A stretch of 64,000 nt of DNA from Phocaeicola sp. GTDB taxonomy: Bacteria; Bacteroidota; Bacteroidia; Bacteroidales; Bacteroidaceae. This document shows, piece by piece, positions 1-64,000 of this stretch. Numbering within the stretch: position 1 is the stretch's first letter; each line of letters begins with the position of its first letter. The stretch is taken from assembly GCA_051648565.1 (NCBI GenBank), contig JBOFFJ010000183.1, positions 30,993 to 94,992 of the forward strand. The letters run 5' to 3'. The notes beneath the pieces were generated by a model that had not been told where the DNA came from, ran no database searches, and saw only the letters and a list, made by a program, of their open reading frames with translations. Both the position numbers and the translations under genes were made by a program.

Positions 1-2
1 CT

Positions 3-236
3 TTGGGGTGCACTTTTGATAAAACGCAGGTAGGTATGTTTCTCTGGGGGCGTATACCTGATAGCTACAGCGATGTAGAGCTGCTTACTGAAAGAGTGCT
101 GCACGAAGCAAGGGTCTTTATTACACCCGGTTTTATATTTGGGAGTAACGGAAATAGATACATACGTATTTCGCTCTGTGCGAAAGAGGAGAAACTGGCG
201 CAAGCTTGGATGCGAATCAAACAAGTAATAAAATAA
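3..236 (+). CDS. PLP-dependent aminotransferase class I/II, C-terminal part (truncated by window start)
   Basis: C-terminal motif VFITPGFIFGSNGNRYIRISLC typical of class I/II aminotransferases; directly upstream of the DAHP synthase/CM and tyrA genes, as in the Bacteroides aromatic operon. Confidence 0.85.
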   Translation: MGCTFDKTQVGMFLWGRIPDSYSDVELLTERVLHEARVFITPGFIFGSNGNRYIRISLCAKEEKLAQAWMRIKQVIK

Positions 237-257
237 ACATTTAAAATAGAAGTAGAG

Positions 258-1328
258 ATGGGATTAGTAATAGAACCGATTCAATTGGCGGGTGTAGAGC
301 AGAAGCGCCCCGTAATTATAGCAGGCCCTTGTAGCGCCGAAACCGAAGAACAAGTAATGGAGTCGGCTAGACAGCTGGTACAGAGGGGGGTTAAAATCTT
401 CCGAGCAGGTATCTGGAAGCCTCGTACGAAACCTGGAGGTTTTGAAGGGGTTGGAGTCGAAGGGTTAGCTTGGCTGAAGCGTGTAAAACAAGAAACAGGC
501 ATGCTGGTATCGACTGAAGTAGCTACTGCACAACATGTGTACGAATGTTTGAAAGCGGGTATTGATTTGCTTTGGATTGGGGCACGTACTACGGCCAATC
601 CTTTTGCAGTGCAAGAGATAGCCGATGCATTGAAGGGAGTGGATATTCCTGTTTTGATTAAAAATCCGGTAAATCCTGATTTGGAACTTTGGATTGGTGC
701 ATTTGAGCGATTGAACAATGCAGGTATTAAGCAATTAGGGGCTATCCACCGTGGTTTCTCTTCGTACGATAAGAAATTGTACCGCAACCTTCCTCAATGG
801 CATATTCCGATAGAGTTACATCGTCGTCTTCCTAACTTGCCCATCTTTTGTGATCCGAGCCACATTGGTGGTCGTCGCGAATTGATTGCCCCTTTGTGCC
901 AACAAGCCATGGATTTGGGCTTTGATGGGTTAATTGTGGAGAGTCATTGCCATCCTGATAAGGCTTGGAGTGATGCGTCACAACAAGTTACTCCTGATGT
1001 GTTAAGTTACATCTTAAATCTATTGGTTATTCGTGATCAAGCGCAAACAACGGAGAGTTTGGCCGAGCTTCGCAACCAAATTGATGAGTGCGACAATGAT
1101 TTAATTGAGCTGCTTTCTAAGCGGATGCGTATTTGTCGCGAAATTGGTACCTTCAAGCGTGAGAAGGGAATGACTGTTTTGCAAACAGGTCGTTACAATG
1201 AGATACTTGATAAACGGGGTGCACAAGGTGCTCTTTGCGGAATGGATGCCGAATTTATTAAGCATGTATTCGAGGCTATTCACGAAGAGAGTGTTCGCCA
1301 ACAAATCGAAATTATCAATAAACAATAA
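258..1328 (+). CDS. Bifunctional DAHP synthase (type I-beta) / chorismate mutase
   Basis: IAGPCSAE, WKPRT, IGART, HRG, DPSH, GLIVESH motifs; C-terminal AroQ-type CM domain (LAELRNQIDECDNDLIELLSKRM). Confidence 0.93.
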   Translation: MGLVIEPIQLAGVEQKRPVIIAGPCSAETEEQVMESARQLVQRGVKIFRAGIWKPRTKPGGFEGVGVEGLAWLKRVKQETGMLVSTEVATAQHVYECLKAGIDLLWIGARTTANPFAVQEIADALKGVDIPVLIKNPVNPDLELWIGAFERLNNAGIKQLGAIHRGFSSYDKKLYRNLPQWHIPIELHRRLPNLPIFCDPSHIGGRRELIAPLCQQAMDLGFDGLIVESHCHPDKAWSDASQQVTPDVLSYILNLLVIRDQAQTTESLAELRNQIDECDNDLIELLSKRMRICREIGTFKREKGMTVLQTGRYNEILDKRGAQGALCGMDAEFIKHVFEAIHEESVRQQIEIINKQ

Positions 1329-1407
1329 CTTCAAACGAGTGGTTAAAAGGAATTATTCCTAACTTCCTTTAATCACTAAAAAAATATTCAACAAATATAA
1401 CCCTTGT

Positions 1408-2181
1408 ATGAGAATTCTAATCTTGGGAGCCGGTAAAATGGGCTCCTTCTTTACCGATGTATTAAGTTTTCAGCACGAAACAGCTGTTTTCGATGTAGAC
1501 CCCAAACGCCTTCGTTTTGTTTACAACACCTATCGATACACCACATTGGAGGAGATTGAGGCTTTCCGTCCCGAATTGGTAATCAATGCAGCAACGGTTA
1601 AATATACGCTTGATGCTTTTCGTCAAGTATTGCCTGCACTTCCTGCCGATTGCATCTTGAGCGATATTGCTTCGGTTAAAACAGGGTTGCAGGAGTTTTA
1701 TGAGCATAGTGGTTTCCGCTATGTATCTACTCACCCTATGTTTGGTCCTACTTTTGCCAATTTAGATAAATTAAGCAGTGAGAATGCCATCATTATTCGT
1801 GAAGGCGATCACTTGGGAAAAATATTTTTCAAGGATCTCTACCAAGGGTTAGGACTCAATATTTTTGAGTATACGTTTGATGGACACGATGAGACCGTGG
1901 CTTATTCACTTTCTATTCCGTTTGTGTCGACCTTTGTCTTTGCGGCCGTAATGAAGCACCAAGAGGCACCAGGTACTACTTTTAAACGCCACATGGGTAT
2001 AGCCAAAGGGGTGTTGAATGAAGATGATTACCTGTTGCAAGAGATACTTTTTAATCCGCGTACACCTCAACAGGTGGAGGGAATTCGTACCGAATTGAAC
2101 GAGTTACTCGAGATTATCAACAAGAAAGATTCGGAAGGGATGCGTGCCTATCTTAGCAAGATTCGCTCAAAGATTGGTTAA
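1408..2181 (+). CDS. tyrA: Prephenate dehydrogenase
   Basis: N-terminal Rossmann GAGKMG, DIASVK and HPMFGP motifs; operon context. Confidence 0.92.
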   Translation: MRILILGAGKMGSFFTDVLSFQHETAVFDVDPKRLRFVYNTYRYTTLEEIEAFRPELVINAATVKYTLDAFRQVLPALPADCILSDIASVKTGLQEFYEHSGFRYVSTHPMFGPTFANLDKLSSENAIIIREGDHLGKIFFKDLYQGLGLNIFEYTFDGHDETVAYSLSIPFVSTFVFAAVMKHQEAPGTTFKRHMGIAKGVLNEDDYLLQEILFNPRTPQQVEGIRTELNELLEIINKKDSEGMRAYLSKIRSKIG

Positions 2182-2221
2182 GTAGCTCTACTTGCTCTTC
2201 TTTATTTTAGATTTATAGAGG

Positions 2222-2267
2222 AAGAGGGTGTGTCAATAGCTAGAATAGGGCTTTGACATACCCTCTT
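2222..2267. terminator. Bidirectional terminator / REP-like hairpin between convergent tyrA and hydG
   Basis: AAGAGGGTGTGTCAA-N16-TTGACATACCCTCTT followed by TTG. Confidence 0.7.
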
Positions 2268-2312
2268 TTGTTGGTTTGTATTTGGTCTATGCTGAAGATG
2301 ATAAACAGCCTA

Positions 2313-3734
2313 TTAGAATCGGAAGTCGCGTTCTCCCTTTTCTAACATTTGCAAGTAGTGCAACGCCCGCTCTCGGCTTTGTAAGCGGGGGATGGAGCGT
2401 GTTGCCTCTTCAATGTGCCGAAGTCCTTTTTTGCGTGTTTGGGCCGAAGCATAATCCAGCAGATACTCTTTCAGGGTAACCAGTGCATTGGGCAGGCAGC
2501 AGTTAGCTATTTGTCCGCTCTTTACGAGCGACATGAAGCGATCGCCCGTGCGTCCTTCGCGGTAGCAAGCGGTGCAGAAACTGGGGATATGCCCCAAGTC
2601 GAGTAACCAGTTTACAATTTCATCTAAGGTACGGGTGTCACTAATATCGAATTGCTCTGACTCATCGGTATTGGGTTTTTTACCTTCGCTGTATCCACCT
2701 ACACTGGTACGAGAGCCTCCACTAAGTTGTGATATCCCTAGATTGAGTAGCTTGGCACGGGTTGATTCTGATTCGCGGGTAGAGATAATCATCCCTGTAT
2801 AGGGGACGGTAATACGTAGTATGGCCACTATTTTTTGAAAAACTTCGTCCGAAATAGCGTTGGTAAACTGATCGGTTGCTACATCGCTACCCGGGCAGAT
2901 GCGTGGTACACTCAAGGTGTGTGGTCCTACACCAAAGTGTGCCTCTAAGTGTTCGGCATGCATCAACAATCCTACGAAATCGTACTTGTAGGTGTTGAGC
3001 CCAAAAAGTACCCCTAATCCCACATCATCTATGCCTGCTTGCATGGCGCGATCCATTGCTTCGGTGTGGTAGGCATAGTTGCTTTTGGGCCCTGTAGGGT
3101 GTAGTTTTTCGTAGGTTTCTTGGTGGTAGGTTTCTTGAAAGAGAAGATAGGTGCCAATGCCGGCCTCTTTTAGTTTGCGGTAGTTCTCTACCGAAGTGGC
3201 CGCTATGTTGACATTGACCCGGCGAATGGCTCCATTTTTGTGCTGAATGCTATAAATAGTCTTTATCGACTCAAGAATGTATTCAATGGGGTTGTGGCGC
3301 GGATCTTCGCCTGCTTCGAGTGCTAGCCGCTTGTGTCCCATATCTTGCAGTGCCATTACCTCTTGCTTAATCTCCTCTTGTGTTAGTTTACGACGGGGAA
3401 TGGTCTTATTCTTTGCATGATAGGGGCAATATAGGCAGCCATTGATACAGTAGTTGGAGAGGTAGAGCGGAGCAAACATTACAATGCGGTTGCCATAAAA
3501 GCGTTGCTTTATTTGGTTGGCCAATTGAAACATCTGCTCTACTAAATCGGGTTCTTCGCAGGCTAGTAGCACAGCTGCTTCGCGGTGTGATAATCCCTTA
3601 CAAGCGGCCGCTTTTTGAAGCAACTCGGTTACTAATGTACGATTGTTTTGGTGGTTATGGGCGTAGGCTAACGTCTCTTCTATCTCGGAGTGGTTAATAA
3701 ACTCCGAAGCCTTTGTTGATGCTGGTTGATACAT
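2313..3734 (-). CDS. hydG: [FeFe]-hydrogenase H-cluster radical SAM maturase HydG
   Basis: FAPLYLSNYCINGCLYC radical SAM motif, C-terminal FCTACYR...CCLPN auxiliary-cluster motif, ends GERDFRF. Confidence 0.95.
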   Translation of the reverse strand: MYQPASTKASEFINHSEIEETLAYAHNHQNNRTLVTELLQKAAACKGLSHREAAVLLACEEPDLVEQMFQLANQIKQRFYGNRIVMFAPLYLSNYCINGCLYCPYHAKNKTIPRRKLTQEEIKQEVMALQDMGHKRLALEAGEDPRHNPIEYILESIKTIYSIQHKNGAIRRVNVNIAATSVENYRKLKEAGIGTYLLFQETYHQETYEKLHPTGPKSNYAYHTEAMDRAMQAGIDDVGLGVLFGLNTYKYDFVGLLMHAEHLEAHFGVGPHTLSVPRICPGSDVATDQFTNAISDEVFQKIVAILRITVPYTGMIISTRESESTRAKLLNLGISQLSGGSRTSVGGYSEGKKPNTDESEQFDISDTRTLDEIVNWLLDLGHIPSFCTACYREGRTGDRFMSLVKSGQIANCCLPNALVTLKEYLLDYASAQTRKKGLRHIEEATRSIPRLQSRERALHYLQMLEKGERDFRF

Positions 3735-3849
3735 AATTTATCTATTCTATGGCAATCAATAACCTTAATCTATTTATTTTTTAGGTGGCAGGAGGTGTAA
3801 CTCCATCCATAACCTGACTCTCTTTAACTGGAGTAGAGAGCGGGTCATT

Positions 3850-4887
3850 TTACCTTACACTAAAATCTCCTCGTTCCGAAGAGGGACTATACCCTATAGC
3901 AGCCAATTGTTGTGTTAATCGCTTTACTCCTTCGGCTGCTTCGGCCCCAAAGGAGGCTTTGTTGTCGTACAGTGCATATTTATTACGCTGTTCGGCAGGC
4001 GATAGATTGGGCATCACTACATTGGCTCCTGCTAGAATGCCTCGTTCCCTACCATCGGGGGCAAGTGTGGCTAAGGCAGTGGTAGCTGGAATTAAAGCAT
4101 GTGGGTGCATTAATCGAAAGAGGGAGATGAGCTTCAGGGTAAGGGGTATACTACCAGCTGGTTTTTGCTTGAAAGGGGTGGCATGGTGGGGCACAAAGGG
4201 ACCGATACCAATCATTTGCGGGGCAAACGATTGAATAAAGAGCAAATCCTCTACTAGGTGCTCTAGGCTTTGCCCAGGTGTACCTACCATGATGCCTGTA
4301 CCTGTTTGGAAACCAATCTCTTTGAGGGTGTGTAGGCACTCCAACCGATAGGCAAGTGACATCTCTTGGGGGTGCAGTTGGCTGTAGTGGGCAGAGTTGT
4401 GCGTTTCGTGCCGTAACAGGTAGCGGTTGGCTCCTGCATGGTAAAATTGTTGGTAGGCCTCTTTGCTACGTTCGCCCAATGAGAGGGTGATGGCACAGTC
4501 GGGAAACTGACTCCGGATAGCTGCCACAGTTTGGGTTATCCAACGGTCGGTCATGGTTTGATCTTCGCCTCCTTGCAGTACAAAGGTGCGGAACCCCAGC
4601 TCGTAACCCGTTTGGCAACAGCGCAAAATGGTTTGTTGTGATAGTCGATAGCGGGGAACGGTGGCATTACTTTTCCGAATGCCGCAGTAGTAGCAATCGT
4701 TGCTGCAGTAATTACCTACCTCGATGAGTCCGCGTAGGTAGATTTGATGCCCAAAGTGCTGTAGAGTTACTTGCTGTGCCAATTGTTGTAGGTAGGAGAG
4801 TACTTCGGCTTCTTCGCATGCCAAAAGTGCCTGATACTCTTCGGCAAGCAATTGCTGCTCGGTATGCAACTTATCAATAAGTTGCAT
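3850..4887 (-). CDS. hydE: [FeFe]-hydrogenase H-cluster radical SAM maturase HydE
   Basis: RGLIEVGNYCSNDCYYC, LQGGED, RYLLRHET, GANVVMPN motifs; start placed at MQLIDKL (4887) because the track's longer ORF overlaps hydA. Confidence 0.93.
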   Translation of the reverse strand: MQLIDKLHTEQQLLAEEYQALLACEEAEVLSYLQQLAQQVTLQHFGHQIYLRGLIEVGNYCSNDCYYCGIRKSNATVPRYRLSQQTILRCCQTGYELGFRTFVLQGGEDQTMTDRWITQTVAAIRSQFPDCAITLSLGERSKEAYQQFYHAGANRYLLRHETHNSAHYSQLHPQEMSLAYRLECLHTLKEIGFQTGTGIMVGTPGQSLEHLVEDLLFIQSFAPQMIGIGPFVPHHATPFKQKPAGSIPLTLKLISLFRLMHPHALIPATTALATLAPDGRERGILAGANVVMPNLSPAEQRNKYALYDNKASFGAEAAEGVKRLTQQLAAIGYSPSSERGDFSVR

Positions 4888-4894
4888 ACCGAGC
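4857..4894. repeat. Perfect inverted repeat (18-bp arms, 2-nt spacer) spanning the hydE start codon
   Basis: GCTCGGTATGCAACTTAT-CA-ATAAGTTGCATACCGAGC read directly. Confidence 0.9.
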
Positions 4895-4906
4895 GTAATT
4901 GTTATG

Positions 4907-6385
4907 TTATTCAGACTGGCTGTTCTCATAGGTAAGTGGCTGTTTATTCAGCGCTTGTGTGAGTTGACGTTTACCCGACGAAATATCGTTGTGTGTACAA
5001 GGGCCGGTAATACATCCTCCCTCACACGCCATCACTTCAATGAAGGATGCTGGTGATTTTCCCGACTTGGCATAAGCACGTAACAAGGCAATGTTCTTTT
5101 TGTTCAAGTCGGCTACCTGAATGCCTTGAACCTCTTTGTTGTCGAGTTTTAAAAAGGCCTTTACAGCACCCATCACACCACCTGCTTGTGCAAAAGCGTG
5201 TGCTTCGCGTACCGACGAGAAATTCATGTTGTAGGCGGCACTCTTCTCGAGTTCAATATCCATTCCATCTAGTAGTGAACCAACCTCTTCAAAGGTGAGA
5301 ACGTAATCGACTGCTTCGTCTCTCTTGGCCTCTTTTCGTTTAGCCAAGCAAGGGCCTACAAATACGATTTCGGCATCGGGATGTTTCTCTTTGGCTAGGC
5401 GAGCGGTGTAGTACATAGGCGATCCTGTAGTCGATACATAGGGTTTTAACTCCTTTACATGTTTCTCTACCAATTCAATGTAGGAGGGGCAGCAGGAGGT
5501 AGTCATAAAGGGTTGTCCCTCTTCTATCTTTTCAAGTAGTTCGTGTGCTTCGTTGCTTACCGTATCCATAGCACCCTGTGCCACTTCAATAACATCGGTA
5601 AAACCAATCTCTTTAAAAGCTCCATACACCTGTTCGATGGTGGTTTTAAACTGCCCCAAAATAGAGGGGGCTATAATGGCTACCATGGGTTTCCGGTCTC
5701 TGATTTTCTGCAATACGTCAAACACCTGTGAGATTTCGAAGATGGCTCCAAAAGGACAAGCGTTCAAGCACTTTCCACAATAGATGCATTTGCTTTCGTC
5801 AATGTGCTCAATGCCATATTTATCTTTGCTAATGGCCTTTACAGGGCACGCCTCTTCGCAAGGTACCGGTATGTAAACAATAGCGTGGTAGGGGCAACTG
5901 CGGTGGCAAATGCCACAACTTATACAGGTTTCGTGGTCAATGGTAGCTTGTCCTGTTTTCTTGATACGTACCGAATCTTTGGGGCAGTTTACCACACAAC
6001 TTCGGGCTATACAGCCACGACAGAGGTTGGATACTTCATAATTAATTTGCACACAAGCCGAGCAAGCCTCGTCTATCACACACATGATATTCTCCTTGGG
6101 TTTTCCCTCCTTAGCACGAGTCAAAGCCTGTTTTGCATAGCCCGAAAGGGGAGTCAATTCATCTTTCTCGTCATTCATATCAAGCCCTAGTAGGGGGAGG
6201 GACTTGTATTTCCAGATGGCGCGTTCTTTGTGGATGCAGCATCGACCCATGGTCTTTGCTTTTTTAGGAGTTAATTGAAGGGGCAGTCTATCTACATTTT
6301 CGACTAATTGGTGGTTCTTCCATAATCTCACAAGCTCTGCCATTAGCTTGTGACGGACAATCATAACATTATTTGTAAAAGCCAT
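4907..6385 (-). CDS. hydA: Monomeric [FeFe]-hydrogenase, probably group B, with ferredoxin-type 4Fe-4S domains
   Basis: H-cluster motifs TTSCCPSY, GPCLAKRKE, EVMACEGGCITGP; several CxxCxxCxxxCP motifs N-terminally; clustered with hydE/hydG. Confidence 0.92.
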   Translation of the reverse strand: MAFTNNVMIVRHKLMAELVRLWKNHQLVENVDRLPLQLTPKKAKTMGRCCIHKERAIWKYKSLPLLGLDMNDEKDELTPLSGYAKQALTRAKEGKPKENIMCVIDEACSACVQINYEVSNLCRGCIARSCVVNCPKDSVRIKKTGQATIDHETCISCGICHRSCPYHAIVYIPVPCEEACPVKAISKDKYGIEHIDESKCIYCGKCLNACPFGAIFEISQVFDVLQKIRDRKPMVAIIAPSILGQFKTTIEQVYGAFKEIGFTDVIEVAQGAMDTVSNEAHELLEKIEEGQPFMTTSCCPSYIELVEKHVKELKPYVSTTGSPMYYTARLAKEKHPDAEIVFVGPCLAKRKEAKRDEAVDYVLTFEEVGSLLDGMDIELEKSAAYNMNFSSVREAHAFAQAGGVMGAVKAFLKLDNKEVQGIQVADLNKKNIALLRAYAKSGKSPASFIEVMACEGGCITGPCTHNDISSGKRQLTQALNKQPLTYENSQSE

Positions 6386-6411
6386 ATAAACGGGGTTAGT
6401 TTTAGGGAGTG

Positions 6412-6419
6412 CAAAATTA
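6412..6419 (-). promoter_or_regulatory. Bacteroidetes sigma-70 -7 element of the hyd operon
   Basis: TAATTTTG on the - strand, 27 bp upstream of the hydA ATG. Confidence 0.6.
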
Positions 6420-6858
6420 ATTATTTATCGTTAAAGATATTCGGTCGTTTGATTTATTATTGGGGTCTATAACGAATTATATTACTCTACAGAATTTATC
6501 CAGCAGAGTGCAATTGTCCTCTTTACGATTAATTTTGAATAATTTTCATGCTAAGATACTCTTAAACCAGGTGAATATGGCAAGTAATGAGGTATAAAGA
6601 AAGGTTGTTGGTATTGAAATGTGAAGTGATAAAAGTTAACAAGATAGCTGTGTAGTAATGCTTTAAATGATGTGTGTTTTAACCCCTTTTTTATTATCTC
6701 TAAAAGGGCAGAAATGAGTCTTTATACTCTTCTGTTGAGTATGTAGTACATAGGGAGGAGCGTTAATTGTGAGTGCTTGTTCATTCATAATTAACACCCT
6801 CTCTTTTTATATCAACGTTTAATTTAGTCGAGATGACTTCCTAAATTCTTTTTACTAC

Positions 6859-8445
6859 TTACAATCCCTCATAAAAATTGATTCCATTCTCTTTCCAGAT
6901 TTCCTTTATCAGTGTTAGTCTATTCAGAAAAGCAGGATAATCTTTGTTGTCTTCTTGGCTCCATCCCACTTCAGCAAATGCTGCAATACGGGGGAATGTC
7001 TGATAATGCAGCTTTTCTACATTAGGAACCCACTCACGCCACATTTGGCATCCAGCTCCGAGTACATTTTTATGATATTCTTCCTCCAGGTTATCGGGTA
7101 TAGGATTAAAACTATACATTTTCTCTAACGAAATGCTTTTATAGCTATAATCTAGGTAGGTAAATGTGTCGTACGAATTTACGAACTGATATCCTTTACG
7201 GGCTGCTGCACTCATGTCTTTCACGTCGCCTTTCCAAAAATGAACCATCACGTTTTCAGCTATTTCCGTTTTGGGCTTTTCAAAACTGATCTCTCCCGGA
7301 TGCAGACTTTTGCCTAATATCTCATTCCAGCCCATCATGCGAGCGCCTTTGCTTTTGATATACTCAGACATCATATTGACAAATTCAATCTGAATATCCA
7401 TAAAAGAGCTATAATTCATTTTTTCTTTGTGAGCAACCATAGCTGCATCTTGCTCCCAATGGTCAAAGCGCACCTCATCTCCTCCGATATGGATGATGTC
7501 TGTATCAAATAAATCAATTACCTCAGCAACTACATCTTTTAAAAATGTTTGTACTTTCGGATCAATAACATTAAAAATAGCATAGTGTTTGCCGAACTTG
7601 ACAGGAACCTCTATCTCTTCTTTTTTGGTTCCCAACCAAGGATAAGAAGCAATGGCTGCACTTGCATGGCCGGGCATTTCAATCTCAGGAACCACTTTAA
7701 TGTGACGTTCTCGTGCATAGCGAAGAATCTCTTTTACCTCCTTCTGTGTATAAAAACCTTCATGTGGTTCTCCGGATGTTTTACCGCTTCCCCAAGTTCC
7801 TATCTCTGTGTCTTTTCGCTTAGAACCGATTTGTGTAAGTAGTGGGTATTTTTTAATCTCAATGCGCCAGCCTGCATCATCGGTCAGATGCCAGTGAAGA
7901 ATATTCAGTTTTAATTCAGCCAGCGCATCAATCATACGTTTAAGCTCTTCCACACCTAAGAAATAACGACTTTCATCAATCATGTAAGAGCGCCACGAGA
8001 ATCGGGGAGTATCTTCTATCTCCTGGCAAGACAAAGTTATGCCACTCTTATTCTTTCCCTCATTAATTAATTGAAGAAGTGACTGAACGCCATAAAAAAG
8101 GCCTTTATCGGTCGAGGCGTTAATTTCTATACCATCTTGAGAAATAAGGAGGGAGTAGGCTTCTTCTCCAACTCCTGAAGAGGGATCCAGATTAAGCAGA
8201 ATTGGAGTTCTGCCTTTTGTATGTTTCACTCCAAATCGGTTGGATAACTCGTTGATTAAATATTTCTCTACAGAGGATTTCCCTTTTGTCTTCACTTCAA
8301 TCTGATTATTCAGTTGAAGCGTTCCTTCCTCTATTTTTACTGAAGTCGGTACAGGAATAACTACATCTTTAGCACTCTTTGCATCAACTGATGCGAGACT
8401 TAATACAATAAACAAAAAAAGAGATAATGATTTTTTCATAAACAT
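6859..8445 (-). CDS. Secreted beta-N-acetylhexosaminidase, GH20
   Basis: Signal peptide; D.PRF.WR..M.D..R, HWHLTDD..WR.E, PEIEMPGH and catalytic HIGGDE motifs. Confidence 0.93.
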   Translation of the reverse strand: MFMKKSLSLFLFIVLSLASVDAKSAKDVVIPVPTSVKIEEGTLQLNNQIEVKTKGKSSVEKYLINELSNRFGVKHTKGRTPILLNLDPSSGVGEEAYSLLISQDGIEINASTDKGLFYGVQSLLQLINEGKNKSGITLSCQEIEDTPRFSWRSYMIDESRYFLGVEELKRMIDALAELKLNILHWHLTDDAGWRIEIKKYPLLTQIGSKRKDTEIGTWGSGKTSGEPHEGFYTQKEVKEILRYARERHIKVVPEIEMPGHASAAIASYPWLGTKKEEIEVPVKFGKHYAIFNVIDPKVQTFLKDVVAEVIDLFDTDIIHIGGDEVRFDHWEQDAAMVAHKEKMNYSSFMDIQIEFVNMMSEYIKSKGARMMGWNEILGKSLHPGEISFEKPKTEIAENVMVHFWKGDVKDMSAAARKGYQFVNSYDTFTYLDYSYKSISLEKMYSFNPIPDNLEEEYHKNVLGAGCQMWREWVPNVEKLHYQTFPRIAAFAEVGWSQEDNKDYPAFLNRLTLIKEIWKENGINFYEGL

Positions 8446-8730
8446 TCTAAATGTAATAAATTTAAGGTATAAACAGTTTTAAAAGCTATGTTGGACCTTC
8501 TACTGCTAATCGCATACGAATTTAAATATTTTTTTTTAATTATCAATGGATTTAGTATGCTTCTAAAGTTAGCTATAGTTAGGTTGTTTAGAGCAGAGTG
8601 TTTACTCATCTTGATTATACCAATATTCGATATATTCGAAAACCTCTAATTAGATTTGCTGAGCTGATATGAGTTTTTTACCTCTCCCCCCATACTATCT
8701 TTCTCAAACTCCCCCACAAAGTTAGTGTTG

Positions 8731-8812
8731 CACTCCAGTGAATCACTCGACTCACTCTAGTGAATCGCTCGACTCACCCGGGTGAATCGCTCGACTCACT
8801 CCAGTGAATCGA
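8731..8812. repeat. Tandem 22-bp repeat, ~3.7 copies, each with a CAC-N4-GTG core
   Basis: CACTCCAGTGAATCACTCGACT / CACTCTAGTGAATCGCTCGACT / CACCCGGGTGAATCGCTCGACT / CACTCCAGTGAATCGA; cores at 8731, 8753, 8775, 8797. Confidence 0.9.
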
Positions 8813-9010
8813 TAAAAAGGGGTGCTCCTTTGGGTAAGAATCTGCCGATAGTTGACTAAAAAGGTAGAGCTGTTACATTCAACAAATAGAGGTGTAATAG
8901 GCTTCTCTAGAGTGCGCTGTTTTTAAGAGGGGTTACTCTATCAAGGAGAGTAGCTCTACTTTGGCTGAGTAGCTATTGAGGTGGTATCTTTCTAGCTGGT
9001 GGCATAACGC

Positions 9011-9048
9011 AATAAAGGGGTCTACCCAGTTAGGTAGCCCCCTTTATT
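9011..9048 (-). terminator. Intrinsic terminator of the cmk-ispH-pfkA operon
   Basis: AATAAAGGGGTCTACC...GGTAGCCCCCTTTATT hairpin just beyond the pfkA stop. Confidence 0.7.
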
Positions 9049-9071
9049 CTATAACTAAAACCGTTCTTTGC

Positions 9072-10052
9072 TTAGATAGACAATTCGTGAAGTACTGTCA
9101 ATAAATCGGCGTCAATAGGTTTCTCTTTCTTGATGGCTTTGTTGAACGGTACATAAACAATCTCGTCGTTTTCGATACCAATCATTACGTTGCGTTGTCC
9201 ATCAAGTATGGCTTGAATACTAGCTACCCCCATGCGGCTGGCAATGATACGGTCGTGTGCCGTAGGGCGTCCACCGCGTTGTAGGTGACCTAAGATGGTT
9301 ACGCGCACATCGTATTGTGGGTACTCTTTCTTGACACGCTCTGCATAGTGCATGGCTCCTCCTGTAAGTTTACTTTCGGCTACCAATACGATACTACTAT
9401 TTTTTGATTTGCGGAATCCGTTTTTGATTACCTCCTCTAGTATATCTACTTCGGTGCTGAATTCAGGAATAATGGCTGCTTCGGCTCCACTGGCGATGGC
9501 TCCGTTTAGTGCCAAGAAACCTGCATCGCGTCCCATTACCTCTACAAAGAATAGGCGTTCGTGCGAAGTAGCTGTATCGCGTATTTTATCTACTGCATCT
9601 AGGATGGTATTGAGTGCTGTATCGTACCCAATGGTTGTATCGGTTCCGTAAAGGTCGTTGTCAATGGTTCCAGGAAGGCCAATGCAAGGTACATTGTACT
9701 CTTGGGCAAAGATGCGTGCGCCTGTTAGTGATCCATCGCCACCAATGATAACGAGTGCATCAATTCCCTCTTTTACCATGTTCTCGTGTGCAATGGCACG
9801 TCCTTCGGGAGTCATAAATTCGGCACAGCGTGCAGTTTTAAGTATGGTTCCTCCTTGCTGGATGATGTTACTAACGTTTTGTGTCTTGAACTCTTGGATT
9901 TCACCTGTAACGAGTCCTTTGTATCCTCGGAAAATTCCTTTTACCTGTAGACCATTGTAAATGGCAGCACGTGTTACTGATCGGATTGCAGCGTTCATAC
10001 CTGGTGCATCACCACCCGAGGTCAAAATACCAATGCATTTAATCGTCTCCAT
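9072..10052 (-). CDS. pfkA: ATP-dependent 6-phosphofructokinase
   Basis: [36 protein letters not shown]; start set at METIK (10052). Confidence 0.96.
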
Positions 10053-10126
10053 AAAATACCTGTTTTTAAGTTTTTTGAGCCGTAAAGTTAGCAATATATT
10101 ACTAAAACTACGATTCTTTATTGATT

Positions 10127-10996
10127 TTAATCTTTGTTTTGCGTAAGGAGTGCTTTTTTGCACTTCTCCATGAGCCACTTAGGGGTAGAGGTTGCCCCAC
10201 AGATTCCGATAGATAGGTTGGGGGTAAGTAGGCTGAAATCAATCTCTTCGGGTCGCTCTATAAGGTGGCTTTGGCTGTTCATTTTTTTGCACTCTTCGAA
10301 TAACACCTTCCCATTCGAGCTCTTTTTGCCCGATACGAAAAATACTAAGTCATGCTTCTTGACAAAGTCGCGAATATTGGGCATGCGGTTGGCTACTTGG
10401 CGGCAAATGGTGTCGTAGTATTTAAAGGTAGCGGTGCTGCTGATGTGGCTATTGATGTAGGCTACCACCTCTTGAAATCCATCGAGCGATTGGGTAGTTT
10501 GTGCATAGAGGCTGATATTTTTGCTAAAATCGAGCTGTTTGGCCTCTTCGAGTGAGTCGATGACGATGGCTTTGCCTGTTGTTTGCCCTACCAATCCCAA
10601 TACTTCGGCGTGTCCATTTTTGCCGTAGATCACAATTTGGGTTGTTTCTTCTTGTTGGGTAGCGCCATGCTCTTGTAGTATCTTTTTTTGGAGGCGTAGC
10701 ACTACGGGGCAGGTGGCATCAATGAGTTCGATGTTGTTTTGCTGTGCCAATTCGTAGGTTGATGGAGGTTCGCCATGTGCTCGTAGGAGTACTTTGGCAT
10801 TTTTTAATTGGGCAAACTCTTGGTGGTTGATGGTAATCAGTCCCAACTCCTTGAGTCTTTCGCACTCCTGCCCGTTGTGGACAATGTCGCCCAAGCAGTA
10901 GAGGGTGCCGCCTTTGGCTAGCTCCTCTTCTACTTTTTGGATGGCGGTAGTGACTCCAAAGCAGAATCCCGATCCGTTATCTATCTCTACTTGCAT
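10127..10996 (-). CDS. ispH: 4-hydroxy-3-methylbut-2-enyl diphosphate reductase
   Basis: GFCFGV, IVHN, RAHG, DATCP.V, DTICRQV, SSN, GATSTP; start at MQVEID (10996). Confidence 0.95.
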
Positions 10997-11682
10997 GTTG
11001 CGATGGTTTGTTGGAAGGTTTGGATGAGCCACGCTTTTTGCTCTGCAATGGTGAGGTTGCTATTGTCTAGCAGGATGGCATCATTGGCTTGGCGCAAGGG
11101 GCTCTCTTGGCGGTTCTCGTCTATGTAGTCACGCTCTTTTACGTTGGCTAGAATCTCTTCGTACGAGGCTTGATCTCCTTTGGCTTTTAACTCATCGTAT
11201 CGACGTTGGGCTCTCACGGGGGCCGATGCGGTGACAAATATCTTCAGTTCTGCATCGGGAAATACTACGGTGCCAATGTCGCGGCCATCCATTACGATGC
11301 CCTTTTGTTTTCCCATCTCTTGTTGTTGCTCTACTAGCTTCTCTCTCACAAAGTCGAGGGCTGCAATGGGGCTTACTCGCGAAGAGATTTCCATGCTGCG
11401 TATTTTATCTTCAATGGCTACGCCACCTAGGCAGGTGATGGGGCGTTGGGTTTCGGGGTCTAATAAGAACGAAATGTGAATGGTGGGCAGTAGCTCTTTG
11501 AGTCTCTCTACTTCAATGCCATCGTTGGTAAAGCACTCATTTTGTAGGGCAAAGAGGGTAACTGCGCGGTACATAGCACCGCTATCTATATAGATGTATC
11601 CTATTTCGCGAGCAAGGTCTTTGGCCATGGTACTTTTTCCACACGAGGAGTGTCCGTCAATGGCAATGGTAATTTTCTTCAT
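10987..11682 (-). CDS. cmk: Cytidylate kinase
   Basis: [14 protein letters not shown]-loop, [21 protein letters not shown]. Confidence 0.96.
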
Positions 11683-11829
11683 ATCTATGTTACTATATGT
11701 ATAGGTGTTTATTTGAAAAACAGTTCAAATATAGAGAAAAGTTGGTTTGTTCTGTTAGCCTAAATGGTGAAAAGCATCTGATTTTGCATTTTTTTATGGC
11801 TGGGCTCTTTTCAATTAAAAGATTTGTTG

Positions 11830-11837
11830 TACATTTG
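11830..11837 (+). promoter_or_regulatory. -7 promoter element of tonB
   Basis: TACATTTG, 40 bp upstream of the ATG. Confidence 0.6.
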
Positions 11838-11876
11838 CTCACAGTGAAAACACTTTAAATTTTTAATATCATTTTT

Positions 11877-12560
11877 ATGGAAGTTAAAAAATCTCCCCAA
11901 GCGGACCTCGAAGGAAAAAAGACCACGTGGACGCTTCTTGGTTTTATCTTCATCTTATCGATTTTGATTGTAGCCTTCGAATGGACTGAAAGCGACAAAC
12001 AAGTATCGGCAGATTCAGGTATCACCGAAGTCTTTTTTGAAGAAGAAATTGTGCCTATTACAGAGCAAGAAGAGCTGAAAACGCCTCCTCCACCCGAAGC
12101 ACCTCCCGTAGAAGAGGTACTTGAAATCGTAGAAAATGATGCGAAGGTAGAAGAGAGTACGATTCAAGCTTCTGAAGAGACTGGACAAGCTGTAGAGGTA
12201 AAACATATTCCTGTACAAGTAGAGGAAGAAGAGGTAGAAGAGCAACAAATCTTCCAAGTGGTAGAAGAGATGCCTGAATTCCCTGGTGGTATGGGCGAAT
12301 GTTTGAAGTTCTTGGCTAAAAACATGAAATACCCAACTATCTCTCAAGAAAATGGTGTACAAGGTCGTGTAATTGTACAATTTGTTGTAAACCAAGATGG
12401 TTCTATCGTTGACCCCGTGGTTGTACGTAGTGTAGACCCTTACTTGGATAGAGAAGCACTTCGTGTAATTGCTTTGATGCCTAAATGGAAACCTGGTAAA
12501 CAACGTGGTAAAGCTGTACGTGTAAAATATACCGTACCTGTAACGTTTAAACTACAGTAA
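11877..12560 (+). CDS. tonB: Energy transducer TonB
   Basis: N-terminal TM, Pro/Glu-rich linker, C-terminal TonB domain (MPEFPGG...YP...GVQGRV.VQFVV..DG...WKPGKQRGK.VRV). Confidence 0.93.
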   Translation: MEVKKSPQADLEGKKTTWTLLGFIFILSILIVAFEWTESDKQVSADSGITEVFFEEEIVPITEQEELKTPPPPEAPPVEEVLEIVENDAKVEESTIQASEETGQAVEVKHIPVQVEEEEVEEQQIFQVVEEMPEFPGGMGECLKFLAKNMKYPTISQENGVQGRVIVQFVVNQDGSIVDPVVVRSVDPYLDREALRVIALMPKWKPGKQRGKAVRVKYTVPVTFKLQ

Positions 12561-12581
12561 TACTCCTTATTACATATAAAG

Positions 12582-12614
12582 AAAAAGAGGCTGCTTTTAA
12601 AGTAGCCTCTTTTC
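12582..12614 (+). terminator. Intrinsic terminator after tonB
   Basis: AAAAGAGGCTGCTTT/AAAGTAGCCTCTTTT hairpin. Confidence 0.7.
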
Positions 12615-12760
12615 TGTTCACTTCCACTCTATTTCTCACCCGCTTCGCTTTCTGTGCCTTTCGAGAAGAAAACCTCACTCTCTGGTAGCTTCTTTAGAAA
12701 GAGCCTTGCTGGTGGAAAAGAGAAACTCGATGTCTTATCTTTTATAATAGCTCCCTATTT

Positions 12761-13741
12761 ATGTCTACGATTTCTGCATCTCAATTACTAAATGAGGTAA
12801 ATGGTTATTTGCAAACCATCTCCTATGTGCGCCAGCCACAACAGCTCTATGCACCCATTGAATATATACTCGCTTTGGGTGGTAAACGTATCCGTCCTGT
12901 ACTTATGCTATTGGCCTATAATCTCTATAAAGAGGATGTAAAGGCTATTCTTCCGCAAGCTTTGGCTATTGAAACGTACCACAATCACACGTTGTTGCAT
13001 GACGATTTGATGGATCATGCCGATGTACGACGGGGTAAGCCAACGGTACATAAGGTGTGGGATGAGAATACGGCTATTCTTTCGGGCGATACCATGTTGC
13101 TACTCTCTTACCGTTTGTTGGGGGAGTGTAACCCTGCCTATTTGCCAGCTGTTTTATCGCTTTTTACCGAGACTAATATCGAAATATGCGAAGGGCAGCA
13201 GTGGGATATGGAGTTTGAAACACGTCAAGATGTGACGGTGGTGGAGTATATGGAGATGATTCGACTCAAAACATCGGTGCTTGTAGCTACCTCTTTGAAA
13301 ATGGGGGCTATACTGGGCGATGCTTCGCCAGCCGATGCGGAAGCACTTTACCAATTTGGTATTCAAATGGGGTTGGGCTTTCAATTGCAGGATGACTACT
13401 TGGATGTATATGGTGATGCTGCTGTTTTTGGTAAGAACATTGGAGGAGATATTTTGTGTAACAAAAAAACCTTTATGCTCATTACGGCACTGGCTAGATG
13501 CAACGAGGAGCAACGACAACGATTGACGCAGTGGTTAGATGCGGTAGCCTATGTTCCGCAGGAGAAGATTGCTGCGGTAACCGCTCTTTACAACGAATTG
13601 GGAATAAAAGCGTGCTGCAAAGCCGAGATTGAGGCCTATTACAACCGTGGGTTCGCCATACTCGATGCGATAGATATGCCCCAAGAGCGCAAGGCCGAGT
13701 TGCGCCAGTTTGTTTCCAACCTTATTAATAGAGATGTATGA
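12761..13741 (+). CDS. Polyprenyl diphosphate synthase (IspA/IspB family)
   Basis: GGKRIRP, first Asp-rich motif LHDDLMD..RRG, GQQWD, KT, second motif FQLQDDYLD. Confidence 0.93.
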   Translation: MSTISASQLLNEVNGYLQTISYVRQPQQLYAPIEYILALGGKRIRPVLMLLAYNLYKEDVKAILPQALAIETYHNHTLLHDDLMDHADVRRGKPTVHKVWDENTAILSGDTMLLLSYRLLGECNPAYLPAVLSLFTETNIEICEGQQWDMEFETRQDVTVVEYMEMIRLKTSVLVATSLKMGAILGDASPADAEALYQFGIQMGLGFQLQDDYLDVYGDAAVFGKNIGGDILCNKKTFMLITALARCNEEQRQRLTQWLDAVAYVPQEKIAAVTALYNELGIKACCKAEIEAYYNRGFAILDAIDMPQERKAELRQFVSNLINRDV

Positions 13742-14511
13742 TGTTAATTGATACCCATACACACCTTTTTGCCGAAGAGTTTGCCGAAGATTTGGATCTT
13801 GTTATAGCGCGTGCGCAAGAGGCAGGTGTTCAAAAGCTCTTTCTCCCTAATATTGACGAGGATTCGGTAGAGCCTATGTTGAAGGTTTGCAATGCTTATC
13901 CTACTTGCTGTTTCCCCACCATTGGGCTACATCCCACTTCGGTAGGTAAAGATTATAAGGAAAAGTTGGCTCATTTGCATACCTATTTAACGCAGTCGCA
14001 CCCTTTTGTAGCCATTGGCGAGGTAGGATTGGACCTTTATTGGGACAAAACCTATGCCAAAGAGCAGGAGACAGCCTTGCATACCCAAATAGGTTGGGCT
14101 TTGGAGTATGATTTGCCCTTGGTTATTCACTGTCGCGAGGCTTATCCCGAGTTGTTAGCCTTGCTTGAGCAGTACAAAAAAGAGCCATTAAGTGGCGTTT
14201 TTCATAGTTTTGGCGAGTGTGTTGAGGTGGCTCAACAGTTATTAGAGTATCCTCGTTTCTTTCTCGGAATTAATGGAACTGTAACATTTAAGAAATCTAC
14301 CTTGCCCGAAACCTTGAAACAGCTCCCTTTGGATAGACTGGTACTAGAAACGGATTCGCCCTATTTGTCGCCTATGCCTTTTAGAGGGCGCAGAAACGAG
14401 AGTGGCCATGTGCAGTATGTGGCACAGAAGCTGAGTGATATTTACGAGGTCTCTCCAGAGGTAGTAGCTGCTGTAACCAGTGCAAATGGTACAAAACTGT
14501 TCAAAATGTAA
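13738..14511 (+). CDS. tatD: TatD family metal-dependent nuclease/hydrolase
   Basis: IDTHTH, GLHP, AIGEVGLD, IHCR, FHSF, LETDSPY. Confidence 0.93.
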   Translation: MMLIDTHTHLFAEEFAEDLDLVIARAQEAGVQKLFLPNIDEDSVEPMLKVCNAYPTCCFPTIGLHPTSVGKDYKEKLAHLHTYLTQSHPFVAIGEVGLDLYWDKTYAKEQETALHTQIGWALEYDLPLVIHCREAYPELLALLEQYKKEPLSGVFHSFGECVEVAQQLLEYPRFFLGINGTVTFKKSTLPETLKQLPLDRLVLETDSPYLSPMPFRGRRNESGHVQYVAQKLSDIYEVSPEVVAAVTSANGTKLFKM

Positions 14512-14693
14512 AGATAACCCTTTAAAATATATTAATTTCAAGTTGTATGCTTCAATATAGCTGATAGGAAAAACTTGTTCAATGAAAAAAAAGGGTACAT
14601 TTGTGACCGTAAATGCTTGCTATTATCGATTTTCTTCGTAATTTGCACCCGATTTAACAGATGGGGAAGAAAAAAGAGGTAGCCTACTGTCAA

Positions 14694-14781
14694 GGAGAGA
14701 TGCTCGAGTGGTTGAAGAGGCACGCCTGGAAAGCGTGTATACGCCAAAAGCGTATCGCGGGTTCGAATCCCGCTCTCTCCG
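14694..14781 (+). tRNA. tRNA-Ser (anticodon GGA)
   Basis: GGAGAGA/TCTCTCC acceptor stem, anticodon arm CACGC-CTGGAAA-GCGTG, long variable arm, GGGTTCGAATCCC T-arm; CCA not encoded. Confidence 0.96.
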
Positions 14782-14857
14782 CTGTGTAATACAGAGAAGA
14801 AATAAAAAACAAAAATAAAAACAATTAATTATTTAATCTTAAAAAATTAGACACACA

Positions 14858-15616
14858 ATGAAAAAGTTATTTGCAATTCTTGCAGTGATGGGAGTCCTTA
14901 CTTTAGGATCTGTACAACCAGCTATGGCACAAGAAGAGACCGCTCAAACAGAACAAGTGGTAGTAGAAGAGGGTGGTGGCCTTCACAAAGAGTTAAAAAC
15001 TAAGTATATTGAGGGGGGTGCTGACTTTATGTCATTGGTATCTATCGCATTGGTTTTAGGTTTGGCTTTCTGTATTGAACGTATCATCTATTTGAATCTT
15101 GCTGAAGTAAATACTAAAAAATTGATGGAAAGTATCGAAGCTTCTTTGGAAAAAGGAGATCTTGAAGGTGCTAAAACAGTATGTCGTAACACTCGTGGTC
15201 CTGTAGCTTCTATCTGTTACCAAGGTTTGATGCGTGTAGACGAAGGTTTGGACGTAGTAGAACGTTCTGTAGTATCTTACGGTGGTGTACAAGCTGGTTA
15301 CCTTGAAAAAGGATGTTCTTGGATCACACTATTTATCGCGATGGCTCCATCTTTGGGTTTCTTGGGTACTGTAATCGGTATGGTTATGGCATTTGATAAA
15401 ATCCAACAAGCGGGTGATATCTCTCCTACAGTAGTAGCAGGTGGTATGAAAGTTGCCTTGATTACAACAATCTTCGGTTTGGTTGTAGCTTTGATTCTTC
15501 AAGTATTCTACAACTATATTCTTTCTAAAATTGAAGCTATCACAAGCCAAATGGAAGACTCTTCTATTACATTGCTTGATATGGTTATGAAATACAACTT
15601 GAAATTCAAAAAATAG
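14858..15616 (+). CDS. exbB: MotA/TolQ/ExbB proton channel protein
   Basis: APSLGFLGTVIGM, GGMKVALITT..GL motifs; 3 TM segments. Confidence 0.92.
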   Translation: MKKLFAILAVMGVLTLGSVQPAMAQEETAQTEQVVVEEGGGLHKELKTKYIEGGADFMSLVSIALVLGLAFCIERIIYLNLAEVNTKKLMESIEASLEKGDLEGAKTVCRNTRGPVASICYQGLMRVDEGLDVVERSVVSYGGVQAGYLEKGCSWITLFIAMAPSLGFLGTVIGMVMAFDKIQQAGDISPTVVAGGMKVALITTIFGLVVALILQVFYNYILSKIEAITSQMEDSSITLLDMVMKYNLKFKK

Positions 15617-15623
15617 ATAGAAT

Positions 15624-16082
15624 ATGACAAAGTTATCATATAGAGTATCTTACTATGTATTATATGCTTGTATCGCACTTCTTTTTGTGGTATTTGGTGT
15701 CTTCTATACTGTAGGATATCATAATATTGTTGGAGAATATAATTTCCCAGAACATACTGAAACTCTTATGTATTTTATGTATGCTATGTTGGGTGTATGT
15801 GTTGTAGCAACCCTTTTAGGGGCTTTTGCACAGTTTCTTGCAGCATTAAGAGACAATCCTAAGGGTGCTATCAAATCATTAGTTGGTATTGTACTGTTTG
15901 GTGCTGTTCTACTAGTAGCCTATAACATGGGATCTACTGAGCCAATTATGACTGGTGATGGTCTTTTTACAGATGCAGTTGATTTAAAAGTTACTGACAT
16001 GATGATTTATGCTATCTACTTCTTGTTGATGGTAGCATCTGCTGGTACGCTTGTAAACCTATCAGGTATCTTTAAGAGATAA
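15624..16082 (+). CDS. Conserved 4-TM membrane protein of the Bacteroidetes exbB-exbD operon
   Basis: Four hydrophobic segments; co-oriented between exbB and exbD. Confidence 0.75.
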   Translation: MTKLSYRVSYYVLYACIALLFVVFGVFYTVGYHNIVGEYNFPEHTETLMYFMYAMLGVCVVATLLGAFAQFLAALRDNPKGAIKSLVGIVLFGAVLLVAYNMGSTEPIMTGDGLFTDAVDLKVTDMMIYAIYFLLMVASAGTLVNLSGIFKR

Positions 16083-16118
16083 TAGTATCACATTAGTAAA
16101 AAAAAAAAAGAGTAAATA

Positions 16119-16712
16119 ATGGCAGGAAAAAAAAGAGTGATGCCTGGAATCAATTCCAGCTCAACAGCCGATATTGCCTTTATGTTGCTTATTTTCTTCC
16201 TAACGACAACATCAATGGATACCGACCGCGGTTTGGCAAGACGTTTGCCACAACCACCGGAAAAGGAGCAAACTAAAGATGACAACATTATCGTGAAGGA
16301 ACGTAATGTACTCCAAGTTCGCCTTAACAAGGATAATATGATTATGTGCGGACAGGATTATGTGGAAATTAAGCAATTAAGAGATAAAGCAAAAGAGTTT
16401 ATTGCTAATCCGTATGATGATGAAAATCTTCCTGAAAAACATAGAAAAGAGATTATCTTGTTGGGAGATTGTATGATTACTGAGAAGCACGTTATTTCTG
16501 TACAAACAGACGTTGGTACAAGTTATGATGTTTACTTTCAGGCTCAGAATGAGTTGATTGCTGCATACAATGAGTTGAGAGACGAGTTGGCAAAATCAAA
16601 ATTTGGAACATCTTATATTTCATGTAACGAAGACCAACAGAAAGCGATACGTGATTTCTATCCACAAAAGATTTCTGAAGCTGAACCTAAAAAATATGGA
16701 GGCAAGAAGTAA
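16119..16712 (+). CDS. exbD: Biopolymer transporter ExbD/TolR family
   Basis: N-terminal TM with SSTADIAFMLLIFFL (conserved Asp). Confidence 0.9.
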   Translation: MAGKKRVMPGINSSSTADIAFMLLIFFLTTTSMDTDRGLARRLPQPPEKEQTKDDNIIVKERNVLQVRLNKDNMIMCGQDYVEIKQLRDKAKEFIANPYDDENLPEKHRKEIILLGDCMITEKHVISVQTDVGTSYDVYFQAQNELIAAYNELRDELAKSKFGTSYISCNEDQQKAIRDFYPQKISEAEPKKYGGKK

Positions 16713-17176
16713 TGGGAAAATTTAATAAAACGGGAAAACGTGGAATGCCCGAGTTGAATACCTCATCTCTACCTGACTTGATCTTCACCATGTTGTTCTT
16801 CTTTATGATTGTAACAACCATGCGTGAGGTAACCTTAAAGGTTCAATTTCAGGTACCACAAGGTACTGAGCTCGAAAAATTGGAAAAGAAATCATTGGTA
16901 ACATTTATCTATATTGGTAAGCCAATGCCTGAGTTCCAAAAGAAGATGGGTGCTGAAAGTCGTATTCAGTTAAACGATAAATTTGAAGATGTAGGTGCCG
17001 TTCAGGACTATATTACTCAAGAGCGTTTGAATATGAAAGAAGAGGATCAACCCTTTATGACAGTTTCGTTGAAGGTCGATAAAGAGACTAAAATGGGTGT
17101 TGTAACGGATGTGAAACAAGCACTTCGTCAAGCGTATGCTTTAAGAATTAACTACTCTGCTACAGATCGTCAGTAG
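16712..17176 (+). CDS. exbD: Biopolymer transporter ExbD/TolR family (second copy)
   Basis: TSSLPDLIFTMLFFFM TM motif; VSLKVDKETKMG.V.DV. Confidence 0.9.
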   Translation: MGKFNKTGKRGMPELNTSSLPDLIFTMLFFFMIVTTMREVTLKVQFQVPQGTELEKLEKKSLVTFIYIGKPMPEFQKKMGAESRIQLNDKFEDVGAVQDYITQERLNMKEEDQPFMTVSLKVDKETKMGVVTDVKQALRQAYALRINYSATDRQ

Positions 17177-17189
17177 TTTAATCCATACT

Positions 17190-17226
17190 AAAAAAGAGAT
17201 TGCAAAACTGCAATCTCTTTTTTTTT
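17190..17226. terminator. Bidirectional terminator between exbD and the convergent accessory locus
   Basis: AAAAAAGAGATTGCA-AAAC-TGCAATCTCTTTTTTTTT. Confidence 0.85.
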
Positions 17227-17345
17227 GGCTTTAATGAGTAGTAAATGCTTTTGAATACTTTTCCTCGTTATGAATAGGAGAATGATTTTAGAGAGGAACA
17301 ATCCTCTCTTTTTTTGTTTATCGAACGTTTTAAGTAGGGTGATTC

Positions 17346-18230
17346 TTAATAGAAATCTGAGATGGCATTTGCAGCCATTTGTGTGTAGCTATGTGCTACG
17401 CCTGGTACTTCTCTCTTCTCCCAGTTAAAGTTGCCATACTCGGCTCCTAAAGTGGATGAATGCTCCCAAAAGTAAAGCCCTCTTTCGTATCGATGCAGCC
17501 CTTGTTTATCTGTCTCTGGCGAATGATTTAAGTTGGCATCATTGGGATTGGTATCATTCTGCCCCAGTTGTAGAATCAGCTGATTGCTCAGTGCCTTTTT
17601 AATCTTAGTCACATTGCTTGGCGAATCTTTGAGTCCGTAGGGGAACTCCACCTCCCAGTCAGGAACGGTATACCACCCTGCATTGGCGGAGATGGCTTGG
17701 CCAATGGGGGCATCGGGTTTGAATAGGAGGTAGCGATGTACAAACTGTGCACCTGCCGAATGTCCCCACATGTCATAACTGGTGGGCTGGATGGAGAGCT
17801 CTTGGCAGATGTATTGAAACAGCGGTTCAATGAGGGAGAAGGTCCACTCTGCTTCTGTTTTTTCTTTCTTATTCAGAAACATGCCTCCTTCGATGTAATC
17901 GGCAGAGGGATAAAACTTGGTGGAGAATTCGAGTGCGAAGAGTAGAATCCCTTTCTTGTCGGCTCCTGCTTTCCAAGCTTCGAGGTAGTCATCTGCATTT
18001 CTGTTTACTCCGGGAAAAAGGAATAGGATGGGCATCTTGCTTATATCTCCTTTGGGAATGTAGTAGTGTACCTGAACAGGTTTTTGTGCCAATGGCTGGT
18101 ATTTGTTGTAGGTTACTACTCCTGTGCCTTGCTGAAAGATTTCACTGTTGCCCTCTTCCATGGGATCACCTCCCCAGCAGCTTGTCAAGGCAAGCAGCAT
18201 GAGGAGGTGAGCTAATTGGGTTATTTTCAT
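17346..18230 (-). CDS. Lipoprotein alpha/beta-hydrolase (serine hydrolase; possibly poly(aspartate) hydrolase PahZ1-like)
   Basis: Lipobox LTSC, nucleophile elbow GHSAG(AQFVHR), ANAGWY, candidate Asp in GQNDT and His in GVAH; the PahZ1 resemblance is recalled, not computed. Confidence 0.75.
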   Translation of the reverse strand: MKITQLAHLLMLLALTSCWGGDPMEEGNSEIFQQGTGVVTYNKYQPLAQKPVQVHYYIPKGDISKMPILFLFPGVNRNADDYLEAWKAGADKKGILLFALEFSTKFYPSADYIEGGMFLNKKEKTEAEWTFSLIEPLFQYICQELSIQPTSYDMWGHSAGAQFVHRYLLFKPDAPIGQAISANAGWYTVPDWEVEFPYGLKDSPSNVTKIKKALSNQLILQLGQNDTNPNDANLNHSPETDKQGLHRYERGLYFWEHSSTLGAEYGNFNWEKREVPGVAHSYTQMAANAISDFY

Positions 18231-18239
18231 GATCTAGTG

Positions 18240-19451
18240 TTAGAATACAATGTGGGTGTTAATGCCTACCGAAAAGAGTTTATTCTCTTTGTCAAGGTCT
18301 GAGTAGTTTTCGTATTGTCCTACTAGTTGCAACTTAAGGCGGTTGTCAATGATGTATTTGGCTACACCAAAGCTTATTCCGTCAGTTTTCTTTATGAGAC
18401 TTTGCTTCTCTCTCCACTCTGGCGTCAGATGGCTGTATCTAACATCAATGGCCCAGTTCTTCGGGAAAAGGTATCCCGCTTGTGCACTGATGCCACTACC
18501 TAGTACCAAGTAATCGGCTATTTGGGTAGGTTGAAGTTTAGAGCTGGAGCTGGTTGTCAAGTGGAGATTGTCTAGGTTGCGGGCCCAAGCATCTACATAC
18601 TCTGTTAGGAAGGTAAATCCTTGGTACTTGAACATCAAGTTGAGTGACATCTTGATGTAGTCGGGAAATGCTTTCTTGCCAGTTGCATCGTACATCATAA
18701 AGTTGCCATGTCCCTCACCAATGGCATCACTTGCTCCACGGTTGTAGCTATACGATCCCCCAATAAGTAATTTAGGGGTTTTCTCGCGCGCAAAGTCGGT
18801 ATCGGTTAGGTGATTCCCTTCTGCGAAGAAGCCCATTGGATAAAAGGTGGCTTGCGCACTGTACTTTAATCCTCCTAAATCGAAATCGGTAGATGAGCTA
18901 CCAAAGGAGTTAATTCCATCTCCAGTAGTGACAGCTACCCCTAGGTCGAATCCTGTTTTTTGTAGAGGAAGGCGTGTCTCTACAAAGAGTCCTAGTTCGC
19001 GTCCTGTATTGTAAAAAGTACGGTTGGTTAAGCTTCTATTTCCCAGTGCTAAGGCTTGATCATAAAACATCATGGAGCGTGTACCCGAAAAGGATTGTTT
19101 TTGACCGACACTGATGGATAGGTTCTTTAATGGATTGTAGCCAATCCATGCATCTAGTAGTGGATACGAACGGGTGAAATCCATTTGAAGCTGAAACGTA
19201 AACTGTTCATCATTCAGTCCACCACTTAGGCCTAGATAGGCACGGTTAATGTCGAATCGGTATTCGGCATCTGTTCCTTTGAGTTCTGAATAGGCTCCTC
19301 CTGCCTGAACAAAGCCACCTACATTGAAATAGTGTTTCCCTTTGTTGAGTTCTACCGTTAATCCATTTCCTAATTGGAAGTTGGTGCGACTGTTTTGTGC
19401 CAACGCACCCATTGCAAATGTTGCAAATAGTATAGTTATAATTTTTTTCAT
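18240..19451 (-). CDS. Outer-membrane porin, OprO/OprP (phosphate-selective porin)-like
   Basis: Signal peptide, alternating beta-strand pattern, RFDINRAYL, SVGQKQSF, GRELG motifs, C-terminal Phe. Confidence 0.75.
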   Translation of the reverse strand: MKKIITILFATFAMGALAQNSRTNFQLGNGLTVELNKGKHYFNVGGFVQAGGAYSELKGTDAEYRFDINRAYLGLSGGLNDEQFTFQLQMDFTRSYPLLDAWIGYNPLKNLSISVGQKQSFSGTRSMMFYDQALALGNRSLTNRTFYNTGRELGLFVETRLPLQKTGFDLGVAVTTGDGINSFGSSSTDFDLGGLKYSAQATFYPMGFFAEGNHLTDTDFAREKTPKLLIGGSYSYNRGASDAIGEGHGNFMMYDATGKKAFPDYIKMSLNLMFKYQGFTFLTEYVDAWARNLDNLHLTTSSSSKLQPTQIADYLVLGSGISAQAGYLFPKNWAIDVRYSHLTPEWREKQSLIKKTDGISFGVAKYIIDNRLKLQLVGQYENYSDLDKENKLFSVGINTHIVF

Positions 19452-19479
19452 ATCCTTTATGTCTGTAAGATGTTTGACA

Positions 19480-21009
19480 CTAATTCATGAAGCGGAAAAC
19501 AGGTAACTGCTCCCCTTCTTGGGCTTCAATGATTTTATAATTCACAAATCCATTTGATGATTCTGGTTCGAGCATCACTGCCACCAATCGACCTCTTTTT
19601 TGGTTGGTACGTACTATGTGTGTACCTATAGGTAGCTGAATGCTCTTTTTCTGAAGGGTGGTAGTTACCTTGATAGGTGTAAATGTAGCAAAGGATATTT
19701 GTTCCTCTTCTTGCTTAGTTACCTTGAAAACTTCTACCTCTACATCCATGGCTTCTGCTAGTTGGATTGTCTCGATGCCCATTTTATGAAGCGTTTCGAT
19801 GGCTCTTTTCTCTGTTGGGAGGATAAAGTATTTAGTTGGTAACTCTCTAGCCTGTTTAATTTCTGACTTCATGGCATTCGAAACCGTCAAATTCAGTGTA
19901 TCCAGCCTATTTTTTAGTTGGTTTACGAAGGGAAGAGGGTACTCTTCTATTCTCTCTGAACTAAACTCTATAGCCACTGGTTTTACCTCTTTACTAGCTG
20001 CATGGATGGCCTCTAGTAGCTGTTCGTTGTTGTTGTAGGTTGTATGTGCAAAGCTTTGGGCCAGCAAGTATACATTTTGAATTCTTCGATTGATGCCTGC
20101 TCTTCCCAGTCCGATGCCTCGTGTCTCTGTTAAAATGGTAAATGCATTGTTGAGTGCAAGTGAGTTGGTTGTTGATCTGGGTGAAGTACCTCCTAGGTTC
20201 ATTACCACACCACTGCTTGTCTTCTTAGGAGTGTAGTAGGTGTGTGAAGAGTGGTTATTTTCCTTCAATACTTGCTTTACATTGGCTATGAATAGTGATT
20301 CTACAGAAGCTCTAATGGGGCTTGCTACGTTGGGGTTGCCAGAGGTTAAAAACATCACGTCCCACGGTAAGGAGAGTACCTCACTCGACAAGAGTGAATA
20401 GGCACTCTTAAGGGGTTGGTATTCGTGAAAATCGATGCAAACATGTGGGTCGGCTTGATTTACCACCTTGCGTAGTGCTACTGCCTCGGGTGTTTCTAAG
20501 CGCACTTGGTCACGGTTTAAGTCAATCCCATTGGCTGTTTGACGTGTCATACGTTGAGCACCATCGGCATTCACCATGGGAAGTATGTAGAAATCAATCC
20601 TCTCTAAAAGAGTTTTCATGGTGGGGTCTGAAGTCACTTTTTCAATAAAATGCAACAACCCTTCGGTACCCGCTGGTTCGTCACCGTGTATACGTGCCAT
20701 GTAAAGCACCCTCATTTTGGTAGTTGCTGCTTGTTTGTTAGATAGTTTCACCAAGAGAATTTCTCTCTCTCTTTGTGTTTTTCCTACCTCCTCTACCTCC
20801 ATAATCTCCTGGTTAGCCTTTTGTAGCTCAAACAGATAGCTCTTCATCTCTTTGAAGGAGGTATATCCTGTTGATTTTGAACCAATGGGACTTTTTGTTT
20901 CCCACTGGGTGGGATTGGGAAAGAATTTCTGTTGAACCTTTTTTAAATCTTGCGCAGCGAGTGTGCTAAATAGTATAGAGGCCAGAAATAGATATAGTTT
21001 TTTGTTCAT
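19480..21009 (-). CDS. Secreted M14 zinc carboxypeptidase
   Basis: Signal peptide; HGDEP (HxxE), NADG, ANGIDLNRD, DFHE, ETRG: complete M14 zinc/catalytic set. Confidence 0.88.
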   Translation of the reverse strand: MNKKLYLFLASILFSTLAAQDLKKVQQKFFPNPTQWETKSPIGSKSTGYTSFKEMKSYLFELQKANQEIMEVEEVGKTQREREILLVKLSNKQAATTKMRVLYMARIHGDEPAGTEGLLHFIEKVTSDPTMKTLLERIDFYILPMVNADGAQRMTRQTANGIDLNRDQVRLETPEAVALRKVVNQADPHVCIDFHEYQPLKSAYSLLSSEVLSLPWDVMFLTSGNPNVASPIRASVESLFIANVKQVLKENNHSSHTYYTPKKTSSGVVMNLGGTSPRSTTNSLALNNAFTILTETRGIGLGRAGINRRIQNVYLLAQSFAHTTYNNNEQLLEAIHAASKEVKPVAIEFSSERIEEYPLPFVNQLKNRLDTLNLTVSNAMKSEIKQARELPTKYFILPTEKRAIETLHKMGIETIQLAEAMDVEVEVFKVTKQEEEQISFATFTPIKVTTTLQKKSIQLPIGTHIVRTNQKRGRLVAVMLEPESSNGFVNYKIIEAQEGEQLPVFRFMN

Positions 21010-21021
21010 AATCTTGTTCGT

Positions 21022-22422
21022 TTAAAATGCGAGTTGGAATAATAAGGTGAAACTTTTCTCCCATCCACTTACTGACTCCTCATTGGGGTTGCGAATCGTT
21101 CCATTGGTCTTGGCTAGCCCAAAGTTGGCTTGTACTTTGGCGGCATACGATTTACTTAAATATTTGGTCACGCAGAAATCCATGTAATCGCTTCGGTTGA
21201 AGAAAAGATCGTTGTTCATGAATGAATATTCATCAGGCATAAGGTGGGTGTAGCGCACATCGAACGAGAAGAAGTTGCGCATCAGATAACCTGCCTGGAT
21301 GTTGTAACCCGAACCAATCATCATTCTATTTTTGATGTAGTTCTCTATGTTATTCTCTCCATTAATCGTAAAGTCTGACGATACAGTTCCGTCTGTACGT
21401 ACGCGGTAAGCAATAGATGAAGGAACATGTGCCCAGGTCTTTACATACTCTCCCAACATGCTAAATCCTTGCCACTTAAACATAAAGTCTAGTGTAAGCT
21501 TACCCATATCGGGTAGTGCACTCCTTTTATCGGCATCTTGGTAAAGAATAGCTCCTCCTTCGCGTCCGCCTCTACGGTCACTTACTCCATCGTTGTAGCT
21601 GTACGAAGCTCCTATAACCAATCTGGGTTTAATCTCGAAAGCTAGATCAGATTGGCGTGTTTCGCCAGCTAGGCGGAAGAGGCCAAAGGGAAGGTAGTTT
21701 AGGCGTGCACCATATTTTAATCCACCGTATCTCTTCTCGGCACTGATGGGCCCATCGCCATCGGTTATTGAAACCGAGGGGCGCAGGTAGCTAGAGGTAC
21801 CCACTTTGTAAGTGCCTGAAGCAACCACACCAATTTCTCGGATGGTACCAAAGAGTGAGCTTAACTTACTTCGGTCTGTAAACTGCAGGGTGGCAGAGTT
21901 CATCTGCAACTCGCGGTTGTCGGTAGGGGTTGAACGTTGTCCAAAAGAGATGGAGAGTTTGTTATTTCCCCAAGGGTGATAGGCTACAAAAGCATCGGAT
22001 AGCATCGCTCCAACCCCTTCGGCATCGGTTTCACTTCCCTTTACCATATCTAGTCCCAATCGGTACCTTATTTTGTTGTTAAAGGCTTTCCCATTCAGTC
22101 TAAGGCGGGCACGTCTTACCCTAAAGCGTGAATAGAGCTCATCGCCTTCAGGGTACATTTGGGTTTGAAAGGTGGTTTGAATATAGCCACTCAGGTTCAT
22201 TCCATAGGAATCGGTAGTGGAGAGAAGTGAGATACCATCTCCCAATGTATAGCTATCTAATTGAAATCTCTTTTTCATTTGGTAGAGATCCTCTGCATAG
22301 TCTCCATCTTGTAGGTCATCGAAATCAATCGACACATCTTCATCCGTCTGTGCAAATAGAGGAACGCCCATATTTCCTAGCAGGAAGAGTGTGATAAATA
22401 GAACTAGTTTGTTTATTTTCAT
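21022..22422 (-). CDS. Outer-membrane porin, OprO/OprP-like (paralogue of 18240-19451)
   Basis: Signal peptide from MKINKL; RFRVRRARL, SFGQ, IREIG, GGLKYG motifs; C-terminal Phe. Confidence 0.75.
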   Translation of the reverse strand: MKINKLVLFITLFLLGNMGVPLFAQTDEDVSIDFDDLQDGDYAEDLYQMKKRFQLDSYTLGDGISLLSTTDSYGMNLSGYIQTTFQTQMYPEGDELYSRFRVRRARLRLNGKAFNNKIRYRLGLDMVKGSETDAEGVGAMLSDAFVAYHPWGNNKLSISFGQRSTPTDNRELQMNSATLQFTDRSKLSSLFGTIREIGVVASGTYKVGTSSYLRPSVSITDGDGPISAEKRYGGLKYGARLNYLPFGLFRLAGETRQSDLAFEIKPRLVIGASYSYNDGVSDRRGGREGGAILYQDADKRSALPDMGKLTLDFMFKWQGFSMLGEYVKTWAHVPSSIAYRVRTDGTVSSDFTINGENNIENYIKNRMMIGSGYNIQAGYLMRNFFSFDVRYTHLMPDEYSFMNNDLFFNRSDYMDFCVTKYLSKSYAAKVQANFGLAKTNGTIRNPNEESVSGWEKSFTLLFQLAF

Positions 22423-22441
22423 GTTGAATGATTTAAATGGA

Positions 22442-23587
22442 TTATACTTCAAAATTACCTTTGCGAACCATCTTCTGCTCTTTCATAAACTCTATGCCTT
22501 GAGAGATGACATGCGTGAGTCTGAATGATTGATCGAAGAAGCAGAAGTCGGCATCATAGCCCACCTTTATCTCACCTTTATTTTTCAATTTCATATTCTT
22601 GGCTGCATTCTCCGTAACCAGCTTAAAGGCATCTTTGGGATGCATTCCTCCTTCGGTAATGAGTTTGATGGTCTGCTCTAAGTTTAGATGCAAGGGTGCC
22701 AACTTGTAGGTATCTACACCTGTTATTGGGTCAATGCGTCTTACACCTGCATTGCCATCACTGCTGAAAGAGATTCTACTGATGTCGACTCCTTGTTCCA
22801 ATGCCATCAGTACCGCTTTATAGGGCTCTGTAAATTTGGTTCCTCCAGTAGATATGTCAATCATGCCACCTAACTTGGCAAACTCAATTGCTTGATTAAA
22901 TAGCGCTTCGGTTCGGATGGTATGGGTGGGTGAAATGTAATGAACAAGTGTGGGATACTTCTTGGCTATATCGAGTAATAGCGACATGCCATCGGGCAAT
23001 CCTCCTAGGTGAACATGCATCACTCCTCCTTTGGCCGATGTAAAGCCACCCAAACGTACTTGGTTAATAATGCGTAGCAATTCCTCTTCGGTGGGGTGTG
23101 AGCTTCGGTCGTCACAGATGGCAATCTTACACCCGATAACTGGATCGATGTAGATTAAATCTTCGGTTACCGAGTTGGTGAGCGTCGGCGTAGGAAGACC
23201 ATAAAAGCCTGTTAGCATGTAGGCAGAAAGTCCATTCATTCTTAATGACATGGTTTTAGCATAGAGCTGGGGTAGTTTCTTTACAAATCCATCTGTACCT
23301 AGTAGCCCTACTACGGTAGTGGTGCCACAGGCTACTAATGCTTGTACTTGCACCTCGGGTGCTAATGAGCTAAAACCTGTTTGGCCACCGCCGCCAATCA
23401 CATGTACGTGAATGTCAATCAATCCTGGAGTAACCCAGGCCCCTGCTGCATCAATTACTTCTACCTCTAAGTTGCCCGTATCGATGCAACTATCAATGGC
23501 AGCAATCTTATTGTTGTGAATAAGAATCTGTTTTAAATCGGCCTCTACACTGTGATAAAGGCGTGCGTTTGTTATAAGTTTAAACAT
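22442..23587 (-). CDS. iadA: Beta-aspartyl peptidase / isoaspartyl dipeptidase, IadA-like amidohydrolase
   Basis: PGLIDIHVHVIGGGG, GTTTVVGLLGTDG, MLTGFY, IGCKIAI.D.RS, HVHLG, PTH..R, SSDGNA align with E. coli IadA metal-ligand motifs. Confidence 0.88.
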   Translation of the reverse strand: MFKLITNARLYHSVEADLKQILIHNNKIAAIDSCIDTGNLEVEVIDAAGAWVTPGLIDIHVHVIGGGGQTGFSSLAPEVQVQALVACGTTTVVGLLGTDGFVKKLPQLYAKTMSLRMNGLSAYMLTGFYGLPTPTLTNSVTEDLIYIDPVIGCKIAICDDRSSHPTEEELLRIINQVRLGGFTSAKGGVMHVHLGGLPDGMSLLLDIAKKYPTLVHYISPTHTIRTEALFNQAIEFAKLGGMIDISTGGTKFTEPYKAVLMALEQGVDISRISFSSDGNAGVRRIDPITGVDTYKLAPLHLNLEQTIKLITEGGMHPKDAFKLVTENAAKNMKLKNKGEIKVGYDADFCFFDQSFRLTHVISQGIEFMKEQKMVRKGNFEV

Positions 23588-23593
23588 GGTGCA

Positions 23594-24973
23594 TTAGATG
23601 AATAAGTAGTTGTAGAATAACATAAAAATCAACGCTCCTCCGAGGGGGATGAAATTACGCTTGGCTAAATCAAATGGAGAGACACCTGCTACTTCGGCAA
23701 TGGCAATAATAACGCCTGCAATGGGGGAGGTAGCTCTACCCATACTGGCCGAGAGTTGCATGGGTAGTATCATGTCTGCCGATGGTATGCCCAATTTTTG
23801 TGCAATCGAAGGTACAAGTGGTCCGAATGAGAAGAAAGAGGCATTACCGCTTCCCATGAGCATGGCAGCAAAGAAAATAAGAATGGTAATGGCTATTCCA
23901 ATGGCCACTCCCGAGAAGCCTACGTGTGTGGCACCCTCTACCAATGCATTGATTAGCCCCAAGTTAATAAGCCCTTTTGAGAAGACCTCTGCGCAAACAA
24001 TGAGTGTAACTACATCGGTGAATACTTTTCCCATCCCATTCCAAAAAGCCTTAATACTGTTGTAGGTATCTTTAAAGCTCTTGGTGCGACATAAATCAAA
24101 CAGCATAGCAATAATGAGCGATACCACCATGGCAGTGGTTGTATCTAACTCTATAGCTGGATGAAAGAGTTGCAAATACTTGGAGAATAGAATCAACATT
24201 AAGAGTGGCAGAACCGGTAATAGGGCAAAAATAAGGGGTACTTCCAGTTTCATTTCAGTGACTTGGATAGGCTTTTCGGCCACTATTTTACCCGCTTCTA
24301 GATCTTTCTTATCAAAGTATCGATTGGTGAAGTAATAGAGTATCATTAGCAATATAGTCATTGGGATAGCCATAGGTAGTTGGTGCTCAATGAAATACAT
24401 TACATTGTTCATCTCTAATAGTTCCGATGCTTTTGCTGTATTGGCTGAGCCAGGTCCCATATCGAAAACGGTACAAGCCGAGATAACCGAAACGGCTGTC
24501 AATCTACTTACTCCTAGATTAACCAGTACGGGTAGGATAGAGGCAACCAATAGCAGCCCTAATCCCGCTGCACTGGGTGTACAGATAAAGAGTAGCTGTC
24601 CTATGGGAATGATTGAAATAGCTGCCATGTAAGGGTATTTACGGAAGAGTGATAACGGTTGCATTGATACATAGACCAACGCATCACTAGCCTTAATTTG
24701 TTTCATGTAGGCCACATAGCCTCCGATAGACATAATCATTAAACCTACTCTCACTAAGTTGGTAGAGAAGGTCTCTACTACAATTTTGAATAGGTCAAAG
24801 AAGGCCCCACCTGTAGGTTTAACTGGTTCAAGCGATTGCCCAAGTAGCCCTGCAATGGCTAGCATGGCAATACCAGTGACCAAAAGTACCACCTGTGGAT
24901 TGTATTTTTTATATAGCCAATAAGCCGTGAGTATGATAAACTGAACGGCTATTATTACTCCTAGTAGTGTCAT
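23594..24973 (-). CDS. dcuC: C4-dicarboxylate transporter, DcuC family
   Basis: ~12 TM; IMSIGGYVAYM, MGSGNA.FFSF.PL.P.IA, LPMQ..S.MGR..SPIAGV, VSPF...KR. Confidence 0.87.
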   Translation of the reverse strand: MTLLGVIIAVQFIILTAYWLYKKYNPQVVLLVTGIAMLAIAGLLGQSLEPVKPTGGAFFDLFKIVVETFSTNLVRVGLMIMSIGGYVAYMKQIKASDALVYVSMQPLSLFRKYPYMAAISIIPIGQLLFICTPSAAGLGLLLVASILPVLVNLGVSRLTAVSVISACTVFDMGPGSANTAKASELLEMNNVMYFIEHQLPMAIPMTILLMILYYFTNRYFDKKDLEAGKIVAEKPIQVTEMKLEVPLIFALLPVLPLLMLILFSKYLQLFHPAIELDTTTAMVVSLIIAMLFDLCRTKSFKDTYNSIKAFWNGMGKVFTDVVTLIVCAEVFSKGLINLGLINALVEGATHVGFSGVAIGIAITILIFFAAMLMGSGNASFFSFGPLVPSIAQKLGIPSADMILPMQLSASMGRATSPIAGVIIAIAEVAGVSPFDLAKRNFIPLGGALIFMLFYNYLFI

Positions 24974-24998
24974 ATATATATAGGTATTTGTAATGTTA

Positions 24999-26456
24999 CT
25001 ATTCTCCTCTAACTAATCCTGCCTTGTCACTACTTCCACTTCCTAGTTGGTCGTAAAGAGCAGCAGGTACCGTATAGGTTACTTCAACACCATCAACTTT
25101 ATTCTTACCCATGTTGAGTGTTTTTAAATTGGCATAACTTGTTGGCCGAATAAAATCGGCTGGTACTATTTCATTGGCGCTTAAATTAATAGTAACTAGG
25201 AGACTATTTTTGCTTAGATCTACCGCTTTTAATCGATCGAGTGAACTTGATGCTGATCCTTGAATATCTAAATTGATCAATTTAGTATTTTTCGATAGAT
25301 CCAATACGCTAAGGCCTGCCGTACGTACAATAAGTGATTTTAGCTCGGTTAAGTTCTCAAGTGGAAGAGCCTCTGTAAAGGCGTTAGAGGTAGCTATAAT
25401 TTCAGTCACTCCCGAAAAGAGTTGTAGCCCATCTGCATTGGCTATTTTTACAGCTGCAGTAGCTATGCCTGCTGTTTCTAGTTTAGTAATAAAAGCGCTC
25501 GCTTTACTGATGTTTAGAATACCTGTATAAGTGGCTGCAATCTCGGTGTCGATATAGATTTTATCCTCTTTAAGAATCACAACTCCTTCTGGCAATTTCA
25601 AAGTAGCATCTTCCACATTATTCATTAAGTAGTACAGATAGTCTGCAAAGGCTTGGTCTTTGACTAGGTACTCCTTGTCCGAAGGTGTTTCGCCATTGTT
25701 ATCTTCGGCTGGTTCAACTCCCTTTTTGGTTATTAATTGGTCGTATAGATCTTGTGGAATGGGGAAGTTAGCACCTGTATTTCCTGATAAATCTAGATCG
25801 ACTAAGTTCGCATACAAAGTAGGCAGCTTTAATCCCTCTTTCGTAATGAGGTGATTGATTAGATAGATGTGTTCGGCTTTTGTATTTCCAGCTAAGTCAA
25901 TGGCTGTAAGTCGTTGGTTCTCGGTTGCGCTTGAGCTAGCACTGTATCTTAATCGCTTAATCGAGGTAGGAAGGATTAGTTCATTGACCAAGTTGGCATT
26001 CATTTCAAGCGTGTCTAACTGGGTAAGTTCACTTAAATCCAACTTCCCTTCGACTGAATTTGAGGTTAGCTTTAAGTTGCTGCATTGCGTGAAATATTGA
26101 ATTCCATCTAAGTTACTAATTTTTACAGCTGCCGAGGCTACTCCTGCTGCTTCGAGTGCTTCAATGCGCTTTGCATCTTTTACTAGGTATAGTGCTTTTA
26201 CCTCTTTTGCTTTAGTTGTATCGAGTAGAAAATTATCATCTTGTTTGATACAGATGCCATAGGGTAATAGATTTTCGCTTGTTGCTGCTAACGTAGTGTT
26301 ATAAATTAAGTATTCGGCAAATGCTACGTCACTGAGTGGGTATAAGGTTGTTTCATCTGGTTCTTCTACTGATGATTGAACATCTTCTGTAGAGCAACTG
26401 AAGAAAAAGGAGATAAACCCGATTAGGAGCATGAAGTGGTGTGTAATTCTTCTCAT
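24999..26456 (-). CDS. Leucine-rich-repeat surface lipoprotein made of two homologous ~210-aa modules
   Basis: Lipobox FFFSC; LxxLxLxxN repeats; internal duplication DVAFAEYLIY.../DQAFADYLYY... Confidence 0.8.
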   Translation of the reverse strand: MRRITHHFMLLIGFISFFFSCSTEDVQSSVEEPDETTLYPLSDVAFAEYLIYNTTLAATSENLLPYGICIKQDDNFLLDTTKAKEVKALYLVKDAKRIEALEAAGVASAAVKISNLDGIQYFTQCSNLKLTSNSVEGKLDLSELTQLDTLEMNANLVNELILPTSIKRLRYSASSSATENQRLTAIDLAGNTKAEHIYLINHLITKEGLKLPTLYANLVDLDLSGNTGANFPIPQDLYDQLITKKGVEPAEDNNGETPSDKEYLVKDQAFADYLYYLMNNVEDATLKLPEGVVILKEDKIYIDTEIAATYTGILNISKASAFITKLETAGIATAAVKIANADGLQLFSGVTEIIATSNAFTEALPLENLTELKSLIVRTAGLSVLDLSKNTKLINLDIQGSASSSLDRLKAVDLSKNSLLVTINLSANEIVPADFIRPTSYANLKTLNMGKNKVDGVEVTYTVPAALYDQLGSGSSDKAGLVRGE

Positions 26457-26540
26457 CTTTACTTTTTATTAATTGAATGATTTTTTTTGTTATAGCTGTC
26501 AAAGTAAAGGCTAAACCATAAATAAAGAGGTGAATATAGC

Positions 26541-26557
26541 CATTAACGAAACATTAA
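26541..26557 (-). promoter_or_regulatory. Candidate activator site: TTAATG direct repeat at 11-bp period upstream of the LRR-dcuC-iadA operon
   Basis: + strand CATTAA at 26541 and 26552; a -7-like TTACTTTG at 26500-26507 on the - strand. Confidence 0.4.
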
Positions 26558-26777
26558 TACCAAACATAATTGTCTCCTATTTGTTTGTTAACTTCTATGT
26601 AATAAACCATTTATGGCTAAAATGTATTCCTGCTGGGGTAATTAGGCAGATTCTATTGAGGTGTTGTGAAAGGGTATGAAAGGATGGCCAACCTCTAGGT
26701 TAATGAGGTAGGCAGTGGGTAGCATAGGGAGAAAAAAGAGGTAAAGAGAGTAGAAGAAATGGGTTTGAGAGAGGAGG

Positions 26778-28256
26778 TTAATCGGCCATTTTTAGGAGGT
26801 CGGCAAAAGAGAGAGTAAAGGTTTCTCCATAGACCTGTTTATACTCTTGGCAGAATTTATCATAGAAGGTTTTAGCAGCAGAGTGTCTTCCTGATTTTAC
26901 GTAAGCTCTGCATTTTAAAGAGAGAGCTTGTTCATTGATACTTTCAAATTTAAGCATTACATCGGCCATTCCAATGTAGATATCGGTTGTATGATTCTCA
27001 TTCATGGTGGCCGAATAGGCTAGAAACTTATCAAAGAGTTCATTCGAGATGTTACCCTTTAATTCATCTAGCCATTCGTATGGCTGCTCAGGAAGTATAT
27101 TTCCTTGCGCAGTCAATGAACAGAGTAGTTCGATTTCCGATCTGGATCGTAATCCTACTGCTCCTAAGGTTGTACGATACTGTAAATAGTCTATAAATGC
27201 GTCCTTCGTTTGAATGCTCCAATAGCTGTCATCGTTCGTGATTTCAAAGTCGCCCACCTCTGTTAACAGGTTGCGTAGTTTTCCTAGATTTACTGCCCTG
27301 TTATTACGCGCACTGGCTACTGTTTTATCCAGCCATAGATAAGATTTCATCTTTTCGGCCGAAATCCCTTTTTTATCCGAATGGAGAATCAGAAGAGCCA
27401 GTAACTCTTTTAGAATGGGAGAGAATCGTTTGGTTATATCTTCGCCTTCTTTGTTATAGATGCGCATTCCACCAAAGAGGTAGATAGCCGATTTAGTAGG
27501 AAGTAGGGGCTTGCTTAGGTAGATAGGAGAGCTTAAAGATACCTCATTCAAGTTACTGCTTCCCTCTTTTTTTAGTTTCCGATGTCGGTAGTACATCCAT
27601 GAGAAAATCAGGATGTCAAGTACAATAATTACTATGTACCAGATAATTGAATTTCCTTTTCGTGAATCTTGGACAGCCTCTACGCTGAAATTTTGAATGG
27701 TTGGACCATCTCTCTCTTGGATGGAGTGATTAGAAGGGGTTGTATTTAGATGAATGGCAAATTTATACCCGTAATCAACCGAAAGTCCAGTCTGCCCTAT
27801 CTCAATGGTATTATTCTCTCCTACGCAGAGTTTTACCAGATCTTTGCGCATGTCGAATTCAATTAAAATGGGAATGCTAGTTGCCTCAAAAAAAGAGGAA
27901 CCTATGGGTATACTCTTTTTGGTTAGTGTCATGTTCTTACCAAAAAGAAGGTTTAAACTGTTTAATTTAGGCTCTCCATCTAGAATGAAATAGATTGTCT
28001 CTTTTTGTGAGGTAGTAGCTGATAACAAGAAGAAGCTAAAGTCGGTCGACTCTTTTCCTCTGGCTAGATTAAACCGGATGGTTACTTTTTCATCAAAATA
28101 AGAGAATTCATTCTCCGATAGAAAGGTTTCGGGATCAATCTCGATTAATCTCCTTGTTGACTCATTTCCGAGTAAATTGGTCGGTAAAATGGAGCAGATG
28201 AGCCATACAAGAAGAAGTCTACACATGAATGAACTGTTTCTAACGTTGATATGCAT
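26778..28256 (-). CDS. Membrane-anchored one-component transcriptional regulator (periplasmic sensor - TM - SARP/BTAD-like DNA-binding region)
   Basis: Signal-like N-terminus, single TM IIWYIVIIVLDILIFSWMYY, then IYLFGGMRIYNKEG.DIT..FSP.LKELL...W.DK...SARNNR.VN..KLR typical of Bacteroidetes SARP-like activators. Confidence 0.78.
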   Translation of the reverse strand: MHINVRNSSFMCRLLLVWLICSILPTNLLGNESTRRLIEIDPETFLSENEFSYFDEKVTIRFNLARGKESTDFSFFLLSATTSQKETIYFILDGEPKLNSLNLLFGKNMTLTKKSIPIGSSFFEATSIPILIEFDMRKDLVKLCVGENNTIEIGQTGLSVDYGYKFAIHLNTTPSNHSIQERDGPTIQNFSVEAVQDSRKGNSIIWYIVIIVLDILIFSWMYYRHRKLKKEGSSNLNEVSLSSPIYLSKPLLPTKSAIYLFGGMRIYNKEGEDITKRFSPILKELLALLILHSDKKGISAEKMKSYLWLDKTVASARNNRAVNLGKLRNLLTEVGDFEITNDDSYWSIQTKDAFIDYLQYRTTLGAVGLRSRSEIELLCSLTAQGNILPEQPYEWLDELKGNISNELFDKFLAYSATMNENHTTDIYIGMADVMLKFESINEQALSLKCRAYVKSGRHSAAKTFYDKFCQEYKQVYGETFTLSFADLLKMAD

Positions 28257-28363
28257 TGATAAATAGAGGTTTTACTAGCTGGCAAAGATATGATTTTTCA
28301 CGCTAATCACCAGCAGCAATAACCTCTATTATGATATCATCTTACGATTGTGAAAATGGTGCT

Positions 28364-28903
28364 CTATCCTAGTTGGTTGTATACCTCTCTGTGAATCTCC
28401 GATTTAATCTTTTTATACTCCCGCTCCATGTTGATGTTGCCATAGCTCATTAAATAGAGTGGTAGCTCTTGGCCTCCTACTCGGTAGGGGGGCTGTATAT
28501 AGGGCAGTTCGTGTAGCGTAAAATCAGCTCGTTTGTAGAAGTTGATTCTTCTGCTACTCATTTCGTCATTGGGATGCTCTACCTCTAGAATGATGGGGAG
28601 ATTTCCGGCAATCTCTTTGATTTTATCTAAGAGCTGTTTCCCATAGCCTCCGTTGCGTAGGTTAGGATCAATGGCTATATGCTCTACGTAGCAAAAAATG
28701 TCAAACTTCCACAGGTTGACAAACCCTATAAGCTGCTCTTCCTCTTCTATTATATAGCAGTGAAAGTGGGAATTGTTATCGGTATAGAAGCGTTGTGCAT
28801 CATTCTCTCTTCGTTCTACTTCGGGAAAGGCAGTCACTAATAAATTCTCTACAAAGGTATACTCCTTTTCATCGGTTGTTTTAATCTTTCTAAGTTTAAT
28901 CAT
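28364..28903 (-). CDS. GNAT family N-acetyltransferase
   Basis: YVEHIAIDPNLRNGGYG acetyl-CoA motif, ILEVE, RRINFY. Confidence 0.88.
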   Translation of the reverse strand: MIKLRKIKTTDEKEYTFVENLLVTAFPEVERRENDAQRFYTDNNSHFHCYIIEEEEQLIGFVNLWKFDIFCYVEHIAIDPNLRNGGYGKQLLDKIKEIAGNLPIILEVEHPNDEMSSRRINFYKRADFTLHELPYIQPPYRVGGQELPLYLMSYGNINMEREYKKIKSEIHREVYNQLG

Positions 28904-28906
28904 GGT

Positions 28907-30205
28907 TTACTCTTTGGGGTTAGGTTTGGTATAAAAATTAATAAGTCGCTCTAATGCCCGTTGGCATACTGGACAGAAATCGGGTGCCTCATTGGTTCGC
29001 ATACGGCAATCGGTTGTAAGGCGATAGATCCCTTTTCTGGTATATCCAGCTCCTTCGTATAGGCCTACTTGCTTGTATTTCTCTTCTCCCTGCTCTATGG
29101 GAGGTGTTGGTCGGCTTGTATGGGGAGGCACCATATCTTCCCATTTGCTTTTAAAATCGACTAGTGTGGTAATGTTCTGCTCCCAAGGCTCTACTGAATA
29201 GGGATGGTAGGGGCTGGGTTCGTCACCATAGGCATATTCATCGCCTAATCCACCAAAGCTATGTCCAAATTCATGAACGATAACGGGGCGAAATGAATCT
29301 TTATTACTGGTTGCTATGGTATAGGAGTTGTAGATTCCTCCTCCTCCATATACTGCCGCATTGGTTAGGATAATAATATGCTCATAGGGTATGTTTAATA
29401 GGGTATTGTGTAACCTCTTAATTTGGCTAGTGGTAAGGTATCTGTCCGAGTAGAAGGTATCGAAGTGAGCCCCTAGTGCGGTCTCTTTCCAATCTCCATT
29501 TCGCGGTATGCTTACCCCGCTCTCTAGGGAGGGGCTGGCCACGGCTACTACATTAAAGCTAGAACGGTGCTTGCCAAATGGTTCATGGCTAAAGATGGCA
29601 TCGCAGGTTCGCTCTGCCTCTTCGTAAAAGAGTTCCATCTCTTCGGCTCTATACCCTTCGGCTACAATGGCTATATCAATGCACTGATCGTTCTCGCCCG
29701 ACTGTAGGAGATACCGATAAGGTGTTACGCTATCATTTCCTCTTTGTTGTATCAAAATATCAGTTGGCTTTACCACGTGTGTAAATGAGGCTGTTGTTTC
29801 GTGGTATTTGTTAGTTAGCTCTACGGTAACGGCTACCTCTTTTTTAGGATAGGGTATGAGGAATACATTTTCAAAGCTACGTTGGGTGTGTGTGGCCTCC
29901 TCTTCGCAAATCCACTCTTGAAATAAACTCGAAAATGAGGTGGTGTAGATGGTTTGATTGCTCTCTTTCTCCTTTACTATAATACGTCCATTGCCAGCTA
30001 AAGGCAATTCGCTTAGTTGATGTTTTCTACCAGCCCAAGTGGGAAAAGCGAGTAGTTGGTCTAGATAGATGGCTTGGTGGGCCGAATCGCCTACAAACTG
30101 ATAGTCTAGTCGGAGTGTTTGGTTGGTGAAGTGATCGTCGAAGGTTTGTGAAAAGCTGGTCGTGCAAAAACAGCTTAACAGAGCAAGTGTTACGAAATTT
30201 TTCAT
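28907..30205 (-). CDS. Secreted M64 family metallopeptidase (IgA peptidase-like)
   Basis: Signal peptide; AEGY, FDTFYSDRYLT, YGGGG, VHEFGHSFGGLGDEY, C.MR....FC.VC. Confidence 0.9.
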   Translation of the reverse strand: MKNFVTLALLSCFCTTSFSQTFDDHFTNQTLRLDYQFVGDSAHQAIYLDQLLAFPTWAGRKHQLSELPLAGNGRIIVKEKESNQTIYTTSFSSLFQEWICEEEATHTQRSFENVFLIPYPKKEVAVTVELTNKYHETTASFTHVVKPTDILIQQRGNDSVTPYRYLLQSGENDQCIDIAIVAEGYRAEEMELFYEEAERTCDAIFSHEPFGKHRSSFNVVAVASPSLESGVSIPRNGDWKETALGAHFDTFYSDRYLTTSQIKRLHNTLLNIPYEHIIILTNAAVYGGGGIYNSYTIATSNKDSFRPVIVHEFGHSFGGLGDEYAYGDEPSPYHPYSVEPWEQNITTLVDFKSKWEDMVPPHTSRPTPPIEQGEEKYKQVGLYEGAGYTRKGIYRLTTDCRMRTNEAPDFCPVCQRALERLINFYTKPNPKE

Positions 30206-30331
30206 ATTTTCTCTTTTTTTATTTACGCTCTTCTATTAATTTATAGTAAAAGATATACTAAAAGTAATAGTTTGTGTGAATGATGTTTTGAAAAATGTAT
30301 ATCTTTGCACAAATATAAAATAATTCACGGA

Positions 30332-30802
30332 ATGGGACACCATCAATTAGACAGTTTAGATGAACAAATTTTACGCTTGATAGCGAGCAATGCGCGTATT
30401 CCTTTTTTAGAGGTAGCACGTGCTTGTAACGTATCGGGTGCAGCTATTCACCAACGTATTCAGAAGTTAACCAACTTGGGTATTCTGAAAGGGTCTGAAT
30501 ACATTATTGATCCTGAGAAGATAGGTTACGAGACTTGTGCTTACATCGGGTTGTATTTGAAAGATCCGGGTGAATTTGATGCCGTTGCAGAAGCATTGGT
30601 AAATATACCCGAAGTGGTAGAGTGCCACTATACAACAGGCCAGTATGATATGTTTATCAAAATTTACGCAAAGAACAACCACCATTTGTTGAGTGTTATT
30701 CACGATAAGCTTCAACCGCTAGGGTTGTCTCGTTCTGAGACTATTATCTCATTCAATGAGGCAATTAAGAGACAGATGCCTATCTTGAACTTAACAGACT
30801 GA
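30332..30802 (+). CDS. asnC: Lrp/AsnC family transcriptional regulator
   Basis: LDSLDEQIL.LI..NARIPF.EVAR....SGAAIHQRI HTH; -7 element TATCTTTG at 30300; start at MGHHQ. Confidence 0.9.
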   Translation: MGHHQLDSLDEQILRLIASNARIPFLEVARACNVSGAAIHQRIQKLTNLGILKGSEYIIDPEKIGYETCAYIGLYLKDPGEFDAVAEALVNIPEVVECHYTTGQYDMFIKIYAKNNHHLLSVIHDKLQPLGLSRSETIISFNEAIKRQMPILNLTD

Positions 30803-30804
30803 AA

Positions 30805-31296
30805 TTAAGGTTTACGTTCGTACGTAACAAAGCTATAGGAGTAGAGGTGCTTATCATCCGCAGGATGATCATCTCTACTTTTTGCTATCCATACGGTTGG
30901 ATCTATAGCTGGAAAGAAGGTATCAGCCTCTTTCGGAGTATCATTGATGTGTGTTACGTAGAGTCTATCCGCTTGTTTGATAGCTTCGTTGTAGAGCATG
31001 GCTCCTCCAATAATAAAGACCTCTTCTTCTGCTTTACATGTTTCCAATGCTTGGCTGAGTGAATTGAAGGCCTCTGTGTTAGGGTATTGGTGTGCACTTC
31101 TGCTTAATACCAAGTTGCGGCGATTGGGAAGTGCTCCCTTGGGGAGTGAAAGGTAGGTATTATGCCCCATAATGATGGTGTGTCCAGTAGTAAGTGCCTT
31201 GAATTGTTTAAGGTCATTGGGTAACCAGTAGAGTAATTTATTTTCAAAGCCGATAGCTTGGTTGGCTGCAATAGCCATAATCATTGAAAGAGTCAT
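30805..31296 (-). CDS. folA: Dihydrofolate reductase
   Basis: AIG..N.L...LPNDLK.FK..T.GH.IIMG..T..SLP..LP.RRN, IIGG, ADTFFP. Confidence 0.95.
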   Translation of the reverse strand: MTLSMIMAIAANQAIGFENKLLYWLPNDLKQFKALTTGHTIIMGHNTYLSLPKGALPNRRNLVLSRSAHQYPNTEAFNSLSQALETCKAEEEVFIIGGAMLYNEAIKQADRLYVTHINDTPKEADTFFPAIDPTVWIAKSRDDHPADDKHLYSYSFVTYERKP

Positions 31297-31340
31297 AAGA
31301 TAACTGTTTTTAGGATGGATAGCGTTGCTGTTAATCTAGT

Positions 31341-32135
31341 TTAAACAGCAACCTTGCCTGGTATGTGTGGGTGTGGATGGTAATCAATCAACTCAATATC
31401 ATCGTAGGTAAAATCGAAGATATTCTTGATAGCTGGGTTGAGTTTGATACGCGGAAGTGGACGCACTTCTCGTTCCAATTGCACTTGTACCTGTTCCAAG
31501 TGGTTGGTATAGATGTGTGTGTCGCCCAATGTATGTACAAAATCACCCGCTTTAAGTCCCGTTACTTGAGCTACCATCTCTAATAATAGCGCATACGAGG
31601 CGATATTAAAGGGTACGCCTAAAAAGGTATCGGCACTGCGTTGGTAGAGTTGAAGGCTCAATTTACCATCGGCTACATAGAATTGGAAGAAGGCATGGCA
31701 GGGAGGCAAATTCATGTTGGGAAGGTCTGCCACATTCCAAGCACTTACAATGATTCGTCTAGAATCGGGGTTGTGCTTAATGGTTTCGATGGCCTCACTT
31801 ATTTGGTCAATAAATCCTCCATTATAGTCGGGCCATGAACGCCATTGATAGCCATATACATGTCCCAAATCTCCATTCTCGTCTGCCCATTCGTTCCAAA
31901 TGCGCACACCGTTTTCTTGTAAATACTTCACATTGGTATCTCCTTTTAAGAACCAAAGCAATTCGTGTACAATTGATTTTAGGTGAAGTTTTTTGGTGGT
32001 GATGAGTGGAAAACCATCTTCCATAGCAAATCGCATTTGGTGTCCAAAAATACTGATGGTTCCCGTACCTGTACGGTCCTCTTTTTTTGCTCCTTCGCTT
32101 AAAATGCGTTGCAAGAGATCTTTATATTGCTTCAT
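31341..32135 (-). CDS. thyA: Thymidylate synthase
   Basis: [44 protein letters not shown]. Confidence 0.97.
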
Positions 32136-32227
32136 GTAAGTGGTGTCTAGGATGTTTATAGGTGTGCAAAGGTATCAATAATTTAGCTAGAAAGCAAAGG
32201 ATTTTTTGATACCTGCGCAAAGAGCAG

Positions 32228-32554
32228 TTAGCGAGTTGAACACGCCTTTTGTACTCCGATTAGTATGAAAGTAAGGAGTGCTACGGCTGCGGGGAGTAAG
32301 TTCTCGCCACTTAATAGATTAAAGGAGGTGGTAGCAAGCCAGTTATCAATTGCATTTAGTAAAATGGTAAATAAATCAAGCAGTATGAGTAGGTAGAAGA
32401 GTGCTACCCAGCAAAGTGCATGAACTATTTCGGATCGGTGTAAGAGGGGTTTAGGCAACTTATTTGCTACCTTTTGTGAGAAGCCATGGTTGGCTATTTC
32501 ATGCTTGTGGCTCTGCATGAATTGCTTAATGAGTTGATCTTGTTTATCCTTCAT
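32228..32554 (-). CDS. Small membrane protein (DUF5056-like, probable anti-sigma factor)
   Basis: EIANHGFSQKV..KLP followed by two TM segments; overlaps the ECF sigma stop codon. Confidence 0.65.
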   Translation of the reverse strand: MKDKQDQLIKQFMQSHKHEIANHGFSQKVANKLPKPLLHRSEIVHALCWVALFYLLILLDLFTILLNAIDNWLATTSFNLLSGENLLPAAVALLTFILIGVQKACSTR

Positions 32555-33086
32555 ATCCGTTCTGTTTTAAAAACTGAGCCAATTTTTCTTTTCCTCTTGA
32601 TAGGTGCGATTTGATGGTTCCAGTGGGTAGTCCTGTGATGGTGGCTATCTTATCAATGGGCAAATCTTCCATAAAAAAGAGGGTAATGCAGGTGCGTTCT
32701 CCCTCTTTTAGGGTGGCTAACCCTTGATAGAGGTCCATCTCTTTGCCTACATTTCGTTGTACAGTTTGGTGGTGTATATCTACCTCCCAACTTTCCAATT
32801 CCGATGTCTCCTTTTGGCTGCGAATATAGTCATAAAAAACATTGTATGCAATGCGGTAGAGCCACGTCGAGAAGCTGGAGAGATTTTTGAAAGTGGCTAG
32901 TCGCGTATAGGCTTTGATAAAGGCCTCTTGTGCTAAGTCGTTGCTCAACTCCTCATCTCCCATGGTTTGGTTCATGAAAAAACGGCGAATGGGCGATTGA
33001 TACTTTTTTACCAGCGTATCAAACGCTTGGTTGTTTTTTAGCAAAACTACCTGCGCTATCAATGCTATGTCGTTCAATTGTCCCAT
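32544..33086 (-). CDS. ECF RNA polymerase sigma-70 factor
   Basis: Region 2 DLAQEAFIKAY...FSTWLYRIAYN; region 4 IATITGLPTGTIKSHLSRG. Confidence 0.93.
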   Translation of the reverse strand: MGQLNDIALIAQVVLLKNNQAFDTLVKKYQSPIRRFFMNQTMGDEELSNDLAQEAFIKAYTRLATFKNLSSFSTWLYRIAYNVFYDYIRSQKETSELESWEVDIHHQTVQRNVGKEMDLYQGLATLKEGERTCITLFFMEDLPIDKIATITGLPTGTIKSHLSRGKEKLAQFLKQNGYEG

Positions 33087-33148
33087 TCTTTGTTGTTTGC
33101 TTCTCGTTGTAGCTTCTTATGGCTAACCCTTGTTTGTGTGAGCTTTTT

Positions 33149-33811
33149 CTAGTTGGCTGTTGAATCTTGATTCTCTTCTGGAGCTGATTTTCTTGTTGAA
33201 TCCTCTTTCTCTTTTTTCTCTATATGGGTATAAGCCATTACTACCTGTCCTACACCTATACAGATGAGCATAAAACCGATGGCTGCTAGTCCAATGCTAT
33301 CAGTTAAAAGCCATAAAAAGACCCCTAGCCCAACTCCTTGGAAGATGGATTGTATCCCTTTGTTCTTTAGCTTGTTGTTTTTGTTGTAGAAGTCGGTTGC
33401 ATCTGTAGCCTCTACTTCGTTTAAAAACTCTTTGGGTAGGGGTTGTCCAGCTGCCAATGCTTGTGACATTAATTTGTACTTGGCTTGTCTGTTTTTGTAT
33501 TTAAACCAAAGTACCAAGGCTACAATAACGATGGGAAAGCCAAAAGTGAATACAATGGCTACAATTGGAACCATTGCCGTCATCCCTTTTGCTCCTCCAA
33601 AGGTGTCGCTCCCTATTGTAGAGCTAAAGGTATAACTGTGTGTGCTATCCTCTTCGTCGGTATAGGTATCGGGTTGGTCTATCATCTCGCTTATTACCAA
33701 GGTATCCATGCGGGTGCTATCAGTAGCCGATGGTATTAATTGGATTTGTTGGGCCGATAGGGTGGTTAGTAACCCTATTACAAGTAGGCAAAGGGTGGTT
33801 ATTGTTTTCAT
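33149..33811 (-). CDS. DUF6249-like membrane protein
   Basis: Signal peptide, TM IVAIVFTFGFPIVIV, R..K......A...GQPLP, two further TMs; first gene of the ECF operon. Confidence 0.65.
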   Translation of the reverse strand: MKTITTLCLLVIGLLTTLSAQQIQLIPSATDSTRMDTLVISEMIDQPDTYTDEEDSTHSYTFSSTIGSDTFGGAKGMTAMVPIVAIVFTFGFPIVIVALVLWFKYKNRQAKYKLMSQALAAGQPLPKEFLNEVEATDATDFYNKNNKLKNKGIQSIFQGVGLGVFLWLLTDSIGLAAIGFMLICIGVGQVVMAYTHIEKKEKEDSTRKSAPEENQDSTAN

Positions 33812-33848
33812 ACTTATTTAATCTTTTTAAATTTGTTCGTTGTTTGTT

Positions 33849-33875
33849 AGACGCATCTCTTCTTCGTTTGGTTGC
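33849..33875 (-). promoter_or_regulatory. Candidate ECF-sigma promoter (GCAACC-N16-CGTCT)
   Basis: - strand TGCAACCAAACGAAGAAGAGATGCGTCTA, 38 bp upstream of the DUF6249 ATG; matches the AAC...CGT ECF pattern. Confidence 0.55.
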
Positions 33876-33943
33876 AAATAGAGTACTTATTTTTGAGAAA
33901 AACCAAATATAACCTCTATTTTTGTCCCTCTAAATAGAAGAAG

Positions 33944-35575
33944 ATGAATTTACCCGCCCCTTTTGTTGCACGCACCCGTGCACTGTTAGGTACTGAGGCG
34001 TATGCCCAGTTTCAGGCTGCTTTGTCTAGCGAAGCGCCCGTTACCATTCGTATAAACCGTACTAAGTGTAGCTACCCAGTTGCAGGAACTCCCGTACCTT
34101 GGAGTAAAGAGGGGCTCTATTTAGAGAAACGTCCTACCTTTACCTTCGATCCCCACCTTCATGCAGGAACTTACTATGTGCAAGAGGCCTCCTCTATGTT
34201 TGTGGAGCAGGCGTTGCAGCAGTATGTCACAGCACCTGCTGTGATGCTCGATCTTTGTGCCGCTCCAGGAGGGAAGTCGACTCTGGCTCGGCAAAATCTT
34301 CCAGCTGGAAGTTTGTTGGTCTCGAATGAGATTATGCGTCCTCGTGCACAGGTGCTGGCGGAGAATCTAATTAAGTGGGGAGAGCCCAATGTGGTGGTGA
34401 CCAACAATGAATCTGGCCACTTTACCTCCTTGACCGATCTGTTTGATGTGATACTAGCCGATGTACCCTGTTCGGGCGAGGGGATGTTTCGCAAAGATGC
34501 CGTGGCCATCGAAGAGTGGAGCGAAGAGAATGTAACCCTCTGTTGGAAGCGCCAGCGTGAGATCATCGCCAATATTTGGCCCTCTTTAAAGCCGGGTGGT
34601 TTGCTTATTTATAGTACCTGCACCTACAATACCGAGGAGAATGAAGAGAATGTAGCTTGGATCTCTTCCGAGTTAGGTGCCGATGTTTTGCCTTTAGAGG
34701 TCTCGGATGATTGGAATATCACTGGTAACCTGCTGAATGATTCCTTTCCTGTCTATCGTTTCATGCCGCACCGTACCGCAGGTGAAGGCTTTTTCTTGGC
34801 CTTGCTGCGTAAAAGAGAGGAGTCTGCTGCTACTCTCCCTAATGAGTCTGCTGAGAGCCGTTGTTCTGATTCCTCTCATTTAGGGGGTAAGAACCATTTC
34901 TATGCTGCAGCATCGGATGGGCTTTATGATTCTCTTTCTTCTTCCTTAGTAACAGGAGGAATAGGCTCTGATTATGGGCAGAGAAGAGATAAAAAGGGGA
35001 GAAAGCAAGAGGAGTGGGAGCGTACTTCGAAAGGGAAATCGGGTAGAGGAAAGCAATCCTCTTCAAAAGGAAAGGGTGCTCCTGTAAAAGGTTCTCCTAT
35101 AAAGAGTACTGTATCCTTACCTGCTTATTTTGCTGAATGGTTGTTGGAGAGTGAATCGTATCAATTAACCGAAGAGAGTGGGGTAGTGACTGCCTTCTCA
35201 AAAGCACATTATGCTACTTACGAACGGCTCAAATCTCACCTTAAAGTAATCCATGCTGGTATTACGTTGGGTGAGTTGAAGGGAAAGGATTACGTACCGC
35301 AGCATGCACTGGCTATGAGTGTGGCACTGAATCGAGATGCTTTTGTCACTGCCGAAGTCAATTATCAGCAAGCCATCGCTTACTTGCGTACCGAAAGCAT
35401 TGTATTGGAAGAGGGGGTGGAGCGTGGCTTTGTATTGCTTACTTACCAAGGAATACCGTTGGGTTTTGTGAAGCAAGTGGGTAATCGGGCCAACAACTTG
35501 TACCCTAATGAGTGGCGCATCCGCAGTGGTTACCTGCCCGAAGAGTTGCTGTTGGTGAGTGGGGAGGCTCAATAG
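33944..35575 (+). CDS. RsmB/RsmF (NOL1/NOP2/Sun) rRNA m5C methyltransferase with long linker insertion
   Basis: YYVQEASSM, LDLCAAPGGKS, DVPCSGEG, YSTCT; C-terminal NNLYP.EWRIR; -7 TATTTTTG at 33917. Confidence 0.9.
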   Translation: MNLPAPFVARTRALLGTEAYAQFQAALSSEAPVTIRINRTKCSYPVAGTPVPWSKEGLYLEKRPTFTFDPHLHAGTYYVQEASSMFVEQALQQYVTAPAVMLDLCAAPGGKSTLARQNLPAGSLLVSNEIMRPRAQVLAENLIKWGEPNVVVTNNESGHFTSLTDLFDVILADVPCSGEGMFRKDAVAIEEWSEENVTLCWKRQREIIANIWPSLKPGGLLIYSTCTYNTEENEENVAWISSELGADVLPLEVSDDWNITGNLLNDSFPVYRFMPHRTAGEGFFLALLRKREESAATLPNESAESRCSDSSHLGGKNHFYAAASDGLYDSLSSSLVTGGIGSDYGQRRDKKGRKQEEWERTSKGKSGRGKQSSSKGKGAPVKGSPIKSTVSLPAYFAEWLLESESYQLTEESGVVTAFSKAHYATYERLKSHLKVIHAGITLGELKGKDYVPQHALAMSVALNRDAFVTAEVNYQQAIAYLRTESIVLEEGVERGFVLLTYQGIPLGFVKQVGNRANNLYPNEWRIRSGYLPEELLLVSGEAQ

Positions 35576-35710
35576 TTCTGCTCAATGGGAGAGTTATTTA
35601 TCTGCCTATTATCGCTGTTTGACTCAGCCATTAGTTGTTAGAGTACTGTTCTAGTTGTTTGTTGGAACATGTTGTGAAGGATCGGTGTAATACTGCTCTA
35701 TTATAAAGTA

Positions 35711-35744
35711 AAAGTCCCTATAACTTCTCAGTTATAGGGACTTT
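35711..35744. terminator. Bidirectional terminator between the methyltransferase and GGGtGRT genes
   Basis: AAAGTCCCTATAACT-TCTC-AGTTATAGGGACTTT. Confidence 0.8.
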
Positions 35745-35765
35745 ATATGTTGCTAAAGTAATTTC

Positions 35766-36776
35766 TTACTTCGTCAAAGCAGTTTGGATATCAACCGCAC
35801 AAGCTACTGTACAACCTACCATTGGGTTGTTACCAATACCTAAGAATCCCATCATCTCTACGTGAGCAGGAACTGATGAAGAACCAGCGAATTGAGCATC
35901 ACCGTGCATACGGCCCATTGTGTCAGTCATACCGTAAGAAGCAGGACCAGCAGCCATGTTATCAGGGTGAAGTGTACGACCTGTACCACCACCCGAAGCT
36001 ACTGAGAAGTAAGGCATACCAGCTTCGATACGCTCTTTCTTGTAAGTACCCGCAACTGGGTGTTGGAAACGAGTTGGGTTTGTAGAGTTACCAGTGATTG
36101 ATACGTCTACACCCTCTTTCCACATGATTTTAACACCTTCACGAACATCGTCAGCACCGTAGCATTTTACTTTGGCACGAGGACCGTCTGAGTAAGCAAT
36201 CTCTTTCACTACAGCTACTTCGCCAGTTGCATAGTCAAATTGAGTTTGTACATAAGTAAAACCATTGATACGTGAGATGATTTGTGCAGCATCTTTACCT
36301 AAACCGTTCAAGATACAACGCAAAGGCTCTTTACGTACTTTGTCAGCTTTAGCAGCAATTTTGATAGCACCTTCGGCAGCAGCGAAAGATTCGTGTCCTG
36401 CAAGGAAAGCAAAACATTTAGTCTCTTCGCGAAGCAACATCGCAGCTAGGTTACCGTGACCGATACCTACTTTACGATCTGCAGCTACAGAACCTGGGAT
36501 ACAGAATGCTTGTAAACCGATACCGATTGCTTCGGCAGCTTCGGCAGCAGTTGTACAACCTTTTTTGATAGCGATAGCAGTACCTACTACGTAAGCCCAT
36601 TTCGCATTTTCAAAACAGATAGGTTGTGTCTCTTCACACGCCATATAAGGATCTAATCCATGAGCATCGCAGATAGCATTTGCCTCTTCGATATCTTTAA
36701 TACCATACTCGTTCAATGTAGCAAGGATTTGCACAATACGACGGTCTTGGCTTTCGAATTTTACTTCTCTAATCAT
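35766..36776 (-). CDS. GGGtGRT family protein (function unknown)
   Basis: Literal SGGGTGRTLHPDN motif, FAFLAGHESFAAAEG. Confidence 0.92.
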   Translation of the reverse strand: MIREVKFESQDRRIVQILATLNEYGIKDIEEANAICDAHGLDPYMACEETQPICFENAKWAYVVGTAIAIKKGCTTAAEAAEAIGIGLQAFCIPGSVAADRKVGIGHGNLAAMLLREETKCFAFLAGHESFAAAEGAIKIAAKADKVRKEPLRCILNGLGKDAAQIISRINGFTYVQTQFDYATGEVAVVKEIAYSDGPRAKVKCYGADDVREGVKIMWKEGVDVSITGNSTNPTRFQHPVAGTYKKERIEAGMPYFSVASGGGTGRTLHPDNMAAGPASYGMTDTMGRMHGDAQFAGSSSVPAHVEMMGFLGIGNNPMVGCTVACAVDIQTALTK

Positions 36777-36796
36777 AATCTTTTTCCTCCTTATTA

Positions 36797-37498
36797 TTAT
36801 TCGTGACGTGGATCTAATTTTCTAACTGCACCATCTTCTTCTTTTACGCGTCCGTATGTGCCTGTAACTTTAGCCAAAGCTTCGTTAGCATCTGTACCTT
36901 TCTTGATTTCGTCCATGAATTTACCCATGTGTACAAATTCGTAACCACAGATTTCATCGTTTTTATCAAGATAGATGTGTTTGATGTAACCTTCGGCCAT
37001 TTCAAGGTAACGAGGACCCTTAGCCAATGTGCCATAAAGAGTACCTACTTGGCTACGAAGACCTTTACCTAAATCTTCCAAACCAGCACCGATAATCAAA
37101 CCACCTTCAGAGAAAGCCGATTGAGTACGTCCGTAAACAATTTGAAGGAACAATTCGCGCATAGCTGTGTTGATCGCGTCGCAAACTAAGTCTGTGTTTA
37201 ATGCTTCCAAAATTGTTTTTCCAGGAAGGATTTCTGAAGCCATTGCTGCAGAGTGCGTCATACCTGAACAACCAATCGTTTCGATCAATGCTTCGTGGAT
37301 GATACCTTCTTTAACATTCAATGTCAATTTACAAGCACCTTGTTGAGGAGCACACCAGCCCACACCGTGTGTTAAACCAGAGATGTCTGAAATCTCTTTT
37401 GATCTTACCCATTTTCCCTCTTCTGGAATGGGTGCTGGTCCGTGATTAGGACCTTTTTTCACAACACACATGTGTTCTACTTCGTGTGAATAAGTCAT
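36797..37498 (-). CDS. NifU/IscU-like Fe-S scaffold domain protein
   Basis: GWCAPQQGACKL, ETIGCSGMTHSA, DLVCDAIN; the usual partner of GGGtGRT; start at MTYSHEV. Confidence 0.85.
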   Translation of the reverse strand: MTYSHEVEHMCVVKKGPNHGPAPIPEEGKWVRSKEISDISGLTHGVGWCAPQQGACKLTLNVKEGIIHEALIETIGCSGMTHSAAMASEILPGKTILEALNTDLVCDAINTAMRELFLQIVYGRTQSAFSEGGLIIGAGLEDLGKGLRSQVGTLYGTLAKGPRYLEMAEGYIKHIYLDKNDEICGYEFVHMGKFMDEIKKGTDANEALAKVTGTYGRVKEEDGAVRKLDPRHE

Positions 37499-37803
37499 AT
37501 TCTTACGTTTTTTAATAATAAAATAATATTCGTAAACCACATGAAATGACTTCTAAAAATCATTTCGCCTACAAAGTTACTCCTTTTCTTCTTTGTTTCC
37601 AATCTCCTTGCACCCTCTTTTTAATAATAAAATTATAAAATTGTTGTGTATATCTTGTTTTGCAAACTCCACGTTGCAAAAGCTCTTTCTTTTCTGATTT
37701 TTTGCTTTCCGTTCTCTCTTTTTTCATCGAAAGGTATGGTGGTTATGTCTGTCAAATGACTACCTTTGCCTATATAATGAACGCTAATAATAGAATTGAC
37801 TAA

Positions 37804-38307
37804 ATGACAAAGATAGAGATTAATGACCAAGTACTTCGCCAAGGTGCAGAAGCTGGTATGGATGAATTCCTTCAAGTTTTTATTGATAAGTACTTGGAGG
37901 TGATTGGAGGGGTAATCAATGCAGATACAATGCCGCTTTTAAATGGTTACCAACATGCTCTATTGGGATATCACTTTTTCCGGGAAGAGATAAACGAAGG
38001 TGGTTTTGTGCAGCTTATTCAAAATGGGTATGGTCCTTACACCTTTGATAACCCCTTTGCCAAAGCAATGCGATTGTTTGGATTGAAAGAGTTCTCTAAA
38101 TTGATATACGATGCCAAAGAGGTGTATGATAAGCATAGAGCCGATTTGGAAAAAGAGTGCACCGACGAAGAGTTTATGGCTATGTATGAGGAGTATGAAG
38201 TCTTTGATGATTTGGAAGAGAAGTTTATGGACATGGAAGAGTTGATTACAGCCAAGATAGCCGAATATGTAGATGAACATTTAGAGCAGTTTGCGGTGAT
38301 TAATTAA
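37804..38307 (+). CDS. DMP19/DUF4375 family acidic protein
   Basis: EINEGGFVQLIQNGYG motif, strongly acidic; -7 TACCTTTG at 37761. Confidence 0.8.
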   Translation: MTKIEINDQVLRQGAEAGMDEFLQVFIDKYLEVIGGVINADTMPLLNGYQHALLGYHFFREEINEGGFVQLIQNGYGPYTFDNPFAKAMRLFGLKEFSKLIYDAKEVYDKHRADLEKECTDEEFMAMYEEYEVFDDLEEKFMDMEELITAKIAEYVDEHLEQFAVIN

Positions 38308-38320
38308 TTTTGCAGATACT

Positions 38321-39151
38321 ATGATAAGAAGGTTAACTATTTGGCACGGTTTGTTGCTTTGGATGCTACTTTGTGTAGTAAGCGGATGTAGAAATGTAGA
38401 GCATACTCCAGTAGTCTCTCGTGTGATTGATGCTACATCGTATGATAAAGAGCTTGCCTACCTGTTGGAGTATGATTCGCAAGGGCGTATGTCTCGGTAC
38501 GGTGCGATGAATTTTACCTATGGGAACAACCAAATAAACATCAATCGAACGGTTGATAGTGAAAACCACTCTTATCGCAATTATTCTATCACCCTGATGC
38601 TTAGTAAAGGTAGGGTAAAAGAGTCTTTCTCAAGCTATACGATGCAGGTTGATGATGAGAATACCATGCAAGTAGTTGATAAACAAACCAATTACGATTG
38701 CGTTGCTGATACCCTATTTATCTCTTCTACTTATCGTTTAACTTCCACCAATCGCTTGGTTAAGGCGGTTAGGCGTAAATGTGTGTTGGATAGTCAGCAG
38801 CGAATTGTCGAGATGATCTCTTCTAGCGATGGTATGAATGATACCATTGTATCTTGTCACACCTTCTATGGTTACCAAGATAATATCCAATATAAGGCTA
38901 ACTTAAATTTAAGTGCTTATTCTATGGGTGTCAAAGAGCCTGATGAATTTTTCTTTTTTCTACTCAATATAGGCGATGTAGTAAATTCAACAAATCTTCC
39001 AAATGATTTAAGTTACAATGTAAATAGAGGAGAGAAACTCTATCGTGTAGCGGAAAATTATCACTTTGCAGAAGATAATATTATCCGGCTAGAGCTGCTG
39101 AAAAATGAACAGCAGCTCTTGGCTCGGTATGCTTTTGAGTATCTCCCTTAA
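38321..39151 (+). CDS. Hypothetical lipoprotein, beta-rich (DUF4595-like)
   Basis: Lipobox VSGC; YD..GR-type strands. Confidence 0.55.
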   Translation: MIRRLTIWHGLLLWMLLCVVSGCRNVEHTPVVSRVIDATSYDKELAYLLEYDSQGRMSRYGAMNFTYGNNQININRTVDSENHSYRNYSITLMLSKGRVKESFSSYTMQVDDENTMQVVDKQTNYDCVADTLFISSTYRLTSTNRLVKAVRRKCVLDSQQRIVEMISSSDGMNDTIVSCHTFYGYQDNIQYKANLNLSAYSMGVKEPDEFFFFLLNIGDVVNSTNLPNDLSYNVNRGEKLYRVAENYHFAEDNIIRLELLKNEQQLLARYAFEYLP

Positions 39152-41310
39152 CTCACTAAGTCTAGTAGTAGATAGATAGTCTCTTGGCTGAATCCGTGAC
39201 TCTCTAGTATGGGTTGGTCTGCTAAGAAGGTGGCTATAAATTGCTCTTTATCTTTGCTTGTAGCTTGTGCTTTCTTGTAGCAGGCTATAGCTTCGTCGCC
39301 TTTTTTGCTGCTGTAGTAGGCGTGTCCTGCATTCAGCCAATCTTGTGTGGTTGCTTTTTCTGTTAGCAACACCTTTTCGTATTGCTTCGTTGCCTCTTCG
39401 TACTTGCCTAATACAAAGGAACACCAACCTATGGCTCGTTGTGCATTTATAGCATTTTTCTGGTAATACTCTACTTTGAAGAAGTAGGGCAAAGCCTCTT
39501 CGTATTGTTTAAGCTCTACCAGGCAGTGTCCTATATGGAGGGTAGCCGATAGATTGGCTGGCTCAAGCTCTTCTACCTTGCGGTAATAGCTTAAGGCTTT
39601 CTCCATGTTTCCTGATCGTTGGTAACACTGAGCAAGGTTTTTGTCTACCCAGAGGCTGTCGGGTTGTATCAAGTCGGCCTGTAGGTAGTTTTCTATAGCC
39701 TTTGTAAACTCTTTCTGTTTTTGGTAGGCATATCCCGCTTTCTGCCAAATTTCGGCCTCTGTAAAACAAGTTTGTACGATTTGATCGTACAGTGTTGCAG
39801 CCTCCTTGTAGTAGCCCTTTTTAAGCAAATAATCGGCTATCTCCTTTAGTTCTGTGGGGTTGGTAAAATATTCCTTTAATGAATTACACTCCCACAAATG
39901 GAATGAGTTGTTGAAAATATCAACCTCTTCGGTTCTATTTCGCCAAAGTTTAAAGAAGCGGTAGAGGTCATGAATGTATTGTTTGATTACCTCTTCGGGG
40001 GTTGGCTCTCGGTTAGCGAACTTATTTAACAGCTCACGCTCCTCCTCTTGTAGTGTTTCGTGTTGTTGGTTTAATCCCATTGAGAGCGCCTCTTGGTGTG
40101 TTCCTGAAAGCTCTATGAGTGTGAAATAGAAGGAGTATTTATCTGAGTTGCAGAAAACGGGTAAGTTGAGCAATAGATCAAAGAAAGAGAGTTTGCCCTC
40201 TTTGTTTCTGCTCAGTTGCGTCTCTTCCGCTTGATTCCTGTCGAATTGATAGAACCAGTGCGCCATGGTTTGAAAAAAGGGATAGTGTTTGAGTTGTGCA
40301 AAACTACTCATATAGATATCTACCCCCGACATCTGTAGTTCGCTTATTTCTCTAACCTGTTTCTCCATTTGGGAGTTCTTTAACAGGTCGCTCCATTCTG
40401 GGTTGTTCTCGTCAAACTCCTCCGTGTCGTCAAAGTTGAGTTTGCTCTTTCGTTCTTTGGCAGCTTTTTGCACATTGGGCAAGATCTCTTCGCGCATCTT
40501 TTTATCCACTTTTTCAGTCTCTCTACTTAAGAGTAATTCCATTTGCACCTGGTGTAGCTTACTCATAAAATGGGGTGTTGCTACCAATTGCTTAATCATG
40601 GCGCGTGCTTGTGGGTCCTGATTAATGCGTTGGTCGTGTTGCAGGATAACGAGTGCAATCCCTACTAATGCGCGCTGGCTTGTTAGGATGTATTCGTGAT
40701 CTAATGCTTCGTATAAGAAGTTTAGTTTATGTAGATCAAATGTTCGTAGAGAACTCATGGTTACGGCACTAACTAGCAGTGCTAGGTCGCTGTCGGCTAT
40801 TTCGATCGATGTGATGAATTCCGATATCTCCTCTGCTTCCGACTCTTTCCAAGTGGTAAGTGACCATGCTTTTTCGAAGAGCTCTACCAATGCTTTTTCA
40901 TGCTGCTCGGCCGCTGCTTTTTTGCCTTCGGGCGAGTAGTTGGTCAATGGTTTGTTTCGCATCTCTATGAGCAGCAGTAATTCGCTAAAGCTTCTGCCAG
41001 GATGTTTTTGCTTCCTACGAATGGTTTCAAAATAGGAGCTTGGGTTGGTTTGGATATCGTAGGTTAGTTGTAATCTATCTTTTAGCTTGTAGGCTTTTTG
41101 GGTAAGCTTTTGGTAGAGATCTTTGCGATTAGGATCCTCCACGCCCTGCTTCATGTATTGCAGCATGTAGCTATATGCCGTTTGCAACTCTTCAATATCG
41201 CTTCGTAACTGCCAGTCTTGTAGGGTTGTTGATAGAAATGCTAACTCTTCTATCGCCTCTTTCAATCGATGTCTATGTAAAAGCTGAGTAATGTTGGTTA
41301 AATCAATCAT
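39148..41310 (-). CDS. Tetratricopeptide repeat protein
   Basis: C-terminal TPR array (AGYAYQK.KEF.KAIENY, LAQCYQ..GN.EKAL.YY). Confidence 0.88.
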   Translation of the reverse strand: MIDLTNITQLLHRHRLKEAIEELAFLSTTLQDWQLRSDIEELQTAYSYMLQYMKQGVEDPNRKDLYQKLTQKAYKLKDRLQLTYDIQTNPSSYFETIRRKQKHPGRSFSELLLLIEMRNKPLTNYSPEGKKAAAEQHEKALVELFEKAWSLTTWKESEAEEISEFITSIEIADSDLALLVSAVTMSSLRTFDLHKLNFLYEALDHEYILTSQRALVGIALVILQHDQRINQDPQARAMIKQLVATPHFMSKLHQVQMELLLSRETEKVDKKMREEILPNVQKAAKERKSKLNFDDTEEFDENNPEWSDLLKNSQMEKQVREISELQMSGVDIYMSSFAQLKHYPFFQTMAHWFYQFDRNQAEETQLSRNKEGKLSFFDLLLNLPVFCNSDKYSFYFTLIELSGTHQEALSMGLNQQHETLQEEERELLNKFANREPTPEEVIKQYIHDLYRFFKLWRNRTEEVDIFNNSFHLWECNSLKEYFTNPTELKEIADYLLKKGYYKEAATLYDQIVQTCFTEAEIWQKAGYAYQKQKEFTKAIENYLQADLIQPDSLWVDKNLAQCYQRSGNMEKALSYYRKVEELEPANLSATLHIGHCLVELKQYEEALPYFFKVEYYQKNAINAQRAIGWCSFVLGKYEEATKQYEKVLLTEKATTQDWLNAGHAYYSSKKGDEAIACYKKAQATSKDKEQFIATFLADQPILESHGFSQETIYLLLDLVS

Positions 41311-41600
41311 CTCTTTTTAGGTATGTTTCGTAATAAAATAGGAGTCTAAGCTACAAATATACATTTCTTTTTCAATAAATGTAAGTGTAAAGCCTCTTTT
41401 AAGTAACTTTCCCCTTTGGCTAAAGCTGTGATTCTCTTCTTTTTTTGTAAACAATTAGAATGTTGAATAGGTTTTATTACCAGTTGTACTCTTTACATAA
41501 GGAGGGGAGTGGCAGTGGAGATGGCGACTCTTTAAACTATATTGCAGAAATATTTCTCTAATTAAGTGCCAATCCTTTCTTCTATTCCCTAATTTTTATG

Positions 41601-41608
41601 TACTTTTG
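41601..41608 (+). promoter_or_regulatory. -7 promoter element of the nqr operon
   Basis: TACTTTTG, 34 bp upstream of nqrA. Confidence 0.65.
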
Positions 41609-41641
41609 CGACAAATTAAAAACCATTTTTTATAACCCAAC

Positions 41642-42991
41642 ATGGCAAATGTGATAAAATTACGCAAAGGCCTGAACATCAACCTGAAGGGAAAAGCCGC
41701 TCAGGAGGTTATGGATGTAAAACAACCAGAGATCTATGCGTTGATTCCTGGCGATTTTTACGGAGTAACCCCTAAAGTAGTGGTAAAAGAGCAGGAGTAT
41801 GTACTGGCTGGGGGTGTATTGTTCGTCGATAAGAACTGCCCCGAAAAGAAGTTTGTCTCTCCAGTAAGTGGTGTAGTAACCTGCATTGAAAGAGGCGAGC
41901 GTCGTAAAATTCTTAGCATCTCGGTAGCAGCTGCGGCTGAACAAGATTATGCAGAGTTTGGAAAAAAAGAGGTGTCGAAGATGACTGGCGAAGAGGTGAA
42001 GAAGGACCTGCTTGAGGCTGGTCTTTTTGCGTTTATGACGCAACGCCCTTACAGTGTGGTAGCCGACCCCACAGCAACGCCTAAAGCAATCTTTATCTCG
42101 GCATGGGATTCAAACCCACTAGCTGCCGATTTTGAGTTTGTGCTGAAAGGACAGGAGAAAGATTTCCAAACTGGCTTAGATGCCTTGGCTAAGATGGCGA
42201 AGACGTACTTAAACGTTTGTACTTGTCAAAAAAGTAGTGCACTAACCGCTGCTAAAAATGTAACTGTAACTGCATTCGAAGGTGCTAACCCCGCCGGTAA
42301 TGTAGGTGTACAGATTAACCACATCAGCCCCATCAACAAAGGGGAGGTAGTTTGGACAATTGGTGCGGAAGAGGTGATCTTCATTGGCCGTTTGTTTAAT
42401 ACAGGTAGAGTAGACTTGACTCGTACGGTAGCCTTGACAGGTTCGGAAGTAAAAGCTCCTGCTTATGCCAAGATGAAGGTAGGTGCTCAACTTACTGAGT
42501 TGTTTGCTGCCATTACTACTAAAAATCAACCCCTCCGTTACATCAATGGCAATGTACTTACCGGTACACAAGTGAAAGCCAATGGTTACCTAGCTGCTCA
42601 TGCTACTAGCCTTACGGTCATTGCCGATGGAGAGAATATCCACGAGTTCTTAGGATTTGTGATGCCTCGTTTTGACCAATTCAGTGTAAGTCGTAGCTAC
42701 TTCAGCTGGTTGTTTGGCAAGAAAGAGTATGCACTCGATGCCCGTCTAAAAGGGGGAGAGCGTCACATGATTATGTCTGGCGAGTACGATAAGGTATTCC
42801 CTATGGACATCTATCCAGAGTTCCTGCTCAAAGCAATTATCGCAGGCGATATTGACCGCATGGAGGCTTTGGGTATTTACGAAGTGGCACCCGAAGATTT
42901 TGCCGTGTGTGAATTTGTTTGCTCTTCGAAGGTAGAGTTGCAACGCATCGTGCGTCAAGGATTGGATATGCTTCGCAAAGAGATGTGTTAA
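41642..42991 (+). CDS. nqrA: Na+-translocating NADH:quinone reductase subunit A
   Basis: IKLRKGLNINLKG, SPVSG.V..I.RG.RR, GANPAGNVG, C.FVC.SK; operon order. Confidence 0.96.
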   Translation: MANVIKLRKGLNINLKGKAAQEVMDVKQPEIYALIPGDFYGVTPKVVVKEQEYVLAGGVLFVDKNCPEKKFVSPVSGVVTCIERGERRKILSISVAAAAEQDYAEFGKKEVSKMTGEEVKKDLLEAGLFAFMTQRPYSVVADPTATPKAIFISAWDSNPLAADFEFVLKGQEKDFQTGLDALAKMAKTYLNVCTCQKSSALTAAKNVTVTAFEGANPAGNVGVQINHISPINKGEVVWTIGAEEVIFIGRLFNTGRVDLTRTVALTGSEVKAPAYAKMKVGAQLTELFAAITTKNQPLRYINGNVLTGTQVKANGYLAAHATSLTVIADGENIHEFLGFVMPRFDQFSVSRSYFSWLFGKKEYALDARLKGGERHMIMSGEYDKVFPMDIYPEFLLKAIIAGDIDRMEALGIYEVAPEDFAVCEFVCSSKVELQRIVRQGLDMLRKEMC

Positions 42992-43022
42992 GCTCAGTAC
43001 AAACTAAGAATCATTTAAAATA

Positions 43023-44222
43023 ATGAAAGCGTTAAGAAATTATCTAGACAAGATAAAGCCCAACTTCCAGGAGGGGGGCAAACTGCACGCACTTCACTCG
43101 GTATTTGATGGGTTCGAAACATTTTTGTTCGCCCCCAATACTACGTCGAAGAGTGGTGTTCACATTCACGATAGCATCGATAGCAAGCGCATCATGAGTA
43201 TCGTGGTAATCGCATTGGTACCAGCCTTGTTGTTTGGTATGTTCAATGTGGGTTACTTGCACTACTTGGCAGTGGGCCAAGAGGCAAGCTTTATTGAGAA
43301 ATTTGTTTACGGTTTCCTAGCCGTACTTCCTAAGGTCATTGTATCGTATGTAGTAGGTTTGGGAATTGAATTTATCATTGCACAGTGGAAGAAAGAGGAG
43401 ATTCAAGAGGGTTTCTTGGTGTCGGGTCTTTTAATTCCTTTGATTGTGCCTGTAGACTGTCCGTTGTGGATTCTTGCCATTGCGGTAGCCTTCTCGGTGA
43501 TCTTTGTAAAAGAGATTTTTGGGGGTACAGGTATGAACATCTTCAATCCAGCCATTGGTACACGTATCTTCTTATTCTTTGCTTACCCTACTAAAATGTC
43601 GGGCGATAGCGTATGGGTAAGTACGGAATCTGTTTTTGGCATGGGTGGTGGCAACTTGGTCGATGGTTACACCGGAGCTACTTTGCTAGGTCAAGCAGCT
43701 ACCAGTGCTCCAGGTACTGCTTTGGTAAACATTGACGGTACACAAGCCACTTTGATGGATATGGTATTGGGATTCATTCCCGGTTCTATTGGCGAAACCA
43801 GTGTGATTGCCATTGCACTAGGTGCTATCCTATTGCTTTGGACCGGTGTAGCTAGCTGGAAAACCATGGGTTCTGTATTTGTAGGGGGTATCCTTATGGC
43901 TCTTGTGTTTAATGCAGTAGGTTCGGAAGAGAACATGATGGCTACGCTACCTTGGTACCAACACTTGGCATTGGGTGGTTTCTGTTTTGGTGCAGTCTTT
44001 ATGGCAACCGATCCGGTTACCTCTGCACGTACCGAAACGGGTAAATACATCTACGGTTTCTTAATCGGTATGTTTACCATCATTATCCGTGTATTGAATC
44101 CTGGTTACCCAGAGGGGATGATGCTTGTAATCTTTTTAATGAACATTTTCGCGCCATTGATTGACTACTACGTAGTTCAAAGCAACATTACGGCACGCGA
44201 AAAGAGAATGATTAACCGTTAA
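43023..44222 (+). CDS. nqrB: Na+-NQR subunit B
   Basis: H..DSID.KRIM, FNPA...R.FLFFAYP, DGYTGAT (FMN-Thr), FMATDPV. Confidence 0.96.
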   Translation: MKALRNYLDKIKPNFQEGGKLHALHSVFDGFETFLFAPNTTSKSGVHIHDSIDSKRIMSIVVIALVPALLFGMFNVGYLHYLAVGQEASFIEKFVYGFLAVLPKVIVSYVVGLGIEFIIAQWKKEEIQEGFLVSGLLIPLIVPVDCPLWILAIAVAFSVIFVKEIFGGTGMNIFNPAIGTRIFLFFAYPTKMSGDSVWVSTESVFGMGGGNLVDGYTGATLLGQAATSAPGTALVNIDGTQATLMDMVLGFIPGSIGETSVIAIALGAILLLWTGVASWKTMGSVFVGGILMALVFNAVGSEENMMATLPWYQHLALGGFCFGAVFMATDPVTSARTETGKYIYGFLIGMFTIIIRVLNPGYPEGMMLVIFLMNIFAPLIDYYVVQSNITAREKRMINR

Positions 44223-44235
44223 ATATCGAAACAGT

Positions 44236-44910
44236 ATGAATACTAATAGTAATTCTTATACCATTCTGTATGCTTCGGTAATGGTTATTATAGTAGCTTT
44301 CTTGTTGGCTTTTGTATCTTCTTCCTTGAAAGATACCCAAAATGCCAATGTAGAGCTAGATGGAAAAAAGCAAATATTGGCTGCTTTAAATGTACGTAAG
44401 AGTGCCGATGCAGCTGCCGATTATAGCAAGTTTGTTCAACAAGATATGTTGATGCAAGCCGATGGTAGCTTGGTTGCTTACGAAGGTGCTTTTCAATCTT
44501 CTTACAAAGGCGAAATGGACGAAAACCGTTTCCACGTATTTGTATGTCAAGTAGAGGGAGCCACTAAATATGTACTTCCTATTTATGGTGCAGGTCTTTG
44601 GGGCCCTATCTGGGGATATGTAGCCTTGAATGAGGACAAAGCAACTGTTTACGGTGCTTACTTCTCACACAAGAGTGAAACACCTGGTTTGGGAGCCGAT
44701 ATTGCTACAGCTAAGTTCCAAGATCAGTTTGTGGGTAAGCAAGTTTTTGACAATAGCGAAGTAGCCCTTACGGTGGTGAAAAATGGTAAAGTGGTGAATG
44801 GTGCTTACGAAGTCGATGGTATCTCTGGGGGTACAATTACATCGGTAGGGGTAGCCAATATGCTTCACGATTGCTTGAGCGTATACACCAAATTTCTAAC
44901 TAATAAATAA
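44236..44910 (+). CDS. nqrC: Na+-NQR subunit C
   Basis: GAGLWGPIWG, ETPGLG, DGISGGTITS (FMN-Thr). Confidence 0.96.
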   Translation: MNTNSNSYTILYASVMVIIVAFLLAFVSSSLKDTQNANVELDGKKQILAALNVRKSADAAADYSKFVQQDMLMQADGSLVAYEGAFQSSYKGEMDENRFHVFVCQVEGATKYVLPIYGAGLWGPIWGYVALNEDKATVYGAYFSHKSETPGLGADIATAKFQDQFVGKQVFDNSEVALTVVKNGKVVNGAYEVDGISGGTITSVGVANMLHDCLSVYTKFLTNK

Positions 44911-44924
44911 GAGGAGAGAGAGAA

Positions 44925-45563
44925 ATGAGTGCATTATTTTCTAAAAAGAATAGAGAAGTTCTTTTGGCTCCACTTGGGTTAACCAATCCGGTAACTACAC
45001 AAGTATTAGGTATCTGTTCGGCACTAGCCGTAACGGTTCAGCTAGAGCCTGCTGTAGTAATGAGCCTTTCGGTAGTGATCATTACAGCTATGGCCAACTT
45101 TGTAATCTCTTTGTTGCGCAATACCGTTCCTAACCGTATTCGTATCATTGTACAATTGGTGGTAGTGGCTACCTTGGTAACTATTGTGAGCGAAGTGTTG
45201 AAAGCGTTTGCCTACGATGTAAGCGTACAGCTTTCTGTATATATTGGTCTAATCATTACCAACTGTATCTTGATGGGTCGTTTAGAGGCGTTTGCCATGA
45301 TGAACCGCCCTTGGGAGTCGTTCCTCGATGGTATTGGTAATGGTTTGGGTTATGCAAAGATTTTGATTATTGTAGCTTTCTTCCGCGAGTTGTTGGGTGC
45401 TGGTAGCCTTTTTGGTTTCCAAGTAATTCCTCAATCTCTGTACGAGGCAGGTTACATCAACAACGGTTTGATGTTGATGCCTCCTATGGCATTGATTATC
45501 TGTGCTTGTATTATTTGGTACGAACGTGCTAAGAACAAGTCGTTGCAAGAGTCAAGCAACTAA
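44925..45563 (+). CDS. nqrD: Na+-NQR subunit D
   Basis: NP....LGICSALAVT, LIITNCILMGR.EAFA. Confidence 0.96.
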   Translation: MSALFSKKNREVLLAPLGLTNPVTTQVLGICSALAVTVQLEPAVVMSLSVVIITAMANFVISLLRNTVPNRIRIIVQLVVVATLVTIVSEVLKAFAYDVSVQLSVYIGLIITNCILMGRLEAFAMMNRPWESFLDGIGNGLGYAKILIIVAFFRELLGAGSLFGFQVIPQSLYEAGYINNGLMLMPPMALIICACIIWYERAKNKSLQESSN

Positions 45564-45588
45564 TCCCCATCTATAAAACAAAAAAAAC

Positions 45589-46185
45589 ATGGAATATTTA
45601 AGTTTATTTGTAAAGTCCATTTTTGTGGAAAACATGGTTTTCGCATACTTCCTGGGGATGTGTTCTTACTTGGCAGTATCGAAAAACGTGAAGACAGCTT
45701 TAGGTTTGGGTTTGGCCGTTACTTTCGTGTTGATTGTAACGCTTCCTGTAAACTACTTGCTAGAGAACTATGTACTGAAAGCAAACGCATTGGTTGATGG
45801 GGTAGACTTGAGCTTCTTGAGCTTGATTCTGTTCATTGCCGTAATTGCTGCCATTGTACAGTTGGTAGAGATGATTGTCGAGAAATTTAGCCCCTCGCTT
45901 TATGCCTCACTCGGTATTTTCCTTCCGCTTATTGCTGTAAACTGTGCCATCATGGGTGGTTCATTGTTTATGCAACAACGTAACTTCGACGGTGTTGGCG
46001 AAGCAGCTACGTATGCATTAGGATCGGGTATCGGTTGGTTGCTAGCCATCGTAGGTTTGGCAGCTATTCGCGAGAAATTGGCTTACTCACACGTTCCAGC
46101 TCCTCTTCGTGGATTGGGTATTACGTTCGTAGTAGTAGGTTTGATGGCTATGGCATTTATGTGTTTCTCTGGTTTGAAAATCTAA
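45589..46185 (+). CDS. nqrE: Na+-NQR subunit E
   Basis: [26 protein letters not shown]. Confidence 0.96.
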
Positions 46186-46200
46186 AAGAAAGGAATAACA

Positions 46201-47475
46201 ATGGATATGAATTTAATAATAGCAAGCATTGGGGTATTTCTCGGAATTGTTCTGTTGCTTGTGGTAATTTTGCTAGTAGCCAAGAACTTCTTGACTCCTA
46301 GTGGCAATGTAAAACTGACCATCAACGGCGATAAAGTGCTCGATGTGGAACAAGGAGCTACACTGCTTAATACCCTTTCGGTGAATGGCATCTACTTGTC
46401 ATCGGCTTGTGGGGGTAAAGGTTCTTGTGCACAGTGTAAGTGTCAGGTTATTGAAGGGGGTGGCGAAATCCTTCCTTCTGAAAAGGGACACTTCTCACGC
46501 AAAGAGCAACAAGACAACTGGCGCTTGGGTTGCCAAGTAAAGATTAAAGGCGACCAATCTATCAAAATAGACGAATCGGTGATGGGTGTGAAAGAGTGGG
46601 AGTGTACCGTTATTAGCAATAAGAACGTGGCTACTTTCATCAAGGAGTTTATTGTAGAGCTTCCCAAAGGCGAACACATGGACTTCCTTCCTGGATCGTA
46701 TGCACAAATCAAGATTCCTGCGTATGATATGGATTACGACAAGGATATCGATAAAGATTTGATTGGCGAAGAGTACTTGAAAGCATGGCAAGACTTCGGT
46801 CTACTAGGCTTGAAATGTAAAAATACAGAGGAGACCATTCGTGCCTACTCCATGGCTAACTACCCTGCCGAAGGCGACCGTATTATGTTGACTGTACGTA
46901 TTGCTACACCTCCTTTCAAACCTAGAGAGCAAGGTCCTGGCTTTATGGATGTACCTGCGGGTATTGCCTCTTCGTATATCTTTACCCTTAAACCCGGTGA
47001 TAAAGTAACGATGAGTGGTCCTTATGGTGATTTCCACCCTATTATGGATTCAGGTAGAGAGATGATGTGGGTAGGTGGTGGAGCCGGTATGGCGCCTCTA
47101 CGTGCACAAATCATGCACTTAACCAAAACAGTTGGCTTGAAGAATCGTAAAATGACTTACTTCTATGGTGCACGTGCCTTGAATGAGGTATTCTATTTGG
47201 AAGATTTCTTGGCTATTGAGAAGGAGTTCCCGAACTTTACCTTCCACTTAGCGCTTGACCGTCCAGACCCTGCAGCTGATGCTGCTGGTGTGAAGTACAC
47301 GGCTGGTTTTGTACACCAAGTAATTGAGCAAACTTATTTGAAGGATCACGAAGCTCCCGAAGATATTGAGTACTACATGTGTGGTCCTGGCCCTATGTCG
47401 GATGCTGTGAAACGCATGCTTGATAGCCTAGGTGTAGAGCCTAACATGATTCACTTTGATGATTTCGGTTCGTAA
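46201..47475 (+). CDS. nqrF: Na+-NQR subunit F
   Basis: 2Fe-2S motif SACGGKGSCAQC...RLGCQ, RAYSMAN, GGGAGMAP, YMCGP, DDFG. Confidence 0.97.
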   Translation: MDMNLIIASIGVFLGIVLLLVVILLVAKNFLTPSGNVKLTINGDKVLDVEQGATLLNTLSVNGIYLSSACGGKGSCAQCKCQVIEGGGEILPSEKGHFSRKEQQDNWRLGCQVKIKGDQSIKIDESVMGVKEWECTVISNKNVATFIKEFIVELPKGEHMDFLPGSYAQIKIPAYDMDYDKDIDKDLIGEEYLKAWQDFGLLGLKCKNTEETIRAYSMANYPAEGDRIMLTVRIATPPFKPREQGPGFMDVPAGIASSYIFTLKPGDKVTMSGPYGDFHPIMDSGREMMWVGGGAGMAPLRAQIMHLTKTVGLKNRKMTYFYGARALNEVFYLEDFLAIEKEFPNFTFHLALDRPDPAADAAGVKYTAGFVHQVIEQTYLKDHEAPEDIEYYMCGPGPMSDAVKRMLDSLGVEPNMIHFDDFGS

Positions 47476-47506
47476 GTAACCCTCTTCCTTCAATTTGAAG
47501 ATCGAT

Positions 47507-47560
47507 AAAATAAATGCTCCCCAGCAAACTATTGCAGTTTGCTGGGGAGCATTTTATTTT
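47507..47560 (+). terminator. Intrinsic terminator of the nqr operon
   Basis: AAATGCTCCCCAGCAAACT-ATTGC-AGTTTGCTGGGGAGCATTT then TATTTT. Confidence 0.85.
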
Positions 47561-47880
47561 AGGAGCTACCTCTATTAAGGTTGTGCTACTGGCTGGAATA
47601 TTAGTAGTCGCTGCAAACTCTATGGGTATAGCTTGTTATACCTCCAATTTTAGTTACCTGAAAAATGGTTTCAGTTGATGTAACTCCCTGTGCAGCAGGT
47701 TGTATGGCTGAAAGTAAACGATTAGAACAAAGAGCACTTGTTGGAGAATAGAAGCTGTTCCTTGTAAACCAATGGCAGAGAGAGTATGGTTGTTAAGTTA
47801 ACTTAGCCTTGAAGATGAATCATTCACCTGCAAAAAAGCCCCATTTCATCGAAGAAGTCCATCCTCAATGTACCCACCTC

Positions 47881-47954
47881 TTGACCGCGCCACCTAGGTG
47901 CCCCACCCGGACCACCTAGGTGGCACAGGTGGGGCACCTAGGTGGCGCGGTTAA
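47881..47954. repeat. Nested palindrome: 27-bp arms (1 mismatch) holding three CACCTAGGTG cores at 22-bp period
   Basis: TTGACCGCGCCACCTAGGTGCCCCACC-CGGACCACCTAGGTGGCACA-GGTGGGGCACCTAGGTGGCGCGGTTAA; cores at 47891, 47913, 47935. Confidence 0.9.
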
Positions 47955-48161
47955 AGGGTGAGGAGCTTTGTGTTTACTTTCTTAGACATTTTAAGCAAGG
48001 GGATGGAACTCTCTTGTGTGTTACCTATGAAATATATGTGCTGCGCTGATTCATAGAAATATTCTATGAATTTGGGTGAATGTTTAGTGGACAACAATAA
48101 TTTATTTTCTATCTTTGGCAACTGATTAACTAAATCTATCTGTATTAATTAAAGAATCTTT

Positions 48162-49256
48162 ATGGAAAACGCCAAATTGAACGAAATTGTATCCCACTTT
48201 ACCATCCAAGGAGCTGTAAGCGAGATTAAACCACTTGGAGCAGGTCTTATTAATGATACTTTCATTGTAAAAACAATAGAAACGATAACACCCGATTATG
48301 TATTACAACGCATTAACAATACCATCTTTCAAGATGTAGAGATGTTGATGAACAATATTGAGGCAGTTACTACACATATTCGCACGAAACTTAAACAAGC
48401 AGGTGAGTCAACAGGAAAGACTACCCTTTGTTTTATTCCCACAAAAAGTGATGAAAAACTTTATTTTGTAGCCGATGATAAGAGTTACTGGCGCATTATG
48501 GAGTTTATTCCCAATGCTGTAACGAAGGAGGCAGTAAATCCCGAATCATCTTATGCAGCAGGAGAATCTTTTGGAGAGTTTCAAGCCATGCTAACCGATA
48601 TTCCTGCTCAGTTAGGTGAAATTATTCCTGATTTCCACAATATGGAATTCCGTTTAAAACAACTTCGTGAAGCGGTGGCAGCTAATAAAGTGGGTCGGTT
48701 GGCTGAAGTACAATTCTTTATCGATGAGATTGAAAAGCGGGCAGACGAGATGTGTAAAGCAGAGCGTTTAGGACGTGAGGGGCTTCTACCTAAACGTGTT
48801 TGTCATTGTGATACAAAGGTAAATAACATGATGTTCGATCAAAATGACAACGTACTTTGCATCATTGATCTTGATACCATTATGCCTAGCTTTATCTTCT
48901 CTGATTACGGAGACTTCTTACGTACCGGTGCCAATACCGGCGAAGAGGATGATGAGAATTTGGAGAACGTAAGCTTTAATCTTCCTATTTTTGAGGCTTT
49001 CACCAAAGGTTATTTAAAAGGAGCAGCTTCTTTCCTTACTCCCATTGAAATTGAGAACCTTCCTTATGCAGCAGCACTCTTTCCCTATATGCAGTGTGTG
49101 CGCTTCTTGGCCGATTATATCAATGGTGACACATACTACAAAATTAAATACCCTGAGCATAACTTAGTACGTACGAAGGCCCAGTTTAAACTTTTACAAA
49201 GTGTAGAAGAGAATACTGCTTATATGCAAGAATTTATTAAGAGCTGTTTGGCTTAA
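48162..49256 (+). CDS. APH-fold sugar kinase, N-acetylhexosamine 1-kinase (NahK)/AmgK-like
   Basis: G.GLINDT, YVLQRIN..IF, HCDTKVNN, IDLDT.M, D.GD.LR; -7 TATCTTTG at 48110. Confidence 0.75.
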   Translation: MENAKLNEIVSHFTIQGAVSEIKPLGAGLINDTFIVKTIETITPDYVLQRINNTIFQDVEMLMNNIEAVTTHIRTKLKQAGESTGKTTLCFIPTKSDEKLYFVADDKSYWRIMEFIPNAVTKEAVNPESSYAAGESFGEFQAMLTDIPAQLGEIIPDFHNMEFRLKQLREAVAANKVGRLAEVQFFIDEIEKRADEMCKAERLGREGLLPKRVCHCDTKVNNMMFDQNDNVLCIIDLDTIMPSFIFSDYGDFLRTGANTGEEDDENLENVSFNLPIFEAFTKGYLKGAASFLTPIEIENLPYAAALFPYMQCVRFLADYINGDTYYKIKYPEHNLVRTKAQFKLLQSVEENTAYMQEFIKSCLA

Positions 49257-49269
49257 AATAACTTAGCAT

Positions 49270-49334
49270 AACATGTTGAAAGTCGTATGGTTGGGGCTAC
49301 CTGAGGTGGAACACTATGCGACTTTCAGCATGTT
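49270..49334 (+). terminator. Long hairpin with inner stem-loop after the kinase gene
   Basis: AACATGTTGAAAGTCGTAT...ATGCGACTTTCAGCATGTT with two G-U-type covariations; inner CTACC-TGA-GGTGG. Confidence 0.55.
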
Positions 49335-49457
49335 TAATCCTTATCTATTCGGTAAATTTAAATAGAAACTCTTCCATCTCATTTTTCTGATTTACTTTAC
49401 AACCCCTCATTTTCACTCTCTTTCTTCTTTATCGATTCTACCTCCTCTGATTTACTT

Positions 49458-50030
49458 ATGAAAAAAATAATTGAGACTCTAAAATTTCACCATCCTACTA
49501 TATCCGACCAGGCTATTGCTGAACTTACTCGATGCCTAATTCCGTGTTGTTTCCCTCGAAGATATCAATTGATTAAAGAGGGGAGCTTTTGTAAGGCAGC
49601 CTATTTTATAGAGAGAGGCATTACGCGATCTTTCTGGTTGGTAGATGGAGAGGAGATTACCACCTCTTTTTCTACCGAAGGTGGAATTGTTTTTAGTATG
49701 GACGAACTCTATTTTGGCAAACTAAGTGAGGAGTTTGTAGAGACTATTGAAGAGGTAGAACTCTATAAAATATCACTTGATGATTTAAATAGATTACTTG
49801 ATACCAATTTAGATTTAGCCAATTGGTTTCGAAAAATACATCAATACGAATACAGACGTATTCACCAAACTCACAAAGAGCGTTTGACACTGACGGTTCA
49901 AGAGCGTTATCAGCAAATGAGAATTCAATTTCCCGAGGTATGCTCACGGGTGAATTTAGGCTTAATCGCTTCTTATATTGGTACCACGCTTCCCACATTA
50001 AGTAGAATAAGAAGTAACGGTGAGGAGTGA
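49458..50030 (+). CDS. Crp/Fnr family cNMP-binding transcriptional regulator
   Basis: cNMP-binding barrel (LIKEG.FC...YFI..G..R) and C-terminal HTH IASYIGTT..TLSRIR. Confidence 0.9.
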   Translation: MKKIIETLKFHHPTISDQAIAELTRCLIPCCFPRRYQLIKEGSFCKAAYFIERGITRSFWLVDGEEITTSFSTEGGIVFSMDELYFGKLSEEFVETIEEVELYKISLDDLNRLLDTNLDLANWFRKIHQYEYRRIHQTHKERLTLTVQERYQQMRIQFPEVCSRVNLGLIASYIGTTLPTLSRIRSNGEE

Positions 50031-50031
50031 T

Positions 50032-50047
50032 TTTGTCGTACGACAAA
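50032..50047. promoter_or_regulatory. Perfect 16-bp palindrome, candidate operator of the adjacent Crp/Fnr regulator
   Basis: TTTGTCGTACGACAAA immediately after the regulator stop and upstream of -7 TAATTTTG (50069). Confidence 0.65.
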
Positions 50048-50091
50048 CTTTTTGTTAAATTGATTCTCTAATTTTGCAAAAAATAATCACT

Positions 50092-51219
50092 ATGATAAAA
50101 AATTCTGTTTCTGCTTTCTCTGATTCAAAACCGCACTATCCTATTTTGGATGGATTGCGTGGAGTTGCTGCTATTTTGGTAGTGTGGTATCACCTATTTG
50201 AAGGGTATGCCACCAGTCGTTTCGACCAAATTATTAATCACGGTTATTTAGCTGTCGATTTCTTTTACATCCTCTCAGGTTTTGTAATTGCGTATGCTTA
50301 CAATAGTCGGTGGGATAAGTTAACTGTCAGTCATTTCTTGAATCGCCGTATGATACGCCTTCACCCCATGGTGATACTAGGTTCGTTAATTGGTGCGGCT
50401 ATCTTCTATACGCAAGGTTGTGAATGGTGGGATGTATCGACCGTACCCGTTGCTCATGTAATTATCTCGATGGTACTTGGTATGCTCTTAATACCTATTA
50501 CGAGTAGCTTTGATGTACGAGGATTGGGCGAAGCCTATCCATTGAATGGACCCGCTTGGTCACTTTTCTTTGAGTATATTGGTAATCTGTTTTATGCACT
50601 CTTTATACGGAAGTTCTCAACAAAGGTGCTTACTGTCTGGACTATCAATCTAGGCATGCTATTAGGCTATTTTGCCCTCTTTGGTGAACAAGGCGATGTA
50701 GCTTATGGTTGGAAATTTGATCAAGTTCACTTTCCACTTGGCCTACTCCGTATGCTTTTCCCTTTCTCTTTGGGCTTGCTTATGTTTAGAGTTGTTCGTG
50801 CAGGTAAGGTTAAGAACTCCTTCTGGATAGGTTCGGTTCTTTTAGCCATTGCTTTAGCTATGCCTCGTATTGGTGATGAAACGTCACTTTGGGCCAATGG
50901 TTTGTACGATATGGCACTTATTACTTTGCTTTTTCCGGCCATTGTCTACATGGGGATGAGCGATAAAATGACCAATCCAGTCGGAGTGAAATTGTGTAAG
51001 CTCTTAGGAGATATTTCATACCCCCTCTACATTGTTCACTACCCTTTTATCTATCTTTACATTGCATGGGTACAAAATAATAACTTGCCTTTCTCTCAAT
51101 CTTGGCCAGGAGCTTTGACTGTTTTATTCGGTTCTATGGCATTGGCATACCTATCACTTCGCTTTTACGATCTACCGGTTAGAAAGTATTTAATGGCTTT
51201 ACAAAAGAAGAGACCATAA
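50092..51219 (+). CDS. Membrane acyltransferase, acyltransferase-3 (OafA-like) family
   Basis: LDGLRGVAA..VV.YH, AVDFFYILSGFVI, R..RL.P, NGPAWSL..EY, LGDISYPLY.VH; start at MIKNS. Confidence 0.9.
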   Translation: MIKNSVSAFSDSKPHYPILDGLRGVAAILVVWYHLFEGYATSRFDQIINHGYLAVDFFYILSGFVIAYAYNSRWDKLTVSHFLNRRMIRLHPMVILGSLIGAAIFYTQGCEWWDVSTVPVAHVIISMVLGMLLIPITSSFDVRGLGEAYPLNGPAWSLFFEYIGNLFYALFIRKFSTKVLTVWTINLGMLLGYFALFGEQGDVAYGWKFDQVHFPLGLLRMLFPFSLGLLMFRVVRAGKVKNSFWIGSVLLAIALAMPRIGDETSLWANGLYDMALITLLFPAIVYMGMSDKMTNPVGVKLCKLLGDISYPLYIVHYPFIYLYIAWVQNNNLPFSQSWPGALTVLFGSMALAYLSLRFYDLPVRKYLMALQKKRP

Positions 51220-51318
51220 ACGCTCAAGAATGGGTTTTTCGATACAATTTTGGTGTTCCAATTATCTAATTGTAGTGAAGAAGTAGTTGTTTGACTGGTA
51301 TCACCCATTTGAAATAAT

Positions 51319-51358
51319 AAGCCCTGTCAATACTCTATAATAGAGCTTGATAGGGCTT
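51319..51358. terminator. Bidirectional terminator / REP-like hairpin between the convergent acyltransferase and GH123
   Basis: AAGCCCTGTCAA-N16-TTGATAGGGCTT with inner CTCTA-TAA-TAGAG. Confidence 0.7.
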
Positions 51359-51445
51359 TCTAGTAACTGTCTGGTTGTTTACTGTTTCTCTTTTTTAATT
51401 AGTAAGAATCTATTACTAGCTGAGTGGCATACGTTCTGATTTGAC

Positions 51446-53239
51446 TTAACGAATGGAATTGAGTAGCTGCTGCATTTGATTGACTTGTTTCTCGGCTCCT
51501 CCTTCGGGGAAGTTACCCAACTCGAACTGTGCAAGTCCCTCTTCAATTTTCTTTAAATCATTTAGGCGATTCTGCTCTTTCAGCTCCTTACGAAGTATTT
51601 GAATCTTTTCATATGCCTGAACTCCCTCTATAAACTTTTCAAATCGATTTGAGCTTCTCCCACCTGGGTAAACCATGTAGGTGTCACCGCCTGTCCACGT
51701 ACGAAAACGAGAATCAAGGAGTGGCTCTTTCACCCAACTATTGAATGCCCAACGTAGATAGCCATCCATTCCCTCTTTGGCACAATAGAGTGTAGTCCAG
51801 GGAGCCTCGGCTAGTTCAGATACGGTAAAGGTATTGGGCCTCTCTTCCGTGCAGCAGGTATAATAGGTGGTATGTTTTCCTTCGCTCTTTCTACGCTCAA
51901 GAACCCCTTCGGGATAGTTTTGTGCAATGGCAATGCTATAGTCATAGATTTCAGCATCAAGTTCGCTGTGGTAGTGACCTGCCAGTGAAACCTTTAAATC
52001 GGGTGATACTTTGCGAATAATGCTAAGTGCCTGCTGCATATCTCGCATCGGGCGTTCATCCATCGCAATGGTTGTTATATCAAACCAACCCTTTGCCTTT
52101 AGATGTTTTACGAATGAGTGAAGCATGGCTGTCCAAACTTCGTGATATTCAGGATCGCTTGGTTTCACCTTTAAGGCTTGTAAACGATTTGAAGCTTGGT
52201 CGAAATATTGGAAAGAGAGTGCCCAAGGAATCATGGAATAGCAATTGATTTGTTGATCAATCCCGCACTCCATCATAAACTCTACCCAGCGGTCAAATAC
52301 ATCGTACTCAAAGCTCCAACTGCCATCTAGCTTACGGGTCCAGTTGACCATACTCTCAAAGGGATCCTCTGTTTGTCCTCCCCACGGTTTGTGCATAATG
52401 GTTGTGGTAATTACCTTTTGGCCTGCTTGTGCCAATTGCATCATGGTAGGACGCATTGCATCGAGGTGCTCTTTGCTCCAAAGAGGCACTTGGTAATAAC
52501 GAGCTACTGCAAAGGGACTTTGCCACAAATCCAGGTGAATGGACCAATCGGCTGGTTTACCAATCGATCGGTTGAGTACCTTCACCGTGAATGGGAGCGT
52601 TTTAAATGCTTTCCCATCGAGTTTTACCTCAATTGCACCTTTGTAACTACCGGGTTTTGCATCGGTAGGTACCGTACATTTTACCCAAATAGGCTGAGTC
52701 ATCATCTCCGTAAGCTTTAATGCAGGTGTTAGATGATCAATCACATCGGCAACCAGTGAAGAATCGATTTTTGAATGATCGCGTGAAGCACAATTGTTTC
52801 CTTCAAGAAGTTGGTCGGTGAGCACATAGCGTAAAAAACCACCCGATAGCGAGGAGGCAGGAATCTCATTCGAGCCATTTCTTAGCGGAGTAAAACTAAA
52901 GCTGATTTCGCCTGCTTCTTGATTGCTCCAAAGAAGTAGTTGTGCATTGACACTCTCTCCTCGCCAGGCAGTGGCTTGTTGTGCTTGAAGTAATCCCTGG
53001 CTAGGCGTATTGTGTTTTGCATAGCGAAGGTTGGCGTTGGCCCAACTTATTTGTACTCCTTTCACCTTTTTCCACGCTTCAGGATCGGGTTGATTGTGAT
53101 CGGTGAGTTCTTGGTAGTCGTAAATAGGGTAGGGTGCCTGACCTGTTGTTCGCCCAAACTGTGTAATCCCCTCTTGGGCAAAGAGTAGGGAAGGGGCACC
53201 CAAAAGGATGAGTGAATAGAGGAATTTGTTTCTCTTCAT
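51446..53239 (-). CDS. DUF4091-containing glycoside hydrolase, GH123-like beta-N-acetylgalactosaminidase
   Basis: Signal peptide; HLDLWQ.P.AVARYY, AMDER, YYTCC, GYLRWAFNSW, GD..MVYPG, S.RFE. Confidence 0.8.
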   Translation of the reverse strand: MKRNKFLYSLILLGAPSLLFAQEGITQFGRTTGQAPYPIYDYQELTDHNQPDPEAWKKVKGVQISWANANLRYAKHNTPSQGLLQAQQATAWRGESVNAQLLLWSNQEAGEISFSFTPLRNGSNEIPASSLSGGFLRYVLTDQLLEGNNCASRDHSKIDSSLVADVIDHLTPALKLTEMMTQPIWVKCTVPTDAKPGSYKGAIEVKLDGKAFKTLPFTVKVLNRSIGKPADWSIHLDLWQSPFAVARYYQVPLWSKEHLDAMRPTMMQLAQAGQKVITTTIMHKPWGGQTEDPFESMVNWTRKLDGSWSFEYDVFDRWVEFMMECGIDQQINCYSMIPWALSFQYFDQASNRLQALKVKPSDPEYHEVWTAMLHSFVKHLKAKGWFDITTIAMDERPMRDMQQALSIIRKVSPDLKVSLAGHYHSELDAEIYDYSIAIAQNYPEGVLERRKSEGKHTTYYTCCTEERPNTFTVSELAEAPWTTLYCAKEGMDGYLRWAFNSWVKEPLLDSRFRTWTGGDTYMVYPGGRSSNRFEKFIEGVQAYEKIQILRKELKEQNRLNDLKKIEEGLAQFELGNFPEGGAEKQVNQMQQLLNSIR

Positions 53240-53412
53240 GGATGATTGATTTAAGGTAATGTGGATGTTTTTTTGATAGAGGTTTACTCAATTTTACCCC
53301 TCTCTTTGATCCGAAGATTGGTTGTGGATAAGTAACCTATACCTAGTCTGAATCTCTGTATAGTATAGGATTAAAAGAGATGCTTTTTTAGTATACTCTT
53401 ACTACTTAAGAG

Positions 53413-53456
53413 TTCATCGAGTCGGGTGTAGAATTCTCTACTCCTGACTCGATGAA
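53413..53456 (-). terminator. Hairpin downstream of the sialidase gene
   Basis: TTCATCGAGTCGGGTGTAGA-ATTC-TCTACTCCTGACTCGATGAA. Confidence 0.7.
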
Positions 53457-53467
53457 TGTAGCTTTTA

Positions 53468-55099
53468 CTATTTAAGAAGCTCCTCCAATTTTACTTGTTG
53501 GAAAGCCATTTGTGCTTGGCTACTTTCATAGAAAATACCAATCGTATTCTCGTCTACCGATGTGATGCATGAGTAGCCGAAACTACCGTATTGATCGAGT
53601 AGAATTTTCTTATCGTCTGCCCAACTCATTCCATCATCAAAGCTAACCTTGAGAGTCATGTGATCGCGACTGTTGTATGATTCAGGATTACAGAAGAGAA
53701 GAATTGATTTTTCCTCGCCTTTTACTGTGTAGGTATGTTTGTGGATACTTGCCATACAAGTTGGTTCAATAAGTGCATTGCGTGAAGTAGGGTGCTCAGT
53801 CCAACTCTCTCCTAAGTCCGATGTTACACAAATTCTACGGCCATTGTTCTCCTTTTTGCCATGGTTACGGTTATCGCGCATATTTAGCATGATGCTGCCG
53901 TCTGATAGCTCAACTGCCATACATTCTGTTGTATCGTGATAGGCAGCGTTACTGGTTACCCATGTTTTTCCTCCATCTTTGCTCCAGGTAATATTAGAAA
54001 ATGGAAGTCCATTTTTATCTCGTCCTTGCGTAGGAAATACCAATGTACCATCTTTTAGCGTGATACCATGTCCAGGTCCTGGTGCATACAACCACCACTC
54101 TGGGCGTTTGGTTTGTGCAGTAATGTTTACAGGCTCACTCCAAGTTGCGCCATCGTCTGTACTTTTAGTAATAATGAATTGCGAGGTTTCTTTAACACCT
54201 ACCCCTGGTTGCGAACCTTTGGCATGCCATTGATGAATCCATCGTGTGCTATCATTGGTTAACCCTTCTACCCATTTTCCCGTATTTCGATCGAGTATTC
54301 CGTGCATCCAGAGTCCTGCCACATAGATGTCACCTTTATTTTCATCTACCAATATGCAGGCATCGCTCACACCATTAAATTTTTCGGGAAGGCCACCCCA
54401 CTCTTTCATATCGAGCACTACTTGCATGGGTTCCCAACTCTCTCCACCATCAAAGCTACGATTGAGTGCAATATCCATGTGCCCCTGTAGGTCGCGTGAA
54501 CTTTCATACCGTGCATCATATACGGCAAGTAGTGTACCTTTTTTTGAGGTAGTAAGACCAGGTATGCGCGAGGTATTTACACCATCCTCTCCCAGCTTGC
54601 GTACAGCTACCCCTGGGCGCATAGCAATGGAAGTAGTGGGAGTCACAATCTTGGCTTTTCCTTGTGTCGTTTTTACACTCGAGCAAGTTAGATGTAGTCT
54701 GTTCGATAGTTTTACTTGCTCTTTGAGTTTAAGTGATACCCAAAGAATGGTTGTATCGGCCTTCAGTACCAATGGATTCTTAAAGACCACACTTTTAGCC
54801 GAAGCCTGCGGTTCAGTAAGTTGATTTTTACTCGATAAATACCCGCTTTGGGTTGCTCCATACAGCGTAATGCTCTCTATATCTAATAGCTCCGTTGTAC
54901 CTTTTAGGGAGTATTTGATCTCCTCTACGGTACAATCTTCTTTACCACTCTTAACGAGTTCTAGTTTTAAAACAGGGTTAATTTCTTTTTGCGTAAGTAC
55001 TGGAAGTACCGGTTGCTCTACCGTAACTTGTACTTGTGCAGGTAGGAGTGTATACCCCATTACTAGTGTACTTAAAAGAAGTTGAATTCGGTGTTTCAT
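53468..55099 (-). CDS. Exo-alpha-sialidase, GH33, with N-terminal accessory domain
   Basis: Signal peptide, (S)RIPG, YDAR...DLQ, Asp-boxes (SFDGGESW, STDDGATW, SKDGGKTW), TTEC, NMRDNR, GYSC. Confidence 0.92.
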   Translation of the reverse strand: MKHRIQLLLSTLVMGYTLLPAQVQVTVEQPVLPVLTQKEINPVLKLELVKSGKEDCTVEEIKYSLKGTTELLDIESITLYGATQSGYLSSKNQLTEPQASAKSVVFKNPLVLKADTTILWVSLKLKEQVKLSNRLHLTCSSVKTTQGKAKIVTPTTSIAMRPGVAVRKLGEDGVNTSRIPGLTTSKKGTLLAVYDARYESSRDLQGHMDIALNRSFDGGESWEPMQVVLDMKEWGGLPEKFNGVSDACILVDENKGDIYVAGLWMHGILDRNTGKWVEGLTNDSTRWIHQWHAKGSQPGVGVKETSQFIITKSTDDGATWSEPVNITAQTKRPEWWLYAPGPGHGITLKDGTLVFPTQGRDKNGLPFSNITWSKDGGKTWVTSNAAYHDTTECMAVELSDGSIMLNMRDNRNHGKKENNGRRICVTSDLGESWTEHPTSRNALIEPTCMASIHKHTYTVKGEEKSILLFCNPESYNSRDHMTLKVSFDDGMSWADDKKILLDQYGSFGYSCITSVDENTIGIFYESSQAQMAFQQVKLEELLK

Positions 55100-55125
55100 G
55101 TTTTTTTATCTTATTTGTGTTGAGA

Positions 55126-56229
55126 TTATTTAAGCATAGCATCTGTTTCGTCCAGTTTAAAGCGAACGGCTACAATGGAGTGTCTCTCTTTGCCTGGTCG
55201 TATTTTAATGTAGGTAATTGCTAAAATTGTTCCATCGGGAAGAATCTCTAAGCCAGGATATCCACAGTCAGAACCTTCGTAGCTATGAAGAAGTTTAATA
55301 CGGTATTGCCCCGATGTCTCTTCGCGTAGGTCTTTGTAGTTACCTACCCAAGCCACAAAGTGCCCTTTGGTAGGGCTGTTAGCTGCCATATCTCTGAAGA
55401 GTGCCACCATTCGGCCATCGGGTGTAAATTTAATGATGTGTCTATCGCCTGAAAGGCCCCATGGAGTCTCTTTAAGCGGGGTCCAATTCTCTCCTTCATC
55501 ATCCGAGAACATCATCAGCGAGTTACCTACACGATTGTTTTCACGCGCTATGCATACAAGTCGTTTCCCATCAGGTGTGCGAAAAGCAAAGGGTTCGCAA
55601 GGTGCACGTCCAGCCATCTCTCCAACCAATACGGATTCATCCCAAGTCAGGCCTCCATCGGTCGAAATCGATTTCCAAAGCGTTAGTTTTTTTCCATCTA
55701 TTCCATCTTGCCCGCGGTGATAAAGCCCCATGTAATTTCCATTCTTGAGTTTCACAATACTTGCAAATGCCATGATACAGGGTTTGTTTAGGCTTCGAAC
55801 TGGACTCCATGTCTTTCCCCCATCTTCGCTGTAGCTTTGTCCCATTTCGGGGTGTGCACAAAATACAAAGATACGCTCTTTCCCTTCCTTGTCGGTTAGT
55901 CTATAAATACTGGGGCAGTTGCTCATCTTTTGCCAATCTGCTGGGGTTCTTCGGCTCTCCCAAGTTCTTCCAGCATCTTTGCTTTCTGCTAGAAAAGAGG
56001 CTTTCCCACCGTGATCGGATGACCAGGTGCACAAGATTGTTTTATTATCATCAAATAGGATGGTGGTAGGATGGCCATTGTATAGATTGGCTTTTCCTTC
56101 GGCTAAGATGGTTTGTCTATCTTTTTGGTCGGATAGATCTACCCAAGGCATGTTGGGTCTCTCCTGTTGTGCTAATAGGGGAGTCGCTACAAGTAGCATG
56201 TGAATTAGAATAATAAGGTTTTTCATCAT
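55126..56229 (-). CDS. BNR/Asp-box beta-propeller, sialidase-like protein (non-canonical)
   Basis: Signal peptide; Asp-boxes SKDAGRTW, SEDGGKTW, STDGGLTW, SDDEGENW; CEP, ARE, GDRH, DCGYP; no RIP motif. Confidence 0.75.
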   Translation of the reverse strand: MMKNLIILIHMLLVATPLLAQQERPNMPWVDLSDQKDRQTILAEGKANLYNGHPTTILFDDNKTILCTWSSDHGGKASFLAESKDAGRTWESRRTPADWQKMSNCPSIYRLTDKEGKERIFVFCAHPEMGQSYSEDGGKTWSPVRSLNKPCIMAFASIVKLKNGNYMGLYHRGQDGIDGKKLTLWKSISTDGGLTWDESVLVGEMAGRAPCEPFAFRTPDGKRLVCIARENNRVGNSLMMFSDDEGENWTPLKETPWGLSGDRHIIKFTPDGRMVALFRDMAANSPTKGHFVAWVGNYKDLREETSGQYRIKLLHSYEGSDCGYPGLEILPDGTILAITYIKIRPGKERHSIVAVRFKLDETDAMLK

Positions 56230-56333
56230 TTTTTGGTTATTACAGCCGGTTACTTGTTTCTCAATATAGGTTAAACTACGAGAAAACAGGGGAACAAAGA
56301 CAAAGAGTCGCTATACTCCCCCATTTTTCTTTT

Positions 56334-57242
56334 TTATTTAAAGAATTCAATAGCCTCTAAATCTTCTTTTAGTGTCTGCATCTCCTCAGCAGTAAAGGGA
56401 GTAATGGGTAATCTACAATCCCCACACTCTATACCAATAAGGTTCATAATGGCTTTTCCACCTCGTACGCCTCCACCATATTTAATAATAACTTTTACCA
56501 CCTCAATGGATTGTTGCTGCAATCTACGTGCCTCTTCGATATGGCCCTTCTTCATAGCATCGAAAATAGCTAGATATACATGAGGCAAGTAGTTATAAGT
56601 ACTACCTACACCCGCTACTGCTCCGAATGATAGCCCTGCAATCAAAATTTCATCATAACCGTGTAGCACTTCGAAATCACCGTTGTTTAGAGCCAAGCAT
56701 TCGCCCATTTCCATTAAGTTATTGTGTGTAAATTTTGTACCCACTAGGTTAGGCATTTTTTTCTTTCCCTCTACCAAGAATTGTGCTACGGGGAGTGAAA
56801 CTCCTGTCATAGCTGGCATGTTGTAGTAGTAGAAAGGCAACTCTGATGCAGCTAGCGCAACAGGCGTGAAGAAGTCGACCAAATCTTGTACTGTAGCAGG
56901 TTTGAAAAAACTAGGAGCCATTGCAGCAATCGCATCGGCGCCCACTTGTTGTGCATGAACAGCAAGCTCCATCGCTTCGCGCATAGAGTTTGAGCCTACA
57001 TGCGCAATTACTTTAAAAGCTCCATTGGCTACTTTTACCCACTCTTCAAGAATCAATTTACGTTCTTCCGTAGTAAGTGAATGTGACTCTCCAGTTGTTC
57101 CACATACAAAAACCCCCGATATGCCTGAGGTAGCCATGAGTTTTGCATATTTTTTGATTGCCGATAGGTTTACATTTCCTTCACCATCCATGGGTGTAAA
57201 TGTAGCTGCGACTAAGCCTTGTAATCTTTTGTAGTTTTTCAT
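56334..57242 (-). CDS. nanA: N-acetylneuraminate lyase (DapA family)
   Basis: GTTGE, FYYYNMP..TG, Schiff-base Lys in GTKFT, G.DE, GSTYN; next to the sialidase. Confidence 0.88.
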   Translation of the reverse strand: MKNYKRLQGLVAATFTPMDGEGNVNLSAIKKYAKLMATSGISGVFVCGTTGESHSLTTEERKLILEEWVKVANGAFKVIAHVGSNSMREAMELAVHAQQVGADAIAAMAPSFFKPATVQDLVDFFTPVALAASELPFYYYNMPAMTGVSLPVAQFLVEGKKKMPNLVGTKFTHNNLMEMGECLALNNGDFEVLHGYDEILIAGLSFGAVAGVGSTYNYLPHVYLAIFDAMKKGHIEEARRLQQQSIEVVKVIIKYGGGVRGGKAIMNLIGIECGDCRLPITPFTAEEMQTLKEDLEAIEFFK

Positions 57243-57261
57243 TGTTTTTTTTTTATTATTC

Positions 57262-57999
57262 TTATTGATTTTGAAGTTGTTTCTCTCCTCTCCGATTGCT
57301 CATTATTATTTTGTAAGGAGCAAAATGTCCTTCTAAGGCTTCTCTATACCCCTCTTTGTCTTTTTGCTTAATTTGCTCCAGTAGATCGCTATGCGTAACA
57401 ATTTCTCCACTCTTTTTAATCTCTATATTAATGGGCTCAAGCAGGGTTTTGAATTTATCATTTACAAAAAGCATCACTGGGTGTACTATCTCTTGAAACT
57501 CTTGAATGGTTTTATTTCCTGTAATAGAATAGAGTTTGGCGTGGAATGTTGATTCGCTTATAGGTGTGTATTCGTTATTCTCTAAAACCTCCTCCATGTG
57601 TACTATTCGTTCTAACTCTGCTATATCGGCTGGGGTTATATGTTCAAAAAGCTCGCTGCACATACCTATCTCGAGTGCAATCCGAAATCCTAAAAGATCG
57701 AAGAGGGTATTTTCGCTTAGTATGCGTGGATCAACTGCTCGCTTCATCCCTCCAAGAATAGCGGGTTCGGTAAGAATCATACCTTTACGAGTGCGTGTTT
57801 GAATCATTCCCATCATTTTTAAACGACTTAGTGCTTCGCGTAGAACACTTCGAGCAACCTTAAGCTCTGCAGCCAACACTAGTTCGTTGGGAATTGCATC
57901 GCCTATGCACAAATTATGTTCTCGAAAGTAAGTGAGCAAGCTATCTTCTACTTGATCTACCAAAGTAACCACCTGTTTTTGATGCTGCAAAGGGAACAT
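57262..57999 (-). CDS. GntR/FadR family transcriptional regulator
   Basis: GD.IPNE..LA..L.V.RS.LREAL..L...G wHTH plus FCD domain. Confidence 0.92.
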   Translation of the reverse strand: MFPLQHQKQVVTLVDQVEDSLLTYFREHNLCIGDAIPNELVLAAELKVARSVLREALSRLKMMGMIQTRTRKGMILTEPAILGGMKRAVDPRILSENTLFDLLGFRIALEIGMCSELFEHITPADIAELERIVHMEEVLENNEYTPISESTFHAKLYSITGNKTIQEFQEIVHPVMLFVNDKFKTLLEPINIEIKKSGEIVTHSDLLEQIKQKDKEGYREALEGHFAPYKIIMSNRRGEKQLQNQ

Positions 58000-58037
58000 T
58001 TTATCGTTAAAATTAATTTATTTTTCTATTTATCTTA

Positions 58038-58050
58038 TTTGTCTGACAAA
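58038..58050. promoter_or_regulatory. Candidate GntR/FadR operator TTTGTC-N-GACAAA
   Basis: TTTGTCTGACAAA, ~40 bp upstream of the gntR start, overlapping a -7-like sequence on the - strand. Confidence 0.55.
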
Positions 58051-58758
58051 ATAAAGATGTTTAATGAAGAGGAGCAAGATTTTCATTAAAAAAGCGAGAG
58101 TTGTTTGTCTTTATTAACAAATTGTGTGAGGGGGGAAATTCTTTATGATTTCTCTTATTCTTTAGTAAAATAGCCCCCTTTTCTTGATTTTAGAAAGGCG
58201 TATAGATACAGCTCTGCATGCTTATGTATGCAGGCTTGCACATATAAGCGTGCATAAATGACATATATTGAAAGGAAATGTTTTTTTGACAATTAAATAT
58301 TTAAGATATTACTCCAATTAAGTATGATCTTAGATACTGCTTGGAAAAAATAGAAATTTAGTAAAAAAGAATATTCTGTGATTTCTTTTTTACTAAATAA
58401 TAGTGAATTATTAGCCCATTAATTATTAGAAAATTAATATATACGCTATTCGCTTTTACTACTGTACATGGAGGCTATGGAGATGTAATAGAGGTTAAAC
58501 AGAAAAATATACTTCTTATTTTAATAGAGGATTTGCAGGTAGAAATACCGAATATCAATCGAATGATTGAGTATGTAGTTTTATTTATGGGTACCTATAT
58601 CAATTGCTCTTTGTGAAATACATTCTTTATGTTGAGTCATAATATGACTCGTAGAGGAGTCTTTGAAGCGAATACTTAAATGATAATGACTCTTATCATT
58701 TGATAGTGGTTGTCTTTATAGGATTTTTTTTAGTTATTAATTGACCAGTTAGTTTGCC

Positions 58759-59907
58759 TTAGTAATCAAACTCTACCCACTTGCACTCTTTGATTGATTT
58801 CTCAGAGAGCGTGGTAATAGAACTCCACTCCATCTGATCTTCAATGGTTTGTGGGTAGGGAATTCCTTTTAATGCATCCCACACAATGGCTTGTAACATA
58901 ATGTAGTCCATTCCTTTGTGATGGGCATCAAACGCATAAGCTTCACTTTTGTGTGAACGCCACAAAGGGTGCTCATAGGTGCCCATGTAAACTGCATCAT
59001 CCTCCCAACACTCGTAGGGGGATTGATGTTCGATGTAGATTTTTCGGTTTTCTCCTTTCCACATTCCCTTGGTTCCCTGTATCTCTAGGTTGAATTCACG
59101 TGGGCGCGGAAGCGTGGTATCGTGAGTTAGAACAACTTGTATGCCTGTTGTTGTTTCAATAACTGAGGTAATAATATCACTCATGGCATAATTGACCTTC
59201 GCATCTGGATGCTTTTCTCCACCTAGTTCTAGAATACGCTGTTTGATACCTCTTGATTTTGAAGCAAAAGCATGCAGTGTTTTAAAGCGATCTTTTTGAT
59301 GGATACCGAGCCAGTAGGTGATGGGAGCAATGCCGTGAGTGGGGTAGATATCTGCATTTCGCTCTTTATAGTATCTGTATCGCCACGAAGATTCGTGCAG
59401 CGTAGAGCCACCAAAGTCGCCCTTTTCACCCACTAAAATGGGACGGATATCGTGATAATAACCTCCTCTGGTTGTAATAATTTCGCCAAATAACCCTTTA
59501 CGAACCATTTCGCCTACCGACATAATTTCGCGGGCAAAGCACATGTTTTCGAGAGGATAAATCTTAACACCTGCTTGATAAGCAGCCTCTTTAATATTAA
59601 AATACTCCTTCTCAAAGAGTTCACCTTTTACTTCTAGGGCAATGTTAATCTTATATTTAATGCACTTAAGTGTTTGTTCATAATGAAATTCCCAGGGGGA
59701 AGCAATAAATACGAGGTCGAGTAGTTCCGATTGGAGCATTTGGTCTATATCAGAATAGGAAGTAGCATCTATCCCATCGGGTAAAACTATTTGTGTAGAT
59801 ACATCCATTACCGCAATGATTCTATAGGCTGGTATATTTTTTATTAAGTGAATAAGGTAGTTTCCACGATATCCTATACCCACAACTCCCACTCGAATTT
59901 CTTTCAT
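58759..59907 (-). CDS. Gfo/Idh/MocA oxidoreductase, GH109-like NAD+-dependent glycosidase (no signal peptide)
   Basis: GVVGIGYRG Rossmann fold, SPWEFH, LEN.CF, YPTHG, HDT.LPRP, QGT.G, H.GMDY; start at MKEIRVG. Confidence 0.85.
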   Translation of the reverse strand: MKEIRVGVVGIGYRGNYLIHLIKNIPAYRIIAVMDVSTQIVLPDGIDATSYSDIDQMLQSELLDLVFIASPWEFHYEQTLKCIKYKINIALEVKGELFEKEYFNIKEAAYQAGVKIYPLENMCFAREIMSVGEMVRKGLFGEIITTRGGYYHDIRPILVGEKGDFGGSTLHESSWRYRYYKERNADIYPTHGIAPITYWLGIHQKDRFKTLHAFASKSRGIKQRILELGGEKHPDAKVNYAMSDIITSVIETTTGIQVVLTHDTTLPRPREFNLEIQGTKGMWKGENRKIYIEHQSPYECWEDDAVYMGTYEHPLWRSHKSEAYAFDAHHKGMDYIMLQAIVWDALKGIPYPQTIEDQMEWSSITTLSEKSIKECKWVEFDY

Positions 59908-60125
59908 ATATTTAACCCTATTACTACTTGCTATGATTGATGATTTTTTCTGTTTTTTACTGAAGAGTAGCACAACTCTTTACATCTACAAAAATAGCAA
60001 TTTATCTTTTTAGAATGGTATAGTTATACTTATTTATTTGCTGTCAGTGAGTGGCTTTTAGACTCTTTGTATGGTGCTAATGAACCGAATGATGTGACCG
60101 AATAAGGTATCTATTTCCAGACTAA

Positions 60126-60169
60126 AATAGCCCTATTCATATACTCATTTGAGTATGAATAGGGCTATT
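60126..60169 (-). terminator. Terminator after the GH2 gene
   Basis: AATAGCCCTATTCAT(AT)ACTCA-TT-TGAGTATGAATAGGGCTATT. Confidence 0.75.
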
Positions 60170-60218
60170 AAATTGATATAGGTAAGTTCTCTCTTTACTA
60201 GAAAAATACCCTTTCCTA

Positions 60219-63999
<3,781 letters not shown>

Positions 64000-64000
64000 G

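What the first reader, a model, noticed from the sequence alone, without database searches (positions are those of the whole stretch)
17346..28256. Candidate new utilisation system: SusC/D-free, porin-based locus for an aspartate-rich polyanionic peptide or polymer
Seen: eight co-oriented genes with short gaps (6-25 bp between the seven structural genes), closed by a strong bidirectional terminator at 17190. In transcription order: membrane SARP-like regulator, LRR lipoprotein, DcuC, IadA-like peptidase, porin, M14 carboxypeptidase, porin, GHSAG hydrolase lipoprotein. Known: IadA cleaves beta-Asp-X bonds, Dcu-type carriers move C4-dicarboxylates (some also aspartate), OprO/P porins pass anions, and M14 enzymes trim C-terminal residues. 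Inference: this is a complete sensing, surface binding, depolymerisation, outer-membrane entry, periplasmic trimming, inner-membrane uptake and cytoplasmic cleavage chain for poly(aspartate), isoAsp-damaged peptides, cyanophycin-derived backbone or an N-acyl-aspartate. It works like a Bacteroidetes PUL but targets a peptide polymer and lacks the SusC/SusD pair. I know of no description of this gene combination.
Basis: partly seen in the sequence, partly recalled or inferred. Interest (0 to 1): 0.88.

Follow-up and report, generated by a model that had tools for sequence, protein, structure and literature searches.

The report
Conserved beta-aspartyl polymer utilisation operon
A Bacteroidales operon, conserved across gut and marine Bacteroidota, links a homologue of the only known poly(aspartic acid) hydrolase to enzymes and transporters for importing and digesting a beta-aspartyl acidic polymer, but no activity has been tested and the natural substrate is unknown.

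Summary
Eight minus-strand genes lie at 17346-28256, and the seven structural genes are 6-28 bp apart. A perfect 15-bp palindromic terminator closes them at 17190-17223.

The strongest new evidence concerns the last gene, a 294-aa lipoprotein. It is a homologue of PahZ1, the poly(aspartic acid) hydrolase (PDB 6VE6, E=4e-51). It keeps all four residues shown to be needed for activity.

The core DcuC, IadA, porin, M14, porin set lies within 10 kb of the PahZ1 homologue in 18 of 80 species-level genomes. It is partly present in 19 more. The flanks differ between genomes. Some Bacteroidales carry SusC/SusD in place of the porins, and other lineages add DASS or Glt/DctA dicarboxylate carriers.

The regulator folds as a membrane-anchored SARP. 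A conserved ATTAAT repeat operator precedes the operon in eight genomes.

Three points count against a simple reading:
- The surface LRR protein and the PahZ1 homologue are acidic.
- The IadA subfamily never keeps the substrate-binding Glu77.
- No activity, induction or natural substrate is known.

I found no published description of this cluster. Verdict: a real unit, probably for beta-aspartyl polyanion catabolism, and a new variant of a known kind. Interest is about 0.6.

The parts
26778..28256 (-). Membrane-anchored SARP-like one-component regulator (492 aa). It has an N-terminal signal or anchor, an extracytoplasmic beta-sandwich (about aa 35-197), a TM helix (203-235), and a cytoplasmic winged-helix plus helical (BTAD-like) domain (257-489).
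   Evidence: There is no Pfam or PDB sequence hit. The AF2 model has pLDDT 85.5. Foldseek matches the C-terminal half to the AfsR SARP (8hvr_I, 8k60; TMt about 0.55) and to EmbR (2fez), and the N-terminal half to LamG/galectin/PL7-type jelly rolls. Orthologues at 30-77% identity lie beside the operon in 7 other genomes, on either side and on either strand.
28283..28290 (-). TATCTTTG, a match to the Bacteroidetes -7 promoter box (TAnnTTTG), 27-34 nt upstream of the regulator's ATG.
   Evidence: Read directly from the sequence. The consensus is from my own knowledge of Bacteroides promoters. No statistical test was done.
26518..26558 (-). Candidate operator: four direct repeats (ATTAAT, GTTAAT, ATTCAC, ATTTAT) phased at 11-12 nt, upstream of the first structural gene.
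   Evidence: The exact TTAATG-N5-TTAATG occurs in only 3 of 93 loci (about 1.5 Mb). Each time it lies upstream of the LRR gene. The block is conserved in an alignment of 8 orthologous upstream regions, including genomes where the regulator gene lies downstream.
26500..26507 (-). TTACTTTG, a near-consensus -7 box about 44 nt upstream of the LRR gene ATG. It is conserved in position in orthologues (TAAATTTG in Butyricimonas).
   Evidence: A perfect TATGTTTG at 26568-26575 is not conserved in L005.
24999..26456 (-). Acidic lipoprotein (485 aa) with two internalin-like LRR modules. The lipobox is FFFS|C21, followed by STEDV, which fits a Bacteroidetes surface-export signal.
   Evidence: Pfam LRR_4 scores 20.9 bits, below the cut-off. 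PDB internalin hits are at E 5e-5 to 1e-3, on aa 80-171 and 299-453. pI is 4.72; the orthologue median is 4.73. The gene is conserved as the first gene in Bacteroidales loci.
23594..24973 (-). DcuC-family inner-membrane carrier (459 aa).
   Evidence: NCBIfam NF037994 DcuC_1 scores 393 bits (cut-off 100) and Pfam DcuC gives 1.8e-69. It is directly upstream of the IadA gene in nearly every locus that has both, and separated from it only by the M14 gene in L087.
22442..23587 (-). IadA-like beta-aspartyl peptidase of the amidohydrolase superfamily (381 aa). It has no signal peptide and is therefore cytoplasmic. It belongs to a divergent subfamily with Gln at the Glu77 position and Gly at the Ser289 position.
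   Evidence: PDB 7cdh and 1onw match at E 2e-72 and 8e-66 over the full length. TIGR01975 scores 320 bits, just under the cut-off of 331. Residue mapping was done in 30 orthologues.
21022..22422 (-). OprO/P-family outer-membrane porin 1 (466 aa from the ATG at 22422). It is Arg-rich, has a type-I signal peptide and ends in Phe.
   Evidence: Pfam Porin_O_P scores 30.6 bits (gathering score 20.9). There are 15 invariant Arg among 15 orthologues. pI is 8.5.
19480..21009 (-). Secreted M14 zinc carboxypeptidase (509 aa) with an extra C-terminal beta-rich domain (about aa 345-509).
   Evidence: Pfam M14 scores 88.8 bits. H108, E111, R156, N165, R166, H195, Y258 and E295 are invariant in 36 orthologues. 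The AF2 model has pLDDT 92.6. Foldseek matches CPA4, CPA1, CPT and bacterial CCPs at E about 1e-14, TMt 0.65-0.71.
18240..19451 (-). OprO/P-family porin 2 (403 aa), a paralogue of porin 1.
   Evidence: hhalign of A4 against A5 gives probability 100%, E 2.6e-80. The orthologue in L006 has a weak Porin_O_P hit.
17346..18230 (-). PahZ1-family serine hydrolase lipoprotein (294 aa). The lipobox is LALTS|C18. Key residues are GHSAG 156-160, D226, R247 and H280.
   Evidence: PDB 6ve6 (PahZ1 KT-1) matches at E 4.4e-51, 9o7u (PahZ1 KP-2) at 2.2e-49 and 3d0k at 2.3e-35. C18, GHSAG, D226, R247 and H280 are invariant in 21 homologues. Identity is 37% to KT-1 and 35% to KP-2.
17190..17223 (.). Bidirectional intrinsic terminator shared with the convergent ExbB/ExbD genes.
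   Evidence: A 15-bp perfect stem with a 4-nt loop and T runs on both strands.

Best explanation
This is a two-unit catabolic locus: a regulator gene plus a seven-gene operon. It most likely takes up and degrades an acidic polymer or oligomer whose units are joined through the beta-carboxyl of aspartate (poly- or oligo-beta-aspartyl material). The end product is aspartate.

Proposed path:
1. The membrane SARP-like regulator senses something outside the cytoplasm with its jelly-roll domain. It then activates the operon from phased ATTAAT repeats. (Fold and conserved motif are shown. Sensing and activation are inferred.)
2. The PahZ1-type lipoprotein cuts beta-beta amide bonds endolytically into oligomers, at the surface or in the periplasm. 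(Homology and catalytic residues are shown. Activity and location are inferred.) The LRR lipoprotein, probably surface-exposed, has an unclear role.
3. The two Arg-rich OprO/P-type porins let the anionic oligomers cross the outer membrane. Relatives use a SusC/SusD pair in the same position. (The replacement is shown. Selectivity is inferred.)
4. The periplasmic M14 carboxypeptidase trims residues from the carboxyl end. This is the role the unrelated M28 enzyme PahZ2 plays in Sphingomonas. (Inferred.)
5. The DcuC-type carrier imports aspartate and/or short beta-aspartyl peptides. (Inferred from its invariable pairing with IadA, which is cytoplasmic.)
6. The IadA-like enzyme hydrolyses the beta-aspartyl remnants that PahZ1 cannot cut. 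(Inferred.)

The natural substrate is not known.
For: - PahZ1 homology is at E=4e-51, with S157, D225, R246 and H280 equivalents all present and invariant in the family. All six PahZ1 homologues tested so far degrade thermal poly(Asp), although they are only 35-40% identical at the extremes (PMC13017698).
- PahZ1 KP-2 cuts beta-tri(Asp) but neither alpha-tri(Asp) nor beta-di(Asp) (PMC4456602). A beta-aspartyl dipeptidase is therefore the logical partner.
- IadA is a full-length homologue with all metal ligands, D285, R169 and R233.
- Synteny: 18 of 80 species-level genomes have the full DcuC-IadA-porin-M14-porin core within 10 kb of the PahZ1 gene, and 19 more have part of it. They span Bacteroidales, Flavobacteriales and Chitinophagia-like MAGs, with unrelated flanks.
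- SusC/SusD replace the porins in L054, L087, L055 and L028.
- DASS and SDF (Glt/DctA) carriers are recurrent extra members. In non-cassette lineages, M28 and M20 exopeptidases sit next to PahZ1 genes.
- The regulator has a SARP fold, and an operator is conserved in 8 genomes.
- Contigs of one metatranscriptome span three gene junctions of an orthologous locus (weak evidence).
Against: - Nothing has been assayed. The only established PahZ1 substrate is a synthetic polymer, and no abundant natural poly-beta-aspartate is known to me.
- The window's PahZ1 homologue is acidic (pI 5.4) and has Asp-Ala where KT-1 has the His230/His231 pair. Lower-pI homologues were the poorer tPAA degraders.
- The LRR protein is very acidic.
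- The IadA subfamily has Gln, Lys, Thr or Arg instead of Glu77, and Gly instead of Ser289, in all 30 orthologues. Its substrate may therefore not be an ordinary beta-Asp dipeptide.
- In an NJ tree, the cassette-linked PahZ1 clade is separate from both characterised clades.
- The specificity of the M14 enzyme could not be assigned.
- Relatives of the Pedobacter KP-2 enzyme do not have the cassette next to them.
Confidence: 0.55

Rival explanations
1. A scavenging system for ordinary isoaspartyl-damaged peptides from aged or dietary protein, not for a homopolymer. Proteolysis-resistant isoAsp oligopeptides enter through the porins, are trimmed by the M14 enzyme and PahZ1, and are finished by IadA.
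For: IadA-type enzymes are generally assigned this role (PMC10206079). The locus occurs in gut and marine heterotrophs that live on protein. The acidic binding protein does not fit a pure polyanion.
Against: PahZ1 KP-2 needs three Asp units around the scissile bond (PMC4456602). Anion porins and three families of dicarboxylate carriers point to a strongly acidic, Asp-dominated substrate. The loss of Glu77 argues against the classic free-amino isoAsp dipeptide.
Confidence: 0.15
2. A utilisation system for a beta-linked polyester of a C4 hydroxy-dicarboxylate, such as poly(beta-L-malate), or for mixed ester/amide polyanions. The PahZ1-like enzyme acts as a depolymerase-type esterase. The M14 enzyme and the IadA-like enzyme act as esterases, and the carriers take up malate.
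For: The PahZ1 family is related to PHB depolymerases (3d0k at E 2e-35; NF050058 weak hit). DcuC, DASS and DctA-type carriers are classic malate/succinate carriers. Replacing the amino-binding Glu77 by Gln, Lys or Thr would suit a hydroxyl or other non-amino group. From my own knowledge, M14 carboxypeptidase A also hydrolyses esters.
Against: All characterised members of the family hydrolyse amide bonds of poly(Asp) (PMC13017698). IadA and M14 families are overwhelmingly amidases. Polymalate producers (Physarum, Aureobasidium; my own knowledge) are not obvious sources in animal guts. No esterase-specific evidence was obtained here.
Confidence: 0.1
3. A cyanophycin utilisation locus in which the PahZ1-like and M14 enzymes replace cyanophycinase. 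IadA cleaves the resulting beta-Asp-Arg.
For: A 'cyanophycin utilization locus' of cyanophycinase plus iadA plus a transporter has been described in Bacteroidetes (Ben Hania et al., as cited in PMC10206079). An acidic binding protein could bind the Arg-rich polymer. Unknown cyanophycinase isozymes have been postulated.
Against: There is no Peptidase_S51 in the window genes or among the recurrent accessory families of 25 cassette loci. No arginine-catabolic genes or basic amino acid carriers were found, only dicarboxylate-type carriers and anion porins. Beta-Asp-Arg has a free alpha-amino group, for which Glu77 would be expected to be kept.
Confidence: 0.07
4. A system for another omega-linked anionic polyamide, such as poly-gamma-glutamate.
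For: In other lineages PahZ1 genes lie near gamma-glutamyltranspeptidase (4 loci) or near PGA_cap and NlpC/P60 genes. One characterised PahZ1 is fused to a CapA-like domain (PMC13017698).
Against: None of these genes is in the cassette. IadA-type enzymes bind the aspartyl moiety. The characterised family activity is on beta-Asp bonds.
Confidence: 0.05

Closest known systems
PahZ1/PahZ2 poly(aspartic acid) degradation in Sphingomonas sp. KT-1, and PahZ1 of Pedobacter sp. KP-2
   Same: The first enzyme is from the same family, with the GHSAG serine, Asp, His and the specificity Arg. The logic is also the same: endo-cleavage of beta-beta bonds to oligomers, followed by a zinc exopeptidase that releases aspartate.
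   Different: Here the exopeptidase is M14, not the unrelated M28 enzyme PahZ2. The known system is described as enzymes only. The 2026 family paper never uses the terms 'gene cluster', 'operon' or 'neighbor', and describes no transporter, porin, dipeptidase or regulator. The window enzyme is an acidic lipoprotein that lacks the His pair. It lies in a clade separate from both characterised clades. Its activity is untested.
Bacteroidetes polysaccharide utilisation loci (Sus-like systems)
   Same: It is a co-localised set of a sensor-regulator, surface lipoprotein(s), a depolymerase, an outer-membrane importer, periplasmic trimming enzymes and an inner-membrane carrier. Close relatives of this locus do contain a SusC/SusD pair.
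   Different: This locus has no SusC/SusD. It has two OprO/P-type porins instead. The substrate is not a glycan and there are no CAZymes. The regulator is a membrane SARP-like protein rather than a hybrid two-component system, an ECF/anti-sigma pair or SusR.
Cyanophycin utilization locus of Salinivirga cyanobacteriivorans (Ben Hania et al. 2017, known to me only through PMC10206079)
   Same: It is a Bacteroidetes locus for scavenging an aspartate-based peptide polymer, and it contains iadA and a transporter.
   Different: It is built around S51 cyanophycinases, which are absent here. I could not read the original paper, so I could not compare the transporter type.
E. coli IadA (isoaspartyl dipeptidase)
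   Same: Homology covers the full length. The binuclear metal ligands, the carboxylated Lys, D285, R169, R233, T106 and Y137 are all kept.
   Different: Glu77 is Gln, and Lys, Thr or Arg in orthologues. Ser289 is Gly throughout the cassette-linked subfamily. The protein scores just below the TIGR01975 trusted cut-off.
SARP regulators (AfsR, EmbR)
   Same: The fold is an OmpR-type winged helix plus a BTAD-like helical domain. The candidate operator consists of direct repeats at about one helical turn, next to the promoter.
   Different: It is a membrane protein with an N-terminal extracytoplasmic jelly-roll domain. It occurs in Bacteroidota rather than Actinobacteria. It has no detectable sequence similarity to Pfam Trans_reg_C or BTAD.

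Membership tests
PahZ1 (poly(aspartic acid) hydrolase-1) | Significant full-length sequence similarity to the solved PahZ1 enzymes | tested here: met
   6ve6 at E 4.4e-51 and 9o7u at E 2.2e-49. Identity is 37% and 35%, against 40% between the two known enzymes.
PahZ1 (poly(aspartic acid) hydrolase-1) | Lipase-box GHSAG serine, plus Asp and His of the triad, plus the substrate-positioning Arg (KT-1 S157, D225, H280, R246) | tested here: met
   S158, D226, H280 and R247 are present, and they are invariant in 21 homologues. Their requirement is taken from PMC13017698.
PahZ1 (poly(aspartic acid) hydrolase-1) | Cationic substrate-binding surface, or the basic pair flanking the active site (KT-1 H230/H231; KP-2 R239) | tested here: not met
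   The aligned residues are D231 and A232. The whole-protein pI is 5.38.
PahZ1 (poly(aspartic acid) hydrolase-1) | Hydrolysis of thermal poly(Asp), which the authors state is the required characteristic | not testable with these tools
   This needs an enzyme assay.
IadA (isoaspartyl dipeptidase, TIGR01975) | Binuclear metal ligands, carboxylated Lys and catalytic Asp (H68, H70, K162, H201, H230, D285) | tested here: met
   All are conserved in the window protein and in 30 orthologues.
IadA (isoaspartyl dipeptidase, TIGR01975) | Substrate-binding residues E77, T106 and R233 (PMC10206079), plus S289 | tested here: not met
   T106 and R233 are kept. E77 is Gln (Lys, Thr or Arg elsewhere, never Glu). 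S289 is Gly in all.
IadA (isoaspartyl dipeptidase, TIGR01975) | Score above the curated equivalog cut-off | tested here: not met
   320.2 bits against a cut-off of 331.25.
Peptidase M14 | HxxE...H zinc ligands, the N-R carboxylate-binding pair, the catalytic Glu, and the carboxypeptidase fold | tested here: met
   H108, E111, H195, N165, R166 and E295 are invariant. Pfam scores 88.8 bits. Foldseek TMt to carboxypeptidases is 0.65-0.71. Assigning E295 as the catalytic Glu is by motif, not by superposition.
OprO/OprP porins (Pfam Porin_O_P) | Family HMM score above the gathering threshold; anion selectivity | tested here: inconclusive
   Porin 1 scores 30.6 bits against 20.9. Porin 2 belongs only through paralogy. 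There is no PDB sequence match. Selectivity cannot be tested here.
DcuC C4-dicarboxylate carriers | Score above the curated cut-off of NF037994 | tested here: met
   393 bits against 100. The transported substrate is not testable here.
SARP regulators | OmpR-type DNA-binding domain followed by BTAD | tested here: inconclusive
   The fold matches AfsR and EmbR (E 3.5e-4 to 5e-4, TMt 0.44-0.56). There is no sequence-level match to the Pfam models. The membrane topology is atypical.
Bacteroidetes PUL | Adjacent SusC-like and SusD-like gene pair | tested here: not met
   There is none among the eight genes. The pair is present in the variant loci L054, L087, L055 and L028.
Cyanophycin utilisation locus | Cyanophycinase (Peptidase_S51) | tested here: not met
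   There is no S51 hit in the window genes. S51 is also not among the 25 commonest accessory families of either neighbour survey.

The most novel reading that the evidence does not exclude
Gut and marine Bacteroidota routinely harvest a so far unrecognised natural beta-linked aspartyl (or closely similar C4-dicarboxylate) polyanion. They use a dedicated locus whose outer-membrane entry is either an anion-porin pair or SusC/SusD. Its IadA-like enzyme has a new specificity: it acts on oligo-beta-aspartyl or N-substituted substrates, because the amino-binding Glu77 is replaced. Its regulator is the founding functional example of a large family (more than 1000 representatives) of membrane-anchored SARP-like sensors in Bacteroidota.
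Probability: 0.3. Interest if true: 0.8.

Novelty: new variant of a known kind. Interest (0 to 1): 0.62.

Why it matters
Poly(aspartic acid) is made industrially as a biodegradable replacement for polyacrylate. Only PahZ1-type and PahZ2 hydrolases are known for it, and its natural counterpart is unknown.

This conserved operon would supply the missing parts of a pathway: an outer-membrane route, an alternative exopeptidase, carriers, a dipeptidase and a regulator with its operator. It would also name cultivable organisms in which to test them.

Its wide distribution in gut and marine Bacteroidota suggests that these enzymes did not evolve for a synthetic polymer. That makes the question 'what is the natural substrate of PahZ1?' directly testable.

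It also shows a utilisation locus in which anion porins and SusC/SusD are interchangeable. Finally, it points to a large uncharacterised family of membrane SARP-like regulators.

Tried and rejected
- Sequence searches of the regulator against Pfam, NCBIfam and PDB, as a single sequence and as a 6-sequence profile, found nothing. Only the fold comparison was informative.
- A profile search of the porins against PDB found nothing.
- Foldseek of the M14 model gave only generic carboxypeptidase matches, so the S1' specificity could not be assigned. The near-invariant R278 in a GG-T-S-P-R-S motif may line the pocket, but this was not verified.
- No sequencing run holds the window. Two 'RNA' runs that hold an orthologue gave contigs of 8-26 kb covering both strands. 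I treat these as DNA carry-over.
- I tested whether the relatives of the physiologically proven degrader enzyme (Pedobacter KP-2) carry the cassette next to the gene. They do not. One has an M61, M28, PahZ1, PahZ1 array instead.
- The GNAT and M64 genes upstream, and the ExbB/ExbD genes downstream, were considered as members and rejected. They are not conserved with the cluster.
- The repeat search in the 321-bp spacer gave nothing convincing on its own. The operator emerged only from comparison with orthologues.
- Literature searches for a description of this gene combination found none. The original cyanophycin utilization locus paper is not in the library.

Full report
OBSERVATION. The window carries eight consecutive minus-strand ORFs between 17346 and 28256. 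The seven structural genes are packed, with gaps of 25, 6, 19, 12, 28 and 9 bp. This takes the first porin from the ATG at 22422, as the gene call on the identical Logan contig does. The first gene, the regulator, is set apart by 321 bp. Downstream of the last gene is a perfect 15-bp palindrome with a 4-nt loop at 17190-17223. A and T runs flank it on both sides, and it is shared with the convergent ExbB/ExbD genes. The description is correct apart from one gap of 28 bp rather than at most 25.

WHAT THE GENES ARE.
- DcuC: NCBIfam NF037994 at 393 bits (cut-off 100).
- IadA-like: TIGR01975 at 320 bits (cut-off 331), and full-length matches to solved isoaspartyl dipeptidases at E 2e-72 to 8e-66.
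- M14: Pfam at 88.8 bits. The zinc ligands, the N-R pair and the presumed catalytic Glu are invariant in 36 orthologues. A confident AF2 model (pLDDT 92.6) matches carboxypeptidases A, T and bacterial CCPs (TMt 0.65-0.71). The last 165 residues or so form an extra beta-rich domain.
- Porin 1 passes the Porin_O_P gathering score. Porin 2 is its paralogue (hhalign probability 100%). Both have type-I signal peptides and a C-terminal Phe. Porin 1 has 15 invariant arginines among 15 orthologues.
- The second gene encodes a lipoprotein with two weak internalin-like LRR modules.
- The regulator has no sequence match anywhere. Its AF2 model (pLDDT 85.5) shows an extracytoplasmic beta-sandwich, one TM helix, and a winged helix plus helical domain. 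Foldseek matches the latter to the SARP modules of AfsR and EmbR.

THE KEY RESULT. The last gene encodes the 294-aa 'GHSAG hydrolase lipoprotein'. It matches the two solved poly(aspartic acid) hydrolases: PahZ1 of Sphingomonas sp. KT-1 (6VE6, E 4.4e-51) and PahZ1 of Pedobacter sp. KP-2 (9O7U, E 2.2e-49). The residues shown by mutagenesis to be required in KT-1 are S157, D225, H280 and the specificity Arg246 (PMC13017698). They align with S158, D226, H280 and R247. All four are invariant in 21 homologues, as is the lipobox Cys18. The window protein is 37% and 35% identical to the two enzymes, which are 40% identical to each other. All six homologues tested to date degrade thermal poly(Asp).

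PahZ1 KP-2 cleaves beta-tri(Asp). It does not cleave alpha-tri(Asp), and it does not cleave the dimer beta-Asp-Asp (PMC4456602). This gives a direct reason for a beta-aspartyl dipeptidase in the same operon. In Sphingomonas the second step is carried out by PahZ2, an M28 zinc exopeptidase. Here an M14 zinc exopeptidase occupies that logical place.

CONSERVATION. A scan of one genome per species found more than 560 PahZ1-like genes, and the best 80 loci were kept. With the window proteins as queries, 18 of the 80 have DcuC, IadA, porin 1, M14 and porin 2 all within 10 kb of the PahZ1 gene. A further 19 have part of the set, often because the contig ends.

In Bacteroidales the full order LRR, DcuC, IadA, porin, M14, porin, PahZ1 is kept, down to 44% PahZ1 identity, while the flanking genes differ. 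These genomes include Bacteroides sp. 51, Ca. Bacteroides intestinigallinarum, a Rikenellaceae MAG, Butyricimonas and Dysgonomonas. In Flavobacteriales (Polaribacter, Flaviramulus, Flavobacterium, Winogradskyella) and in Chitinophagia-like MAGs, the five-gene core persists with the PahZ1 gene nearby. DcuC and IadA are the tightest pair. GNAT, M64 and ExbBD are not conserved with the cluster.

VARIANTS THAT INFORM FUNCTION.
(a) In four Bacteroidales MAGs (L054, L087, L055, L028) the porins are absent. A SusC-like TonB-dependent transporter and a SusD-like protein sit in the same operon with DcuC, IadA, PahZ1 and M14. The porins and SusC/SusD are therefore alternative outer-membrane entries. The system is PUL-like in the strict sense in some genomes.
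(b) Extra inner-membrane carriers recur. DASS (Na_sulph_symp/CitMHS) follows the PahZ1 gene in flavobacterial and some Bacteroidales loci. An SDF (Glt/DctA) carrier is the last gene of the cassette in Chitinophagia-like loci. In the 34 non-cassette loci surveyed, the commonest neighbours of PahZ1 genes are DASS carriers, M20 and M28 peptidases and gamma-glutamyltranspeptidase. All of these carriers move dicarboxylates or acidic amino acids.
(c) The LRR lipoprotein and the SARP-like regulator are specific to Bacteroidales. Elsewhere they are replaced by T9SS-secreted LTD/Calx-beta proteins and by a GntR-aminotransferase regulator.
(d) No Peptidase_S51 (cyanophycinase) appeared among the recurrent families.

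REGULATION. Comparison of the 321-bp spacer with the orthologous one in L005 shows a conserved block of about 60 nt. The exact motif TTAATG-N5-TTAATG occurs in only 3 of 93 loci, each time upstream of the LRR gene. An alignment of eight orthologous upstream regions shows ATTAAT-N5-GTTAAT-N5-ATTaAc-N5-tGTTTAC, followed by a TAnnTTTG-like -7 box. The element lies about 100 to 45 nt before the start codon. It stays in front of the operon even where the regulator gene lies downstream or on the other strand (L006, L012, L013, L016). Direct repeats phased at one helical turn next to the promoter are what SARPs bind; that point is from my own knowledge. The regulator gene has its own TATCTTTG box at 28283-28290. 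The locus is therefore a regulator unit plus a seven-gene operon.

An exhaustive search with the regulator found 1251 representatives. Many are proteins of about 850 aa in which the same C-terminal module follows a Kelch beta-propeller.

POINTS AGAINST A SIMPLE READING.
- The LRR protein is strongly acidic (pI 4.72; orthologue median 4.73). The PahZ1 homologue is acidic too (pI 5.38). It has Asp-Ala where KT-1 has the His230/His231 pair, and in the published work the homologues with the lowest pI were the poorer degraders.
- The IadA-like protein keeps all metal ligands, D285, R169, R233, T106 and Y137. Glu77, a substrate-binding residue of E. coli IadA (PMC10206079), is Gln here. It is Gln, Lys, Thr or Arg, never Glu, in all 30 cassette-linked orthologues. 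Ser289 is Gly in all of them. From my own knowledge of the E. coli enzyme, Glu77 pairs with the free alpha-amino group of the substrate. The cassette enzyme may therefore act on substrates whose aspartyl amino group is substituted, as in a beta-linked trimer, or is replaced. This is an inference.
- In a rough NJ tree the cassette-linked PahZ1 proteins form clades apart from both characterised enzymes.
- Close relatives of the KP-2 enzyme are not next to a cassette. One lies in an M61, M28, PahZ1, PahZ1 array.

EXPRESSION. No public run holds the window. For the orthologous locus of Ca. Bacteroides intestinigallinarum, contigs of one metatranscriptome span the porin 1/M14, M14/porin 2 and porin 2/PahZ1 junctions. 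This is consistent with co-transcription but is weak evidence. Two other 'RNA' runs look like DNA.

MECHANISM AND RIVALS. The best-supported model is uptake and breakdown of a beta-aspartyl polyanion. PahZ1-type endo-cleavage is followed by entry of oligomers through anion porins (or SusC/D in relatives). M14 then trims them, DcuC-type import follows, and an IadA-like enzyme hydrolyses the remnants in the cytoplasm. The regulator controls the operon through the ATTAAT repeats.

What is shown: the homologies, the catalytic residues, the conserved linkage, the porin/SusCD alternation, the carrier families, the regulator fold and the conserved operator. What is inferred: every activity, the cellular locations, the order of steps and the substrate.

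Rivals are ordinary isoAsp-peptide scavenging, a beta-linked polyester such as polymalate, cyanophycin and poly-gamma-glutamate. Their confidences are given in the Rival explanations section.

NOVELTY. The enzymes belong to known families, and utilisation loci for polymers are a known kind. So is a Bacteroidetes cyanophycin locus with iadA and a transporter. I found no description of this gene combination, nor of any genomic context for PahZ1. I rate it a new variant of a known kind. Interest is moderate to high because it makes the natural role of PahZ1-type enzymes testable and names cultivable carriers.

Noticed in passing
window 22442-23587 (residue Q69 and the Gly aligned with E. coli Ser289); orthologues in 30 loci: The cassette-linked IadA subfamily never has Glu at the E. 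coli Glu77 position. It has Gln, Lys, Thr or Arg there. It always has Gly for Ser289. All catalytic and metal residues are kept. This suggests a changed substrate specificity.
   Followed up: partly
window 26500-26558 (minus strand); L005 1020-1036; L013 1807-1823: There are conserved 11-12-nt-phased ATTAAT-like direct repeats plus a -7 box upstream of the operon in eight genomes. This is a candidate operator of the SARP-like regulator.
   Followed up: partly
L054 2612-7340; L087 1126-5838; L055 1283-3064; L028 2288-6888: Variant loci carry a SusC-like and SusD-like pair in place of the two porins, in the same operon as DcuC, IadA, PahZ1 and M14.
   Followed up: partly
window 26778-28256; P0340-P0463: The regulator's C-terminal module defines a large family: 1251 representatives at E<=1e-3. 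None of the family members I scanned had a Pfam match on this module. In many proteins of about 850 aa it follows a Kelch beta-propeller and a TM segment. This looks like a modular class of membrane one-component regulators.
   Followed up: partly
L093 6742-11889 and 15030-16770: In a relative of the Pedobacter KP-2 enzyme, two PahZ1 paralogues follow M61 and M28 (PahZ2-type) peptidase genes. PGA_cap and NlpC/P60 genes lie about 4 kb away. Gamma-glutamyltranspeptidase neighbours PahZ1 genes in 4 other loci. This hints at links to other anionic polyamides.
   Followed up: no
L025 535-3295; L050 6406-8265; L037 10835-12124: In Flavobacteriales and Chitinophagia-like loci the LRR lipoprotein is replaced by T9SS-secreted proteins with LTD and Calx-beta (calcium-binding) domains. 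The regulator is replaced by a GntR-aminotransferase (MocR-type) protein.
   Followed up: partly
window 28364-30205: A GNAT acetyltransferase (179 aa) and an M64 (IgA-peptidase-type) metallopeptidase (432 aa) lie on the same strand directly upstream of the regulator. They are not conserved with the cluster.
   Followed up: partly
window 14858-17176: A convergent ExbB, 152-aa ORF, ExbD, ExbD set shares the bidirectional terminator. It is not conserved next to the cluster in relatives.
   Followed up: no
window 17290-17309: A second short hairpin (AGAGAGGA-ACAA-TCCTCTCT) with a T run on the plus strand lies between the PahZ1 gene and the main terminator. On the minus strand it lacks a T tail.
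   Followed up: no
L022, L044, L037, L040 (record titles): Some MAGs that carry the typical Bacteroidota-type cassette are labelled Comamonadaceae, Vulcanococcus limneticus or Chitinophaga pinensis. These labels may reflect mis-binning or loose naming.
   Followed up: no

Follow-up and report, generated by a model that had tools for sequence, protein, structure and literature searches.

The enzymes closest to the protein described here are the PahZ1 enzymes, which are of interest for the recycling of poly(aspartic acid), a biodegradable polymer that can replace polyacrylate. Six of them have been tested so far and all six degrade tPAA. The PahZ1 of Pedobacter sp. KP-2 is active on beta-amide bonds and inactive on alpha-amide bonds; its substrate must have 3 Asp units or more, so that dimers of beta-Asp-Asp are left uncut. 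The published PahZ1 homologs have TM values > 0.90 to the PahZ1 crystal structures. A 2026 survey of the family discusses neither the natural substrate nor the gene context, and our literature search found no paper tying PahZ1 to IadA (isoaspartyl dipeptidase) or to cyanophycin, or naming the protein of Bacteroides xylanisolvens mentioned below.

The gene considered is localized at 17346..18230, on the minus strand of the window (i.e., the whole 64-kb stretch of DNA that was analysed). It begins with ATG, encodes 294 amino acids and is the last gene of a seven-gene operon. The product is the lipoprotein precursor of a serine hydrolase of the PahZ1 family. Its N-terminus, MKITQLAHLLMLLALTSC, contains a signal peptide (18177..18230, minus strand) with the lipobox L-T-S-C, read from the sequence, in which Cys18 is the lipidation site and is followed by WGGDPMEEG. 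Cys18 does not vary among 20 homologs. A large part of these have acidic runs right behind the lipidated Cys (e.g., CWSDDDKD, CFKDDES) and these runs, in the Bacteroidales orthologs, resemble the lipoprotein export signal of Bacteroidetes. The motifs listed by a previous sequence-only reading of this DNA are all present in the translation, i.e., FPGVNRNADDY, EFSTKFYP, WTFSLIEPLF, GHSAGAQFVHR, ANAGWYTVP, FPYGL, LGQNDTNP, QGLHRYERG and PGVAHS, and the Ser-Asp-His triad which it had deduced from them is found as well.

The same reading had proposed a resemblance to PahZ1, which is borne out by the sequence, the predicted fold and the conserved catalytic residues. A phmmer search against PDB matches the protein to 6VE6 (PahZ1 of Sphingomonas sp. 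KT-1) with E 4.4e-51 and to 9O7U (PahZ1 of Pedobacter sp. KP-2) with E 2.2e-49. The AF2 model (pLDDT 91.8), when compared by Foldseek with the same two structures, gives a target-normalised TM of 0.95, a rmsd of 1.2-1.3 A and E values of 9e-33 and 3e-31; the best match outside the PahZ1 family reaches a TM of 0.53-0.58 only. The identity with the PahZ1 of KT-1 and KP-2 is 33-37% (37% and 36%, respectively). These two enzymes share 41% identity with each other, i.e., about the same distance, and in a rough tree they stand on either side of the clade containing the protein of the window. From the sequence comparisons, its closest characterised relatives are thus the PahZ1 enzymes and not plain esterases; it is the latter that the sequence-only reading had named as speaking against its proposal. 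No Pfam family is matched at E <= 0.01, Esterase_PHB included. At E <= 1e-30 the family comprises ~520 clusters (50% identity), the members of which are mostly annotated «hypothetical protein», and the nearest genome match has 61% identity. The only sequencing run found bears the label «freshwater metagenome».

The alignment with 6VE6 gives the residues of the active site, all encoded on the minus strand: (i) Ser158 (17757..17759, codon checked), the nucleophile in GHSAG (residues 156-160), corresponds to S157 of KT-1; (ii) Asp226 (17553..17555), the acid of the triad, to D225; (iii) His280 (17391..17393), the base, to H280; (iv) Arg247 (17490..17492) to the PahZ1-specific Arg that positions the substrate, i.e., R246 in KT-1 and R215 in KP-2. 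The four positions are invariant in 86 family domains. Mutation of S157, D225, H280 or R246 in KT-1 abolishes the hydrolysis of tPAA (PMC13017698). Asp231 (17538..17540, minus strand) is located where each of the six characterised PahZ1 enzymes has a basic residue (His230/231 in KT-1, Arg239 in KP-2), the basic residues being proposed to position the polyanion (PMC13017698). With D231 and A232 occupying the place of KT-1 His230/His231, this basic feature of the characterised enzymes is not found in the protein. Moreover, with a pI of 5.2 and a net charge of about -10, the mature protein is acidic, while the characterised PahZ1s are neutral to basic (pI about 7.3-9.3). The basic substrate groove to be looked for in the model according to the sequence-only reading is therefore, as judged from the residues, only partly kept. 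Since Asp231 replaces a basic residue proposed to position the polyanion, it cannot be taken for granted that the substrate is purely polyanionic. Position 231 is variable across the family (D, S, H, R, A); Asp231 was also considered as a mark of an operon-linked subfamily, and this was rejected since the residue varies with no clear tie to the context.

The seven genes are all on the minus strand, separated by gaps of 6-28 bp, in the order LRR lipoprotein, DcuC-type carrier, IadA, porin, M14 carboxypeptidase, porin and PahZ1-like hydrolase. The first gene (24999..26456) encodes a lipoprotein with LRR-like repeats, having a FFSC lipobox followed by the acidic STEDVQSSVEEPDE and a weak match to LRR_4; we infer that it is a surface binding protein. 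It is kept at the first position in Bacteroidales and is replaced by a LTD/Calx-beta lipoprotein in Flavobacteriales. The carrier (23594..24973) belongs to the DcuC family (PF03606, E 2e-69; NF037994, 393 bits). The IadA-type isoaspartyl (beta-aspartyl) dipeptidase (22442..23587) scores 320 bits with TIGR01975, for a cutoff of 331, and matches solved isoaspartyl dipeptidases over its full length (E 2e-72); it has no signal peptide and is thus probably cytoplasmic. Porin A (21022..22452) is of the phosphate-selective porin O/P family (PF07396, E 2.7e-7) and begins either with TTG at 22452 or with ATG at 22422, the gene call in locus L001 taking the ATG (466 aa). The M14 zinc carboxypeptidase (19480..21009, 509 aa; PF00246, E 6e-25) has an N-terminal signal peptide and is thus probably periplasmic. 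The HxxE, NR and H motifs of this enzyme are shared without exception by 23 orthologs. When the specificity pocket was examined for an acidic or a basic C-terminal preference, the alignment to solved M14 enzymes covered the N-terminal half only, even with a profile of these 23 sequences. It must be added that Arg278 of this enzyme, nearly invariant, stands 17 residues ahead of the putative catalytic Glu295. Porin B (18240..19451, 403 aa, signal peptide, outer membrane) is a paralog of porin A and shares a BLAST cluster with a Porin_O_P gene; the window copy has no Pfam match while its ortholog in another locus (L004) has a weak match to Porin_O_P. The operon contains no adjacent pair of SusC-like and SusD-like genes. 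According to the sequence-only reading, an isoaspartyl peptidase and a dicarboxylate carrier stood beside the hydrolase gene: they do belong to the same operon, but not as immediate neighbours, both being three genes upstream.

The 321-bp region upstream of the operon (26457..26777, minus strand) contains an element of the Bacteroidetes type, TAnnTTTG, 104 nt before the first ATG, which is a pattern match only. A sigma-70 promoter scan gave matches at the level of shuffled sequences, this model being one that does not fit Bacteroidetes promoters. Next to this region, a membrane-anchored protein of 492 aa (26778..28256, minus strand), with no Pfam family, is a candidate regulator of the locus; its gene accompanies the operon in 9 loci, in which it may stand on either side and in either orientation. 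At the other end, a perfect 15-bp hairpin between an A-run and a T-run (17190..17223, no strand assigned) would act as a bidirectional terminator between the operon and the convergent ExbBD genes. Metatranscriptome reads over a related Bacteroides operon form patchy fragments of low depth, one of them across the junction between porin and PahZ1-like gene, for which a carry-over of DNA is possible. Two other «RNA» runs consist of long, genome-like contigs of even depth and are uninformative on expression.

The order of the seven genes is kept, with differing flanks, in Bacteroidales relatives with an identity of 45-61%, one of them being Bacteroides xylanisolvens XB1A, and rearranged versions of the operon are found in Flavobacteriales and in Chitinophagales-like genomes. 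Within 10 kb of the PahZ1-like gene, IadA is present in 28, DcuC in 28, M14 in 33 and the porin in 31 of 80 loci, these being the closest relatives and thus a sample neither unbiased nor phylogenetically independent. The linkage is observed in several distinct arrangements, in all of which DcuC adjoins IadA, and in several orders of Bacteroidota. The idea that IadA and the carrier point to the natural role is strengthened by this recurrence. On the contrary, 30 of the 80 loci have none of the linked genes, which argues against the main reading given below. In other lineages the PahZ1-like gene adjoins a cyanophycinase, SusC/D pairs, or DASS or DctA carriers. SusC/SusD pairs stand in for the porins in some of them (L028, L056, L057, L085). 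The other neighbours are all related to Asp or dicarboxylates, i.e., cyanophycinase (150 bits, above cutoff), a S46 Dpp7-like peptidase, and DASS and DctA-like carriers. A M20 peptidase lying beside PahZ1-like genes of Sphingomonadales was considered as PahZ2 and rejected: it matches carboxypeptidases of the Sso-CP2 type and no chain named PahZ2.

Taken together, we consider it fairly probable that the protein is an endo-hydrolase of the PahZ1 family acting on beta-carboxyl amides of Asp in Asp-rich oligo- or polypeptides, as an outward-facing lipoprotein responsible for the initial step in a utilization operon of seven genes. The analysis itself establishes the homology, the fold and the conservation of both the catalytic residues and the gene linkage. 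As for which bond is cut, where in the cell the protein is located, how the steps follow each other and what passes through porins and carrier, we infer the following scheme: (i) the LRR-type surface lipoprotein and the PahZ1-like hydrolase would bind and fragment the polymer; (ii) the short acidic products would enter through the two porins of the OprO/P family; (iii) they would be trimmed by the periplasmic M14 carboxypeptidase; (iv) the DcuC-type carrier, always paired with IadA in related loci, would import beta-Asp dipeptides or Asp; (v) beta-Asp-X dipeptides, which PahZ1-type enzymes would not cut, would be split by the cytoplasmic IadA. The presence of IadA in the operon fits this scheme because the beta-Asp-Asp dimers left by the KP-2 enzyme are substrates of isoaspartyl dipeptidases. 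The candidates for the natural polymer are beta-linked (isomerised) Asp-rich peptides, cyanophycin-type material and an undescribed poly-aspartate. Against this reading, we know of no abundant natural beta-linked poly-aspartate.

The location at the surface is probable, since a T9SS sorting domain is carried by the Polaribacter and Winogradskyella orthologs that occupy the same slot of the operon. This domain, like the SusC/SusD pairs that stand in for the porins in some lineages, speaks for the uptake of an external substrate. An enzyme of the same chemistry anchored on the inner face of the outer membrane, cutting oligomers once the porins have let them in and thus not being a surface depolymerase, appears rather unlikely. 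The PahZ1 of KT-1 and KP-2 are indeed described as periplasmic, the porin genes stand ahead of the PahZ1-like gene in the operon, and the residues behind Cys18 (WGGDPMEE) are weakly acidic when compared with relatives such as CWSDDDKD, so that a lipoprotein facing the periplasm may be considered; but the sorting domain of the Flavobacteriales orthologs, C-terminal, means transport across the outer membrane, acidic runs follow the lipidated Cys in many Bacteroidales orthologs, and a substrate of polymer size could not pass a porin. A different chemistry, namely that of an esterase or depolymerase of polyesters such as poly(beta-L-malate), which is the ester counterpart of beta-poly-Asp, or PHB-like material, is very improbable. 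Alpha/beta hydrolases of the PHB-depolymerase-like kind are related to the family, and LpqC, a putative PHB depolymerase, ranks third among the structures matched (E 2e-35); one database source labels a homolog carboxylesterase; DcuC, DASS and DctA-like carriers transport C4-dicarboxylates and could thus import malate. Nevertheless, the NCBIfam match to PHA depolymerase (NF050058) is weak, 24.4 bits for a cutoff of 150, and Pfam Esterase_PHB is not matched, for which reasons a plain esterase or PHB depolymerase was rejected as main reading; moreover, the conserved partners are peptidases (IadA, M14, S51, S46, M20), the hydrolysis of poly-Asp requires an Arg that is invariant in the family, and every tested family member (6/6) hydrolyses the amide polymer.

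The nature of the polymer is another matter, and cyanophycin or its fragments must be weighed as the natural substrate, with the PahZ1-like protein as an alternative or accessory cyanophycin hydrolase in a utilization locus free of cyanophycinase. It would either remove Arg from the beta-carboxyl of backbone Asp or solubilise the polypeptide of the granules, M14 and IadA finishing the work. The only beta-amide bond of cyanophycin is in its chemistry the bond cut by PahZ1, i.e., the beta-carbonyl of L-Asp is linked to an amino acid whose alpha-carboxylate is free, and beta-Asp-Arg is cut by known enzymes of the M14 clan (CphZ). Arg side chains would suit the acidic surface and Asp231, and clusters for the scavenging of cyanophycin are known to be built around IadA and a transporter. 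The carriers of the PahZ1-like gene include many freshwater and marine Bacteroidota and Verrucomicrobia associated with blooms. In two loci of termite-gut Bacteroidales (L028, L032), a cyanophycinase (TIGR02069, 150 bits, cutoff 126.6) is directly upstream of the PahZ1-like gene, in a SusC/SusD locus which also has homologs of the DcuC and M14 of the operon; in two loci of Opitutales (L075, L079), two cyanophycinase-like genes (106-110 bits) are interleaved with three PahZ1-like genes. However, these four are the only ones of the 80 loci with such a gene, and a tblastn search of the 64-kb window with two cyanophycinase(-like) proteins gave no significant match. No arginine carrier or catabolic gene is recurrent, the recurrent carriers being all of types for dicarboxylates or acidic amino acids; the family of the porins is anion-selective; the subsites of the KP-2 enzyme need three Asp units; and the literature searched reports no PahZ1 enzyme acting on cyanophycin. 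Cyanophycin as the substrate is thus regarded as less likely than not by a clear distance. A broader proposal is made with similar reserve: rather than degrading a plastic substitute by chance, PahZ1-type hydrolases may serve as depolymerases in an «aspartyl-polymer utilization locus», hitherto undescribed but widespread in Bacteroidota and having relatives in Verrucomicrobia, with uptake by porins or SusC/D, the true substrate of which would be either cyanophycin by a new route (cleavage of isopeptide bonds or side chains, instead of or alongside the S51 cyanophycinase) or a natural beta-linked poly-aspartate as yet unrecognised as a biopolymer.

The conserved operon offers a first testable clue to the natural role of PahZ1 enzymes and a concrete physiological hypothesis, and its partners are ready-made enzymes for complete depolymerisation. 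Several hosts are culturable, among them Bacteroides xylanisolvens XB1A, Butyricimonas muris, Polaribacter, Flavobacterium and Winogradskyella. A further subject on which the operon bears is how Bacteroidota of gut, freshwater and marine habitats recover nitrogen, be it from cyanophycin or from peptides that are Asp-rich or isomerised.

The comparison with known systems can be summarized as follows. With the PahZ1 of KT-1 (6VE6) and KP-2 (9O7U), the protein shares the alpha/beta-hydrolase fold, the GHSAG elbow, the Ser/Asp/His triad, the QG.HR..R motif with its essential Arg and a similar size. It differs from them in being a lipoprotein, whereas these are soluble and periplasmic, in its pI (5.2 vs. 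about 7.3-9.3), in having Asp231 instead of His-His or Arg, and in its origin, a Bacteroidales of a freshwater metagenome rather than aerobes of river water; the context of an IadA/M14/porin/DcuC operon is unmentioned in the PahZ1 papers examined. LpqC of Bordetella parapertussis (3D0K) belongs to the same family (E 2e-35), with the same fold (TM 0.85) and with GHSAG and QG.HRY.R kept, but has a lower identity to the protein (29%) and is an entry of structural genomics; its name, «putative poly(3-hydroxybutyrate) depolymerase», is in our opinion an annotation rather than a tested function. In the PahZ1/PahZ2 system of Sphingomonas sp. KT-1, as in the scheme above, an endo-acting PahZ1 releases oligomers which are finished by an exo-acting metallopeptidase; on the contrary, the M14 and IadA of the window matched no PDB chain named PahZ2, and the genes of the window are gathered in one operon with components for uptake. 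The cyanophycin utilization locus comprises CphE/CphB, IadA or IaaA and a transporter. It thus combines, for scavenging, an extracellular hydrolase of an Asp polymer with IadA and a carrier, just as IadA and DcuC are clustered with the depolymerase in the operon of the window, and a few lineages have the PahZ1-like gene next to a cyanophycinase. The window has no S51 cyanophycinase, its hydrolase being an unrelated alpha/beta hydrolase, and its operon adds two porins, a M14 carboxypeptidase and a probable surface lipoprotein. Finally, the locus resembles the polysaccharide/protein utilization loci of Bacteroidota, of the SusC/SusD type, by what would be a surface lipoprotein, a surface or secreted depolymerase, import through the outer membrane, periplasmic trimming, an inner-membrane carrier, a cytoplasmic finishing enzyme and a dedicated regulator, and is distinguished from them by the pair of OprO/P-family porins that replaces SusC/SusD and by a substrate that would be a polymer of peptide type.

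The open reading frame at 17346-18230 (- strand) has an ATG start and codes for a protein of 294 aa, and all the motifs quoted in the sequence-only reading are found in its translation. Its N-terminus, MKITQLAHLLMLLALTSC, is a signal peptide with the lipobox of that reading at its end, and an alignment of 20 homologs shows no variation at Cys18. The Pfam search gave no family at E <= 0.01 and the NCBIfam search gave PHA depolymerase alone, far below threshold (24 bits vs. a cutoff of 150). Among all PDB chains, the top match is PahZ1 of Sphingomonas sp. KT-1 (6VE6, E 4.4e-51), then PahZ1 of Pedobacter sp. KP-2 (9O7U, E 2.2e-49) and LpqC (3D0K, E 2.3e-35); no further chain is significant. The AlphaFold model (20 homologs as input) has a mean pLDDT of 91.8. 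Both PahZ1 structures superpose on it with a target-normalised TM of 0.95 and an rmsd of 1.2-1.3 Å, the next family, siderophore esterases, reaching TM 0.53-0.58. In the gap-free alignment to 6VE6, S158, D226, R247 and H280 correspond to S157, D225, R246 and H280 of KT-1 (S126, D194, R215 and H249 of KP-2), and KT-1 loses poly-Asp degradation upon S157A, D225A, H280A or R246A/E/K substitution (PMC13017698). R77, S158, R166, D226, Q243, G244, R247, R250 and H280 are invariant in 86/86 family domains, which come from 80 genomes and the two crystal sequences. The proposed resemblance to PahZ1, with a full Ser-Asp-His triad, is thus confirmed by PDB search, fold superposition and aligned catalytic residues.

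Over the same columns, the hydrolase is 37% identical to KT-1 and 36% to KP-2, which share 41%. A neighbour-joining tree, which is a rough one, groups KP-2 as the sister of the Bacteroidota clade that contains the hydrolase and places KT-1 inside an alphaproteobacterial clade. Thermal poly-Asp is degraded by all six family members assayed to date, which makes beta-aspartyl amidase chemistry likely for the present protein. The family, mostly unnamed in databases, comprises 519 clusters (50% identity) at E <= 1e-30 and 2,238 at E <= 1e-3. Multi-domain architecture or tandem duplication is seen in many relatives (520-1640 aa; loci L014, L022, L024, L074, L075), and the homologs P0142 and P0143 (about 570 aa) have two matched stretches. 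In some loci, two to four copies are adjacent to each other; in Polaribacter sp. BAL334, about 18 kb separate the two copies (L025, L051).

The hydrolase gene is the last of seven tightly packed genes on the (-) strand, from 26456 down to 17346, with intergenic gaps of, in order, 25, 6, 19, 12, 28 and 9 bp. The first encodes an LRR-like lipoprotein (24999-26456; weak LRR_4 match), followed by a DcuC-family carrier (23594-24973; PF03606, E 2e-69; NF037994, 393 bits) and the isoaspartyl dipeptidase IadA (22442-23587; TIGR01975, 320 bits; solved isoaspartyl dipeptidases over the full length, E 2e-72). Then come porin A of the Porin_O_P family (21022-22452; PF07396, E 2.7e-7), an M14 carboxypeptidase with a signal peptide (19480-21009; PF00246, E 6e-25), whose specificity pocket is not readable from sequence by comparison with solved M14 enzymes, and porin B (18240-19451), a paralog sharing a BLAST cluster with porin A. 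The start of porin A is ambiguous: TTG at 22452 gives an 11-bp overlap with the end of iadA, ATG at 22422 (public gene call) a 19-bp gap. By eye, the LRR-like lipoprotein looks like one long unit in two copies (…YLIYNT…AAGVASAAVKISNLDGIQYF… and …YLYYLM…TAGIATAAVKIANADGLQLF…), with LRR-like repeats after each.

The 321-bp region 5' of the first gene carries a TAnnTTTG element, and a perfect hairpin with an A-run and a T-run (17190-17223) separates the hydrolase gene from convergent ExbB/ExbD genes. The latter (14858-17176, +) encode MotA/ExbB, a small membrane protein and two ExbD proteins; before them lie a TonB-like gene (11877-12560, +), three unrelated genes and a tRNA (14694-14781). Upstream of the operon, a membrane-anchored 492-aa protein (26778-28256, -) without Pfam match has an N-terminal signal or membrane segment and a mid-protein transmembrane stretch. 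In 9 Bacteroidales loci it accompanies the operon, on either strand and on the upstream or the downstream side, so it may be a regulator or sensor of the locus. A 432-aa secreted protein with a HEFGHSFGGLGDEY motif (28907-30205, -) looks by eye like an M64 (IgA-peptidase-like) zinc protease and is followed by a GNAT-like gene, also read by eye (28364-28903). No cyanophycinase is present in the 64-kb window.

Exact-sequence look-ups placed homologs at 59%, 49% and 45% identity in the same seven genes, in identical order and between unrelated flanks. The 45% homolog falls in a cluster of 644 members together with WP_015531669.1 ("hypothetical protein") of Bacteroides xylanisolvens XB1A. The analysis covered the best 80 loci among 561 relatives that a scan with one genome per species gave: within 10 kb of the PahZ1-like gene, IadA occurs in 28/80, DcuC in 28/80, M14 in 33/80 and a porin in 31/80. 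Of these best 80 loci, 50 have one or more Asp-directed peptidases or dicarboxylate-type carriers, and the linked genes are absent altogether in 30. As the 80 loci are the closest relatives and phylogenetically non-independent, the counts show that linkage is strong in this part of the family and give no family-wide rate. The isoaspartyl peptidase and dicarboxylate carrier taken earlier as a clue to the natural role are IadA and DcuC of the operon itself, and their linkage recurs across lineages.

The arrangement varies with lineage. Bacteroidales have a collinear operon with the LRR lipoprotein in front; Polaribacter and Winogradskyella keep the operon, with a non-homologous LTD/Calx-beta lipoprotein in first position. 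In Flavobacterium and Flaviramulus a MocR / PahZ1-like / DASS unit runs divergently from the module, and rumen Bacteroidales show the order M14 / SusC / SusD / DcuC / IadA / PahZ1-like / DASS. Chitinophagales-like freshwater MAGs have the PahZ1-like gene and a T9SS-tailed protein opposite DctA-like / porin / M14 / porin / IadA / DcuC. In five of these MAG loci (L039, L043, L047, L054, L058), a protein of about 425 aa, annotated for its T9SS C-terminal sorting domain alone, always follows the PahZ1-like gene. The names attached to L039, L040, L043 and L047 (Chitinophaga pinensis, Vulcanococcus limneticus, Flavobacterium psychrophilum) look placeholder or mislabelled for Bacteroidota MAGs. In marine Flavobacteriales MAGs (L018-L021, L023), the PahZ1-like gene is separated from the porin/M14 module by genes for a DUF4886 protein and an LTD lipoprotein (e.g., L020 2761-3543). 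Metatranscriptome cover of a related Bacteroides operon consists of low, patchy contigs, one of which spans the porin/PahZ1-like junction, and DNA carry-over is a possible source of them. The nearest homologs of the hydrolase place the present sequence in Bacteroidales, and the single run containing it is labelled freshwater metagenome.

PahZ1 of KP-2 cuts beta-amide and not alpha-amide bonds, requires three occupied Asp subsites and leaves beta-Asp-Asp dimers that it cannot cut, i.e., the kind of substrate taken by isoaspartyl dipeptidase; thus the operon reads as a complete route. A polymer would be bound at the surface and endo-cleaved, small acidic products would enter via the porins (an anion-selective family), M14 would trim C-termini in the periplasm, the carrier, always paired with IadA, would import the products, and IadA would split beta-Asp-X dipeptides in the cytoplasm. 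We infer each functional step of this route from homology, fold, residue conservation and gene linkage.

As candidate feed polymer, acidic, beta-linked Asp-rich peptides are favoured by the dicarboxylate type of the carriers, by the porin family and by what is known of the KP-2 subsites. Cyanophycin-type material is a serious rival. The termite-gut Bacteroidales loci L028 and L032 have a cyanophycinase gene (150 bits vs. a cutoff of 126.6) immediately upstream of the PahZ1-like one, in a SusC/SusD locus that also has a Dpp7-like S46 peptidase and homologs of DcuC and M14 of the operon. In the Opitutales loci L075 and L079, three PahZ1-like genes are interleaved with two cyanophycinase-like ones that score below the cutoff (106-110 bits). 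These recurrent neighbours, the known role of IadA in cyanophycin use, the acidic enzyme (pI 5.2, its surface taken as acidic) and the bloom-associated hosts all speak for cyanophycin-type material.

Other contexts occur in the family. The nearest KT-1 relatives (Sphingomonadales) have a convergent M20 carboxypeptidase-like gene after the hydrolase. A PGA_cap (CapA-like) gene adjoins the PahZ1-like gene in Actinobacteria, where an ABC exporter joins the pair, and in some Verrucomicrobia, which echoes the PahZ1-CapA fusion reported for Brevifollis (PMC13017698) and may point to a poly-amino-acid polymer of capsule type. Such neighbours are seen at L088 8676-9797, L086, L075 13745-14896 and L053.

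In the literature on PahZ1 with IadA, cyanophycin or operon, the coverage of which is incomplete, no description of this operon was found. The 2026 survey of the family (PMC13017698) does not contain "isoaspartyl", "cyanophycin", "operon" or "natural substrate", and neither it nor the KP-2 biochemistry paper discusses gene context. The niche, long-open question of the natural role of PahZ1 becomes experimentally addressable in culturable hosts.

In Polaribacter and Winogradskyella, the ortholog that occupies this operon slot has a T9SS C-terminal sorting domain (E 9e-11 and 4e-14) in place of the lipobox architecture, which argues that the enzyme works beyond the outer membrane. Acidic runs directly follow the lipidated Cys in many Bacteroidales orthologs (CWSDDDKD, CFKDDES, CGDDDD), and we take these runs to resemble the Bacteroidetes lipoprotein export signal; the motif of the present protein, CWGGDPMEE, is weaker. 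The predicted lipoprotein is probably exposed on the cell surface, whereas PahZ1 of KT-1 and KP-2 are described as periplasmic (PMC13017698).

The charge differs as well. The mature protein is acidic (pI 5.2; 23 K+R vs. 33 D+E), whereas the crystallised parts of KT-1 and KP-2 are neutral to basic (pI 7.3 and 9.2) and the mean pI of PahZ1 enzymes is 7.7 +/- 1.5 (PMC13017698). Asp231 and Ala232 align with the His230/His231 pair of KT-1 and Arg239 of KP-2, proposed to help in positioning the polyanion (PMC13017698). Position 231 is variable among the 86 domains (D, S, H, R, A), and its charge does not track gene context in them. Judged from sequence, the basic groove expected earlier is kept in part: the core Arg and Lys residues (R77, R166, K201, R247, R250) remain, the outer basic residues and the net charge do not. 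The hydrolase is a further member of the PahZ1 family, unusual in its anchor and its charge.

Follow-up and report, generated by a model that had tools for sequence, protein, structure and literature searches.

An IadA-like hydrolase with an apparently remodelled head-group pocket in a conserved operon of Bacteroidota that ends in a PahZ1 homologue

Within the window, i.e., the whole 64,000-nucleotide stretch of Phocaeicola sp. DNA analysed here, the genes for a membrane protein, an LRR lipoprotein, a DcuC-family carrier, an IadA-like hydrolase, a porin, an M14 carboxypeptidase, a second porin and a PahZ1 homologue follow one another in this order, and form a tight operon from the lipoprotein onwards (Table 1). 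The upstream membrane protein has no match in Pfam, NCBIfam or the PDB, and no family was detected for it; judging from its position, it could be a sensor or a regulator. The LRR lipoprotein is a possible surface binding protein, the M14 enzyme has weak PDB matches to bacterial CCP-like M14 enzymes, and porin A is kin to the anion-selective OprO/OprP family. At the other end, the hairpin is likely to be a bidirectional terminator that closes the operon, in a promoter and terminator scan whose terminator-like sites were, in total, at chance level.

Table 1. Genes, codons and other features of the locus, in window coordinates
Feature	Position	Strand	Remarks
Membrane-spanning protein, 492 aa	26778..28256	-	Upstream of the operon; syntenic in 18 loci
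LRR lipoprotein	24999..26456	-	Lipobox FFSC, read from the translation; weak LRR_4 match; first operon gene; 19 loci
DcuC-family inner-membrane carrier, 459 aa	23594..24973	-	NF037994 DcuC_1 393 bits; PF03606 1.8e-69
IadA-like gene, 381 aa	22442..23587	-	ORF; IadA-like (MEROPS M38-type) binuclear-metal amidohydrolase
Gln69 codon CAA	23381..23383	-	Position of the alpha-amine clamp Glu77 in E. coli IadA
Leu75 codon	23363..23365	-	E. coli Arg83; Arg in 90% of canonical members, L/M in the clade
Asp160 codon	23108..23110	-	E. coli His168; adjoins the substrate-carboxylate ligand Arg169 (window Arg161)
Gly281-Val282-Arg283 codons	22739..22747	-	Gly281 at the Ser289 position; Arg283 at Pro291, start of the gate loop
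Porin A, outer-membrane, signal peptide	21022..22452	-	PF07396 Porin_O_P 2.7e-07, 30.6 bits (GA 20.9); syntenic
Secreted M14 zinc carboxypeptidase, 509 aa	19480..21009	-	PF00246 6e-25; motifs HGDE, NRD, FHEY
Porin B, outer-membrane	18240..19451	-	Porin A paralogue, 28-31% identity
PahZ1 homologue (poly(aspartic acid) hydrolase-1), lipoprotein	17346..18230	-	Lipobox LTSC; last operon gene
A-run/stem-loop/T-run symmetric hairpin	17190..17223	.	Separates the pahZ1-like gene from exbD, which converge on it; pattern match only

The arrangement is kept in more than 60 loci, found in marine, freshwater and gut Bacteroidota. Starting from the IadA-like gene, 21 syntenic loci were recovered, and starting from the PahZ1 homologue 80, of which 42 carry an IadA-like gene; the latter scan was alignment-based, having returned a single locus when run with one sequence only. 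The M14 gene is syntenic in 64 loci and the DcuC gene, separated by 6 nt from the IadA-like gene that follows it, in 63, while DASS and SDF dicarboxylate symporters are additional recurrent neighbours. In Draconibacterium and in two further loci (L012 and L017; the list of orthologous loci gives L007, L012 and L017), SusC/SusD stand in place of the porins, and the window locus holds two Porin_O_P-like porins and no SusC/SusD pair. No S51 cyanophycinase was matched by Pfam or NCBIfam among the eight locus genes, nor among the recurrent neighbours, and the loci contain no gene specific to poly-gamma-glutamate (PGA) or malate.

The IadA-like protein is predicted to be an intact and catalytically competent zinc hydrolase of the isoaspartyl-dipeptidase family. 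Its AF2 model (pLDDT 86.8, pTM 0.89) combines the (beta/alpha)8 barrel of amidohydrolases and a beta-sandwich domain at the N-terminus, both active-site loops (65-73 and 97-102) falling below pLDDT 50, where the geometry of the pocket is not derivable from the model. The first 28 Foldseek matches are all IadA chains (TM 0.85-0.89), the next family being NagA (0.65), and the same two-domain fold is shared, at 33-38% identity, with E. coli IadA (PDB 1ONW, 1ONX, 1YBQ; M38, TIGR01975), CpsIadA, LmIadA and FiBAP. The protein has no signal peptide and should therefore be cytoplasmic, as is E. coli IadA. The proteins of its clade are widespread and annotated as "amidohydrolase family protein" or beta-aspartyl-peptidase, the latter name being given to some members by NCBI; the only hits of a run search were partial ones in metagenomes of frogs, and it turned up no RNA data.

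All of the binuclear-metal ligands of E. coli IadA are in place, i.e., H60 and H62 (H68 and H70 in E. coli), K154 (K162, the lysine carboxylated in the E. coli enzyme, "type II", the alternative ligand here being Glu), H193 (H201), H222 (H230) and D277 (D285). The same is true of Y129 (Y137, the transition-state tyrosine), of R161 and R225 (R169 and R233, which hold the carboxylate of the leaving amino acid) and of T98 (T106), so the retention of metal ligands and other substrate residues listed in the original prediction is borne out by the alignment. No change in a metal ligand or catalytic residue was seen among 32 homologues, with identity down to 61%, and these residues are also kept in the wider clade. 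The protein departs from the family at Glu77, at Ser289 and in the score against the TIGR01975 equivalog, which reaches 320.2 bits and falls under the cutoff of 331.25.

On the minus strand, positions 23412-23377 read CAC GTA CAT GTG ATT GGC GGC GGT GGC CAA ACA GGT, i.e., HVHVIGGGGQTG, and E. coli Glu77 pairs with Gln69 of the window protein in HMMER alignments to the PDB IadA chains (E 2e-72 to 3e-62); strand, ORF and alignment thus agree on the Gln that had been read at this position. In E. coli IadA, an E77Q-type change abolishes activity. In CpsIadA, E80 OE1 and T109 bind the alpha-amine of the substrate, the head carboxylate (the alpha-carboxylate of beta-Asp) is bound by Cys297, equivalent to E. 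coli S289, and the E80Q mutant has zero activity on beta-Asp-Leu (PMC5517026), in line with the earlier statement on the impairment of E. coli IadA by substitution of Glu77. The GGGGQ motif of the window protein is identical to that of the engineered E. coli E77Q (PDB 2AQO) and CpsIadA E80Q (PDB 5XGX) at the amine-binding position. These are single engineered changes in a canonical background, inactive on beta-Asp-Leu and used as substrate traps, whereas the Gln of the window protein occurs naturally, is conserved and comes with four further changes at apparent pocket positions.

Those four changes were missed in the original prediction: Ser289 is replaced by Gly281, R83 by Leu75, H168 by Asp160 and P291 by Arg283, which gives Gln77, Leu83, Asp168, Gly289 and Arg291 in E. 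coli numbering. In the Bacteroidota clade, canonical E77 becomes Q/K/T/R/N/G, R83 becomes L/M, H168 becomes D/I/V/E, S289 becomes G and P291 becomes R/K, and the change is, as the alignment indicates, a remodelling of five positions (77, 83, 168, 289 and 291) rather than one substitution. Two of the five are known contacts of the amino/carboxyl head group of beta-Asp; residues equivalent to R83 or H168 are not discussed in the FiBAP and CpsIadA papers. The Ser289 position is Gly281 in 28/28 clade members examined, Thr98 being retained, and the gate loop is basic rather than acidic, with a net charge of +0.7 in the clade versus -1.0 in canonical members. Asp at 168 was gained in the subclade with Gln, most locus-linked members having Ile or Val there.

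The Gln itself occurs at the 77-equivalent position in 119/120 of the closest database homologues (61-100% identity), and is encoded by CAA or CAG across 12 independent loci in which the neighbouring codons are synonymously scrambled, the change being saturated. The use of both codons and the near-uniformity of the residue rule out a sequencing error or strain allele, which the original prediction had named as a way in which it could fail; the other, that Gln might be common in canonical IadA, is ruled out by its presence in 2/133 family representatives (50% clustering), Glu being the norm (110/133). The proposal of a new specificity subfamily, selectively maintained and distinct from a loss-of-function allele, is well supported on comparative grounds.

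The clade that lacks Glu77 is monophyletic in a neighbour-joining tree, and its locus-linked members carry Q, K, T, R, N or G at this position. Residue 77 is readable in 41 of the 42 IadA-like genes found among the 80 loci of the PahZ1-side scan, and is K in 30, Q in 7, T in 2, and R and N in one each, never E or D, with Gly at 289 in all 41; as these genes belong to one clade, the absence of acidic residues does not amount to 41 independent events. Two clade members keep Glu (P0034 and P0122), both on short contigs without a PahZ1 gene, and relatives outside the clade that lack Glu are not comparable, having lost T106, Y137 and R169 as well. Given this, the suggested co-segregation of Q77 with the locus holds for a non-acidic residue (41/41) and fails for Gln as such (7/41). 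Gln itself is not the determinant, since loci of the same type have mostly Lys at this position, with Thr, Arg, Asn and Gly as further residues.

The last gene of the operon encodes a PahZ1 homologue, for which cleavage of the beta-amide bonds of poly(Asp) is predicted. Its PDB matches are to 6VE6 (E 4.4e-51, 37% identity), 9O7U (2.2e-49, 35%) and LpqC 3D0K (2.3e-35), i.e., the PahZ1 structures match it better than does the putative PHB depolymerase of the LpqC type, and it is as similar to both characterised PahZ1 enzymes as these are to each other. The GHSAG box of the alpha/beta-hydrolase, the triad Ser158/Asp226/His280 and Arg247 are invariant in the alignment (A1), and correspond to S157, D225, H280 and R246 of KT-1, the specificity arginine being R215 in KP-2. 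The functional role of the triad and specificity residues has been validated in PahZ1 (PMC13017698), and degradation of PAA has been shown for each of the six PahZ1 homologues assayed to date, at 35-93% identity to KT-1, a range which includes the present protein. In Brevifollis, one PahZ1-like domain shares its polypeptide with a CapA-like poly-gamma-glutamate module.

The Bacteroidota enzyme PahZ1KP-2 goes no further than beta-Asp-Asp dimers, in which the free amine is present (PMC4456602), and for Pedobacter a PahZ2 homologue has yet to be identified (PMC13017698). As cleavage ends at dimers and no PahZ2 is known in Bacteroidota, a downstream enzyme is needed. Within its accessible text, the PahZ1 literature does not mention gene context, and one paper contains neither operon, gene cluster nor isoaspartyl. 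The polymer on which these enzymes are assayed, tPAA, is synthetic, and what the locus truly acts on may therefore be something else; poly-beta-aspartate is not known as a natural polymer.

The locus can be set beside further known systems. With the PahZ1/PahZ2 pathway for tPAA (Sphingomonas sp. KT-1, 6VE6; Pedobacter sp. KP-2, 9O7U), it shares the GHSAG box, triad and arginine, together with the logic of an endo-cut at beta-amide bonds followed by conversion of oligomers to Asp, the second step being proposed here to fall to the M14 carboxypeptidase and the IadA-like enzyme instead of PahZ2. With SusC/SusD PULs, it would share a co-regulated set of surface binder, outer-membrane import, periplasmic depolymerases, inner carrier and cytoplasmic finisher, but uses two OprO/P-like porins in place of SusC/SusD, and peptidases or amidases in place of glycoside hydrolases. 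Cyanophycin clusters (a cyanophycinase, IadA/IaaA or the M14-clan CphZ, and a transporter) likewise scavenge an external Asp polymer down to a beta-Asp isopeptide end product and pair an IadA or M14-clan enzyme with a transporter, whereas canonical IadA is otherwise standalone and the window enzyme lies in an operon of secreted enzymes, porins and a transporter. The IadA of cyanophycin clusters keeps Glu77 (E73 in LmIadA), and a cyanophycin cluster is ruled out here by the lack of a cyanophycinase and by the Lys or Arg at 77, which are unsuited to the free amine of beta-Asp-Arg.

From the sequence features, conservation, synteny and homology to characterised enzymes described above, we infer a pathway in which a polyanion would cross the outer membrane through the two porins, or through SusC/SusD in some lineages, and be cut at its beta-amide bonds by the PahZ1-type serine hydrolase. 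The secreted M14 carboxypeptidase would then trim the fragments exolytically, the DcuC-type carrier would import the small acidic products, and the IadA-like enzyme would split the residual beta-aspartyl amide to yield free aspartate. The account as a whole, i.e., a competent cytoplasmic IadA-type enzyme with a rebuilt head pocket, acting last in an operon for the utilisation of an acidic polymer or oligomer of beta-linked aspartate type, is favoured by a modest lean, and the IadA-like protein itself is probably an enzyme of new specificity for acidic beta-linked aspartate oligomers. The original guess of internal poly-Asp units as substrates gains unexpected support from the PahZ1 homologue at the end of the operon.

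The catalytic machinery and both arginines for the leaving-amino-acid carboxylate are kept, and on this favoured account the pocket for the zwitterionic N-terminal beta-Asp head is the part that is rebuilt. Instead of an ammonium, a carbonyl or carboxylate would lie opposite residue 77 and the Arg/Lys gained at 291; this group may belong to the N-acylating beta-Asp unit of a trimer or oligomer, or be the carboxylate of a head group in the D configuration. A substrate with a blocked or absent alpha-amine, as originally suggested, is a reasonable reading of the sequence, as no ammonium group could sit opposite Lys or Arg at 77; the free alpha-amine of the beta-Asp-Asp end products of PahZ1 fits it poorly unless trimers or D-forms are involved, and a carrier of the DcuC size points to a small substrate. 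N-blocked beta-Asp oligomers, D-isomers and another polyanion are thus the candidate substrates. No characterised IadA is known to be active on an acylated-amine or D-configured beta-aspartyl head.

The need for a dipeptidase to finish the dimers left by PahZ1KP-2 might also be met by an ordinary isoaspartyl dipeptidase, in which Gln or Lys at 77 is neutral as the amine is contacted by another residue instead, e.g., Asp160 (position 168), and which cleaves free-amine beta-Asp-Asp or beta-Asp-X. The gain of Asp168 in the Gln subclade, the Glu of P0034 and P0122 and the beta-aspartyl-peptidase name of some members are compatible with this, as is the canonical IadA of Photobacterium (L020; E77/H168/S289), whose pairing with a DcuC-like gene indicates that the pairing predates the change at residue 77. 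However, an E77Q-type change abolishes canonical activity, as in CpsIadA E80Q, most locus-linked members combine K/R at 77 with I/V at 168 and have no compensating acid, Ser289 and Arg83 are lost alongside Glu77, and the equivalog score lies under the cutoff, all of which makes a plain dipeptidase unlikely. A dead or decaying paralogue, whether a pseudoenzyme or a loss-of-function allele, would agree with the inactivation of canonical IadA by a single substitution, and is scarcely credible in view of the full-length ORF, the invariant metal and catalytic residues, the maintenance of Gln through synonymous codon turnover and the tight operon with its many syntenic loci, conservation that effectively refutes it.

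The loss of Ser289 and the donor or cation at 77 could also be explained by an exchange of amine and carboxylate in an enzyme specific for beta-D-Asp-X, which would clear racemised or D-Asp isopeptides; K, R, Q, N and T are all compatible with a carboxylate, and the best site of PahZ1 is (beta-L-Asp)-(D-Asp) (PMC4456602). A related locus (L102) contains an Asp/Glu racemase and a beta-lactamase-fold hydrolase, but it is a variant that keeps Glu77, no racemase recurs in the PahZ1-linked loci, and the structural models are too poor for the geometry to be checked, so that this specificity is considered decidedly unlikely. On the other hand, the activity on tPAA may be a side reaction, with an isosteric synthetic polymer, of enzymes directed at a natural polyanion of another kind (for instance, poly-gamma-glutamate, poly(beta-malate) or an Asp/Glu-rich matrix protein), with the IadA-like enzyme cleaving gamma-Glu-Glu or an amine-less beta-malyl ester or amide. 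The locus is ancient and widely spread among Bacteroidota and tPAA is synthetic, the Brevifollis fusion carries a PGA module, PahZ1 is kin to PHB-depolymerase-type esterases, M14-clan enzymes such as CphZ cleave gamma-Glu/beta-Asp isopeptide bonds, and a hydroxyl would be a fitting partner for a neutral donor at 77. Against this stand the degradation of PAA by the six tested PahZ1 homologues, whose specificity residue R246 is conserved here, the retention of T106, R169 and R233, which implies an amino-acid-like leaving group with an alpha-carboxylate, and the lack of a PGA- or malate-specific gene in the loci; substrate and polymer taken jointly, this reading is improbable.

Finally, the favoured account provides a testable function for the widespread clade proteins that carry generic names, as well as candidate genes for the missing second half of poly(aspartic acid) breakdown in Bacteroidota. 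It also gives PahZ1, studied so far only for its action on a synthetic polymer, a place in a conserved operon together with import/export components, which implies a natural substrate. A tentative and rather doubtful extension is that the operon serves natural beta-linked (iso)aspartate-rich polyanions, a substrate class not recognised to date, in which case the clade without Glu77 would be the missing "PahZ2-equivalent", acting on acylated-amine or D-head beta-aspartyl bonds, and PahZ1 enzymes would have a polymer to act on physiologically in the gut, in freshwater and in the sea. The retargeting of an IadA-type enzyme through a head-group module (77, 83, 168, 289 and 291), with its core kept, would be useful both for the prediction of function and for the engineering of polyaspartate enzymes.

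In the window, seven closely packed minus-strand genes, separated by gaps of -11 to 28 nt, include the IadA-like gene in third place. Its sequence at 23412-23377 (minus strand) is HVHVIGGGGQTG, where the original prediction had placed a Gln at the position of E. coli IadA Glu77, an assignment confirmed by HMMER alignments to the IadA chains of the PDB. In these searches, run against all PDB sequences, the top matches were isoaspartyl dipeptidases only (E 2e-72 to 3e-62), and the GGGGQ of PDB 2AQO, an engineered E77Q mutant, is identical to that of the IadA-like protein. The other active-site residues listed as retained were also recovered, i.e., H60, H62, T98, Y129, K154, R161, H193, H222, R225, and D277 in window numbering.

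The AlphaFold2 model of the protein (pLDDT 86.8, pTM 0.89) matched 28 IadA chains at TM 0.85-0.89, with the next family at 0.65. It was confident except at residues 65-73 and 97-102 (pLDDT <50), the GGGGQTG and GTDG active-site loops, which may reflect the shallow 32-sequence alignment, the missing metals, or real flexibility. The protein is homologous to IadA and would work alike, although it departs from the IadA equivalog at Glu77, at Ser289, and in its score against TIGR01975 (isoAsp_dipep), which is 320.2 bits, slightly below the curated cutoff of 331.25.

Features of the window and of variant loci in other genomes
Feature	Position	Strand	Remark
Conserved membrane protein, 492 aa	26778-28256	-	upstream of seven-gene run
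LRR lipoprotein	24999-26456	-	first in transcription order
DcuC-family carrier	23594-24973	-	second
IadA-like ORF	22442-23587	-	third; 381 aa
Gln69 codon CAA	23383-23381	-	aligned on E. coli IadA Glu77
Porin_O_P-like porin (porin A)	21022-22452	-	fourth
Secreted M14 carboxypeptidase	19480-21009	-	fifth
Second porin	18240-19451	-	sixth
Alpha/beta-hydrolase lipoprotein, PahZ1 homologue	17346-18230	-	seventh, last gene
Peptidase M64, GNAT acetyltransferase	28364-30205	-	immediately upstream of locus
ExbB, small membrane protein, ExbD, ExbD	14858-17176	+	convergent with pahZ1-like gene
Symmetric hairpin	17190-17223		between ExbD cluster and pahZ1-like gene
[FeFe]-hydrogenase and maturase-like genes	2313-6385	-	
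SusC/SusD-type loci	L007:10716-15458; L012:10720-15441; L017:12378-17050		Draconibacterium and two Bacteroidales MAGs
Glu77-keeping loci of P0034/P0122	L102:3512-8272; L103:1-3438		

The E77Q substitution in E. coli IadA reportedly leaves the enzyme strongly impaired. In the Colwellia enzyme, the alpha-amine of the substrate is held by Glu80 (E. coli Glu77) together with Thr109 and the carboxylate of the head group by Cys297 (E. coli Ser289), and the E80Q variant folds normally with zero activity on beta-Asp-Leu (PMC5517026). This Glu is also present in LmIadA, from a cyanophycin cluster (PMC10206079). The original prediction would have lost its force had Gln been common in canonical enzymes, or had the codon been a sequencing error or a strain-specific allele, and neither proved to be the case. 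Across the whole family, represented by 50%-identity clusters, Glu was found in 110 of the 133 representatives with a readable motif and Gln in only two. Of the 120 nearest proteins, 119 in a collection of 5.8 billion sequences (61-100% identity) have Gln and the other has Glu, and both CAA and CAG are used at 12 independent genomic loci amid synonymously scrambled flanking Gly, His, and Val codons, which rules out an error or a strain-specific allele and indicates that the Gln is held by purifying selection.

The window protein falls with a Bacteroidota clade in a neighbour-joining tree built from 150 members of the family. When 28 clade members were compared with 68 canonical sequences, five positions combined canonical conservation of at least 80% with no more than 10% sharing by the clade: E77 (Q, K, or T in the clade), R83 (L or M), H168 (D, I, V, or E), S289 (G in 28/28), and P291 (R or K), of which the equivalents of 83 and 168 are not mentioned in the CpsIadA and FiBAP papers. 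The net charge of the gate loop (289-299) is -1.0 in canonical enzymes and +0.7 in the clade. T106, Y137, R169, R233, D285, and the metal ligands are the same in both sets, unlike the non-Glu relatives elsewhere in the family, which have also lost T106, Y137, and R169; the catalytic core and the leaving-group carboxylate site are thus kept, and a pseudoenzyme is excluded by this conservation. Judged from sequence, the clade has rebuilt the region by which canonical enzymes grip the zwitterionic head of beta-Asp, and it stands as a probable specificity subfamily, its signature being well defined. A canonical dipeptidase with its amine contact moved to Asp160 is possible for the Gln subclade, whereas the Lys/Ile majority does not allow such a relocation.

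In the PDB, the product of the last gene best matched poly(aspartic acid) hydrolase-1 (PahZ1) of Sphingomonas sp. KT-1 (6VE6; E 4.4e-51, 37% identity) and of Pedobacter sp. KP-2 (9O7U; E 2.2e-49, 35% identity), with an LpqC-type putative PHB depolymerase ranking behind them, the two characterised PahZ1 enzymes being themselves only 35-41% identical. Its S158, D226, H280, and R247, invariant in an alignment of PahZ1 homologues, correspond to KT-1 S157, D225, H280, and the specificity residue R246, all experimentally validated, and poly(aspartic acid) (PAA) is degraded by all six homologues tested so far (PMC13017698). PahZ1KP-2 cuts beta-tri(Asp), not beta-di(Asp), and its best site is (beta-L-Asp)-(D-Asp) (PMC4456602). 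Given that beta-di(Asp) is spared and that no PahZ2 is known in this Bacteroidota strain (PMC13017698), a downstream enzyme is required, and the obvious candidate to supply it is the IadA-like gene.

A search from the IadA side recovered 21 genome loci, in Bacteroidales, Draconibacterium, Limibacterium, Capnocytophaga, Polaribacter, and Flavobacteriaceae, with the common order DcuC, IadA-like, porin, M14, porin, PahZ1-like, in many cases joined by the LRR and membrane proteins; the sole canonical relative, from Photobacterium (E77/H168/S289), has only a DcuC-like neighbour. With the alignment of PahZ1 homologues as query, 80 loci were found, 42 of which have an IadA-like gene within 10 kb; the remainder, about half, show that stand-alone PahZ1 paralogues exist. 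Many Flavobacteriia carry two PahZ1-like genes, in the same locus (L016:1587-2375 and 13312-14103) or elsewhere in the genome (further examples of two genes being loci L039, L042, L100, L071/L044, and L076/L040). In the 41 PahZ1-linked loci with a readable motif, whose IadA-like genes form one clade and so represent a single association kept across a wide radiation rather than 41 independent events, Gly occupies 289 throughout, and position 77 holds Lys in 30, Gln in 7, Thr in 2, and Arg and Asn in one each, never Asp or Glu. Co-segregation with the locus held for a non-acidic residue (41/41), but not for Gln itself (7/41, against 30/41 for Lys). No PahZ1 gene was found on the short contigs of P0034 and P0122, the two clade proteins that keep Glu77; the former lies in the order DcuC, IadA, M14, Asp/Glu racemase, close to a beta-lactamase-family gene, and the latter adjoins a beta-lactamase-family hydrolase gene, contexts that hint at D-amino-acid peptide metabolism.

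In three loci, the M14 gene is followed at once by a SusC/SusD pair instead of both OprO/P-like porins, which makes these versions a PUL-type system in the classical sense and points to one utilisation system with two alternative outer-membrane import solutions. Clustering of every ORF in the loci also revealed, as recurrent neighbours, a Calx-beta/LTD lipoprotein in 32 loci, a DASS Na+:dicarboxylate symporter in 23, a MocR/GntR regulator in 21, and an SDF (DctA/GltP-type) symporter in 11. In many loci of Flavobacteriia, the LRR lipoprotein gives way to the Calx-beta and lamin-tail lipoprotein (L061:2293-3297 and 31 others); Calx-beta domains bind Ca2+, and this lipoprotein could be suited to the capture of a Ca-complexed polyanion. 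The 492-aa protein, kept beside the operon in 18 loci, has a hydrophobic segment at its N-terminus and a transmembrane helix near its middle (around IIWYIVIIVLDILIFSWMYY), gave no match in Pfam, NCBIfam, or the PDB, and is a candidate transmembrane sensor or regulator; the MocR/GntR regulator occurs in its place in Flavobacteriia loci.

Elsewhere in the window, porin A, as listed from a TTG start, shares its first 11 nt with the end of the IadA-like gene (22442-22452), and its real start may be an internal ATG (MKINKLV...) immediately 5' of the signal peptide. The M64 peptidase (IgA-peptidase-like, with an M64_N domain) and the GNAT gene showed no synteny with the locus in other genomes, and the Exb cluster is of the TonB energy-transduction type. 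The [FeFe]-hydrogenase large subunit and two radical-SAM maturase-like genes, of which one includes a BATS domain, indicate that the host is an anaerobe, and a run search returned partial DNA matches (about one fifth of the sampled words) in frog metagenome runs only.

From the homologies, conserved residues, signal and lipoprotein sequences, and synteny described, we infer a pathway in which an acidic beta-linked Asp-type polymer or oligomer would pass the outer membrane by way of anion-type porins or SusC/SusD, its beta-amide bonds would be cut by the PahZ1 homologue, the fragments trimmed by the M14 carboxypeptidase, the small products imported by the DcuC-type carrier, and free aspartate released by the cytoplasmic IadA-like enzyme. 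As all the residues found at 77 in PahZ1-linked loci are hydrogen-bond donors, and Lys or Arg cannot face an ammonium, the group opposite would most simply be a carbonyl or carboxylate, which could belong to a beta-Asp unit that acts as the N-acyl group in a trimer or oligomer (the 'internal poly-Asp unit' of the original prediction) or to a D-configured head group. A D-specific enzyme is compatible with the stereochemistry of PahZ1, although the Asp/Glu racemase is not a regular member of the locus. The natural target could also be a polyanion of a different kind, for example gamma-PGA, polymalate, or acidic matrix proteins, given that tPAA is synthetic and the locus old, and given one fusion of a PahZ1-like domain with a CapA-like module; the retention of R246 and the activity of every tested homologue on PAA argue against this.

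Full-text literature searches found no link between IadA-type enzymes and PahZ1 and no description of this operon, nor did a term search within the text of the 2026 PahZ1 paper. Sharon et al. consider the isoaspartyl dipeptidase(s) of cyanophycin-making Bacteroidota still undiscovered (PMC10206079). The clade fits beta-Asp-Arg poorly. The utilisation locus is conserved and previously undescribed, and the clade shows that IadA-like diversity in the Bacteroidota has been overlooked.
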